From positions 7,430,470 to 7,494,469 of the forward strand of contig OZ316897.1 of the NCBI GenBank assembly GCA_973895155.1: 64,000 bases of DNA, written 5' to 3'. The notes under the pieces were generated by a model. The model was not told the DNA's origin and ran no database searches. It saw only the letters and a list, made by a program, of their open reading frames with translations. The position numbers were made by a program, and so were the translations under genes. Positions 1 to 64,000 of the stretch are shown in pieces. The stretch comes from Marsupella aquatica (Eukaryota > Plantae > Marchantiophyta). Within the stretch, counting starts at the first letter, position 1, and each line of letters begins with the position of its first letter.

Positions 1-37
1 GAAATACTTCAAACGAAACAATGACATCATAACTTAC

Positions 38-2216
38 CGGAAGTGTGGCACGGCACTTGTCGTTGGGATTTTGGATCCAGGGGAGCTTGGAATAACCGGC
101 AGGACCAGCTAGAGGTTGCCCAGACCCCACACACAGAGTCTGCCCTTCCTTCATCAGGATCAAACACTCCTGTTGTAGTTTACTGTTGCAGTCGGGACAG
201 CAATCGTGCTTCTTTAGTCTATTTTGAATCGGGCCCAACTTCAAGCCGCCTGTCTGACTTAAGAAGGAAATATCCGCATTCATGATGTTGTAGTGGCTGC
301 CGAGTCTACGTTGATATGCGTCAGCACACATGCCCACCATACACATATTAGAGAAACTATGACATTTCAAGCTAACGAAAGCATATCAGGGGGTCCTGAT
401 GTACATAGCCTTGCGGTTCGAAGGACAACAAATGGATCCATCCAAACGGAAGTATCCGAATCTACATAATTAGCATACAGGAATGCTACAACGTTCTTGC
501 GGAACGTCGACCTTACAGACAGCTGGCCGGTTGGTCGCAGGAATACCGCGTCCTTCTACTTGATCTGGTTGAGACAGCGCTCAACGGAAAGTAACACATA
601 AATAGTAAATAGTCCGAGAGCTTCGCAGAGACGATATCAAGGGTTCTAGCCTTCCATCTCGAATCGACGCAAAACTAGAGGCGCTCTCCGTAAGAGCAGA
701 GTAAAACCTGAAGCGGAATGGCTATGGTACAAGCGGGGGACAGAGAGAGCAAGACAAACTGTAATGATCGGACGTCTGCTGTATCCTCCAATGACCCCCA
801 CGCCATGGACGCACAAAACTGTAGAGGGAGCATGCTTGGGAAAATGAGACAGAGAGTGTGAACCAACCTGGGCTGGATTCCAGAACCGGGACTGTCTGGG
901 GTCAGGAGAACGGGATGGAGTCCCAAACTGTCCAGCAGAATGTGCTTATTAGCTCGCCAGCGTTCCATCGTCTTGGGGGAAACAGAAGCCAGCAACCAAA
1001 GACGATTGTGCTCGTTCAAGTTCAGCAGCTGCTGCAGCTCCTGGAGTAAACGACACGCCATACTATGAGAAGGGTCAAGCAGCCACTGCAAGTCCCCCAC
1101 CGATAGGATGGCACCTCCGGTTAGCATACACCCATCCACGTCCCGCTTCAGCTTTGCTAGCTTCTGCTCGAAAACCTCCTGACTCAAGATTCCCACAGAA
1201 AGAGACGTGAACGGCAGATCGAGACGCTGAACCCCACGTAAGGATCGAAACTCTCCTCTCGCCAGCCGCTGAGACAACTCCTTCAGTACTAAATTAGGCC
1301 CCGACTCACTGACTATAACAGCGTTCCTCTTCTTAGGGCCAGCGACGAATGTCTCTACAATGTTGCGTATGTCTGCGTCGTGAAGATGGGTCAAAGTGGA
1401 TCGACCAAGCATCCGAGAGGCCTGCTCTGGTCTATTCTGATCAAAATGGGATGGTAAGTTAAGCGGGGCCGTGGCAAAGTAGGGGCTTTCCGTCTCAACG
1501 AGCACATCCCTACCATTGCTAGCGCCGCTCATTCTTCCTCTGTCCAGCAACTTCACATGATTCATGGACGGGTCACCTGCTGAGAATGGGCCAGGAAAGA
1601 TAGAGTTTCGGAATTGTACACTGCTGAAATGGGCATTCGAGAGTTGCATACGCCTCAGGCCAGAATTGTCAAAAGTAGGAGGACCAACAGGACCCGCAAT
1701 TGCAGCTTTGGCCACTGCCTCCTCCATAATGTTCTTCACAGCTGTGCTCGAAAAGCCTGCCTCCCGAAACACTCGGCTCACGCTCGGATCATCCAAAATG
1801 GAAATGGTGAGATGGGCGATCCCAGTCTTCACAGCCAGTAGAGGTTGTAAGCTCTGCTCTGGGGTGCCTCTCCGTTCATTGGCATGAGCTCGCTTCAGAG
1901 CCGCGCCAAGAGCATTGTTCATGGCTTGATCCTTGCTTTTCTCCGGATCAGTGGTCATCGGCAACCTGTCTAAAGCCACTTTGAAGCACAAACCTAAGGC
2001 ATCACATTCCAGAACGTTGGAGCGATCTTCCATGGACTGCATGCACGCCTGGTGCAGAGTCTCGCTACGAGTGACGGGATCCAACAGAGCTGCAGCCACA
2101 TGCAACGGTTGAACCTGCAAATGACCCTTCATTTTGGCGTGTTTAATCGCTGTCATGACAATCTGATATGACTCTGGCGATAAGGTCGTCATCTGCGAAT
2201 TATCTTCTGCTCTCAT
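38..2216 (-). CDS. SMXL: SMAX1-like (SMXL/D53 family, ClpB-related) protein, 5' part: exon 1 2216-868, exon 2 305-38; gene continues past the left edge
   Basis: Starts MRAEDNSQMTTLSPES (family MRAG...QTLTPEA). Double Clp-N motifs GHLQVQPLHVAAALL, ALGLCFKVALDRLP, NALGAALKRAHANERRG, LTISILDDPSVSRVFREAGFSS; D1-region KKRNAVIV, GDLQWL, RLWLL. Phase-2 donor AG|GTTGGT at 868/867; TAG acceptor at 308-306 with upstream GCTGAC. Exon 2 is open in the matching phase and encodes CCPDC and LPWIQ; donor GTAAGT at 37. Confidence 0.93.
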
Positions 2217-3477
2217 CGTGGCAATTGTGTTCTTCTCTCCTGTTTCTGAACCGAGCCTTCCGCAGTGAATCTTTGAAGTTCCCCCCTCTTCAACTAGTAG
2301 AGTAGTATAAGGACAACTATTCCAGCTAATCCACAGCAACTCCAATATCCAAATGTGCACCCTGCGATTCCTCCCACAAACTAAATCTGCAAAAATCAAG
2401 GTCTTGCCAATCCCAAAATTCCTTTGCTGCACACCTCGGAACTAACCTACTAGCCCTGCCCTCCGCAGGCTTCGCTCAGAAATGGCCACTCCGTAGTACG
2501 ACGACTACCACCTCAGAAAGTCCCAATCGTATACACCGATAACCACACACCCTGCCGTGCAATCGCACAGCACCAAACGGATCTGTGAGGTCGTTAAGGA
2601 TCAGGATGGAAGAGTTGGAAAGAGGTAACCCCTTGCCCTCCACCTGCTGTCGCATGCCATTCCTCGGTAGTGAAATTCAGCTTCACCTGACTAACCACCT
2701 TGGATGCCATTCTACCTGGAAACCTGATGTTCGTTTGATTCCTCCCTTCATGCACACCTCACTCTTTTCCTCCCTCTCACCCTGCTGCAGCACACCTAGG
2801 GAGCTTGAAGTGGAGAAGATGACCGCGACACCTCCCTCACTAAGTGAATCCCTTTGCCCTCTCGATGCGAAGGTTTTCCAGAATCCCAGAGGCTGTCGAG
2901 GACCAGGCAAGACCAAAGGTTATGCCCGACTCCTCTCTACTCCGCCATATTCCGACAACACTCGAAGATCTGGAGGATCACCAGCTAGTCAGCCGCTGAT
3001 AATGACAATAACAGAGCTCATTTGACCCTTCCTCACTTTCCAAGCGCGACAACTTGCAAAAATATCGAAGAACATCCCAACATACAGCAATCGCCATCCA
3101 TCTCGATGCTGCTGATTTGCTTCGACCGCTCAATCGACAAATCCACCACTCTCCCCCTTGGGCCCCTACAGACGATAGAAATCTTCCCTCTCGGAGAACG
3201 ACAACTGGATCCCGCAGGATTAGGTCCTGTCCCAAGACCAACCAAGGCCCCAATCTCGAACCTCTGTTCCCTTCCTTTTTGCAATTTCGTCTTTGCCTAC
3301 TTTGCTCGCTCTCTCGCTCCTTGTCCGTCACGTGGCTGCTCTGATCACCTTCTGCGCCTCTTCAGCTCGATCAGCCTCATTGCCTGCTGTGCTTTGCCTC
3401 GCGTACCGTCACGTCAATCACCACCTGCCCCCTCTCCGCTCTCTTACCTTTCTACAGTCCGCTCTCTCTTGCAGGAA

Positions 3478-3670
3478 ATCTGGAAAGCTTTGCCACCTCG
3501 AGTGCTGCTTTCCTTTACTTTCCGTTGCTTTCCCAAGTTGCGAGAGCTGCTTTCCTTATCTGGAAAGCTTCGCTACCTCGAGTGCCTGCTTTCCTTTGCT
3601 TTCCGTTGCTTTCCCGAGTGACGAGAGCTGCTTTCCTTTGCTTTCGCGTCTGCTTTCCTTTGCGCTTCGC
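3478..3670. repeat. ~80-bp tandem duplication built on GCTTTCC subrepeats
   Basis: ATCTGGAAAGCT...CCTCGAGTG...GCTTTCC units start at 3478 and 3558. Confidence 0.85.
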
Positions 3671-4624
3671 TTCAGCTATGGTCACTCGTGGTTGGTGGGC
3701 TCAGAGTCTCGACGGCCGAGCAATGGTTAGCAGGCACACAGGCAGCGCTGGCTCTTGTTACTTTACACGCGGGGAAAGGAGATCTCATCTGGGTTCCGTC
3801 TCGCGTTTCCTCACGTCCATCATTATTGGCTTGTTGCCACTCTCTACCATCCCCCACGACCATATCGGTGGACATTGCTGCTGCTTCAACCATTGCCACC
3901 CATCCATTCACCCTTGTGCCACTTCCCTTCCGGCCCCTCCTCGCTTTCAAAATTTTGCTGTTCGCTCCAGTGTGCAGTCCAACAGTTCTTTGGGCCACAC
4001 ACTCTGGTCCTACTCCCTCTTTCTTGGGTGGGGGCCGCAACTTTCAAACCATGAGACCTCCATCTTATTAGTTAATTGTGCTTAGTTTCGTAGCCTTATT
4101 GTACATCTTCAGCGCAGAGCATCCGGGATCGGGATGACTGGACTGGTAAAAGTTACAGACAATCAAACTTAGTGTGAACGGAGACAAGACTTGTAGTGAA
4201 GAAATATTAACTTTTCATGACGTTAAAAACACGAAAACGGTCGTGTGAAGTCTCATTTGCTTTCGTAGGCCTGACAGTCTCAAGTGCAAACCACCGCAAT
4301 GTGCCCCCCCCAGACCTACTCTTACTCCAAGTTGTGCAGCTTTCTCAAAGGCAGTTTCTTCTCAACACTTTGAAAGAAAGAGCGTGAAACATAGCAGGAT
4401 TTTGCCAGGCCCTCGCATTGCTACTGTAATCTACTTTGCCAGTAACACGACAATCCACCAAACAAAGGAAGTAATTTAACTAGTTCAGCAATAGTGACAA
4501 AACTCCGTAGACAGGCCAATGAACAGGAAATGGCACCTAAGAGTGGGTCTGGTTTTGGTGACAGGATACCTGACTTTCCGGATATTCCAGCAAACAATGA
4601 CACAGAAATGTGCTCTAGAGTAAA

Positions 4625-4731
4625 ACTAGTCTTGTAGAGGAACATGTGCTCCCACTAGTCTTGCGGACGAGCCTCAACAAAAATGTGTGTGCTCCTACTA
4701 GTCTTGTAGAGGAGAGTCAACAAAAATGTGT
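4625..4731. repeat. ~43-bp degenerate tandem repeat
   Basis: TGTGCTCC.ACTAGTCTTG...TCAACAAAAATGTG at 4645 and 4688, with a partial copy at 4625. Confidence 0.75.
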
Positions 4732-6140
4732 GCGTGACTGCGTGCTAACCTTGTGGACCAGGTCTTCCTCCTGGCTAGTGCACAAAGTACTTACACCAAG
4801 TGAGTGGGTCAGTTCTGATAATGAACACATTATTTTAAGATATATGGGATAGGTGGGGAGTGTGATTGCGAAGGTCTGGGACACCTGGGCTTTACAGAAC
4901 CAGAGAGGAGCTAAGAGACTTTGACAGTGTCATACAAAGGTTGCTACAACAGCGTGTGATCAAACCTGAGCCCATGATAGAGCGCACCAGAGTAGAACAA
5001 AAAGTTATGCAACTACGTCAGAAGTTGAGAAAATTGATGTAGGCGCACGAACTATCTGGGATGAGATCTCGTCTTCTTGATGTTTCCGCTCACGAGAATA
5101 TGCTCGAATTCGCAAGACCTCAGCACGAGCATCACGTTTCGAGTATGATGTCAACGAGGGGATTTCTCCAAAGTATAAGCATGGATTTGCTTTTATACAA
5201 AGAAAGTGTCTAATTGCCTTTCGTTGCGAGAACGGATTCGAAGCTACTGTAGGTAGCTTTGGGACGATATATTTCCGTGGAATGGGAGAAAAAACGGAAC
5301 GAGAGCCTTTTCAGAGATAAAGCTTTCCGACCAGATGGATGAACACAACCTCACTTTTCATCTTTAAGCCGGAGAAAACGAAAATAGCAAAGTGACTCCA
5401 ATCTGTAAAGGCACGCCCATTGGGTGTGGTAGTTGTCAAATCTTTGCCACAAAGCGGACACAAGTCTGTGACAGTATTTTATTCCATTGTTTCCTCTTTC
5501 GGTTCTTTTGGGGTCTGCGATTGTCCTCTTCTTTTGGGGTTTGATTTTGTCCTATGTGAATCTTTTTTGAGGTTTCTCCACTTTACTTTGTTTTGCCCTT
5601 TTTTTACATTGGTTCTTTTTCCCTATCAGTGGACAAAAAGCGCAGACAAGAGTGATATTGAATTATCCAAACTTGCGACCATACCCTGCCACCTTATAAG
5701 TAATGGTGATGGTAATTCGAGAGCATGATGTTTTAATGCCAAAGGTGCTCTCTAAGCACACAGCTGTGTTCTGAATTTGGAGTGTTCAGGTTTTGCGTCA
5801 TTTTCTTTTGGGCATAGGCGGGCACAAGCTTTTGTGAATTTAGGCAGAGGAGATGGCAATTTCTCATGGGTTTAGGCAGAGGCCAGAGTTTATGATGTGG
5901 GATGATACTGAAGGATGCAGCAAGTGACAGTTGGGATTGCTAGGATGTGAAGAGCACCAGTCCAGACACCTCATTAGTTTCTTCATCTTTTTTTATAATT
6001 TTTGGAGTATATAATCGACCAAATCGCAGGGAGTGGCAGTTTATGGTATAGCTTCAAGACCCCTTGATTGCTGCAGTTTAGTGCAAAGTGGAGGACAGAG
6101 GCAGTTCACCCCCAGTGGTACTTCCAGTGTTTGTAGGTTG

Positions 6141-6484
6141 TGTTAGATATTGCTCTAGTCTTGTGACTCATGAGCTAACCACAGTTAGTCTAACTCGGGT
6201 TAAGACTTGCTAATGTTAGCGGTAGCGTTGTTGTGTATTAAGCCAAGGCTGATGCTAGACCCTGGGTGGAACTTAGGCTCATTGTTACAGAGCTAGTTGA
6301 GAGATAGGAAGAGCTTGTGCTATGGATGCTTGGTATGGCCTGTCGGCCTAGAGTGCAGTAAAGCTCTTGTGTGTTCTAGTGGACGTAACCTCATGTGGAG
6401 GTGAACCACGTATCACTCTGTGTTGACTCTTGTGCGTTGGATGGTTCATGGGCTAGCAGTTGCGAATGTCATCTATGTTTAACA
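6141..6484 (+). repeat. Copia 5' LTR (344 bp)
   Basis: TGTTAGATATTG...TTTAACA; aligns to 17345-17681 with about 25 substitutions and 2 indels (manual count). Confidence 0.96.
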
Positions 6485-6486
6485 AG

Positions 6487-6498
6487 TGGTATCAGAGC
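6487..6498 (+). other. Primer-binding site (initiator tRNA-Met)
   Basis: TGGTATCAGAGC, 2 nt after the 5' LTR. Confidence 0.95.
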
Positions 6499-7040
6499 GT
6501 GCCTGGGAGGTGATGAGGTTTTTTTTTTTCGTGACAGGTTTTTCTAGCGTTCATTGTCGATGGTACATTCAGAGTTTCATCGCATGAAACTCAAATATGT
6601 GTGGCTGTGCGGATAGGTTAGTGAGAGGGCTTTCTAACAGTGGTTAGAACTCACTGATCGGTATCCGTGGTGCGGAGGAATCAAAGTTTGCGTCGTTCAG
6701 GGTTTATTCGTGTTCGACGGGTTTTCGGGGGAGAGACCTGTGACGGGGTCCCCGTCACTCGAAATCACAAATAATGGGTTGCAGAGGGGTGTGCCTTGTT
6801 AATAGCCACTGTAAATAAGCCATTTTTAAATTTTTTTAGTTAATTCCGTCATTATAGGTTGATGATGCCCCGGGTGACTTTATATTCTTTCTCTCGTAAC
6901 AGTTCTAAGATTTGCAGTGACCTAAGCGGGCAAATATTTTGGGACCTTAAAAAGCGCTAGGCCCAACCCCATAGGACTTACCGTTTTGCTTGAGCTATCG
7001 TTGAGACCCCCTTGTAAAAAGAGGAATAAAAGGGAGCCTT

Positions 7041-7740
7041 GGGGGGGGAATTAAAATCCCCCGTTTGAGGGGCTGCCGCGAGTGGCAAGATTTGCCGGGG
7101 CGCTTAGGCAAGGAAGCAGCCGGGGCGCGAAGGATGGGCGCGGGGAGAAAATGGGAGCCTAAGGGGGGAATTTTAAACCCCCATAAGGATGTCGGGACGA
7201 GCTGCATAGGGCAGCCACAGGGCAAGCCGGTGAGGCTGCGCGCCCTGCATAGGGCCGCATGCAGGAGACGGTGAGTGAGGGGGAGATTTAAATTTCCCCG
7301 GCCATGGGGCGTGAGTGGGTGCTGCCGGGGTGAGCCGGGGCGCAGTGCTGCTCGGGCGAGTGCTGCTGGGGCGCGAGGTGGAGGCGCAAAGCAGGTGGAG
7401 GCGCAAAGCAGCCGGGGTCCAGAAGGAAGGCTGCCAGGGCAGGGACAACGCGCCCTGCATAGGGCTGCGTGTTGAGGATGGGGGGGCTTAAATCCCCCGG
7501 CCTTGGAGGATCCGGGTAAGAGGCCGCGCGTGCAGGTGCCGGCAGGTGGAGGGAGGCTTCGGGAGGCAGGTAGGAGGTAGTGGAAGGGGAAAATTAAGCC
7601 CCGACTTCTGGGAGGCAGGTAGGCGCGAGTAAAGGGGGGTAAATACTCCCTGATCCTCAGGCGAGTAGGACCAGACGGGGAAGGGGCAATATGAGGCACC
7701 TGGCACCCCGAATCACACATAAAAGGGGGCTTACGCCCTT
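7041..7740 (+). promoter_or_regulatory. G-rich GC island with repeated G-run/short core/C-run hairpins; candidate promoter of the nested ORF
   Basis: Hairpin motifs at about 7041, 7163, 7279, 7480, 7586, 7634 and 7725; TATA-like CATAAAAGGGGG near 7718; CT-rich leader then ATG at 8204. Confidence 0.45.
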
Positions 7741-8203
7741 AAGGAAACCACGCCTTTTTTTTCTTTCCCTTGAATTTTTTTTCGCTTCCCTTGAGATGTC
7801 AAAAGCTTCCCTCAAAACTACTTCCTTTGTAAAGTGCATCCTGGTTCTCCAATTTTCCCAGAGTTTTTTTTCTCCAGCTCTTTTCCTAGTTCTTTTCCCG
7901 GAGCCCGGCATTGAGTGGTGTTGGAGGATTGAATGCTTGCTTCAGAAACATTTGTGACGGCAGCATCGGGGTGCCTTGGTGATAGGGGTGGAGCCAATCG
8001 TGACATGGGAGCTGTTCGGGCTAGGGGAAACAAGGATTTGGGGGATAATTGTCGGATAATTGCCGTGTACGTGAGACTTTTTGCGACGGTTTTCTTGGGT
8101 GGTCTGGCTGTGGGCATTTGATCGTGTTACCGAGATTTTTCTTTGGGCCAGAGCGTGAATTGTGATACGAGTGAAGGAAGGAACTCGTGTGAGCCGAATG
8201 TGA

Positions 8204-10138
8204 ATGAGCTCGTCATTGGAAAGACCGAAGTTCAGTAGGGCCCGTATCCGTAGATACAAGGCCGCTTACCGGGACTACGTGGCGTCGCGGATTGTTGAAG
8301 AGAGGGAAGAAAGACATACAGCCATGAGTACCGGACCAGACCCCCGTGATGCATCCGTTGAGAGGAGGGTTTCCCGAAGAGTCTACCCCCGGACTTCTGC
8401 CAAGATGATGGAGGAATGCAAAGAAATTTTTCAGGCCACGGGTCTCACCAATTTCATGCGGGTAGAGATCAGGATTCCCCAAGGTAGGACTTGGAACTTG
8501 GAGGCATGATTAGAGTTCCGTACGGAGGGGATATACTTTCATTGCACACAAAAATTGATTCCCAATACGGAGCTGGCCAAGCTATTGTTCCTGGACAACC
8601 AAGATTTCACTTTTCAGCCAACGGAGCCATCGGGGATACTTACGTTGGAACAGCTGGCTGGAGTTGTGAGAGATCCCACCTCCGTGACCAACATTCCCCT
8701 TTCATCATTCAAGGAACCAGCTTTCAAGGGGTTGGTGGCCAAGATACACCAATGGGTGCTTGGCCGAGGGCAATCTGGAATGGTGAGTGGAGATCAATTG
8801 GCTATTGCCAATGACATCAAAGCTCACCCAAGTCACACTTACGGATGGTAGTACTTTGGGCTGAAGAAAACGTTGGCCATGGATCCTAAAAGTGTGAAGT
8901 CCGGAGGAAGCGTGCATTTGATGGTGTTATTCCTCTTGGCCAGGTCAGAGGGGCTCCTCCCCTCTCCGGAGACTGAAGAAGCGGTGCCACCCTTCACCAC
9001 GGAAATACGGAGTATTGCAACTACCATCTTGGGTAGTCTCGCGAAGGAATCACCGTCTGAACCAACAGCCAAAATCACTACCAAAGAGGACCCGGATGAA
9101 GATAGCACGATGGAGTGGATGGACTCGCTTGTGGGGAATCCGGAGGAGCCCCTTGATTACGATGTGCTCAAGGTATATTTGGCTGAATTACGTGATTTCC
9201 GCAAGGGGGTGCATGAGGGACTGAAGTTGTGCCAAACCTCGAGAGAGGCCCTCAACCAAGCCAACGCCAGGATGGAAACCTTGCAGACAAGCAGCCAGGC
9301 CTTGAAGGAAGTAATAAAGGCTAAGGAGGTGATAATCCAGGAGCAAGGTAAACAACTTACGGAGGCACAGGTTCAGATTTCTCAGTTACACAGAGCCTTG
9401 TCTACCAAGGCTAAGGAAGCATTAGAGGTGGGGGCTTTGAGGGAAGAATTGGCCAAGCTCAAGCAGAGCACCGGTGAGGTGGAGAGACTGAAGCGACAAG
9501 TTGTGGAGTTACGGGGTCAGGTTGGGCTCCTTGAGACCAGGGCCAAGAGAAACGACATGTTGAGGTTGGGGAAGAGGAAAAGCCCATCCTCACCTAGCCC
9601 TACTCTTCCCCCTGACTTGGTCTCTAAGGCTATAGAGATGGTGGTAACAGAGGTGACTCAGAAATACGGGCCCATGTTGGATTCAGCAAGGAAAAATAAG
9701 GAGAAGTGTAAGATATTGGAGAAGAAGTTACGGGAGTCCCGTAAATCATTACGGGAAACCCAAGGGAGTCACGGGGCCACCGTGTCTCTGTCATTACTAA
9801 CGGAAGTCTCACCTAGTCAGGGGATAGCGGGAATGTCGGATATGCCACCCAGGACCGCAAACCCAGGAACCCCTTTGGCTACCGGTCAGGTCTTACCCTT
9901 GGAATTGCGAGGAGGGGAGGAAGCCGCTCTATGGAAGGACACGATCAGCCAGGGCTATGTGAGGGCCTGGCAGGCTTTAGCGGCCTTGAGGAGACGGGGG
10001 ACCTCTGGCCAAACCCCGGGAAGGACTCCCCCGGTACGAAGGATTGGGGTTGTTACACCCACATCATTGGGAGGCACTGGTAGTGAGGATTCTAGGGGGT
10101 GGAGTCCCGGTTCCGTGAGTGAGTCAGGAGAAGACTAG
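8204..10138 (+). pseudogene. Retrotransposon accessory protein (~644 codons, coiled-coil), interrupted by two in-frame stops
   Basis: ORFs 8204-8509, 8555-8851 and 8873-10138 share one frame (offsets 351 and 669), separated only by TGA 8507-8509 and TAG 8849-8851. Long heptad-like E/K/Q/L segment at ~9170-9560; basic LGKRKS motif. Confidence 0.75.
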
Positions 10139-12661
10139 TGAGGCATACGGACGTTGGTTGTATGGATTTTGAATTATGCAACACCTTGGATGAGGGTAAT
10201 CACGGGTTTATTGGAAGGAGCTCGAGGAGCTGATTCCGGCAAGGTGTGGTACGCCCAGAACGGAGCCAGGATGAGGAAGATAGGGCTCCGCGAAGTTGGT
10301 CGGTACGGGATACTGAAATGACCATAATTGGGTCGTCCAGAGTCCGTTTGCGGAGCCGTTTACGGATTCGTGATCAGGAGGAGCAGAGCTATCCAGGGCT
10401 CTCCTCAGGGGAGTAGTTGGACATATTTGAGGTTTCGACCATGAGTGACCCCCTCACTTCCCCGAGACTACGGATGATTACGGTTGGTACCGGCGAAGGC
10501 ACCGTTGGTACCATAGTGGGCTAGGGGTTTTCATGGTGTGTGTGCCGCATGCTTTAGGTTAGTTTATCTCTTAGATGTTTTTTGGCGGCGCCGCTAGGGT
10601 TGTCGCCGTTGTTGCCATTCTGTGAGGGGTGCTTTGGTGTTTTTTTCAGTATTTAGGGGGAAGGCCCGTAGTGAGAAGGGGGGAACTCAGTCTAGTGTTG
10701 GTGTGAGGGAAGTTAGCTCATAGCCAGAAGGGAAATTAGAGCCAGAGTAGTGAGGTAGAGGTGTAGCACTTGCCCCAGTGAGGCAGGAGTTGGGCAGATG
10801 GCAGGAGGCCGGGTTGTCCTTGCAATGTGTTACCACTTTTTGCCAAAAGATATGGATTTGGTTTGATTCCTCAAGTTTTGGTGTGGCGTTATCTTTTCCG
10901 GCTCACGATTGTGTTCTTTCCCAAGAAGTGTCTAAGGAATACTTGCACGGATTGGTTGACCATGTGAGTAGGGGGGGTGGTGACAACACTCCACCAGCAA
11001 CCAGTAGGAGTGTGTGTGTGTGTGGCGTAGTCCATGGGACTAGATCAAAAGCAGCGGGACTAGTCGGTAGACTTGATCAAAAACTACATTTCCGGGAGTG
11101 GAAATAAACATACTCATCCTACATGCAATAGAATCCTAATAGCGTCCCTCCACGTTCCCGTCACACGATAACAAACAATTTTAGTAGGAGTAAATACGTA
11201 TTTTTTGTGTAAATTGTTTGTTAAGCAGGTGACAAGACCAGAGATCATTTTTTCAACGGTGTGAGCTGTGCGGTGCGGGAGGTGTCGCATGTTGTACTCA
11301 AGTTGAAGGTTGAAGCGAGTTGGTCATTTCGGTAGTTGGATTGTTGTCGAGTTGTTACCGAGTGTGATGTGACGAGTGAAGGAGGCGTTAAGGTTTTTTC
11401 ACAAGCTATGGAGCTTGTTCCCATCTGAACCGGGTTTCTCTTTGTGACGTTCGACTCGGTGGAAGAAACGCGAAGTGCTACGGCTCAACGGATTGATCGC
11501 GGCGAGGCGGTCATTTTGAGCCCGGGTTTGGCACTTGACGCGGAGTGAAGGCAACGCGGTGGAAGTTTTTTCTCTGCTGGAGCTGCAGACTGTGCCGGTG
11601 CAATTCGACAACATTACCCGTCGGCCGCGTTCACTTTCCTCGCTTAAAACAACAGCTTATTAAGTGAGTTTTTCATTCTTGTTTTTCTGGGGGAGTTTTT
11701 TGGTTTTATAGGGGGTTTGTAACCCCTTGTGTGTGTACATACACACAACCCCCGGCCCCGTGTACTTGAGTTACCCCCCCCGCACTCCCGTTCTTGTAGG
11801 CGCTGCGGCGCCTCATGCAGTGCCGGCTGGCGCTATAAGCGCAACCAAGGCTGTCCCTCTTGCCCTCGCCCTTCGCGCGCCCTTTGCCCTTTGTGCGCTT
11901 GCTCCTCCCTCCCTCTGGCTCCTTTAACGTGACCCCGTGGCCACGTTACGCCCACGACCCCACGCATGCCCTGCCACCCCGGTTCAGTCCCACTTGCACA
12001 CGGCAGCCCGCAGGCCGCCTGCCTCGCCCTCCACGCCAAGTTTACTCCCCGGCCCGAGCCCGCGCCTGTACCAGGCAGCATACGGCCGCCTGTACCCTGG
12101 CCTTCAGGGATACACTTCTACCCCATACAAGGTGTATTTGTTATTTGGGGGGCGTTTGGACCCCCTTTAAGGCCTTTTTTTGTCTCTTTTTCTTCTCATT
12201 GGTTCTCCTTATGTGCCGGGATCTATCGCCCTCCGTTTTAATTGCTCTGACAGAGGGAACGGCCCCCTATAAGACCTGTCAAACTATGCAGGAATATTCC
12301 CAAAAAACAGAGAGCTATTTTTTGGCCGTCTGACAAAGATTCCGTCCGCCAAATGGTAACTTTTTTGGTTCTTTTTGGGCAAGATCGTAACCACTGGAGT
12401 TAGCAACGTGGCGCACCGATCACATTGCAATTCCAACGACGGGTTGTACTTGGTATTTTGGTTATTCCCTGAGGTGGTCAAAATGGGGGAGTTTCCCAAG
12501 GTTTTACCCACCCCGACCAAAATTTGAATAACTTTTCAGTCAAATTTCAATTTTTATTTTGGCTTTCAGTATTGGACTCCTAGCTTGGTGGGCTACGTAC
12601 ACGGTGGTGTTGAGTTTTATGAGAAGTTTCAAAAAAAGACATTTTTTCGTGATTTTCTCAT

Positions 12662-15600
12662 ATGAGTGACTCGAAGAATACTAGAAGAATTGGCTTCGGT
12701 AGAGCTTCAGGATGGCGACGGTCAGACAAAGAGTCTAAGGAGGAGCTGCTACCGTTTGAGGAGGAACAAGTTTCACCGGTACGATCACCGGTGCGACGTT
12801 CAGTGGAGGAAGCTGTTCTACCACCAGAGCTGTCGGTAGTGGGGAAGAAGAGGGAAATGGCTAGATTTGAAGGAGTGAAGTTTGAGGTGGAGAAGTACGA
12901 TGGTCGTACTGATTACTTGCTCTGTGAGAAGCAAGTGAAGGGTGTTCTACGGGCCATGGGCTTAGCTCATCTGCTTTCTTCCAAGAGCAGTATGATGGAG
13001 AGGAGGAGCTTTTTGTGAAGCAATGGAAATAGGAGATAAGTAATCTCATCAGTTATCAGTCACTTTCATCAGTGTACCTGATATCAGCTGCCACCTCATC
13101 GCAGAGAGGCCACCAAGTTGCGATGCGAAAAAGAAAAAAAATGAAGAAAAAAAATCATTGAATTTTTCTTCAAAATTTGAAGGAAAACTAATTTTTTTCA
13201 AATTTTTTTTCGCCATGAGGCGTCCGTACCGTACGGACACCTATCTCGGCGAGCCCAGCCGAGATGGGAAAAAAACCCTGGAAATAGGAGCAGTGATTGC
13301 TGTCAATGCAATGATTATGCGGATTGTGCGTCACTGTTCAAGGCTCTAAGAGAGAAGTACTACTGGGAAGATGTGTCAGACCGGCTGTACAAGAAGTCTC
13401 TCTTGATGAGCCTCAGGCTCAAGGAAGGGAGCAAACTGTAGGATCACCATGAGTTTGACAGTCTAGCGGTGGATCTGTCAAACCTAGGTAAGGGAGTTGA
13501 AGATGAGGATAAGGCCTTGCTTCTGCTAAGCTCCTTACCGCCATCTTATCAGGGCTTGAAACAGGTGCTCTTGTACAAAGATCTGAAGTCCATTTTGTAT
13601 AATGAGGTGGTGAGCTCTTTACTGTCTAATGATGCTCAAAAGAAGCTGGGTCAATCACAGACAGCATCTTCTTCTGGCACTGCGCTGAACGTGAACCGTG
13701 GAAGACCAGTGTAGCGCACAAATGGGCAAAACAAGTTTAGATCTACATCACGGGGGAGATCTAAATCCAAAGGGAAATTGCAAGAGAAGAAGCCTCTTGC
13801 ATGTTGGAGATGTGGCAAGCTTGGCCACATGAAAAGGGATTGTCGAGTAAAGGACCCTACTGCATCAGCTAATGCGGCATCGAGCGCATCTGAGGTAGAT
13901 TTACTCGATGATGATGACATATTGTGATGCCAAGGTTATGCTCTCAACGTAGTGTCATATCCTGGTAGTGATGACTGGATTCTAGATAGTGCATGTACTT
14001 TTCACATTTGCTCTAGGAGAGATTTTTTCAGTTCTTACACGGTTTCCAACGGGTCAATGTTGATGGGAAATGGAATCCCATGTCAAGTAGTTGGACTTGG
14101 ATCTGTTAGATTTTAGATGTTTGATGGTGCAGTAAGAACGTTGAGGACTGTGAGACATATTCCCAACATGATGAAAAATCTCATTTCACTTGGAGTTTTA
14201 GAAGCAAATGGCCATCAATGGAGTTCTGCTAATGGTGTCCTTCAGGTTTCAACTGGTACTAAAATTGTATTGAAAGAAAAGAGATATAATAATCTATACG
14301 TTTTGGAGGGCAGTGTAGTCTGTGATGAAGCCAATGTAACTTTATCTCATGAGGAGATGGCCCGGCTGTGGCACTTCCGTTTGGGCCACATGAGTGAAAA
14401 AGGTTTGGCTATTCTTCAGAAAAAAGGATTACTTTCTAATTTGCAATCTTGTAAGCTGGAATTCTATGAGCATTGTGTGCTTGGGAAGCAGCATAGGAAA
14501 CCCTTCGAAGTTGGAACTCACACCAGCAAAGAGGTACTTGAGTATGTACATAGTGATGTGTGGGGTCCAGCCCCTACTCCCTCACATTCTGGATGGTTAT
14601 ACTATGTCACGTTCATAGACGATTACTCAAGGTATGTGTGGATATACTTTCTACACAATAAGTCTGATGTTTTTGCCACTTTTAAGGAGTGGAAAGCCCA
14701 AGTTGAGAATCAGACTGGTAATAAGGTGAGATATCTTCGATCGGATAATGGCAGTGAATACAGTTCTGGGGAATTTGGAACGTATTGTAAGGAGCGAGTG
14801 ATTACCCGCCATCTCATAACAAGTTATACTCCTCAACAGAATGGTGTTTCTGAGAGACTCAACCGAACACTATTGGACCGCTCGAGAAGTATGTTGAGTC
14901 AATCATGCTTACCATATGAGTTTTGGGCTGAAACTGTTAACACTGCAGCTTATTTGGTAAATTTTTCTCCATCCAGTTCTATTGGATTTTAGACGCCATT
15001 TGAAATGAGGTACGGGCGTCCAGCAGATTACTCACATCTGAGGATTTTTGGATGTGATGCTTATGTGATGCTTACACCTTCCGAGCTTCGATCCAAGCTG
15101 GAGTCCAAGTCGAAGGAATGCATTTCCTTGGCTATCAAAAAGGTGTGAAGGGTTATAGGTTATGGGATCCAGTAACCTATAAACTAATTGTCAGTAGAGA
15201 TGTGTCCTTTAATGAATCCAGATCATCAAAGGAGGGGGAGAGTTCTGAGGACTCCCATACTGACAAGGGGAATCTCCCATCCCAGACTAGGTTGAGAGGG
15301 AGATTAGTCATGATGTTGTTCATGACAGGAGAGATGGAGAAGCTCCGGGCTTGGAGCTGGTTCCTATGATGGAACAAGAGGAGCAGTTTGTTGTTGGGGT
15401 ACCTCAAATTCAACCAGCAGCAAAAGCAGATTAGCCTGAGTCATCTACTAGAAGAACTTACAGTCATTCTACTAGAGCTCCTACCAGGTATGGTCAATGG
15501 GCAGACTCATCTAAGCTAGATGATATTGACATTGCACCTGATGATGATGATATGACTTTGATCTTGGAAGAAGGAGAGCCTTCTTCGTATAGTGAGGCTT

Positions 15601-17145
15601 GTGCTTCTGAGCAAAAGCATGAGTGGAATGCAGCAATGCAGAGGGAGTTACAATTTTTGAGTAACAATAAGACATGGGAGCTGGTGGAGCTTCCAAGAGG
15701 TCAGCAAGTGGTGGACAGCAAGTGGATTTACAAGTTGAAGGACAGTCCTTCAGAGGGTGGAGATAAGATCTACAAGGCAAGGCTTGTTACCAAGGGATTC
15801 ACTCACGAGAAAGGAGTGAATTACAATGAGGTCTTTTCACCGGTGGCTAAGTATTCCACAATTCGGATCTTGTGTCAGCTTGTTGTGTTTTTTGATCTGG
15901 TGATAGATCAGATGGATGTTGTTACTGCTTTTCTCTATGGCAACTTGGAAGAGATGATCTTCATGAGATAGCCAGTAGGCTTTATGAAGAAGGGCCAAGA
16001 GAACTTAGTTTGCAGATTGCTGAAGTTCTTGTATGGATTGAAGCAATCTCCCAGACAGTGGAACAAGCGGTTTGATGATTTCATGTTTGCTCAAGGTTTT
16101 ATAAGGATGGTGTATGATCCTTGTGTGTATATGAAATCAGTCAAGAATGATGTATTGGTTTCATCATTTTGGTTATCTATGTGGATGACATGCTGATTGT
16201 GGCTAAAGATCAATCTGAGGTTGAAAAACTCAAGGCAAAATTGAGTTTTGAATTTAGGATGAAAGATCTTGGTAAGGCCAAGAGGATCTTAGGGATGGAG
16301 ATTTTTACGAACTTTGATACTGGACAGTTGTGCTTGAGTCAAGGCCAGTATGCGAGGAACGTACTTGCATGATTCAACATGGAAAACTGTAAGCCAGTGA
16401 GTATTCCTTTAGCTTCACATTTCAAGTTATCATCGGCTTTCTCTCCTACGGATGCTATGGAGAAGGTCTGATGGCTAAGATTCCTTATAAGCAAGAAGTA
16501 GGCAATCTGATGTATTTGATGACTTGTACTAGGCCTGACTTGGCCCTAGCGATGGGCAAGGTTAGCAGATTCATGTCAAATCCAGGGAAGGTACATTGGA
16601 AAGCTGTGAAATGGATTCTCAGGTATCTGAAGGGTACACAGGACTATGGATTACTATTTGATGCCAAATCAGATAGAACATTAGTTGGCTATGTAGATTC
16701 TGACTATGGAGGCTGTCTGGATACAAGGAGGTCTACAACTAGGTTTGTATTTACTCTTGGAGGAGGATGTATCAGTTGGAAATCTACCTTGCAGAAGTGT
16801 ATATCTCAGTCTACTACAAAAGTAGAGTATGTTGTAGCAGTAGAAGCAGCAAAGGAAGAAATTTGGTTGGACAAGTTGATCGCGAAGATGGGTTTAGAGG
16901 ATGGCAAAATGTCTCTAAACTGTGATAGCCAGAGTGCTCTTCATTTGGATGCTAACCAGGTGATGGATAGCAGGGTGAAGCACATTAATATCAGGTCCCA
17001 TTTTATCAGGCAAGCAGTGTCTGATAAAACTTTTGAGCTAGTCAAGATTGATGGAAAGCTCAATCCTGCTGATTCCTTTACCAGAGTGATTCCTTTGGAG
17101 AGTTTCTCAAGACACCGTGCTACTTTGCAGGTTTTGCAGTTGTAA
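12662..17145 (+). pseudogene. Copia gag-pol polyprotein, disrupted by stops, frameshifts and an insertion
   Basis: Gag KFEVEKYDG and EDEDKALLLLSSLP; zinc knuckle CWRCGKLGHMKRDC (~13802); protease WILDSAC (~13976); LWHFRLGHMSE; integrase VHSDVWGP, LRSDNG, PQQNGVSER; RT YKARLV, QMDVVTAFL, LYGLKQSPR, YVDDM; RNase H GYVDSD, NPADSFT. Confidence 0.95.
13036..13290. mobile_element. 255-bp insertion in copia gag, flanked by 12-bp direct repeats, with a hAT-like right end
   Basis: TGGAAATAGGAG at 13024-13035 and 13279-13290. The insert is A/T-run rich, has palindromes GTCCGTAC-C-GTACGGAC and ATCTCGGC...GCCGAGAT, and ends AAAAAACCCTG. Gag-like coding resumes downstream. Confidence 0.7.
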
Positions 17146-17333
17146 TGCAAGTAAAGTTATTTAGCAATGTGTGATTATTTGTGTATGGATTACTCATTCC
17201 AGTTTGGCTACGACTTAGTTCTAGTTAACCCTTGTGGTTTTTAGGGGGAGACATGTTTAGGTGATTGTCTAGAACTTCTCACTGAGGATTCCATATGGTA
17301 GCATTCATTAGTCCAGTCCCCAAGACAAGAGTC

Positions 17334-17342
17334 AAAGGGGAG
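17334..17342 (+). other. Polypurine tract
   Basis: AAAGGGGAG, 2 nt before the 3' LTR. Confidence 0.85.
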
Positions 17343-17344
17343 TT

Positions 17345-17681
17345 TGTTAGATATTGCTCTAGTCTTGTGACTCATGAGCTAACCACAGTTAGTCTAACTC
17401 GAGTTAGGACTTAGCTAATGTTAGCAGTAGTGCTCTTGTGTATTAAGCCAAGGCTGATGCCAGACCCTGGGTGGAACTTAGGCTCATTGTTACGGAGCTA
17501 GTTGAGAAATAGGGAGAGCTTGTGTTGTGGATGCTTGGTATGGCCTAGAGTGCAGTAAAGCTCTTGTGTGTTCCCGTGGACATAGCCTCATGTGGACGTG
17601 AACCACGTATCTCTCTATGTCGACTCTTGTGCGTTGGACGGTTCATGGGCTTGCAGTTGCGAATGTCGTCTATGCTCAACA
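17345..17681 (+). repeat. Copia 3' LTR (337 bp)
   Basis: TGTTAGATATTG...CTCAACA, followed by TSD GGTTG. Confidence 0.96.
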
Positions 17682-19259
17682 GGTTGAGCAGATTGAAGGC
17701 AGGGCGGACCATGTGCACAGTCCCTGCAAATTTTACTTGAAACCTTTTTGAGTAAAGACTACTTGTATCTTTTTGTTTTTTTGTTTTTGTTTTGTTTTTG
17801 GAGACCTCATAATTATGCCTACTAATTTTGGGGACTCTAATGTTCTTATAAGTCTCAAAATTTGATTTAAAGAATACTATTGTTCTTCTCAGAAATTTCT
17901 TAAGTCTTTCTTTTGAACCAATAAAATGACCCCTATACTTTGTCGCACGTGATGTGTCATTTTTGTGGAAGTGAAACCCCTGAGGATACAACACGGGTTG
18001 AGGCTAGCTAATACTGAGTTGCCACATGACAACGAGAACCCCTATACAAGGTAATCCTGACCCAATTACAAAAGGGGGGATGGATTGATAAGTTACTTTT
18101 GCAATGCTTGTGTGCACCTGTACGGTAAGACTCAAAAAGCAGGACAGCCAGGCTACAAGGACAAGGAGCCCCCCAAAGTTCTTATTTGAAAGAGAAAACT
18201 TCTCGGGTGCTTTTTTCTGCGGTTTGCATCAGGTCTTTTATTGTTCGCGGAGACCTAACCTGGGTTAGCCATGGATTGAAACAGCTACATTCTGTACTCA
18301 ATTTATGGATCTCTTTGCCCCTTCGTCCAAAACAGAGTGTCAATCTAATCGATAAAATACAAGAATGGCAACAAATCTAAGCCTAAGCTTGTCACTATTT
18401 GGAAAGCGGAATCATTTTGTATTAAATCAAAAGAGAAATGATTCCATGTTCTTCTTTGGATTTTGAAAAAGTAGCTTTATGAATCCCAGAAAGAGTACAT
18501 ATATAGAAAACAAAAACATAAAGTTACAAGAAATTAATATGGTTGACGAGTGGGGCCCCATTAAAATTATGACGCGAGGAGAATACAATAAAACTTTACG
18601 AATCTTCATTACAGGTGTTGTGCTCCTTTTCGCAAGCCGACGACTAATCATTATTGTACAGGTCTTGGTTTGCTACAAGACAAAATGTTGAAACTGTCAA
18701 CTCGGTTCTGCTTGTCAATGTAATAACTTATTTCCTTCCTTTTTTGAAAATGGGTGAAGACTTTTTTTAATTAAAAGGAAAACCAATCAACCAAATCCCG
18801 GGTTTATATGTTTCTGTATTTATGAGAGTTACTACATTGGCATCTTTTCGGGTAGAAATTGCTAACTTGTCATATTTTTTGCTTTATTAGTAATTTATCA
18901 CTTTTTTTCCTCACGGGTAAGTTAACCATGTAAAATTAAGCTGAGATGATCCAACGGTCAAGTTTGCAAGATCCAACAAAATTAAACGATTCAAAGCTTG
19001 CTCTCCATTTGATTTCCTGCAGCCGCAACTAATATTTTCTCTCAGAGACCAGTCCTGTGAACCTACTGTCTTCTGGACCCTCTGGCAGGTAGTCTACACA
19101 TATGTAATCTTAAGGTATCACTTCCCTTGGTAAAAATGAGGCCCAAGTTTCTAGATTTCTCTCCTCTCCTAGGTGTTATTGTCTGTAACTTGGAGCTCAC
19201 ATTTCAGGTACTCAAGCCCTCAATTTGGGCTGCCACTGAGCTCGGCCGGGCTTGGCTTC

Positions 19260-19845
19260 CCCTAGACTATGCCCACACTGCTTTCCGCCAAAGTCGCCAC
19301 CCTCAATCATCTTTTCAAAGACAAAAAGTTCAAATTTCAGCTGCATGTGTGGCAGACCACATTTTTTGACATTTAAGTTCATTTTGATTCATTTTTTCTT
19401 GTTTCTTCTCCGGAGAGAGACTGCAAGGCTCCCCATTGAACTGACACTAAACTCTCCTTGCCTATGCCCACACTCTTTGTTCCCCCTAAGTTGCAGCCCT
19501 CAATCAAGTCTTTAAAAAGAAGAATGTTGAAATGTGTAACTTCAATCACTTTTCTTAGAAAGAAGAATGTTGAAATGTTTACACATTTCAATTACATGGA
19601 TGGCAGACTGCATTTTTCACATTTGTAATTCATTTTGAATTGTACTTGCTTGTTTCTCTTGGGAAGATCAAGAGAATTTGTGCTTATGTCCACACTCCCT
19701 TTCCCCAAAGCTGCAGCCCTAAATTTTCATTTGTTTCTATATAATTTCAATTGCATATTTGACCCCATTCCACAGATTGTGTCATCTTCATTTGTTTTTG
19801 CTGGTTTCTTCTCAGGAGAAAGGCTGCAAGGCTCCCCATTGATAG
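19260..19845. repeat. Degenerate ~200-bp-period repeat region
   Basis: (C/T)TATG(C/T)CCACACT at ~19268, 19462 and 19684; GTTTCTTCTC.GGAGA.AG.CTGCAAGGCTCCCCATTGA at ~19401 and 19805. Confidence 0.6.
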
Positions 19846-20262
19846 TGAGCTCTGCACTCACTTCAAGGGGTATTCACATCAAGTTTTCAGGCATTTGTTT
19901 TTCTTCAAAATGGCTTGTTGTCAATAGAAGACGAAGGGGCTATTTTGAGTAGTTTTAGGTCAAATTGTTGTGACAACTGTGACTGGGAGAGCACAATCTT
20001 GTGGCATGGTACTTGATGATGACAAGGTGGATACTGCATGGAGGCTTTAACAGGTTTTGCTAAAGTGTCGTGGTCTATGGTGACTTAAATTGTTAGAGTC
20101 TACATTTGTGCTATGGGGAAATCAACTGGAAAGGAAGCCCTATACCGGTCAGAAAATGAGGTGGGTGTTAATCTGAGATCAATTCTGTCCAAGGGAACAT
20201 GCAAATCCAGCCTTTGAAATTGTCTCCAGTTAATTGTGGTTCACTTAAAGAACAAAAAGAGT

Positions 20263-21756
20263 GGAAAATTTACTAATTACACAAAAAAGGTGGCAAGTTA
20301 GTAATTTGGCAAAAAAAGGTGGCAATGTAGACATTCTCAAATTTTGTACATTTCATATAAATTCTTAGAACTATTAAACCTATCCTTATACTGCAGTCTA
20401 CTTTCGTGAGTCTTTGGTGCAACTTTGAACCAAAACTTTCAAAAAACTTCTTATTGTGCACTAGCCTTAAACGCATGATGCCTTTGCATATGAGTTTGAA
20501 CCTTTGACCAAGTCTACACCATGTATGGTAACCATGTAATCAACGTTAGAAGACACTTGTCCAAATGCTGTGCACAGCATTTCAAGTTCTAGAATCTTTT
20601 TCCTCCTCCCCGCCATTGAGAATAATTTCATGAGTTTGGCAATCAAGAGATGAGGGAGCACAATGCACACCTCTGTTCTTGAATTCACTTATGGCTTGCG
20701 ATGGCAGTGAATTTGTGAATGAAAGATGTGGAGACTTGGACATTGGGATAGAAATCAGATCAGGAATGAAAGGGAAGGGAATTGAAGGCGATGTCGGAAT
20801 ATAGTTATCTTATTTATTTATGAGAACTCCAGGCCAGAAGAAGTTTGTCTTTTGGATTTTGGTTCTCTCTTTGTATGAAGCTGTGGCTTGGTCAATCCAT
20901 AACAGTAGAGGGAACCCCACAGTGGAAGCAGATCTGCATCTCTCAGACGGGAGCTTCCACCGTGCGGCAGTGCCCAGTGTGACATCAACAGGAATCTACC
21001 GGGCCTTAGAGTTGCGAGATGGAGGCAAGGATTACATGGGCAAGAGGGTTACGAAAGCTGTGAGTGAGCAACATCCAGACCATCATCAAGCCTGCTCTCA
21101 TCGGTAAGGACCCGACTGAACAGACCGCTATCGCAATCTCATGGTCCATCAGCTGGATGGCACTCAGAATGAGTGGGGCTGGTGCAAGCAAAAGCTCGGA
21201 GCCAATGCCATCCTTGTTGTGTCCCTGGCTGTTGCTCAAGCTGGACATGATTTCGTCTTAGTTTCAAGTCTATGTCTCGATAGAGACGACTGCTATGCCT
21301 GCCAAACAGAAGGAAATAAAAGGAAAGCACTTCAAACCTGATCGATGTGACTCCGTCGCTGAAGAGAAGAGCATGGGACGCAAAGAACCAGCAAAGAACA
21401 AACGAGCAGGGGAATGAGCAAAGAATTATCAGGCAGGGGCACGAGAGACCTATGCATCACTATTAATACTGGTTAGTTAATCCAGGTCGCAATTTTGAAA
21501 ACATTCAAAACTTTGAAAGTATCCGTTTCGGTCCCGGGAAACTTTCGCACAATTTTGGTGCAGCTTTGATGAATCAAAAAACTTCAGAAGTCAATATTTT
21601 TTTCCCATGCGTCGTTGGAGCTCTAAGTTGCATGGATCATCCCTAATTAGAGGAGTTTACGGATAGGTTTATTACAAGTGAATTTGTTCCAGGTCAGTAA
21701 CGGGGTTCTGGCCATAACATGCCACCGTCAAATCTGTGAATAGTTTGTTTTTCTGG
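20263..21756. mobile_element. Possible old Mutator-like (Pack-MULE-type) element enclosing the enolase fragment
   Basis: Left end GGAAAATTTACTAATTACAC is MULE-TIR-like. Patchy collinear inverted matches on the right: AAACCTATCC ~20376 vs GGATAGGTTT 21661; TGCAACTT vs AAGTTGCA; GGTGGCA vs TGCCACC. No TSD identified. Confidence 0.3.
20877..21245 (+). pseudogene. ENO: Cytosolic enolase N-terminal fragment (~120 codons), intronless, with two frameshifts
   Basis: [70 protein letters not shown] (includes the plant EWGWC insert), spread over three frames. Confidence 0.93.
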
Positions 21757-23668
21757 AGTTAAACTCAAAAGTTCTCTTAAGATTTTCAAGCCAGCGAACT
21801 ATATCAACCCCTTATTGCTGGGTATGGGCAAAGATGCTAGTTATAACCCGGGGTCCTCACTTATTTTCTTCCAACCAATTATGCGTAAATAAGTATAGGG
21901 TTTTTTTTATTGGGTTCAGTGAAATAATCTTAAATTTTTTGTTAAAAAACATTAGGGTTATTTTAATCCAAATTTGAGAATTTTAAAAATCATAGGGTTT
22001 TTTAAATTAAAATATTAAGTTAGGGGTAGAAAATTCTTAAAAAAAACTTTATGGACTTAATTTTTAGGGTATTTATTCCCCCAAAACTTTGAGTGTGATA
22101 TGAGGCACCCCTTGGATTGAGGCCCCCGAGGGTTATAATTGTGAAATTCACAACAGGAAGGCTCACTTTGCACCCTCCCTTCTTATTCATGGCTCTCATT
22201 TGTGAAGTGTTTAAAGGTACCCATCCTTCCCAACTTACCCTCATGCCGTCAATGTGAACTCTGTGTCCTCCATTTCCTCCTTGCCCTCATGATACTTAGT
22301 CCATCCTTTGAAGAACTTCCCATGCACGTTCCCATTCCCCTCTAGCTTCATGAAACTCTGACCAGTTTCCCACACTCTCATGTCCACATTTTCCATTTCT
22401 GTATTCATAGCTTAATAACATATTGTGTCTAATACAACATTATGAGACAAAACTCCCAGTTTGTTGACTGTTCAACCTGCCTGGGAATAGGCCATCGTTC
22501 TTTCTTTACTTTTACCACCAATGGATCACACATCTGTTAATACACCTACTTCAATTTATTTATTTATTTTAAATTTGAATAAGTTAAATAGTTATGTACA
22601 TCACAGTAGGCCAGCAGATAACACACATAAGAGAGCCAGTGCAATTTATCAAAAACAAACAAATTACAGGCCACACAATATTGCCAGGAATGAAGGCAAG
22701 CAAATACACCCATCAAAATTCAGTTAGTAATATTTGCTTGGATGCATGAACAGAAAGATAGAAACAGTAGGTGGACTGGTTTTGAAAAAGGACTCTTTGG
22801 GAGTCTCCATCCAAAACTTTTACTCGAATAGAATTCTTATGTTTGAGGGCGTAAAGAAGGTTCTAGTGTCTTCTTTAGAGGGAGGGTGTCCGTGGCACTT
22901 TAAAGTGCTCAGGCTTTCACTATCCTCCGTAGAGCCTAGGCAGTTGGTTTAGCCTCTAGACATATTCCACTTTGCAACCCTCCTTTACTCCGGACCTCTA
23001 CCAAGCTTTTCAGTTCTCCACACAACAGGGTTTTAGTCTTCTTTGCTCCTTAGTGGATACTATGTTTTTGTCTTTGTTTCTTTGTTCTTATGGAGGACTC
23101 CTTGGCTTGTTGGACCTCTTTGGTCTTCTTGAGGCCCTTCCTGCTTCTTCTTCCCTCCCTTTAATGGGTTGCTCTGCCATTGGGACCTGGAAAAACCCAA
23201 GAATACCAGTGAGCCACAATGCACTAGAGCTAGTCCCCAACAACAGCAAAAGAACAAAAACAATACTATGCAAGAAATTGGAAAGTATGATAGAGCTCCA
23301 GCAGGGGAGGGTGTCATGCCGAGGGATAGTGCCTCTTGCGCACATCGGCATGTCCCTCGCATGCCCGCTAGGTATGTAGTTAGGGCTAGTGTACTACTTG
23401 ACTTAGCGACATGTTCTTATAGCAAATTCCAGGCGTTCTTGAAGCAAATGCTTGTTAGTGTGACGCCAGGACTTTGCTTGCTTAGGGCATGTTGTTCTTT
23501 GTTGGTTTTCAGTTCTTCTTGAATCATTGTTGACAGAGCTCAGAACAGTGCTCGTCGGTTCCGTACACGGGATTCACACAATGATTCGTTAGATGCTTCC
23601 GGCCGATCTTGGCATCTCGCTGGTTTTTGATTCAATTTCAATACGCTTGTTTCTCTTACGCCTTTTAT

Positions 23669-24628
23669 TCAAGATATGCGGTGCCCAAGGTATACTACTG
23701 ATCTGACAACAAATTCACACTTCTTGGGGTGTATATTTAGGTTCACCTTCTTAAGCCTCATGAATAGCTCCTCAAGGTCAAGTAGATGCTGGTCAAATCC
23801 TTTGCTGTGGACCAACACATCATCAATGTAGCATTTGAGAAACTCAGCACCCTGAAGAACCCGATCCATGACTCTTTGAAAGAATATGGGTGCATTCTTC
23901 AAGCCAAATGGCATCACCAACCACTCCCATAGTTGGTTACTACCATGGAAAACTGTTTTCTTGCGGTCCTTTGCAAGCAGCAAAATCTGGTTAAAGCCTT
24001 GCCTTAGATCCACAAGAGTGAAGATGTCTGAGTCTCCAATGCTGTCACATAGCTCATCTGGCCGTGGCATGGGGTACCTGTCCTGGGGTGTGACCAGGTT
24101 CAGTGGCCTGTAGTCCCCACACATGCGCTTTTTTGTCCACAATCCACTGGAATCCTTCTTTGCTGGCATCACTGTAGCTGCTGCAAAATCTGATGTAGAT
24201 GGCTGAATAAGACCAGTTTCATATAACTCTTGGCACCTCTCATCCACCAGCTGCCACTCATGCTTACTCAAACGATGTCTCCGCCTGAAGATAGGTGTTT
24301 CATCAGCCAACTCAATGGAGAACTGCATGGTCTTGCACTTACCCAAGTCCTTCATAGAGAAAACAAACACGTTCTCATGCTTGAGGAGCAAATTCAGCAG
24401 CTGGTCCTTCTGTCTTTTACTCAGGTGGTTGCCCATGATGAATGTGTAGTTGGCAACACTAGGAATAGGACCTGATGTACTCGTGCTTGAAGAGCCAGAA
24501 GTGCCAACCTCTCCACTGTCCAAGCTGCTAGCATGCTGTTGATAAGGTGATGAGGCCTCTCCAAGGCCTGTTGTATTTGTTGCTTTGGTCTGATCCACAC
24601 CATGAAACTCAGAAATAATATAAGCCAC
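23669..24628 (-). mobile_element. Ty3/gypsy-type reverse transcriptase fragment, truncated after RT
   Basis: RMCGDYRPLN, DRYPMP, DLRQGFNQI, VMPFGLKNAP..FQRVM, YIDDV, KKCEF, YLGHRI; no RNase H, integrase or LTR recognised. Confidence 0.93.
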
Positions 24629-27452
24629 ATTACGAGGGACCTCCTTATACAGAGGTTTACACCTCCACTACGTACATACCACCTCAATTGCTTTTTCTTG
24701 GCACTCGTGAATGTGATTGAACTTTTTCTATGCATGTTAGTTGCTAGCAGCTTGCACATATGCATTGCCGGTGACTTGTATGTTTTTGATACACTATGGT
24801 TACGATACTATATGTCACGACAAGGGTCTGTAACATGCATTTTGGTTGATGACTTGGATTTATAGAGACAGTTTTAATCTTGGCTCCATGTTACAAGCAT
24901 TCTGGGATCCCATGATGCAAGCAACACCTTTCACCCCCTAGGATCCCAAGGTGGATGTGTTGCACTATGTTGGAATGAGCCCAATAAAGTTACTTTTTGG
25001 TTGTTGAGGAGGCTTGCCAGCTGGTCTTATGTGTTCCTTTGGCAAGAGCTGGTCTGCCTAAATTCTTATAAAATGGCTTGTGGGTTTAAAACAAATATAG
25101 AGAAGCACAAGTGAGAAGTCAATGGTTTTGGTGGAAAATTTAAGCTCTCATAGACCATTATGGTTGACAAAATATTTGGATGGACTGGTGCTACTCGGAT
25201 GGAATGTATGCTCCAAAACAATTTTGTTATTCAGATAACACCATTCTTTTGCATATATGTTCACTTTTTGGAGCATCAAAACATGTCTGGTCTGTCAAAG
25301 TTTTGAGTCAAACACTCTGGCCCCATCAGAGCATCAAGTTTGTTTAGATGGAGGTGTTTGGTCTATCTGAGTTCTGAGATCAAACATTGTGTGGGTGATT
25401 TTTGAAGGCCTAAATCTTACCTGACAATTGCTCTAGCAAACAATACGTACACAGGGAAAACAAATAAATTCTCTTGAGTTTAACAAATTATTTGCTACAT
25501 CGGTTCTCCTTACATCTAATGAAATCGAGAGGCTCACAGGCATGCATCAGAAATTGTACTACAAAACCCCTTCCCAAGCACAGGGAGAAGTCTCCACTCA
25601 GACTCCTTTCCCAATATGAGAAAAACAACATGGCTGCTCCCCAAGGACGGTTCTGGGAAAGTCAGGTCCTCCCTCCTTTCGTACTCTGTAGCGAAGTGTA
25701 CGGTAGCTTACCGATGGTCGTTCTCTAATATACGCACGATTCTGCTTTATGTCCTGAGCTCGCCTCACACAACAGCTCCTGTAGCTCTCATCTCTCATCT
25801 CTCATCTCTCGACCCAGACCAAGTGGCGTCGTAAGTTAGTAGTAGCTCAAGTAGCTCACCACTGCACTCCTTCGTCCCTCCATGGCCGGTGGGTTGAACT
25901 ATTGGGAATGGCCGTGAGGAAAGAGTAAGTCAAACTGGGGAGACGTGCGTCAACCGAAGCACACTCTGAACACTAAAAACAAAACAAACGGCACACACCG
26001 CTCCGGATCAGAAGGAAGGCCAGCTAGGCTGGGTTGAACAGGAACAGTCATCATCCATCGAGCGAGCGAGCGAGAGACACTTTACTGTAAAGAGTACCAG
26101 AGTGGAGGTGACAGAAAAAGGTGGCTGGATGAGACTGTAGCTGCCTCAACTGCAGCAGCAGGAAAAAAGGCTCCTTGACTGCTAGAGACAGCCATGCGGT
26201 GGAATATCATTTATGCCTTTCACGGAGCTCACCCTGGGTTGTTTCGTTGCATCTCCCTCTCCTCCCCTCCCCTAACCTCCCCTCCCCTCAGTTTTCTCAA
26301 TCCTTCGTTATTTTCCTTCTCGTGCCTTAGGGAGTCCGAGGACAGCGACGGGACACAGGTCGGGGTTGGAAGTTGGGGAGATCGATACGACAGTGGGAGC
26401 GTTCACGGGGTACGAAGGCATTGAGCCATCGGGGCAGTTCGTGAGATGCGGTTATACTCGTGGATTTTAGGTTTGTACTTGTATCACATCTTTCCTTTCT
26501 CCTATTCTTTGATGTGTACATGCGGTCTTTCGGTAGGGTGGGTGGTTCACGCTGGGGAGAGTTGATCTCTTGGGTTGATCATAGATTATTTTGGTGTCCA
26601 TTCGAGTACATTGGCGTATGGGCTGTTGTTCTAGCGGGCAGCCCTCCTGGGTATACGATTGATTTGGCACTCCGTTCTTGCGCGTTGGATGTGACGCTTT
26701 GGCGCCGCAGAGTCTGGTAATAGAGTTCGTTAATTGCGGTTGTTGGGAGATCTGATGTTTTCGCATGGGCATCTGCTGCTTGAAAACCTTCTTTTCTGTG
26801 GGGTCGAGTTGGGTTCCGCGTGCCGGTTGATACAGTCAGTTGTGGCAGCAACCTTTTCCACATCTGTCATGTAGACTGGTCCCTCTCCCGCTCTGGCCAT
26901 GGGATCAACTATATTCGCGGGTTGTAAATTTTCTGTGATTGCCAAGTTTCTATTGTGTAGAACTCCTTCTACCCTTCGATCCAAGCTGTGAGGTGACCCA
27001 AAGGTAGTAGCGTTATCTGTCTGGTAGTATCGCTCTGTGTTCATTGTAAGCTGGTTGGAGAGGTTTGCCGACGAGGTGAAGCTGGGTTGTGTTTGAGCTT
27101 TAACTACTGTTTTTGCAACTGCATCTCTTGATCTAAATCCTCATGGCATGCCTCTCTAGGACGTTCTCTGTCCACCCATCTGATATAGTCAATTCCAGGA
27201 TGAATAGTACTGGGCCCTGGATCGTATTTGTTGCTGTAATTGTGCGTCGGAGCTGGGCTGTCTGCATAGCTTTACACAGTGTCTTAGGACCGGATATCAT
27301 ACCCAAGTTGTCCTAAGTCTTGCCGCCTTGAGCCGAGCCCTTTTGTTGATTGCAACGGTGCTGGTCTGGCTAACCCTTTCCTGTTCCCACTGCAGGTCCT
27401 CTCTTGTAGACCTGACGAGTCGCGCTGTAGGTTGGTCGGGATATACACTATC

Positions 27453-29681
27453 ATGGAAGCCATACCGTCCACCGCAGCGAACGGAGCGAAACGGTGGTTA
27501 TCTGAACTGGTAGGTTTGACCTCTTTGTGCCAATCTAACATGTGATGCGTTTATACGGGGCAGAAGAAGTCTCAGGTTGTTTTGACTTGGTACTTGCAGG
27601 GACTTGAGGAGCCGTCCCTGGTGAAGCATTTGGACAGTCTGTTTCTGCCCCCGCAACAGCAGGTCTTTGCTGCAGCGAAAGGATATCAATATCACAACAA
27701 CTTCGATCTACGAGAGTCGCAGAACGTCAGGCAGCAGTACCACAACAGCTTCACCAGCTCAGCTCCCAATACAACGATTGTACACAACGCTCACAATGGA
27801 TACAATCAATCATGGGAGGCCCTCCTCAACTGCGAGCGTCCGGCAAAGATGATGAAATCCGGCACATGGGACGTGGGGTCAGTTCAACATGACCGTCAGC
27901 CATTGCTTCCGTCAATATTTCCCGCCAAGATGGAAATGGAGGCTCATCAGCCACACAACATAGCACAGCAGCGCATGACACAGTTCACCACACCGCAACA
28001 GCTGAATTGCCACAATTTAGAGGGGTTTGTGGCATCCCTTCCCAAACTATTGGATGACACTTATGACAGTGTGGCACCCAGGACTCCATCTGGAGAGTTC
28101 GGCATTTGCTCTTCCATTCAAGGACAAGATAGCAGCAACAACGAAGTGCACTCAGTGGATATGAGTGCAGCCTGCGCCCGCGACAGTTCCCTCTCGCCCA
28201 GCGATTCTTACGGAGGCAAAAGGAAACCGGATTGCTTTCCCCCGGTAGAGATGAGAGTGCAAAGAGCAATTCCTCCGATGACCATGTGTAGGGCCCCTTC
28301 TCCTCCAACCAAGACATCAGGGCACACTCAGGATCATATTATGGCTGAGCGTAAGCGTCGTGAGAAGCTGAGCCAACGCTTCATTGCCCTGTCGGCTATC
28401 GTTCCCGGCTTGAAGAAGGTACGCCCCCGGGTTCAGGGATTGTTATAGCAGGGTTTTGAAGACTCGACATAATTGTCGTTGTCTGCCCAATTTGGTGAAT
28501 GATGGTCGAGTCGATGATCTGGTTTTTTTCTCTGGACCACAGTTTGAGATCACTAGGTTGCGCTCCCTGTGCGCATTGATTCTATCAAAATATGCGCGCA
28601 GCAGTCCATCAAGAGTTGGGTCAACGCATGAGTCTTTACGTGTGTTATATACGCGTAGCTTGCGTAGGTTACGGAGCTCAGAACTGCCGAGTAATTGACG
28701 ATGACGTGGACCCTAGTTTTGTCACTCTTTTTTCTGCAGATTAACCATCTGAAAGTGTGCTCTCCTATTGACGAGTATGCGATGAAAAAACTACTGTGCT
28801 TGCTCAGTCTCGAAACAGACGGGTCGTTAAGTTTGAGTGTTTGTCCTTTTGGTGTAGATGGATAAGGCATCCGTGCTGGGCGATGCGATCAAGTACGTCA
28901 AGTCTCTTCAAGAAAAAATTAAGAACTTGGAGGAGAATTGCACCAAGAAGAACGTGCGGACGATCGCTATCGTTAAGAAGGAGAAAAATACGAGGGGTTT
29001 GAGTGATGATTTACAGCATGTAGCGGAGGATGACAACACGAATGCGCCGGAAATTGAGGCCCGCATGGTCGACAAGAACGTCCTAGTTAAGATGCACTGC
29101 GAGAGAAAGAAGGGCATAGTGGTGAAGTCCTTGGCTGAGTTGGAGAAATTGCACTTGACGGTGGTGAACGCCTACGTGTTGTCTTTCACAGCAACATCTT
29201 TCGACCTTACAGTCACGTGCCAAGTTAGTATGCTTGGACTCTACCCTTTTCAAAGCCCCCTGAACTTTCAGTTACTATCGTTCTCTCTTTGACTGAACTT
29301 CACAATTGACATCCTTAAGGTAGTGGCTCGCGTGGTATCGTAGGCTTGTCTGATTAGTCGGTCTGGTCTTACTTCTTGGTGCTATTGTTTTGCGCGACTG
29401 AGGGTCGTGGGTCCCTGACTCATAGCTACATGATACCCGTTTTTTTCGTCTCAGAGGTGCGTCGCAATTTCCTGTTTGCTTCCTGCCGGAAAGCACATTT
29501 GGAGTCCCTGTTGACTATCAATATGTTTTATGACCTCGGTTTTCTTGTGGTAGTCGTCCCACACTAGTCGGAATCTAATTGCTGGAGGATCTCGTTGGCA
29601 TGGCAGGTTGAAGAGGGTCACGACGTGAATGTCGATGACGTTGTGGCTGCTCTACAAGCCTTTTTCAAGTCCCTAAACTGA
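27453..29681 (+). CDS. bHLH transcription factor, subfamily IVa (bHLH18/25/NAI1-like) with ACT-like C-terminus, ~438 aa; exons 27453-27509, 27600-28418, 28858-29223, 29607-29681
   Basis: N-terminal WLSEL|GLEEP motif; QDHIMAERKRREKLSQRFIALSAIVPGLKK|MDKASVLGDAIKYVKSLQEK; PEIEAR..DKNVLVKMHCE...LHLTVVN; all three introns GT-AG, phase 0; ends VEEGHDVNVDDVVAALQAFFKSLN*. Confidence 0.93.
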
Positions 29682-31495
29682 AGCAGTGCCTGTGGGAAAC
29701 AGATTCCCGGCTCGTTCTTACTTACTTCGAGGACGACGACACTGTTTGTGCAAGATGCTGTCCAAGACATCAACGCACCAGCTGTGAACAACGTTGTTCA
29801 TACTTGTATATGTACAGCCTTAGCAAGATTGGAGTGTTGTAGCTAGCAACGCTCTCCCATCTTCATCACTGTCTTTCAAAACTTATCACCTGACTTCATC
29901 AGACGGGAGGGAACACCAAATGCTCGGAATGGCGTTGCCTCGCTCGTGTTACAGATATTTGCTGACATGGTTCGGCGTCTTGCTTGTCAACGTCGTCTCC
30001 GAGAAAGGTTTTTCATCAAACATGGTTCACTTGTCCTTTCTCCTTCCACTAGGGTTTTTGAAGAGGCTGCCCGGGCTACAGACATTTCAACAGTGGCAGC
30101 CTCTTTTCTCACCGAGTGGACTTAGGAGATTGCGGTTCTCTTTTTAGCTCGTTCACGTTAGCCTAGCCCTAGCCCGATGTTGACATATACTACGTGGGAT
30201 TCATGTTATCCATCCTCCTAGCAAGGTGTCGCTAGAGTTTTGGTTCAATCACCAGGCTTTTTTTGCGGAGTCAAAGCTGCTCTGTTTCCAGCCTCATGGA
30301 GATTTTACCATCTTGCTACCCATGCAAGGAAGGATTTTTTTCTGGTTCTCAGGACACGTCCTTATCCAGCTTAGTCTTTTCCCCACCTAGTAGACCCGAG
30401 TTTTTGATCGGGACAAGTCAACATGGACCGAGCTTCCGTGGACGGTCTATATAGTTACTCCCTACCATAGAGATCCTTGGTGTTGTCCAAGGACGTTTTA
30501 CCCGTGGATGGTCAGACTTGTTTTTCGTCTTCAATTAAAGGATTTCAGGCGTAAGAGTTTGCAAATCTTGTTCAGCTATATTTGATGTGAGATGTGTACC
30601 TGTGATGATTCAAAATTCTGTGTTTGGGCCACGTCGGGAACACAATTGTCTTCTCCTTTGCGTTTCGGATTTCATGTGAGACTCGGTGCCACTACATTGC
30701 GTTCTTGATTGTTGACTGAAAAATTTAGAATCTGCGAGGGTCATTGTTTGATGGTATATTCCATGGTCGGTGGCATACCTTGTTGATACTCGCGGTCTTT
30801 GCGAATTATGAAGAAAACGACGGGACATGAAAGTTTATTCCATCACCCGATAATTGAAAAACAGTACAGTAAATGTCAGAAACGCCGAGGAGGCATATAT
30901 GGACGGATTGTGCATGTCGCCAGATTTTTAGTTTTGGGCCAGAATTGGGTTCGTACTCAGTTGTTGGGGGCTAGCCATTCCTGGGGCCCAGGCTAATAAT
31001 ACTGTGGACCAAATTCACCAAATCTTTGATGTGCTTATCTCTTATCTAGCTCCGCTTCGCTATGCGGTCGTCCAAAGCTGTTCCGAGTGTGATTTCTACT
31101 TATGCCACGCACCCTGGGTACTGAAAGGGTGGATGTCTGGAAAGCTCCCACTTGCGACGAACGTTCTCCTAGCTCTCTCTTCATCGAATGGACACATTTA
31201 ACACGCAACCGGGCAGGGGGTTTGGTTCGGTTTGAAAACCGAACGCAACGTGCGAAAGTTTGTTGAACGAGAACTAAAGCGCAAGGAGAACTTCATATTC
31301 ACGGGCAGATGTCGAAATACTGACATCGGCACCAGCCGTAGCCACCGTCAGCCATACGATACTTCGTGGGAGTCAAGAATCATCTGCTACTTTCCGAAGA
31401 TTTGAAGTGTGCCCGTTGGTTTAATTGACGAAATATAGTACAGTGGGTGTCTTACGAGTTCCGTGCGTTGAAATGACGATTGGCATGAAATGAAT

Positions 31496-31695
31496 TGCAA
31501 GCTGCAAGAGGGTTGAATCTGATTCCATATGAAGCATGTGTTGACTATTCTTTGCAGCAAATTCTTAGAAATATTTGACTAAATTACGATTTTTGTATTG
31601 TAGTGATCTGCAAGTTGCGAGCGGTTTGAATCTGAGTGAATGTAGAGCATGTGTTGACTATTCCTTGTAGCAAGTTTTTAGGAAGATGTGACTAT
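31496..31695. repeat. ~113-bp-period degenerate duplication
   Basis: TGCAAG...TTGAATCTGA...AGCATGTGTTGACTATTC at ~31496 and ~31608. Confidence 0.75.
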
Positions 31696-33466
31696 GGACA
31701 GACGAGGCATTGCAGTATTGTAATCCACCTGCTCGACAAAAATAATATTCTCCGCAATGCACGGTAATTTTCGCGAAATGAGGGAGTAGTCCGGACATTA
31801 ATTTGACAAAATCATTGCTCGTAAAGTGGATGTCATTTCCTGTTGCACAAAATAATACCGATAGTACGGGATAATTGGGTTATCAATAACTCGAGACTTT
31901 CCTAAAGCAAAAGACCCATGTGGGCAACTTGGAGTTTGTGATTCGATCTCTCAACTTGGGTAAACTTTTGTCGAAGTGGACGAGAGCAGGTACTTTGGCA
32001 ATTCTTTTTCCCAGTTGCCCCTGATCAAGAGACCAGTTTCGATGGTGATTCCGTTCTTCAGCGCATTTCCATGCTGGACCCGGAGATCGTGTTTCACGAA
32101 ATTTCGAGGAATCTTTCGAGGCCAAAAAATGTTTGGAAAGTGTGTGTGGCATTCTAGGGAGCAAGTACGTCTGTCCGTACATCCGGAGTAGAAATGTGTT
32201 GAGTTTGCATCATAAATTGAACCCACTTGTTGGATACCGGACCAGTGACTTGATAACTAGAGCGAACCGCTACCTTATATAGATATACCGTAACCATGAT
32301 TTTGAGGCCGGCTGAGCTGCTCCCAGCCCAATAGCTCATTCAGAATAGCAACTACGAGCCTGAATGAAGGAAAGAAGGCAGACGCGGCGCTCAGCGGATG
32401 AGGGAGCTGTCTTCGCGATCGTTCTACCGTTTCGCGTTCGTCCGATATCCGTCGTACTGGAAACATTATTCTCAAGGAGCATTATCATTCCCCGGTGCAT
32501 ACATCGTCATCCGTATACGTGGATGGATCGCGTTGGTTGTAACAGTCGCATATGCCGACACACAGTCGCCGAGTGTACTTAGAACCGATAATTCCTCCCG
32601 TGTTCTGATCATTCTAACGAATGACATTACTGTACTGCGCCTAGTTTGTGGGAGCAGAGGATCTTTCAAACGGATCGAAGATGATTATGGCTCCCCAAAA
32701 CCCAGCCGAGCGATCAGCAACCGCGGATCTCTCTACGCTCCAATTCGAGGCAAAATTAATTCCGTAATATCGGCGATTTTCTTTTTCAATTACGGTTTGC
32801 CACAACAGAGTGCAGGCTGGCAGGAAAAAGCGAGTCCCTTCATTCACGTTAATCTTGCCAGCAGCTCACAAGCTTACATGAATGCATTTCATGATTACAT
32901 TACATTTACCACCGTGTAAGATTTTGGGCTTTCGTGACCTACCAACGAATTTCTCCATTATTATATGGCCTCGCTATCCACTCGGGAAAACCTACGGTAC
33001 TAATCTGCCAAACTGAAATTCTGAATCCAATCCCCATTGTCTGTTTCTGCATCTCATTCTCCAATCACCTGTCTCCACTTTAAATGTTGTTACCGCCCTC
33101 ACTTGTTTACCTGTATAAACATTATAAAAATGTAAAACTGAGCCAATTGAGACGACTGAGATTCCATGGACTGTCAGTAGGAGATGCTTGTTCGAGCGGA
33201 TTGAGTGATTGACAGCAAAAGCCTTGCAGAGCGTCTTATCAATACGGAGTCATCTGAATACGGCGCAATAAGTGCTTTCCATTACAACAGTTTGAGAAAG
33301 AGAAATTTGGGCCTTCCATCGCGAATATCGACGGCGGTGACATGGACGACGACACGTCTATTTTGTAGATACTCTTGGACTGTATGAAACTGTATACTCA
33401 ACAAAACGACAAGGAAAAAGTAACAAAATAATTCGATCGAGGTCATTATTTTAATTTTTTAACAAT

Positions 33467-33760
33467 CGCAGCCATTCATTTGGTTGGTGCAATATGAACA
33501 ATTACGGCCATTCATTCGGTACAGTGGGGACAATGATCCCATGTAGCAATTTTCATATTAATACTATGAAACGTTTTACATCACTAATTTGCACTCCTCT
33601 GGTTTTCTACAACGCGGCCATTCATGTGGTTAGTGCAATATGAACAATCACGGCCATTCATGGTACAGTAGGGACAAGGATCCCATGTACCTAGCCTGCA
33701 ATTTTCATATTAATACTTTGGAACTTTTTACACCACTACTTGGCACTCCTGGTTCCTTAC
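33467..33760. repeat. ~146-bp tandem duplication
   Basis: GCCATTCAT.TGGTT.GTGCAATATGAACAAT...GATCCCATGTA...CAATTTTCATATTAATACT occurs twice. Confidence 0.85.
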
Positions 33761-33929
33761 ATTTTCAGCTCAAGGAAGCTACTTGGAAAGATCTTTCTCA
33801 CCATTCTAATATCTTTACCTATCCTGTTGGCGACTCAAACATACCCTGACGAGTCTTCAATCTCTGGAATGTCTGATTTATCCTATAGATATTCACTAGG
33901 AGGTATATGCTTGATGTACCCCCTTGGTG

Positions 33930-34060
33930 TACCCTGCCTTGATGAACTACATAGTATCATTTGTGACAATTTGGACCCCATGTAAATTTCCCACACCAAT
34001 AGTTAATTCCCTCAACTTCTTGTGCATAGGTGTGTGTGGTTAGGTCTCCATATCATCTAG
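33930..34060 (-). mobile_element. Possible hAT transposase (DUF659 region) remnant
   Basis: Minus-strand translation IGVGNLHGVQIVTNDTM*FIKAG resembles the hAT motif VG.ENVVQ(I/V)VTDNA.N...AG. Confidence 0.35.
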
Positions 34061-35780
34061 GAACTTTTTGAAAATCTTGCCAATTGAAGACCTTCCAGAA
34101 GAACACAAGTCTCCCCCAATTGACCTTAACTGTACACATGATAGGAACGATACTACAGCAGATGGAGAATCGCATTACAAACCACAAATTGATAGACTGA
34201 GGTCATCGTAATTATAATTGGGACAGAAACCTGGAAGGCCTCGACCTCGGACAGAAACCTGCAAGACATTATTTCATCAAACATCATGTCCTTTCTCGTC
34301 ACTGTCACATGGATGACCTCTGGCCCACACAAGGAAGGGAGGAAATATTCAACGCGACCGTCTAGCCCAAATACGAAGAAAAATATATTACACAGAAAGG
34401 GCCAAACAAAGTACAATAAAAAGCAAATAAAAAAAATTTAAAGAGGACAAACCCAAAAGAAGCAAGTGCAACCCTGAGGAAAAAAAGGGGGGGGGGGAGA
34501 GGGTGTTCAGAGTTTAATAACACACAGCACATGTAGTACGGGTGGGATGGCCCCATGAACTCGGCCCTCCGTTCAAAAGTGTTACTGGTTCTGACCCAAC
34601 TGTCAACAACGAAAATATAAACCGGGTTCTAGTAACTGCCCAAATCTTTTTGGGGGTTGGATTTGCGTTTTGAGTTTGTTCTCTTTGAACTCCTTTTGCT
34701 TTTAATTGTTGGACACTTTTTGGAAAATTGGCCCCATGTATTTTATTGCACGGTTGCTGATAGGCACTTTCCCCTTAAAAAAATCAGTCAACTTGGAATA
34801 TCCCAACTTCCTATCCCATTGGTAGAAAGAGAAAAAGGGCAGAAAGTGTGCGAGGTCGAGGCCTTCCAGGCCCACAAAATGTAGTCCTTTTTCCTACTTC
34901 ATGAGCTTCGTCTGAACCACTTTTGGGTGAGTTTTATGTAGAAAGCACTGCGTGTGTAGGGGTTCCAAACCTTGCACCTCCACGCTTCAACTCAAACGGT
35001 CTACAGCTCCACCCTTAGCGTGCTCCACTAAAAATATAGCTTTATTTAGTGCACATGGTTTGGGCAGCGTCCGGCCCATAAATTACTTTCCAAGGAGCAG
35101 TCGCCCCAAATTCTTTTTGACATCCCTCCCAGCAGTTCTGAGGCTGTCAGTCTGCCAGCATGGAACTCTAGGAAAAGCTCATTTTTGGAGAGATCTGGAG
35201 CCGATCTGTGCAACATTTCTTCAGGCTTCCTTTCATGGCTATGCAGCTCCCAGTCTCCCACCACCACCAGCAGTCTAGCCAGTGACCGGTCGGGCTGATG
35301 AAAAGTCGAATGCTCCTTTTCAAAACTTCTATCCGTAATAATTTGAGGAATTTCTGGATGAGTAATAGTCCGCTTTACAGCGAATTGCACTATGCGCTGT
35401 CACTTGCAAGGCTGCAATGACGTTTTGCTTTACGTCAAAACTTTTGGATCTATGCATTGGTGGCCACCGTAATCACGCAACACCTGGCCTCATCGGTCAA
35501 AGGCTTTCCGTAGACAAATGCATTCATTGTTCGGTCAGAGGAGCGAGCTATCATAAGATGTAAGAAATACTCAAGGAACTCTCTCTTTACCCTCGTTCTC
35601 CTGAGACTTAATTGTCCTTTTTCTTTCTTTTTCTTTCCCTTTCTTTCTTCTTCTTCTTAATTAGAGTGAATTTAAGCCCGAAAACTAAACCCCTCAACCA
35701 CGGTCAAGCATTGGGGTCGGGAAAATCCATGGATTAAGGATAGAAAAACAAAATCACCCCTAATCATCTTACGGCTAAAA

Positions 35781-36110
35781 GTGTCAAAATATCAAGAATC
35801 AGAAACAAAGAGCCCAATGCAGATCATGTTGAGTCAAAACAAAGATGTTAAGGCAAGACAAAGTTATTCAGGCAAGACAAAAATGTCAAGGCAAGAAAAA
35901 AATATCCAGACAAATTTAAATGTTGAGTGTAAAAATATCAAGAATCATAAACAAAGAGCCCAATGCTTGTGCATTGCACAGATCATGTTGAGGCAAGACA
36001 AAGATGTCAAGGCAAGATAAAACATTGAGACAAATTTAAATGTTGAAGTGAAGCAAAGATGTTAAATAGAATAAAAGATATTAAAGCAAGGCAAAGATGT
36101 CAAGGAGAGA
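35781..36110. repeat. Degenerate tandem repeat (~146-bp unit with AGGCAAGACAAAGATGT subrepeats)
   Basis: GTGT.AAAATATCAAGAATCA.AAACAAAGAGCCCAATGC at 35781 and ~35927. Confidence 0.75.
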
Positions 36111-36455
36111 GCAAGGAAATGCAAGTGAAAGAAGAAAGCCCTGCATCGCAGAGTCCACATACAATCGCGTGAAAGGAGTGAATTTTTTTGTTTCATTTTA
36201 AAATTGAAATTATGTGACCTGCCTTCACTTGTCTTGCAAATTCCCCTAAACCATTCATGTAAGTTGTGTTGAGAGAGATTAGCATAGACAACAGTGAAAT
36301 TCCATAGCGGGTGTTGTTTTCAAGAATAACTTCAAACTTGAATAATGCAGATTTTCTTGATTTACGTTACTAGTATCTTTGGATGGTGTCCCAAATTGAT
36401 GCAGTTGCTATTATGAGACCCTTTGACCCCAAACTTTCGAGCATACTAGAGAGCA

Positions 36456-36570
36456 TTGGTTTTGAAGTACTCCTTGATTGAGCAACAGCTGGCAAAAAAA
36501 GTTTCCCTGGCTTGGCTTTGAAGTACTCCTTAGTTGAGCAACAGCTGGCAAGAAAGTCTCCCTGGCTTGG
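36456..36570. repeat. 56-bp tandem duplication
   Basis: TTGG.TTTGAAGTACTCCTT..TTGAGCAACAGCTGGCAA...CCCTGGC occurs twice. Confidence 0.85.
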
Positions 36571-38992
36571 TTATTGCTTGCATTGTCCAACTCCTTGAAC
36601 TTGTATTCCAGTATTATTTTGAGGTCATAATGCTGCTGCTGACTTAATTTCCATGTTCAGATCGAGGTCTTCGCTTACCACGATGCATTCTCAGAAGTAC
36701 TTTCTGTTGATTGGAATGTGAAACCATGCCCAGTGTGTTGCATACTTGTTTTTTTTCTTTAGATCGAATTTAGTTTTTTATGCCTTATGATGATGAATGA
36801 ATCAGGGAGAGCACATTCTACTCTCAAGTGGTGTGGTGTTAAATGAGAGTCTGCACGACTCCTTCCCAACACTAACCTTGCTAAGTGAAAACGCCGTTAT
36901 CTGCAATTTCGGGATGCACGGACTGAAAGCAAAATACTTTTCGAGTGAATTTCAGCATTCCTTGCCATTGAATATTTGCAAGAGTTCTCCACCTTAGTTT
37001 CCAATGAGACAAAGCTAAAAGCATGACTTCCCAAATTTTAATAAGCAAGACTTCCTGATTATTGGCTGTGTTCGAAGATTGTTAGCCGGACTGCAGGAGA
37101 GGCCAAGCTACAGTAGCTGTCAACTTTTTGCATGCTTGGGAAGGCTGAGGTGTGGTTGTTTCACTGTTCATGAGCGGAAACTATTTTTTTTGGTTCCTGG
37201 TACCGACGTAGCTGTCACCTTATGGAAAAAATTAAGCTAACACGACCCTAAATCAGCTTCGTTTGGGACCCATCTATACAATTTTTTTGCCGTAGATACG
37301 CGAAACGGAAAGTAGTTCTCCATGAAAGTCCTTGCTCGCTTGAGTTGTGTACTGTAGTGAGGGCAGCTTTTAAGCAAGACAAAGCTGGGAATCTGCAGGA
37401 GGTTCCTTGAAAGTCCCGAACTCCCGATCCATCCCACGAGCTTCTTGCTCCATTGCTGGACCGTTGTAGACAATTGACTGAAGGCACGCGGTTTGCTCTC
37501 TAGACGCGGATCTAGGATCCTTGTTAAAAACGAACGAAACGAGACATTTGTCGGTCTGCTGTAGTCACAGAACCAATGCTTGGATATCTGGATACAGCCC
37601 TGATAGTGAGTTTATAATTTATTTTAGTTCTGGACCAACTCAGGTGTCCACTCGAACTTTCACAACGAAAAGGGCGGATCGGAGTAGATCCCCTTCGACG
37701 GGCTATTCGGTTTGTCGAAACTTTTGCGGATTTTTATCCGGAGAGTGGTTCGCCATCATCTGATCAGTTGCTGACGTACAGCAATGAAAAGTCGATTTCT
37801 ATGATAAAAATTGAAACTACTTGAACGGAGAGCGTCAGTCCAGAAGGGTGTTCCATGCACGACCAAGTTTTCTTCTGGGTTTAATTCACTTCGCTAAAGA
37901 CAGCTCGACTGAGTTTTCGCCATTGGCTGAATCTATTCGGGCGAAGTTGAATTCTGAGTTCCCGCCTGATCGCTGCCTTTCCCTTGTAGTTGGTGTCCCG
38001 GTTGGTGTAGTCGGAATTAGCCTCACTTGTTTGGACTTCTATTGACTGTAGTAGTAATGTCCCACATTGACCCACGCGGTTCATTCTTACTCTTGGAAAA
38101 AGGGTTTAGAGTCCACCGGCTCTGACTCTGCCAGCCTTTTAGACCGACAGTAGTCGAGGTTACCTTTCTGAGTTCCCTGGGGCTCTTGTTAGTTTGGTGC
38201 TGTCCACATGGCATTATTATTTTGATGATCTTTGGTTACAAAATCGATGCGTTTTCTCGTGCCTGAACGCCAGTGCCAGTTGCGCTGCACTGTTTTTCAT
38301 GCGTGGTTTACTTTTTCGTTTAAAAGAAAGGAAAAAATTCAAGAGGCGGAATTACTCTGAGAAGGTGTTGAAGGTAACAAGCATCATTCCTTCCTCTTAC
38401 TTTTCCCGCGCAATGAGGCGGTGCCCCAAGCGTGCTACTACAGGGAACCATGACCATTACAGCTTAGAGCAAGGATGTGAGCTCAACAAATACTCCAGCT
38501 TAGTTGGTAGCTTCCCTTGCCTTCTCTTTGTACGAAGCTGCCGTATAGTGAAATCTAATCAGTGGGCATGTTGGAAGTGTGCTCATCCGAGGTCGATCAC
38601 TGCAAATCTTTTGGTCTCTCCCCATGCCATAAGAGAACAACCCTTCGGATCTATTGAGTTCTCAAATTGCAAGTCTCTCGGCAGTTCACTATCGGGTTCA
38701 CTACCACATTTCATGGTGCACCACCGACGACTTCTGCTCGCAACCTCTGGCAATAAGAATATCGATTCAATGCAAAACAAAACTGCTGGTCGTAACATAA
38801 GAAGTCATCCTGTCAGTTAAATTTAAAATCTTATGCTAGCTCCACGAGATTCCGATTCGGGGTCCAGACATGCTAAGCTGTACACAATCGTTTACTCGTT
38901 TGCCATGCTTTGAAGCGTTTGCATGTTTTATAATTTTGACACGGCGACACATTTTGCACATGATTGTGTGCCCTGCCTGCATTGACTAGAGT

Positions 38993-39332
38993 AAAAGTGA
39001 CTAGTATATTAGATAAGATATTGAGCACTGTCCACTGGCCAGTCTTTGGGAGTGTGCTGCTCTTGTAGTAGTTTCCAAATTTTTTGTTTGGCTACCTTCG
39101 GGTTTCTTGTTTGGCTGCCTTCTTGGAGGCTCAACTTCTTACTTGGCTCCGGCTTCACCGGTCCCCCCGGCACCTTGACCTTTGGTCCCCCCGGGTGGAT
39201 GCACTTTCTGGCCCCCCTTTATGTATGCTCTTTCGGCCCCCCTTTATGTATGCTGACTTTTTGAATGGAATTCATTGAGTTTTTTCAAGGCAAACAAAAA
39301 AAGTGACTAGTATAATAGATAATATTGAGCAC
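38993..39332 (+). mobile_element. Probable 5'-truncated non-LTR (LINE/SINE) insertion with long flanking direct repeats
   Basis: AAAAGTGACTAGTATA.TAGATAA(GA)TATTGAGCAC at 38993-39028 and 39299-39332; the ~270-bp insert ends in an A-rich tail. Confidence 0.55.
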
Positions 39333-41885
39333 AATTATCAATGGAATAGACGATTTTAACAATCACTGAATGTCTATCCACTTTTTTTTTAACTGAGGAC
39401 ATTTTTTTTTCCTTTCTTTCTGTAGTAATAATCATGAGTGCATCTACTGTAACAAGGAAAATAACTTTGAGAGCTTAAGCTTTTCGGGGCCGCAACTTTT
39501 TCAGGGCACCTGTTGTCAGTCAAGCAAAACACTGTCGCTTAGACTCATGTGTAGTACTAGTAAGGTGCGGTGCATGGACGGGCAAGCAAAGTTTTAAATT
39601 TTCTTAACAAGTGCCAGCTCAGTAGTTGTCAATGGATTCTTCCGTTGGCAACTCATCGGGGTTAGGCGTGTGTTTAAACTTTGTTATGGGTGTCGTGGGC
39701 TTTGGCTAGTGGCCTGTTTTTAGTGTCTCGTTGGTTTTAGGGTCAACAGTCAAGTTCAGTTGATCACTAGCCAAAGCAGTTAGTGAGCCTTGAGTCAACT
39801 AAAACAGTTGGTGGTAGGGCCCTGAGTCAAATTCCCTTGCTTGAATTTCCCATCCAGTCCCCCAGCTCTACCAGGCAGTTCAGTTAGCCTAATGGCAAGC
39901 TTTTAGGTGTTTTGTTCATGGTTGTTGTAGTCGTGGACTTTTGCCAGGGTCCCCTGGGGGTTTTGGGCTCTTTGGTTGCCTCCCTTTGATTGGGCACTAA
40001 GCATGAGTGAACGTGTCTCTTTCGTTCGTTGGCAAATTTAGATATATAATCTATGGTACATAACTATAATATATATGGTGCATAGTTGGTGGTTTTGTTT
40101 GGGACCATGGGCTGGGTGCCTTGGGTGGGTGTGGTTGCTGCCCCAGTGCTGGCATCTGTCGTCGTCCTGGCCGGGTGTGAAGTGTGTTATTTTGTGTTAT
40201 TTCGTCTGGTTCAGCTACGACCGTCGCATTCTGTGTTTGGCCCACAGGGCGTTTGGTTATTTTTAGAAAATCTAGGGCTTTCTGGCTGGACGGTCATGGC
40301 ACTTGGGGTTGAATTTCCTCCGAATTTCAATCAAGAACAAAGGTGTTTTCAAAATTGAAAATATATAAAACAGTACAACAGAGACCAAGAAGTTTCAGGG
40401 TCAGGCTTTATTTCGGTAGAGAGCATATCAAGCTGACATTCAGTAAGACGCAAGTATTGAATAACGCCTCAATTCCTTGGGGAAAGTCTTGGGGATTCCA
40501 CAGGGGATTCCACTCAAGAAGAGATTGATGTTGTGTTAATTTTTTAAAGGTTTCACAAAAGTAGATTCAGGTAGAACCCGTGTGGAAACTTGAATGGATC
40601 GGGGAATGGATTTGATGTTGCTATATATTGGATGTCTCGATATTAGACATCTCGGGAGCTCTCGACTAGGCTTGTCTACTAAGTTAATTTCAGCTCAGTT
40701 GTAGGAGAAAGGTTTAAGACTCATTTCTCCTTTGCTTCGGTGAAGGAACTGTGTTGATTAGGTCGACTGTCTCCTGTCTTGCAGTTTGGTATGTCGTGTC
40801 TTTTTACGCATGGGTATGTTGTGGTGATGTTAGATAAAGTCTTAACATTTAGTCCCTGCCAAAAAAGGAGCAAGCTCAAAAAGGAGGGAGAGCCAAAGCT
40901 ACGGGTGACTCTGGTTAGATAGTCTCTACAATTTTAAGTGTTTTGTGCCTGCTATCAGTTTAGTAATGGGTGATTGTCATGGTAGTCAGCTGTGGAAGCT
41001 GAGTGTTAAAATTCGTGTCCAAATTTGATGAGAATGCATCGCTTTTACGTACAAGGTCATGTAATTCCCTGCCACGCTTTTTGTAATTGAAGCCCAACTA
41101 ATGTTTTCTAGAGTACGATTCGGTCATCGCATCTGAGATATCCTGTCTTACACATCTTTACATAAGCTGAACTGTGCATGTGGCCGCCCGGATCAATCAA
41201 TTTGAGTTCTTGAAACATGCATGACAGATGATCCCTTAAATGCCATATATATCACTCTATACTGAGTCTGCTAAGAATCCTTTGCTAGATAGCATATATA
41301 GTTATTCTAATACTATTCTGTTGCCCCTGCGATGCTCAAGTTAATTATTGAAAATCATCAAAGAACACCCTGGACAAAAAGTAAGTACTTGAAAACGCTA
41401 TTTTCAATTTGTGGCCAAATCTTCATACTCCAAAGTTCCTGTGCGGGGTACTTATAATCGGGCTTATAATTTACCGTGGAATTGTTTTGGCATATCCATG
41501 GGATCCAAATCAAATGAATCGTTGTAACTATTGCATCTTTTTTGGGAAAAATGCCAAAGTGCATGTCTAATGTTTGGATATGCACGTGAGATGAGAAGTA
41601 TGCAATCCCCACTGGTGACATAGGTAGGTATGCCATCTCGCCGGCAGCAGCTGGTGGACTGGGAGCTGGCTCCGGCGATCTTGGTTTTCGAGAGCTTTGG
41701 CGATCTGAGATTTCATTCTTATTACGTCAACTGGATGCGTTGACAAAGTCCTCTGGGAGAGACTTTGAGAAGTGATACATCATCAGAATAACCATGACCG
41801 GAAGTGACCTACGTATAAGATTGCAGGATTAATTGTCCGAATGTGGAGATGGAACACGTCTTCGATTGCTTCGAAATTGAGGTCT

Positions 41886-41945
41886 AGGTAATTTAGAGGG
41901 TAATTTAGAGGGTAATTTAGAGCGATTTAGAGCGATTAAGAGCCT
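41886..41945. repeat. 12-bp minisatellite (AGGGTAATTTAG) x3 plus degenerate copies
   Basis: Read directly. Confidence 0.8.
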
Positions 41946-44900
41946 CTAAAGAGTCTCCATGTATGATATTTTTCCCACGCCTGTCCTTATACACTTTTAT
42001 ATGACGCCATTATCATAATTTTTACTCCTAATAACAGTTTGACATATTGGTGAAGTGGGGTTTATGTGAGTAGTAGTGAGGGTTCAGTCCATGTGAGTGC
42101 AGGATTCAGTTTCGTTGCCCGTTTCGTTGCTGCTTGAAAGATATTTCCTCCAGCTATTTGTAGATGAGTCTTTGCATCCCAGCAGACATTGTCTTGCTCC
42201 AGTGTCAAACCCGAAGTTCTGAGTTCAGCGTCATGTGAAGCATTTCTTTCAGTTTATGTCCCTGGTTGATTGATTTGTGGAACGTATTAAACGCTCGTTG
42301 AACATCCATATTTACGTCTATAGCAGTGGAAGAGCTATTTCGACATGGATTGTGGATATAAGGTGAGATGTGGTCTGATTGTAGTCATGGTTTGATAAAC
42401 ATAACAGGGATCGTCCTTACTACCCAGCTTGAAGCCATGGCTCGTCTGTAAGGAGAGGCACAGATCAAATTCTGCTCTCACAAAAAGCAACCTTTAGCCA
42501 ATACAAACTCGTTTGCCCTGTTCGTCGCTCCATGACATGCATTGTGAGTAGGTACTTGATTGCATGCTCATCATCGGTTATGAGACACAGGCTAGGGGAC
42601 TTGTTGAACACTATGTGTCATGGAAACTAATTTACAGCGATAGAATTTTGCCTTATAGAACTGACTACCTCAAGAAATCTGAAGTGGTGCTGAAGAGTAT
42701 GTAGTTCATCTTCTCACAGTACACCTTGTAAGAATCTTATCCACAATGCCGTATTTGTCCTAAAGCTTTCAAGTTCTGTAAGTTTGAGATGTGGTGTAGT
42801 TCAAATAAAACAGCCACTGTGTTTTAAGTTTAGGCCAGAGCTAAACGGTTGAGACCAGCTTGCTTCTTGTCATCGCAATAACCGCTTTAATGATTCTGCC
42901 CTTCAGCTACAGTCAGTTTCGGGAGTCAGTTCGCTATCTAATACGGAGTACCCTCTGTATTGACTCTCTGATATAACCCTCTAAAGATAGTCCCTGACAA
43001 CAAGGGTTAGAACAGTTTGTCTCGGTGGGCAAGCCAGCACTGTACACATATGTTTATTTGACTCTTTGGTGGAATCGTGTAAATAATATTCCTTAGCGTA
43101 GTTGAGGCCGTCAGTTGAGACACGATGCAAGTTGTACCAAATAGCTCGGACGGGAAAGTTTGAAGACTTGTTCAATAAAACTATATATGTTGAAGGGACG
43201 CATTCGAATTGACTTTCTAGGTCCCCACTCTGATCTGACAATCACTCTCATTTATGCCAATGTAGAGTGGGAAATGCCACTCTGCTATTGTGATTGTTTA
43301 TAAATACGCATACGCTGTCTTTCTGCTTGTCTCTTTTGGACTTGTTTTTATTCTGCAGAAAGTGTTCCTCATATTCTTATGTGGGTGATACAATTCAACT
43401 GTCGTAAACTTTCTCTATCAGGTATGCGACCATTTAGACGACCCTGAGGCGAAGTCGCGCTGAATATTTTAGAACGCGAGTAGAGCTACCACATAGCTAG
43501 GTTGCCTGGATAAAACATGCAGATTTCCTGAGTTCTTGCCAAACGAGACAGCCACTTCAGCATGGGGATACATATTCGTCCATGACAAAATTCCATTGCA
43601 AGCCCATCTCTTTGCCGAGTGGCAGCTGGCTTTGCTGGGTATTTCGTCATGTCAAAAGAATATTTGCCTTGGTTTCATTCGTTCTCTCTATTCTGTCACA
43701 GTTGTACGTTCACTAGGTAAGTTCCTCATAGAGTCATACGTGACATAATAGGTCAAGGATTGTTCTCTGGATTTTTCTCAATGTCATGTTTTAGGCTACT
43801 CCTGTGCCTTTATTTTCAACTCTACTTGGCAGCCCTTTTATTACTTGGACGAGTCTGGATAGTATGAAGATCCTGTATATACGAATGTTGTTATCTGGCT
43901 TGGTGGCGGTGACTGTGTTTGCTTCAGCTTTGGCAGTCACAGCCTCTCTGACTTACCTGCCTAAAATAATATTGTTTACATTTTGCTTGGTAAGGTGTGA
44001 TGTCTTGGTGTGCTTTTCTCTGTTCTCCTTTTGATTCTACGCCTAACTTATATGTTGCTGACATGATTTCCTCTGTTCAGTGTTTTCCTTGTTTGAAGCA
44101 ATTTGTGCGTATTAGGGATGAATTTGTCTTCCCTCTAGGATTTGTTCAGGTTTTACGATCATGTCTCTTGAATGCTTCCCCATCAAAGCTTTGGCTCGTC
44201 TTGCACTTTCGATTTTGCTTTCAATGTTTTCTTGCAGTCGTGTTTCCCCTAACTTAGCTGCTGTTTTGATTTGAGGTGACAAAGATTTGTGCTTCTTTGT
44301 TGAACGTCTCTGCTAATTGTCTTTCCCAGTTGAGCATACCCTCTGTTTACATCTTTGTGTTCCATTAAGTTCCTGGTTACATCTCTCGCCACCAGGTGGA
44401 TATTTAGTCGAAGACAGGGGGTTTCATGCTCCGCGGTTGTGCACCTTACCACTTGTTCTTCTGCTGGTTCGGGAGGGGTAATCCGAAAATTGATTTGAGC
44501 TACAGTACCTATCGTCGACATCTGCTACAGTATATGGAACGTATTTATGCAATCATGTTCCGAGTGCCTCAAAGTTGCACGAAGACCTACCAGCTTAACC
44601 ATTGCAAAGATTGTATGATTTGTATATTAGACAACATGCATCCATGATCAGGACGTCGCATCGGAGAGCTGTAGTAACTGCAGAAAATAAAGTCCACCCT
44701 GCATGGGGCGTTAGAAAGATTGACCGTCGACGCCTTGCATTTTGCTTAGACTTCTACAAAGCAGGCATCGATCACCTGAATCTAATAAGAAAGTGTCGCT
44801 ATGTGGAGCACATTAGAATGTCAAATCCTCTAAATTCCCATGAGTATCCGAGACTGACAAATCTACAAGGACCTTTGTGCGCGGACAGATGTGCACGGAG

Positions 44901-45846
44901 AGCACCCTTCAAGATCATGACGTCGGACCGCATTGAAGATCAGCTGAAAACCATCGACTGAAGGCATGGAAAAGATGTCAGGAGAACAGTTGTGGGCCAC
45001 CATCTGCCTTCTGCTGGATTCATCGCACGTCTCTACCTCTATTTTGCACAGTCTGGATAGTAAAGAAATGAGGACAACTAGGACAGAACAGGAGCTGGTA
45101 CCACAGGTATCCTTCTCCTTCAAGGAGCGATCCTTGAAAACAGAGCATAGACTTGGGGAGTCAGTTCTTAGGGGTATTCTTCGAATCACCATCTCGAAAG
45201 AAAGCGGTGACATGACCTGTTTCAAGGAGAATGATGCATCATGAACGAGATCATGAATATACTCCTGGGCTAGCCGCTAGCTCCACAGTTTTGTAGTAGT
45301 TGCTAATACAGGGAGTACGTGATGTGAACTGGGTGCAATGTAGAGCCTTGTTTGAATTGCCTCGAAGGGGTGATCTCCATTTTCGACCCCGGCCGTCCCG
45401 CCCACCAAGTCGTTCTACAGAAATCTCTCACTTACGCTCACATATGGATCATCCTGTCCGGGATCCTGTCCACAAAATTGTGGATGTCAACATAATTTGA
45501 AGTGCGGCGATGGATTGGATGCATGGTAGCTTTTGAACAGAAAGCCTCACTGTCGATACACTTTTCTAACGGTTTCCATATGATTACGTTTCAATCTGAT
45601 CTGTTGTCAATCCTTTTGCCTTAGTTTATAGAACAATCTGGGTAATTTCCACGGCCAGGTGTGATAGGTCTCGTCCACTATCCTAGCTCGGTCACACTAC
45701 ATTCGTCAAGCTAGCACTTGTCATTAATTTATCTCCGCTGATTAGTGGTACATGATGTAAGTGCAGCACTACCTTTATAAAGAAAACCCTACCTTTATAA
45801 AGAAAATAACGAGGTTTATCATGGTATGTAGGCATGTCATACACCA

Positions 45847-46005
45847 TGTAATATTTTGCAATGAAGGATATGTAATATTTTGATGTGCAATTACCCAAGC
45901 TCTGGGATTCTGTGACAACTTCCAACCCCATATAATCTTTTGCAATTAAGGATATGTAATATTGTGATGTGCAAATTAAGCAAGCCGCAGGATTCTGTAA
46001 CAACT
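45847..46005. repeat. ~85-bp tandem duplication
   Basis: TTTTGCAAT.AAGGATATGTAATATT.TGATGTGCAA...GGATTCTGT.ACAACTT occurs twice. Confidence 0.75.
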
Positions 46006-46572
46006 TTTAAATTCCCAGGTTGAATTCCCCTGCTATAATCACAGATCAAACAAAATGTGATAATATAGAGTGTACAGATTTAGAGAAAATAATAATATTT
46101 ATCATAGTGTGAAGGAATGTCGCCATATATGCATATTTTGATGTGCAATTAACGATACCCGGTTGCATTCTGGGACGATCCGTTTGTGATAAGGCGATCC
46201 TCATCATCATACGTGGACTCGGATTGTGGAGTATGTACGTACGTCGTCTCTACTTTATTTCTCTGATGCATAGTAAACGTATTATTTTGCAGCTGTACTA
46301 ATGTTCGTACGTAAGCCTTCAATTCGCACACGTAGGCGGCCTCCCAGATCCCAGGACGGAAAGATCCGCTGGCAGAAAAAATCCTGGAAAAGAGGAGATG
46401 AGTTGGGGTAGGTCTCCACCGCCAACAGACTACAGCGAAACATTCGGGAATCTTCTGAATCGGCTCGCATATTGGTGGCAGTACTGGAATTCTAGGAAGG
46501 CGCTGCACGGGAGAGAGCATTAATCCTCTCAGGGATGCTTTCTTGGAACTTAGACGCAGAACAGTCACGAGT

Positions 46573-46812
46573 AAAAGCAAACAATATAAACTCAAAGCAA
46601 ACAATATAAACTCCCCTGCTGGTAATCACACATCAAAATGTGGCTGCATTCATTGATTGAATAAAAGCAAACAATACAAACTCCCCTCTGGTAATCACAC
46701 ATCAAAATGTGATTGCATTCATCAATCACACATCAAAATGTGATTGCATTCATTGATTGAAAGGAAAAAACTAGGATTTGCATTCATTGATTGAAAGAAA
46801 AAAACTAGGATT
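46573..46812. repeat. Nested short tandem duplications
   Basis: AAAGCAAACAATA(T/C)AAACTC x3; AATCACACATCAAAATGTG x3; TGCATTCATTGATTGAA x3; AAAAAACTAGGATT x2. Confidence 0.85.
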
Positions 46813-49800
46813 ATCACGGGGTGTCCTAGAAACTCTAGAGTTTTGAAATGTCCATAATTGTATATGCGTTGGCGCAAATCGTTGTTTGTCAGACACAACT
46901 CGCAACTAGGAGCTTTCTCATAAGAGATTACTTCTATTTGTCAACCTATTCCAGAAATCGAATAAATATAGAGAGCGCCTGAAATATCTCCCAATCTTGT
47001 CGTGGATATCTCACTGCTGCCCTGTCCTTTCCGTAGTCGGTTAGAAGGTCTGTTTGTGAAAAGATTTTTCAATTGAAAGCTGCCCTAATTGTCTTACATG
47101 TCCTATAGAACAGTTTCTAAGCTCGACGATAAGCCTTAGAATCATGTATGCCATGGCCACTGTGGGGATTGGTGTCCAACGTAAAGTAAGACCTGCTAGT
47201 GCAATCGGCTCGTTGATGGGAAGATTAGTCATGATACTGACGCGCTGTAATAGATGGAAACCAAGAGAAGACGTGTCCGGGATTCCATTCCCATTACCTC
47301 CACTGATAAAAGGAATCAGAGAGTGCTTTTCACAGCCTTGTTGCTTGCCTATTCCTAATAGAGCAAACGCACAGAAACCTTCTTGTGATAAACCTCCCGA
47401 AACAGAAGACCCATGGAACGTCAGATTGGAAGGAAAAACAGCAAAAATGGACTCACAGTCTCAGGAACCAGTAGTCTCGACAGGTACCAACTGTTTGGAG
47501 TTCTTGACAAAGAGATGCAGGCGAGAGTGCAGGTTCAAAGGGCGAACAGAGACAGTTAACACGGATGCTTCCTGCTGTCCTGGAGGCCGCGGAGAGGAAA
47601 TAGAAGATAGTGACCCTCCGAAATGGGTGAATCCCAAACATGCGGTAGCGATTCCCTTCCCGATCATTGCAGCCATTCAAGGAGCAGCGGCAGTTTGTGA
47701 ACCAGCCCTGTTGTCTACCGAGTTCGTAATTTGAAAGACCTAGAAGTCCAGACAAAGATGACGATTCAAGAACATGGAAGATCCAAAATAAGGGTTCAGA
47801 GAAACACTGTTGAATTGGATGCCTGACTGAGACCCACATCCATAGAAGCTTACAGAGACTACGACGAAAATTTAGCTCGCCTGCTAATGGACAGGTGGAA
47901 GGTCCCTAGAATGTCATTCCTTTGAACTATAAATCCAGCGAAGTGGCTATGCCCGACGGCGTGTTGACCTACGGAGAACATATAGGTCGATCTCTTGTTT
48001 TATAAGGCTGAATGGGTCCTTTAAATGTACAGTACACTGTGCCAAAGTAACGGGCTGTTCGAGACTGCCGGATCATTGCAAGTCGAGTAAGGAAGTCCCA
48101 CCTTGAAGCTAATTATGGAAATTACTAGGCTCTCGAAGGCAATCCAAATTATGAATGCCATTAGTTACGATAGTGGAAAATTTTGTTTTCGTTCAGGTGT
48201 CTTCAATCAGCTTGTCCTTGTACGAAATTCGGCTAAATGATGATTTCGATTCCGAACAACTTTGTTTGTTGCTCCATCTTACCTCCATCGTGACTCTGCT
48301 TGAACTTAGCCAATGTCAGTCACCAGTCAACCATATTCATGTCCAACGTTTGTGCAGGATGGAGGTCACTGATAATGATTATCCAATTCGATACATTTGT
48401 CAACGGTACGAAGTTCAGTCGATGGTATGATGTGCATATCTAATCATTCTTGCTTCTCCAAATGTGCACACGGTGTCAGGGTTGCTAAACGCTAATATCT
48501 ATCCTGAACTACAACGCCTTCATCTCCCTCTCTCAATATCAGCTGCGTCTGTCATTGCAGTGGCTTTCACTAGGTCCCGTAGAAAACATCGTGCGGGATT
48601 GCAGAGGCAAGGGTTCTCAATTTCTTTCAGCATATTTATCGTTCAAGACTGCAAGAGCTCTCAATCGTGGAGACTGCTTCGATGTCGCAAGCTTTTCCAC
48701 GAGACATTGCCCTACCAGATCAATGGGACGAGAAGAAGACTGAAGCGTTACGTCTAATACTGAAATTTTGCTTGCTTCATCGTCTGGGTCCAAGAACGCC
48801 ATATAGCTTGATCAACTACTATACAATTTCATTGGGGAACGAATAGATTAGAAGCAGAAGCTAAGGCACGACGTACCCAGGCTAAATAATGATATCCTGG
48901 CTACCGATTTGCAAGCTAGGTATATAGAGTTTTGACATTGATTCTCTTAATTTAATTGTCTCTATTTTGTTAATGTTTCTATTTGGTGTTTGGACATACT
49001 TTCGTGGCTCCTAGAGAGAGGAGCCGATAGATTATCATTCTTGATTTAAACAAGACATTCTAGTGCTGTTCAAATGAATGTGCGTGAGGGAGTCAATGCG
49101 CTTTTCTGTAAGTCGGTGCCTACAATAGATGGACCACCATGTTTGACCAAGCGATTGACACCCAAAATGTGAGCATTTATACACAAAACGCCTCATCTGA
49201 ATTAGCAGGTTCTTACCGTCTCCCACTACGGAGTATTGGTTTGATGTCTATGTTTACCGTGAATATGGAGAAATCACTCAATCATTGAAGCTAGAAGCCT
49301 CCCGTGGAAGAATTGATATATTCTACAGTTGCAATAATATAGGGGATCTTGTTGCCTATCTGGTTGGGAAGAGATCGAGATGGCTTGAGGGATGTTCCCT
49401 CATATTCCTTGGCCCAGTACATTGCCTGTTCGAGCTGGCACCCTTTACTTTTTGTCAGCCGCTCCAGCCCAGTTGATTTTGTGCCATTGACTTCTTCCTT
49501 GTGGAATCGTGGTTTATGTTCTGGCAACATTTCTTCTAACTGAGTCATGTTTGCTTTGTAACAAGTAAAGTCTAGCTAAGTGTTCAAGGGGAACCTAGTA
49601 CTTTGGTATTTAAGAGTTATGATTGATAGTCTTGGTTGATATCTACCAAATGTTTCTTTTCTATGGGAGTCATGGTTTATGTTTTGGGCTTGTCTCCAAT
49701 GGAGTCACGCATGTTTTGAATTGTAATAGAGCCTAATGTTCAGGCAAAGTCTAGTACTTTGGATAAGAGTATGGCTAATGATAGAGTCTTCAGTTGGTTT

Positions 49801-50993
49801 ATGTTCTGGCAAACTTGGGCCAGAATGGGCAGCAAAATCAGGGACTTGGGCTGGATCGGGCAACAACAAGCTAGTGAAGGGTGCCAGCTTGATAGTAAAT
49901 GCAAAAGTAATACCCATATACCCATATATGTTGCCAACTTTCCTCGATTATTGCATAGAGGCGACACGGACTGTATGTAACAAGTTTGATGCTGATTGGG
50001 TCAGGCTACAATGTAATAGCCTAGCCTCACTGTGGACTATTCATTGCATAGAGTCCGTGAGGCCTCTACGCACACTGCTTTGGTCATGCCAGCAATCCTC
50101 CAGGGGATGCACAAGGGAGGAAGCTTAAGCTAGAAGACAGCCAAGACAAGACTTTTATAAGGTAGGAAGCTTGGCAATTGACTCACTCAACGACTGGCTC
50201 AATCATTGATCCATGCTTATCAGTTGTATGATCAACAGTGTATTCATCATAGGCAGTCTAAGTTAATGAACCCATCAGATTCTACTCTTTGCATTTTGAA
50301 ATGAGGAGCAAAGATGGCAATCTGAGTCACATCATATCTAGTTGTCACAAATTGTACCTGAATATATAGTGATTGTGCCCTGAATGAAGAGGACAAATAT
50401 ATCAAGGGAAGTTTAGGAAAAGTTGGGCTAGTGCACAAGGGCTCTATAGCAAGGTAAAACTACATATCACAGATTCTTTGTCAGCATGGCAATGCAAGTG
50501 ATAGTTGAGCAAACTCTTGGCCAGGACATCAATTACACTATGTTGACATATTTCTGAAAACGTAATAGCCTTTTGCAACAGTAGATTGTGCATTGTGAGA
50601 ATATAGGATTCATTTTCAGATTGTGGCATCAATATGCTAGTACTTTCTTGATAAACATGTGGTGGGAGGGAATACACAGCGAGTCACTTTCAAAAAAGAT
50701 GCATCTCCATGCAAATTCCCTACCATTCAAATGTCAGTCCATTTTGTGATCCTTTTGACATCTTTGAGTGCCATTGCATCTCATTGGATCAGATGCTTGG
50801 GGGTGCACAACTCATCAGTTATCAAATTATACTAATACTGGCTATTAGTCATTCCGATCTAGATCTTAGTTTATGAATCTCATCTGACATGGAGCCTTTG
50901 CATCTTTGTGCATCTTAGCTGGGCAACTGAGCTAGATGAGCTCAATCTCAGCTGACCTTGCCAAGATGGGTGTAGTCTTCCCTCCTGCCGCCC

Positions 50994-51024
<31 letters not shown>

Positions 51025-53339
51025 ACCTAAACAAAAAGAAGAAGGAGAATGTTCCCTGCATCCATATTGTACAGGTGCGGTCCATCTTTGCTGACCTTCA
51101 GATGGGGTCAGTCTTTGTATGGTAGAGACATCCCATTGTGAAGATATACTATAGGTCAGCTGAGTAGCAGAATCGGGACAAAACTGAAACAGATCTGTTA
51201 CTGTCCACAACAACCATCCTCAGGATAGCCAAATCATGCACCTTTCCTTTCAAGTGTTAGCAATTCCTTTGAAGAACATCTCATGCAGCTCAAAAGTTCC
51301 CAAGAGTGACCATCAATGTCATTCCAAGCATGCATTTGATTTCCCATGGCTCAAATTCACAGCCCAGTTTCCTGAGTTTCTTGTCAGTCATTTCAGCTGA
51401 ACCTGGAATACTTTGGTTTTTCCACACATTGTGAGTATACCCCCCCCCCCCCCCCAACTCTTGCCCTGAGTTTTATCTTTTTTAATTAACAAACTAGGGC
51501 CTGATTTACGGCCAGCCTTGCCAAGACTAACATTCTATATGTAGAGATTTAATAAATATGCCCAGAGAGGCATGGTTATGTGGTAGCTCACCTGAGTTGA
51601 GATTCATAGGTCTAGGGTTTGTGACTGATTGTTCCCTTTATGTGAGTTTCACAGATTTCCCCTTTAATTTCAAAAAATTCATAAATGTACAACCACTCCA
51701 CTTTCGATTGCTACATCTTTTGACAGTGGAATTATCTCAACCATGGTTCAGATTTGGAAACTTGGTATATTTCCAAGGTTGTTTTGTAGTAAACCTAAAT
51801 GCACTCTGTAGTGCACTATGAATTCCATTACGATAATAATGTAACTGAGTCTCATACATTGGTAGAACTTTATTATGCTTAGGTGATGAGGGAAGGAACA
51901 CTTTCTTGTCCTTCCATTGCGGTTGGTAATGAATGAATTACACCGAGTAAACAAAATCTTTTTACTTGAAATGTTCTAACACTTAGATTTGCTATAGGAT
52001 TCGCTTGCTTAATTAATACAGCGGGATTTCGATTCGTGCTCCTCGCACGCCACTCTTACCTCCTCCTTCTCTACCCCAAAATGTAACTTGGGCATGCTCA
52101 CAACAGATTCCCCGAAGGACATTGTGATGTCATTCTATTATTCTCAATACCATGTCCTTCAAGTCCCAAAATTTGGGACGTTTCCATTCAGTGCATGTCA
52201 TGCAATCTAGTGACCTGTATCTAGAATTCTAGGCTTCCCATGGCTTGTAAGCCGCGCTCATTAGCTTCTATCACTAGAGCAACTCACAGGACAGTCACGT
52301 GTGATATGGACACTGCGTGTGACTTAACGTTTCAATTAAAATTAGTTTCTTTTTAAGTTGGTCTTAATATCACTTCCCATAATATTTACCTGACTGACTC
52401 CTGTGATGTAATAATGCAGTCACGCCCCAGGCCCCATCACTATCAGCGAAGCCATACCATTCACTCACTCCACACTGCTAAGTGCTAACCGCTGGGCCAT
52501 GCACTACCTTACAATCGTAGATTACCGTTAATAATAATCGCGTGTCAATCCAGGACTAATCTGAGCATAAACTACCAGTGGCCAATCAGGGGCGTTTCCA
52601 CAGGACATCGTCACCCTTACAACACCCACACTTCAAAATCTTCAAATCTTGTACTGTAGATTGGCTAATGAATAATTGGTACTACTGTACTTGAGGCATT
52701 TCTCAGCAACAGGACTCCTTTACGGCTTTACAGCTATGATGTTCTGAGGACAAACGATGCAATCCAAGTGATGCATAATTATTGTTATGAAACCTAAATC
52801 CCACTTGTACGTCTAATTTCTAAGACATAGAACGAATACCGACTGGTTAACCGTGTCGGTAGTCGGTTAACTCAAGTTTAGAGCGGCCCATTTCATTGCA
52901 AGCCTTATCCTACTCTAGATTGGAAACAGCTCTACTCGCCTCGTATGATATGAACTAGTTCTAACTGAAAAGTACGTACAGGTGACACCCTAGAAGTGTT
53001 ATAATACTTTATACGAAAAGGTGATGTCAGGTCAAACTTGAGGATTCTCTAGTACCAATCCTTCTACAGAACCTGATAGACCCATACCACATAATTAGTG
53101 TACCTATCCCGTAACTGAATTCCGAGAGACGCTTGATGATGTCATTCATACAACGTCTACGGATCTCCTCTCAATTTCTGATGTCCCACGTTTTGCTAGG
53201 GTTTTCTCTAGCTTGCGCTAATGTTCGCCCCACTCCGGATATCACACATTAATCGAAAGCGGGATCGAAAGCGGGGTCGAAAGCATATAATGTATCTCTT
53301 GTCATAACCTTAGAATGAAGCTCCAGATTTTCTAAAATA

Positions 53340-53640
53340 TTGCAAAAAAACAAAAGGAGATGTATAGGGAGGCGAGATTCCAATGACATTAGAGATTCAT
53401 GGCAAGAGACCCAATAAAGGGAGGAAAACCAAGAAGGAAAAGCCTAAAAACCCAAGAACCCCGAAGACAGCCCAAGAATGAGAATTATAACCCTACACTA
53501 AGCAACAAACTGAAAAGCATGCTAGAGATGGGAATTCCCAAGTAGTGTCAGCAATTCCTTTGCTACAGCTCAATCCCATTGAAAAGAACTGGAAAGTTCT
53601 TAAACTTGAAGGGGCCCACCATATGGGAAAACCTATTGGT
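53340..53640 (-). mobile_element. Possible LINE (L1-type) ORF2 remnant
   Basis: Minus-strand HYLGIPISS at ~53521-53547 matches the YLG(I/L/V)P RT-thumb motif; the surrounding frame is decayed. Confidence 0.3.
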
Positions 53641-56221
53641 GGGCGTAATTGGAAGATGCCTTAGGGTTTTTTCCAGCGATTGCATGAAGTAGACAGTTGT
53701 AAACAAAAATGTTTATTTACTACCACAAAATCCTGTTTATTTTGTGGGGTTCTTGCCCAATCAGAAAGTTGATTTGCTTCTAGAATATTTGGTACAGGTG
53801 GGTACTGTGTTCACATATACCTTGCAAGAGCTGCACTAGCCCACGGTGGTACTTCTACACTTGATAAACCGGACTCTCCCTCTTGATTCTGACCTCACTT
53901 CTACTAGACCTTTCGATTTGTCATTCTGTCCCACTTAAACAAATCATGTGTGTGTTGTTCACTAAGATGTCAGTTTGCCAGAACGCCCACTTAGGGCCAG
54001 GTTCCATGGGCCAGGGGTAGGGAGTACGGTCACTCCCTCTGACATCCCCTGGGGCCCTAATACACTGTATGCCAAGGTGTACATAGTATTTTAAATGTAT
54101 AAATTTTGACTTAGGAGCCAATGAGAATGCCCTATATTATTTGTATACAGGGCAGGGGGTACCCCTGAAGTTTAATAGGGAGTGTGAGGGAAAATCATAC
54201 TCCTTGATATAGTATTTGTACACCCCTCAGTCCCTGGAAAAGCTGCAATCTTATTGGCTTAAAAATTCTCAAAGCATCCGTACTCCTTACTCCCAGCCCC
54301 ATGGAACCTAGCTCTTAAGCTGAAGCCATCGAAACCAGGAGTCAAATTGATGAAGGCATGGCAAGCCTTCGATCATACAAGGCAGGATTCACACAATACA
54401 AAAATTGGACATATTGCTTTACATAAAACCATGCTTACATTTCTGTGCCATTAGATTTTAGCGTGCTCTTACAGTAAGAGAATTACCCCCAAATGATGGT
54501 TGTCACACCCCTTTCTAAAACACAGAAAAAAACTTGTTTTAGTCTCTTGGTTTTGTCCCTTTAGGAAAGTACAAGTTTACATTTAACCCAAACCCCAGCA
54601 ATGTCAGGGATTGCTTCCAAGGCAAAAAGCTTTTTGCACAAAAACAATGGTGATCATTTTTTCTGAGACATAGCCTACTGCAACAGCTTTTGCCGTCAGC
54701 CTCACAATAGGCTGAGGCCTTTCCGTACAGCTGAGATTTTGAAAAACAAGCACAACACCACAGGCAAGCTCTGCTCAGCTGGCTACTTAGCTCTGTTCAG
54801 TTTTTACTGTCCTAAGTGCAGAGCCTCAACAATTGTCACTGAGATTTGACTAACTAGTGTCAATCCACATACTTAGATCCAAAGCTTCAACTTGCAGTAG
54901 CTCAATCCAGCATGCAAGTTTGCTGTAAACCTCAACTAGTTCATGTTCACTCACTTCAATTTCTTCAAAGGCTAATCCTCATACAGCCCACTAAAGCATG
55001 TGACCACTTGGATCCAAATTCTTGAGCTGACCCCTAATATAGCCAAAGGCCTCCTATCAGGCAATTAAAACCATTAACATAAATCCTAGTCATTTGCTAG
55101 TGGGCCTCTTGCGGGTCCCTTTTTCTCTGATCTGTGTATAATTGTTTGTCACAAACTTAGACCTCCTCTTGAGGTGGTCTAATAGAATGAACTAAGCTGC
55201 CATTTCTATTTAGGGTCTTCAAATTATTATCTCCAGACCTGACACATGTGGCTCAGGCATTTTAAGTTTAGTGTGTAGTGTGCAACTGGCACTCTGCTCT
55301 GCTTTGGATGTACTACTGAATGGGCCCTCTAAGGTGTTCAAGGGCTCGAGACTGTTCACTCATGCATCCTAACTAAGTATGGTGAAGCTGCCAAGTACAT
55401 GAGGTTATAGAATACGTAAGTAAGATGAAGTGACACAATATATTGGTGTAAAGGGAGGTCTTTACATGTGTTTGCATTGTGTGGTGACACCAGGCAGATG
55501 GCAAGGAGTACACAAAAGGCCGCAACAGGAGCCCAAATCTGACAGGTTATGTGTCCCCAAGGGCCTTGTCAAGGGCAATGGCTTTGTATGTGCTTTATGG
55601 GAGACATAGCGGCCCAGTGTTGGGATGTTGCAGCCTGCGCGGATGGCCTAGTATGACGTTGCTTTGCCCCCAACTTTGCCTTGAAACCGAATGACAATAC
55701 ACTCATCTTTGGAGCACGTAGTGTGTTGCTTTGGATTGATTTACGTCCTGGCTATCAAAGCATTTTTGCAGGAGAGAGTAACTGTGTGCGTCAAAGAGGT
55801 AGCAATATAACAATATTACTTGTGATTTATATAATATTTGGCAACAATTTGCCAAGTGAGAAAAACCTTGGTGTTGCTTTTCACTTCATGGCCCAATCCA
55901 AAACTACTCTCAGACTCCAGTCTAGAATGAAGCTTCTGAACAGTGACTCTGTAGGCCTGACTGAGATTGCGGCTGCAAGTGGTAAGGAGAGATTGGGGAC
56001 AAAGCGAGTTCTTGAAAATGCTGCAACTGGCACTCAGGTAGTTTTCATTGATCATGGCAGCCTCGCTGGAGTAGTTGGGCAGAGCAAAATGGATATTGAG
56101 AAGGATTTTGGTCCAACTTGGGCACTCAATGATTTTATTTCACTAGTTTGGTTTTCTGTTTTGCCGATAGGCCAAGTATTTACGGACCCCCATGAGAGGT
56201 CCCTTGCAAATTCCCTGTCAC

Positions 56222-56350
56222 AAAGTTGTGCCACATCAGCATAACCAGCCACAGACAAGAAAGATCATATTTTTGATAGTAACAAAAAGTTGTGCCACAT
56301 CAGCATAACCAGCCACAGACAAGAAAGATCATATTTTTGATAGTAACAAA
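56222..56350. repeat. Perfect 64-bp tandem duplication
   Basis: AAAGTTGTGCCACATCAGC...GATAGTAACAA x2. Confidence 0.95.
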
Positions 56351-56614
56351 AGTGCACATTCATGTTTGTGGCAAAAGCAACATAATTTTTGGGGCGTCAT
56401 GCCATAAGTATTAAGTGTAAAAATAACCAGCATACAAAGGAAGGGATGTCATTTAGTAAAATAAAATTACCATTATGATGTTTGTCAATGATATATCAAT
56501 GTTTTACATCAAAATGTTTGTATTTTTTTATTGTTTACAAGTTTGAAAAAACCAATTGATAGAAATGTACATAGTTAGAAACTCTTTGGTTCCACATTGT
56601 ATAACTAAATAATC

Positions 56615-57115
56615 AATCATTCTCCTTAATACTTGATGAAATCTATCAATGTGTGATTCATTGGAAAACTCAAGATCAAGATTTAGAAATCCATGACCTC
56701 TTTAGTACTCTCTTGATAAAATCTCTCAATGTCACACTCATTGGAAAGCTAGAGTAAAATTAAAAACTCATCATCTCCTTAGTACTTGACCAAATCTATC
56801 AATGTTAGGTTCATTAGAAAGCTAGAGAAATTTGGATACTCATGATATCTCTAATTATTGACGAATACTCCACATTTGTCACACATTAGAAAGTTAGAGA
56901 TTCGGGAGATTTAAAACCTCATGATCCCTTTAGTACCATGAAAAAATCTAACATGAAATTTGTCAATGTTGGACTCAATGTTGGAAAGCTAAAAGAATTC
57001 TTGAACTCATGATCAAAATTTCTTATTGTCACACTCATTGGAACGGTAGGGAAATTCAAAAACTCATTTGGAACTTGACAAAATTTGTCAATCTGAGGTT
57101 CATTGGAAATGCTTT
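56615..57115. repeat. Degenerate ~70-bp tandem array (~7 units)
   Basis: Recurring TCAATGT...TCATT(G/A)GAAA.CT...CTCATGA...TTAGTAC motif. Confidence 0.7.
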
Positions 57116-60100
57116 CTTGATTAAGAGATGTCACAATCTCGTCACCGTCACAAACTTAGCTGCTGCAAATTGATTTCTACAATTACATCGCCACCGCTTG
57201 TCCGCAACACTTGATTCTTGGCTTGAATTGTTTGCGTCCCTCCAATCTTCAACCAAAGCTCACTCTGAACACAGGTTGACGCCAAATGCAGTCTTTATGT
57301 CAAATGAACAATCGTTGGTCTCCCCTTCACACCAGGCTTCACACCATAGCTTTCTTAAAAAAAATAAAAATTACAAAACATTCATGTGAAGTGATGGCTC
57401 GTCTGTTTTGTGTGTTCTTCCCACCAAAACCACAAGCGCTCTTTCGCCAACAGTTGAGTGTTGTACTCCAGTGTGTCTTGTGGCGGTAATGCTCAACGTA
57501 ACTCACAAACAATCAATCATGAATGGTAGAAACACTATTTCTTCAATGTGTAAGTGAAAACTGTCAAAAAAACTCAATTCTTTCACATTCACCCTTCTGT
57601 TTGATAAACCAGAGAGATCATCTCAACCAAGACTACCGGGAAACTCAAAACCATCGGTTATCACCTTACTGAAAATTAATTTTCACTTCATCACACACAT
57701 ACACACTCCTTGGATGAACATGGGGGTCCACAGATTAATTTGCATCTAATACCTCCAATAGTTAGCTGAATTTCATTATTGTAATTTAGTAGGATTACTT
57801 ACCAACTGTGGGTAGCCTTTAGTAGATAGCTAAGATTAGCCATGAGTTGCAAAATGATGTATCTGCCAGGTTACATCCTTACCGCCAGTCTCATATGGCC
57901 ATCTGTACTGTGGTTCGTTTTAATCTCACTAAGATGTACCCCTCAACACAAAAAAAACATTTAAAAACGGCAAGACAAATAATGTGTGTCACAAATAGTA
58001 GACTCCAAAACCAAAGTTCCCAGATATCAGAGCTTTTCTACAAGATGCTATCAATGATATATCTTTGAAACTTGCATGTATCATCTTGGAGATATTAAAT
58101 TCAGATAATACCATCTGTTTTTAGTAGACTTGAAATTTTTATCCAGCCAAATTGATACGTCTAAGTTTTTAGATCTTTACTCAAAATCAAGTACCAGAAC
58201 ATGTGCCACCCAAATTTCCTGTCCAGTTATGCTGCTGGGTTCGCCAAGCGAGGTTTCCCACTTTTCTTGGCAAACCTCAGAGTTTACCAAGAATACTCTA
58301 ATACTCACATTTTTTGTGTATACAGTGTTCGGTCTGCCAGTGCTCAGATCAAAGGTACTGGTCCAAGTTCTTTTTTATCATTATTCTGACAACTTTGGAG
58401 AGAGTGAAAAGTTGTTGACTGGCTCAAAAACAGTTTTGTAAGCCGACTGGTTATGAGCATAAGGTGCCTTTAAAAAGGGTTGAGGCACCACCCTGGTCGG
58501 GGAGCGAGAAACGTAAAAGGAAACGTTTGCTTTTGTGATAAGAAACAAACTTGAGACCATTTCATGTTCAAAAGCTATCTACCCTCAGTCTTTTGAAATG
58601 TTTATACCACCTTCAAGGTGATATACAATTCTAGACAGAATAAGCCCTCCACATGAGCATATAATTGGGCCCACTATTTACCATGTAGAAATGGTAGACC
58701 CAGTACCCCATGGGCCCTTGTTCTTGTATAGCCAACTTACTGCAACCATTTCCATTCATATTCAATCCAAAGACAATCACAAGTAATCAATATGCCCTGA
58801 AGTCTTATAAAGCCATCCTGAAACTCAAACAGCAAAATTAAATTACAGTAAATCGAATTGACAAGAATGTGGCGTGTGAAGGTAGAGGGATGTGTTTTTC
58901 ATCTTTGGGTGTTGGGTGCTGATGTGTATGCCTTGTATGCATGAATTATTTCTCATTTAGACATTCACCATATTTTTCACTTTTATAGTGTAGGAAGCAT
59001 CTTCCATTCAACTCTAAGGACTTGCCAAAAACTTTGAATGCTCTCCCTTGATACATGAGTGTTTCATTTGGAAACTCGACCTTAAACTACCACTGGCCAT
59101 ATCCACATTTTCACATTACTCTCCTCTAGAGTGAGACTTTGCTTCACAGTTTCAACAAGAAGGCACTAAATGGTGAAACCTGGTGGATCCAGGTTTTGCC
59201 ATGGACAGTGGCGCTTTAAGCTAAGGACACCTGTTAGTAAGAAATATGGGTGGGGGTCTACCATGTAAGGATTACAAAACCTCACATAAATATATATTCT
59301 AACAACCAAATGACAAAAAGCGCCAAATCAGGCGGCACCAAAGCCGCAAGACCCAATCAAAGGGCAAGAAACAAGCCTAAATACCCAAAAAGCAAAGAAA
59401 AATACAACTCAACTAAAGGTACCCTAAAATCAATAATCTAAAACCTTACCCAACTCCAAAATTGAAGAGCCTGGTAGAGCTCCCATAGCTCCCATAAAGC
59501 TATGCCCTTAAGTTTATAGATTATCTTCTTCAGAAGTCCTATTTATGGAAATTATTATACAACGGCGTTCCCTTTCATCGTTATTTGACCGACAAGGGAC
59601 AGACAAAGGATTGATGAGTGATTAGATTAGAAGAGACGCATCGTATCCAACCCGTATCTTAATACTATTTTGTACATCCTCCTGTCGTACGAACGTTATA
59701 CGGGGGATGTACATATTTTCACGGATACCATATTTTCATACTCTTTAGTACATACTCAAGTCGTACAAATGTTTTCCGGGGATGTACATACTGCACTACT
59801 GGGTAGCGTGGACCGTCGCTGGAAGAAAACCACTGAGTGATCTCTTACCGTACCCATTCATACAAGATGAGGACCAAAATAATGTACCAAGCACAACTCT
59901 TACCAAGGGACAGAGGTCGCCTTTTGTGTAATTCGTATGAAGAGTGTGCAATATTTTCGTATAGCGAGCGATATATCTAAGGAGCGATATATCTAAGGAA
60001 GGAAGAATTGGTGTATCCCTGTTCCGTTTGTCTGGGTCCTAGGAAACTTTAATTCCATGCATCCCAAGCTTCGTGGTTCTAAGGTGCAATTGGATACGTG

Positions 60101-60440
60101 GGTTGGATGGATTTACATCAACTTGTACGTACCCTAAAGACGTCACTAACAGGTTAGCACCGCTCAGCATCGACTTGGCCGATCTGAGTGAGCTGCATCT
60201 TTTCTTCAAGTGTGCGTCCGGCCTCTTTCTCGCGTCCGTCACTCTCGCTATTCCTCGATCGTTGAGTTTCTCCTGCTGGGCTCCGTTTGTGGACTCGTCA
60301 CGGACGGTATGTAAGTCGCGCAGAATTGACGACCATCGTGCCGATATCATCTCCTCTCGGGTTTTCAGAGCGTCCTTGCATTTTAAAAATTTGCTTCTGA
60401 GGGTTTGTTTTTTCGAGTTTTCCTTCTCGTATAACTCTAG

Positions 60441-60620
60441 TCCCTCGATTCTGCGTTTAATCTGATAGGCTGTGTCATCGAGAATAGTTCCCCACGCTTT
60501 TGTCTCCTCTTCTTATTCCCTCGATTCTGCGTTTAATCTGATAGGCTGTCATCGAGAGTAGTTGCCACCCTCTGGTCTTTTCTTATTCGCTCAATTCTCC
60601 GTTAATCTTGTAGGCCGTCT
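60441..60620. repeat. ~70-76-bp repeats (two close copies plus one degenerate) upstream of the VIIIa bHLH
   Basis: TCCCTCGATTCTGCGTTTAATCTGATAGGCTGT at 60441 and 60517; degenerate copy at ~60587. Confidence 0.85.
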
Positions 60621-60866
60621 AACCGCGCGAGATTTTTGTTTTCTCCTCTCCCCGCGGATCCTTCGCAGCCTTGCCATGCACGGAGTTTCCATCACTCCGA
60701 GTCTTACTTGGGTGGAAGGACGCCGAAAAGAAACTTCCCGATTTCGTCCCGGCTAGTTTTGTCGGTTATAATCTCGTATTTTCAGGCCGATGTTTAATCC
60801 GTTTCAAGTACTCCGACCCATCCGTTTGGTGGAGAGCAGCAGTTTTTTCAATCCGTGACTTCTTCA

Positions 60867-62537
60867 ATGGATTACACCAATCTTCAGCGATTTGGTCTCG
60901 ATGACTCTCTCACGGACGAGAGAAATTTCTTCAACTCAACTTCTGCCCATGTGTTTCCGTACTCGGCTTTCATTTCTCCGTTTCCACTTATCTCGTTGTC
61001 CGCCCCTGACCCAGCTCTACTGCAGACAAATGAACATGCGTGGTTGAAAGGAGTGAAGATTCCACCGGCTGACAATATTGGTGTTGATACTAGTGGACAG
61101 TTGCCTCACCAGTGTCCCAATATTGTCATGCAAAACAGTCAGTTCAATCTTCCTGCGGACATGATGACGGCAGCGTTCTCCAGCAGCTCTTTCGAGTTTG
61201 GTGGCGATGTTGCTCCTCATGCCCAATGGAGGCAGATGTGCTCTCTCTCTTCTGAAGATTACCTAAATGATGCCATGCCTCAGCTCATTTCGGACTCCGT
61301 GGTCCAGCGGCCCTGTCTTTACACGTCGTCCAGCGACTGCCCGCATGAAGCAGATTCATCCGGCAGTTCCGAGAGAGGCAGGCCGTCATCGGACCGGTCG
61401 TGTTTGGTTGGGTCCCCGTCCGACGAAATGAACTGTAGCTGGCGAATTTCGGACGTGCTACAAGGAAATTTAGGTGTTTCTACGGCTGGATTCCCGCTTG
61501 ACGTGCTTATCAACGACTCGTCTTCCGTCGCAGCCCATCTAGATACTCTTGATTCAAGTCGACATACTTTGAGTTCCCTTGTAAGCATGCCAGGGCCCGC
61601 TCGCGATTGTATGTCATTGGGGCCAGTTTCTTGGATGCCGCCTTGCACGATGGAATCGGGCGATAGTTCAATACTCACAGGTTTTCTCAACCAGGATATT
61701 CCCAACGTGGATCTGTTCGGCGCTTCTACGAGTACTCACAGGAATGGCGCACTGCCTTACAAGCGGCAGAGAGCTTCGTACACGTTAGAAAATAGCTCCG
61801 CGATACATTTGATCAAGCCAGTAATTCCTTCGCTCTCTAGGAGCACTTCGACCAAAAGCTCGGGGTCTGACTATCCAATGACCTCGTCGAATATCACCAA
61901 CGCATTGTACAAAGACTTTCATGGCTCCAGGAGGCAGGTAGTGACCTTGCCTAAGCCAACCGCGTTCGAAGCTGTAGGAGAATCGGCGGCGAAGAGAGAT
62001 CAGCTCGATAATGATCTAAAGTCTCTCCGGAAACAGAACGCGACTTCTATTGAACCTCAAAGTGTGGCAGCAAGACACAGGAGGAGGAAGATAAGTGAGC
62101 GTGTCAGGGTTTTAGAGAAGCTAATCCCTGGCGGGAACAAGATGGATACAGCTTCAATGTTAGACGAGTCTATCGAGTACGTTAAGTTTCTTCAGCTGCA
62201 AGTGAAGCTTCTTGAAATGTTGGGCGACATGTCATATGGAAGTTCTGTAACGTCAACCCCGACGTCAACTCCCTCACTTTCCAATGAAAACATCGGACGC
62301 GGAAAGGATGGACTTCACACGCTGAGGACAAGTAGTTTTGGGTCTCAGGTATCACAGAGTTGCAAGACAATGCAGCTAGTGAGGCCAGCTGCGAGTCCTT
62401 TGATTATATCGGAGATCCTCCAGCAGCAGCTGTTCAAGCAGAAATTGTGCTTGGGGTCTCTTGGCCAGTGCCCTCCGACTGCTCGATCTCGACATCCGGG
62501 ATCTACGCGGGGACCTACGTTTGATCGGGTTCATTGA
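60867..62537 (+). CDS. BNB: Intronless bHLH transcription factor, subfamily VIIIa (BONOBO-like), 556 aa
   Basis: [56 protein letters not shown] is a subfamily VIII bHLH. RRKISE, KLIPGG and FLQ.QV, plus C-terminal [12 protein letters not shown], favour VIIIa over VIIIb (HEC/IND). First ATG at 60867. Confidence 0.85.
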
Positions 62538-63154
62538 AGATTACAGCATAGGGTGATTTCTTGTGCCTGATGCATATGTTGGTTTGTCTGGCAGCAAGCA
62601 CAAGGAGACGCAGCAAGCACTGCTTGGTATATATCTCTTCGTCTATGACGTCCGGCCACTCTATGCTCGACATCTGGGATTTGTAACCAATCGATTTTAG
62701 CAAAAACATTTGGACTCAACGCCCTTTTCATCGCCGGGCATGTTAATTAATTGTGAATAGAAAACCGCTAACCTCGTAACGAAGCTGATGCGAGTATTAG
62801 CAGCTCGTAATGATCAATCTCAGATCGGGCAGTATAGTTGTGCTCGAATCAACAAGCAATCTGGCTGCCCTTCAATTCGTCAACTTCGAGATATGTTCTT
62901 TCACCGTGGGAGATTTTTATGCCTTTCATGTGAGTGTGGAGGACCGTCTGCAGCATAGTGTGAGAGAACAACACAATGTTACGGATGAGCTCTCGGCAAT
63001 GTTGCCGATCTGGATGATCGCTTGAGAAGTAAAGTATGTAAAAGTCCTTCTGAATCCTTGTGGCGCATGCTTACACCCCGAATCATCTTGGACGTAGCAG
63101 TCGAAATGCTGCTTCTATCTGTAGGTACGTATCCGGCGTGCCCTGCTGAAGTCC

Positions 63155-63242
63155 AGATTGCACCGACTCTCACCCAATTTCGAATAGCATGGCTGGAAAG
63201 ATTGCACCGACTCTCACCCAATTTCGAATAGCATGGCTGGAA
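63155..63242. repeat. Perfect 44-bp tandem duplication
   Basis: AGATTGCACCGACTCTCACCCAATTTCGAATAGCATGGCTGGAA x2. Confidence 0.95.
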
Positions 63243-64000
63243 TTTAGATAGTGAAATAGTGTAACAACTTACTGAATATGAACCCTGAAAGTGAGAAGGT
63301 CTTCTCCAAGTCAAACCAGCGACTTCTCAAGTCGAACTTTTTATCTGTACATCATGTTTGTAACCTGTACTCGTGACAATCTTTTTCTAGATAGTCCAAT
63401 CTTTTTCCAGTTTGTCTTGAAGCAAAGTTGTCATGATTTATAAAATCATCGCACCATGTAGGGATGATTCATAATACAGACAAAATCTCGATATTTTTCC
63501 CCGTCCGTCTTTTTACCAAAGGGAACTCACCCGGGCTTTGTGCTTTTTGTGTCTGTTGTTTTGGGTTTGAATTGGGCCGACAACTACCCTGACACCTGCG
63601 CCCTGAGGTGTGCAGTCTTACCGAAAACCTTTTCGACTGGCACATAGCTTCGAACTTTCTTCATGATTACTATCCATCACTAGGAACATCGAGACACAAC
63701 TATGTCATCAGCGGATCACTACGTTTAGGGATGAAGGGATAAATTTCTACCCATCATATATAAATATCGACCGGGACGGAAACGAGGGGTTAGATGGTTC
63801 GATCGGAATCGTTTCAGTTAGTAGCTTGGCGGCTTCAATGGTGCCTTCCAAAGCCCACCTTTGCTGTCATTACACATGGATCTTATCTCTGAAATGCCGG
63901 AGAGCTTTCTACCTGTCCACATTTCAGCAGCCAGTTCAGAAGCCCGCTCCAAATTCCTCTAGACGAGGTGGGAACTACGGCTTTGCTGAGTACAACTGCG

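Follow-up and report, generated by a model that had tools for sequence, protein, structure and literature searches.

Formation of solo LTRs is regarded as a route by which the host clears retrotransposon genes, and a protein gene in an LTR is a whole gene in a region that elements normally reserve for control. Plant LTR retrotransposons do possess extra ORFs (Grande gene23, RIRE2, Retand TRP28, Ogre PMD, Athila ORF-1 and the SIRE env-like gene), which resemble the gene described here in being family-wide and of obscure function. Passages of the literature describe them as often containing coiled-coil (SMC-like) stretches, and as having their own promoter in Grande (PMC7264820; PMC11963269; PMC6317226); the same passages place them in the internal region, whereas the present gene lies between two TG...CA ends without an LTR pair. 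In MMTV, the sag/naf protein ORF is placed inside U3 with a U3 promoter of its own, as parts of the source describe (PMC9412291). MMTV, however, is a vertebrate retrovirus to which no sequence link was found, and the U3 location of our gene is a probable one. According to portions of 10.1101/2023.07.14.548913, Cassandra TRIMs hold gene-derived sequence inside plant LTRs, but this is a 5S rRNA-derived promoter in short LTRs, while the insertion holds a protein gene and gives no Rfam match. Finally, the crapaud LTRs of Podospora are described, in sections of PMC10787394, as having a conserved 3' half and a subfamily-specific U3, with solo copies far outnumbering full ones. The insertion is similar in its conserved 3' part and variable presumed U3, yet at 4,496 bp with an ORF it differs from crapaud LTRs of 339-443 bp, for which those sections report no ORF.

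The insertion was found in a window of 64,000 nucleotides from the liverwort Marsupella aquatica, where it sits in the leader of a copia element whose LTRs show differences at 25 of 336 aligned positions (Table 1). The sequence-only reading had described TGTGAC...GTGACA ends, an AGACC target-site duplication (TSD) and a length of 4,496 bp, all of which were borne out. In all four public runs, contigs run from 6733 straight on to 11235, so that 4,501 bases are missing and five letters at the joint fit both sides (3, 2, 4 and 3 contigs, respectively). Because these empty copia sites rejoin at one AGACC in every run, the duplication is not a chance repeat, and an integrase-type insertion with a true 5-bp TSD, as had been proposed, is supported.

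Table 1. Features of the insertion and its host element (positions in the window).
Feature	Position	Strand	Basis or remark
Host Ty1/copia element	6141..17681	+	LTR pair, TSD GGTTG, tRNA-Met PBS, integrase and RT remains
Left TSD, AGACC	6734..6738	.	Empty-site joint, 5 letters in common, 4/4 runs
Whole insertion, TG...CA, likely solo LTR	6739..11234	+ (orientation inferred)	4,496 bp
Left terminal block	6739..7010	+	Common to a much more abundant related family; contigs at 6794-6991, 6801-7011
GC-rich (64%), fast-evolving block	7021..7750	+	Array of G4+...C3+ palindromic motifs, ~50-200 bp apart
TATA-like CATAAAA, then pyrimidine-rich tract	7718..7900	+	Motif scan; predicted core promoter and 5' leader of gene
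644-codon accessory gene, broken here	8204..10138	+	Helical N-terminal domain outside known families, then a long coiled coil (~residues 325-525) and a low-complexity tail
Possible decayed second short frame, ~120 codons	10162..10524	+	2 internal stops; uncertain
Right terminal block, common to many copies	10640..11234	+	Depth step in 4/4 runs; other copies with exactly this right end
PPT-like purine tract (A + G7), then TG at 10981	10970..10987	+	Loose-pattern match
Right TSD, AGACC	11235..11239	.	Same empty-site joint

Other copies have exactly the same right end and continue into different flanks in runs X1, X3 and X4; other copies with the same ends had been anticipated, and this comparison concerns the right end. 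Of the 24 loose ends listed in the general placement of contigs, none lies at the left end, 6739. Among the 32 of 499 pieces listed, matching stops at 11234-11235 in 16. Loose ends at this position were given by 8+4 contigs of X1, 9 of X3 and 3 of X4, X2 having no row at 11234; their agreement of 0.51-0.66 fits mostly unrelated flanks, and three of the right-end contigs extend 1.0-5.8 kb into single-copy DNA. One downstream sequence was common to at most about 3 of 8 or 9 right-end contigs, and the complement of this shared motif, sought in the element as a sign of self-priming, occurred at chance level (32 matches against 32.65 expected).

As claimed earlier, the insertion has no terminal LTR pair and no gag or pol: self-BLAST found no terminal direct repeat, the six-frame Pfam scan returned no family in any frame at E≤0.05, and tblastn with the copia IN/RT/RH and gypsy RT proteins encoded in the window gave no match better than E 0.78. 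The left-versus-right similarity score of 29, against a shuffle 95th percentile of 28, is due to one 24-bp likeness. No convincing internal PBS was identified, nor two LTRs around a non-coding interior as in a TRIM or LARD, and JGI metagenomes and IMG/VR gave no loci, either by protein or by end motif.

The ~644-aa reading frame reported earlier is a real coding frame, with two stops where each of the other five has 19-33 (P ~1e-11 from base composition), but it is not open. Since the two stops, at codons 102 and 216, are in frame, the present copy cannot encode the whole protein, the longest open piece being 428 aa (8852-10138). The corresponding positions in relatives and other copies differ: the protein P0002, which is 44% identical over 178 aa and has the same start, reads through the first stop position, and the second is occupied by another base in all or nearly all depth in all four runs. 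The gene is multi-copy and conserved. Gaps occur in only one of seven diverged contigs inside the ORF, as opposed to 13 of the 17 that lie elsewhere (Fisher p=0.009), and both ORF deletions among the joints listed keep the frame, which suggests that the gene is under constraint. The proposal of a solo-LTR-like insertion carrying a gene therefore stands as regards the TSD, the empty sites and the multi-copy gene, while a stop-free gene in the present copy does not.

Relatives of the protein are scarce. The full frame found no homologue among 7,988 candidates scored, while a 113-aa piece found two among 1.84 billion representatives, and a profile of these recovered the same two among 2,680 candidates; both are Logan proteins on contigs of less than 1.4 kb. 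A search for RNA sources carrying the gene listed none, which bears neither way on its expression. A Pfam search yielded coiled-coil noise only, and PF10536 (PMD), PF04195 (Transposase_28) and PF03078 (Athila ORF-1) gave no match to the protein at E≤10; a remote likeness to PMD-type domains is an impression only. Sequence matches to designed SAKe proteins in the PDB were rejected, no stretch passing, as were the ESM Atlas leads, which gave unnamed clusters at 0.96 (recognition 1510) and, once P0002 was included, zf-BED at no more than 0.86, and a transmembrane or env-like reading (best 19-residue hydropathy 1.25). AlphaFold was confident for the coiled coil only; the N-domain model had a pLDDT of 37.6, and a BFVD search with it, which found nothing at E≤0.001, was uninformative. 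A homodimer model of the coiled coil scored 0.44, against 0.01 for the best of three controls, with contacts agreeing between runs to at least 46% and pLDDT of at least 63. In the microbial calibration, 21 of 30 known pairs but none of 23 single chains attain the mark applied; in eukaryotes the figures are 17 of 29 and 0 of 30. The middle of the protein is therefore predicted to be a dimeric coiled coil, although the pass may stem from likeness to solved coiled coils.

While the gene itself is multi-copy, the ends of the insertion appear some 10-20 times commoner, a point absent from the sequence-only reading. In X1, depth relative to one contig was ~220 at 6916 and 290 at 11204 but had a median of 13 in the ORF, summed contig depth not being a copy number; in all four runs it drops sharply at ~7010 and climbs at ~10640. 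Given this excess of ends, only a minority subfamily may carry the gene. Abundant ends with a rarer middle are also typical of non-autonomous DNA transposons.

The reading we favour, with a probability of about 0.6, is that the insertion is a solo LTR and that its U3 contains an accessory gene together with a promoter of its own. We infer LTR identity because no full-length element, 4.5-kb repeat pair around gag-pol, PBS junction or PPT junction was seen, and the comparison of ends among copies concerns the right end only. Such a solo LTR would have arisen when the two end-repeats of a retrotransposon recombined; the element was probably of the Ty3/gypsy type, an assignment made from LTR size only. 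Parts of PMC6317226 give LTRs of up to ~5 kb and TSDs of 4-5 bp for non-chromoviruses, which the size of the insertion fits. The U3 would run from 6739 to ~10650 and comprise the gene with its 3' leader and, ahead of it, the GC-rich motif array and the TATA-like box. The conserved last 600 bp would supply the start site that belongs to the element itself, along with its poly(A) signal and a short U5. The right terminal block is accordingly likely to be the element's core promoter, R and U5, with an AATAAA at 11103-11108 near the right end, and the GC-rich block is likely to be the promoter or enhancer of the gene. At least one subfamily would carry the gene, the middle being more diverged or missing in the commoner relatives. 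With the gene in U3, every round of reverse transcription would place a copy of it in each of the two LTRs, hence twice per element as the sequence-only reading supposed, and the gene would outlast solo-LTR formation, as for sag in MMTV.

Alternatively, and quite improbably in our view, the 4.5 kb could be a whole non-autonomous cassette with short TG...CA ends, moved in trans by an integrase or a DDE transposase and accompanied by many shorter end-only derivatives. The far greater abundance of the ends would fit such a cassette, as would a 9-bp complement of the 5' end at 11157-11165 and the lack of a TGG-type PBS or a PPT complement past the right end, among the 23 of 53 loose ends listed. 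However, contigs with only ~30 matching bases were apparently not placed, so that a shared PBS junction could go unseen. DNA transposons with terminal inverted repeats, such as Ginger-like elements, have long repeats of this kind and a DDE transposase. In contrast, the terminal inverted repeat of the insertion amounts to only 5 of 6 bases, longer ones were not found, and the Pfam scan detected a transposase in none of the six frames. Furthermore, the poly(A) signal and the GC skew, which is positive in all six segments of the insertion as on the copia sense strand, fit an LTR, and DNA transposons of plants are not known to combine such ends with a 5-bp TSD.

A very doubtful alternative is that deletion or recombination reduced an ordinary element with shorter LTRs to the stub of its 5' LTR, an accessory gene from the 3' part of its interior and, after a PPT, a 3' LTR of 254 bp that begins at 10981. 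The PPT-like tract followed by TG at 10970-10982 is what such a derivative would retain; of the five sites in the window that satisfy the loose pattern, it alone has a run of G7. Internal accessory ORFs with their own promoter are moreover common, as passages of PMC7264820 indicate, and no second copy at 85% likeness covers 7320-7335, which leaves multi-copy continuity across the GC-rich block unsupported. Yet a single deletion that kept an internal gene would leave a copy of either the start or the end of the LTR as a direct repeat, and since none was found, this counts for a solo LTR. The left end matches neither the sequence from 10981 onward nor any part of the right 630 bp, so that two deletions would be needed. 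Multi-copy contigs also bridge 10981 (10903-11041 in X2, 10739-11024 in X4), and no loose ends start there among the 24 of 1,846 listed; a depth step nearby was disregarded, as summed depth varies about sevenfold over 85 bp.

The least probable arrangement, an LTR of only ~850 bp (6739-7010 plus 10640-11234) in which the gene block is a separate nested mobile element, would explain the depth steps at ~7010 and ~10640, but no joint skips the ~3.6 kb among the 15 of 90 listed, the deep contigs passing 6991 and 7011 do not join 10640 but run on through 141 and 201 letters of unlike sequence, and the borders show no clean TSD or TIR, only 7-8 bp G-run matches.

If the insertion is a solo LTR with a gene in its U3, the likeliest job for the putative protein can be put forward tentatively, though the odds are against it: a coiled-coil-joined dimer may act in the nucleus on the family's palindromic motif array, keeping the element transcribed against host silencing. 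In VANDAL transposons, as portions of PMC5735166 describe, the anti-silencing protein VANC acts on motifs that recur within non-coding DNA of the element, and VANC and the Athila domain have been modelled as coiled-coil oligomers, according to parts of PMC13547354. VANDALs are DNA transposons, however, and the likeness to the accessory protein is one of analogy only. In the GC-rich block, G4+...C3+ motifs number six against a shuffle mean of 1.8, a count reached in 3 of 1000 shuffles, both motif and stretch having been picked after being seen.

A further, less likely proposal is that a liverwort lineage moved a whole gene and its promoter into the U3 of a 4.5-kb LTR, possibly by an upstream shift of plus-strand priming; the PPT-like tract at 10970 would then perhaps mark where an older, shorter LTR once began. 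Solo LTRs would hence stay protein-coding and could supply an anti-silencing or trans-activating protein to the family after the loss of gag-pol. A literature search that covered mainly freely accessible papers returned no plant LTR with a protein ORF inside, although the eORFs tabulated in the supplements of PMC6317226 could include such cases; sections of PMC12885004 do no more than list gypsy lineages in a liverwort. Were the LTR to carry a complete gene, copies that can still be expressed would remain after the solo-LTR route, and pipelines that annotate LTRs as non-coding would overlook such genes. The accessory protein belongs to an unnamed family, and the retrotransposons of the plant lineage in which it occurs have been little studied.

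Two smaller features complete the map. The possible second frame downstream of the gene has no Pfam match, and two gap-free diverged contigs fall within it. At the other end of the insertion, the left terminal block opens with a 20-bp hairpin (6739-6759).

The window is nuclear DNA of a land plant, most likely a leafy liverwort as judged from its single-exon bHLH gene, whose closest matches are proteins of Calypogeia fissa and Marchantia (MpBHLH20). The insertion into the host copia element, a decayed Ty1/copia retrotransposon, is genuine. Re-inspection of the sequence bears out what the sequence-only reading assigned to it, namely its two ends, a length of 4,496 bp and the duplicated AGACC, and the insertion site lies about 250 bp past the 5' LTR of the copia element, whose LTR pair is mismatched at 25 of 336 positions. 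Furthermore, contigs from four public sequencing runs (X1-X4, from two studies, each containing 41-49% of the window's sampled words, and one possibly being the source sample) include empty sites, which belong to further members of the host's copia family. In all four runs, position 6733 is linked to 11235, with exactly five letters compatible with either side. Many empty-site joints run from 6738 to 11248-11251, with intervening letters that differ between contigs. The copia leader is hypervariable at the target: empty-site contigs differ strongly over the 10-15 bases immediately right of the site (window 6730-6740 / 11236-11251).

GC skew is positive throughout the insertion, as on the sense strand of the host copia element. 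With one contig as the unit, summed contig depth in X1 reaches about 220 at 6916 and about 290 at 11204, against 1-4 in the GC block and a median of 13 across the ORF; such depth does not equal copy number, and its rank order alone was used. By that order, the insertion ends are common, the gene is less common, and the GC block is evolving fastest.

Features of the insertion, its host element and the remainder of the window
Feature	Position	Strand	Remarks
Host copia element	6141-17681	+	TSD GGTTG; tRNA-Met PBS
Insertion	6739-11234	+	
Conserved block		+	270 bp at left end; first in order
GC block		+	64% GC; six G4...C3 palindromic motifs
TATA-like box, then pyrimidine tract		+	between GC block and gene
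Gene	8204-10138	+	
Stretch after gene		+	about 500 bp; may contain a second decayed frame
PPT-like tract, then TG	10970-10982		within insertion
Conserved right block		+	600 bp; AATAAA about 130 bp before insertion end
GC-rich block	11702-12276		in copia leader, between arms of a 14-bp inverted repeat
SMAX1/SMXL-like first exon	675-2441	-	PF23569, Clp_N; unusual N-terminal sequence
Presumed enolase-like fragment	about 20910-21240	+	decayed, without introns; recognised by eye
Ty3/gypsy reverse-transcriptase remnant	23669-24667	-	PF00078
bHLH gene	27546-28448	+	
bHLH gene	60867-62537	+	single exon; 71% identity to a Calypogeia fissa protein, 37% to Marchantia MpBHLH20

No terminal repeat was found in the insertion by self-BLAST, and alignment of its left 360 bp with its right 630 bp scored no higher than the upper edge of shuffles. 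Similarly, a six-frame scan of the insertion returned no Pfam domain, and the window's own pol proteins, used as queries, found no match in it. No link was found between the insertion and the gypsy remnant.

With a probability of about 0.6, the insertion would be a solo LTR, with the gene within U3 and R-U5 within the conserved right block. LTRs of non-chromoviruses reach about 5 kb (PMC6317226), and crapaud LTRs have a variable U3 beside a conserved 3' part (PMC10787394), a likeness to the insertion. Among the 32 of 499 contig pieces listed, the match ends at 11234-11235 in 16, and several right-end pieces run on for 1-6 kb in unlike DNA at single-contig depth. The loose ends past this boundary agree with one another at only 0.51-0.66, in keeping with right-end flanks that are mostly unrelated, at most about three having a common flank. 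Some contigs depart 14 or 28 bases short of the end (11220, 11206) into other DNA, which at 11220 amounts to 673 letters in X1 and X4; these may be truncated copies or a variant end.

No full-length element was seen, and the listed contigs that continue past the right end show no PBS or PPT. This may be a blind spot, contig matches of about 30 bases seemingly going unrecorded (shortest match among those listed, 39); alternatively, the unit is not an LTR, which is unlikely. Somewhat less probable is a deletion derivative of an element with an older short LTR, which the PPT-like tract and its TG could mark. However, since the duplication is true at both ends and there is no internal repeat, an internal-gene origin requires two deletions, making the solo LTR the simpler reading; the tract could also be a relic of an older short LTR within an expanded U3. 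Least probable is a gene block nested in an 850-bp LTR, for which there is no supporting joint among those listed.

The claim that the insertion encodes a protein of about 644 amino acids was overstated for this copy, in which stops interrupt the frame at codons 102 and 216, yet the frame is non-random: two stops in 644 codons, versus 19-33 in the other frames (P about 1e-11), are not due to chance. In the per-position comparison (40 of 669 rows listed, the second stop among them), all aligned depth of X1, X2 and X4 and 95% of that in X3 carries another base at the second stop, which is thus private or nearly so. Among unnamed Logan proteins resembling the product, P0002 has the same start methionine, is 44% identical across 178 residues and continues through the position of the first stop, while identity reaches about 50% over 60 residues in P0003 and P0004. 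Gaps occur in one of seven contigs in the ORF versus 13 of 17 elsewhere, p=0.009 being indicative because the comparison draws on the longest pieces only (24 of 32 listed, after removal of two in host copia DNA, two without differences and four duplicates). Two ORF deletions occur among 15 listed joints, each frame-preserving (chance expectation one in nine). In-frame deletion variants at 8208-8606 (net 390 bases) and 8321-8478 (net 156 bases), each in three of four runs, suggest shortened ORF subfamilies.

The gene product matched no Pfam family, solved-structure sequence or named cluster. Its N-terminal domain may resemble the PMD/Transposase_32-type aORF domains, a likeness that Pfam did not support. 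AlphaFold support is limited to a long helical region, about residues 334-523. A two-copy model of residues 315-535 predicts an in-register dimer with a score of 0.44 (best control 0.01), at least 46% of contacts common to runs and pLDDT of at least 63. Of known pairs, 21 of 30 reach the score mark; of single chains, none of 23 does. Coiled coils may, however, pass through resemblance to solved coiled coils.

The preferred, if doubtful, guess is that the product would act as a nuclear dimer on the family's own motif array, sustaining transcription. This guess draws on analogy with Grande gene23, which is nuclear and has its own promoter (PMC7264820), with VANC (PMC5735166), with VANC and Athila domains modelled as coiled-coil oligomers (PMC13547354) and with the binding of promoter motifs by PMD proteins (10.1101/2024.09.27.615353).

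Extra ORFs are frequent in plant retrotransposons and have been described from the internal region, whereas the present gene would lie in U3, as does the protein ORF of MMTV. Plant LTRs of Cassandra carry 5S-derived sequence rather than a protein gene. No plant LTR enclosing a protein gene was found in the literature searched.

The GC-rich block in the copia leader has a GC skew reversed relative to its surroundings and carries G-run...C-run motifs of the same kind as those at 7021-7750 of the insertion; it is possibly a second nested element.
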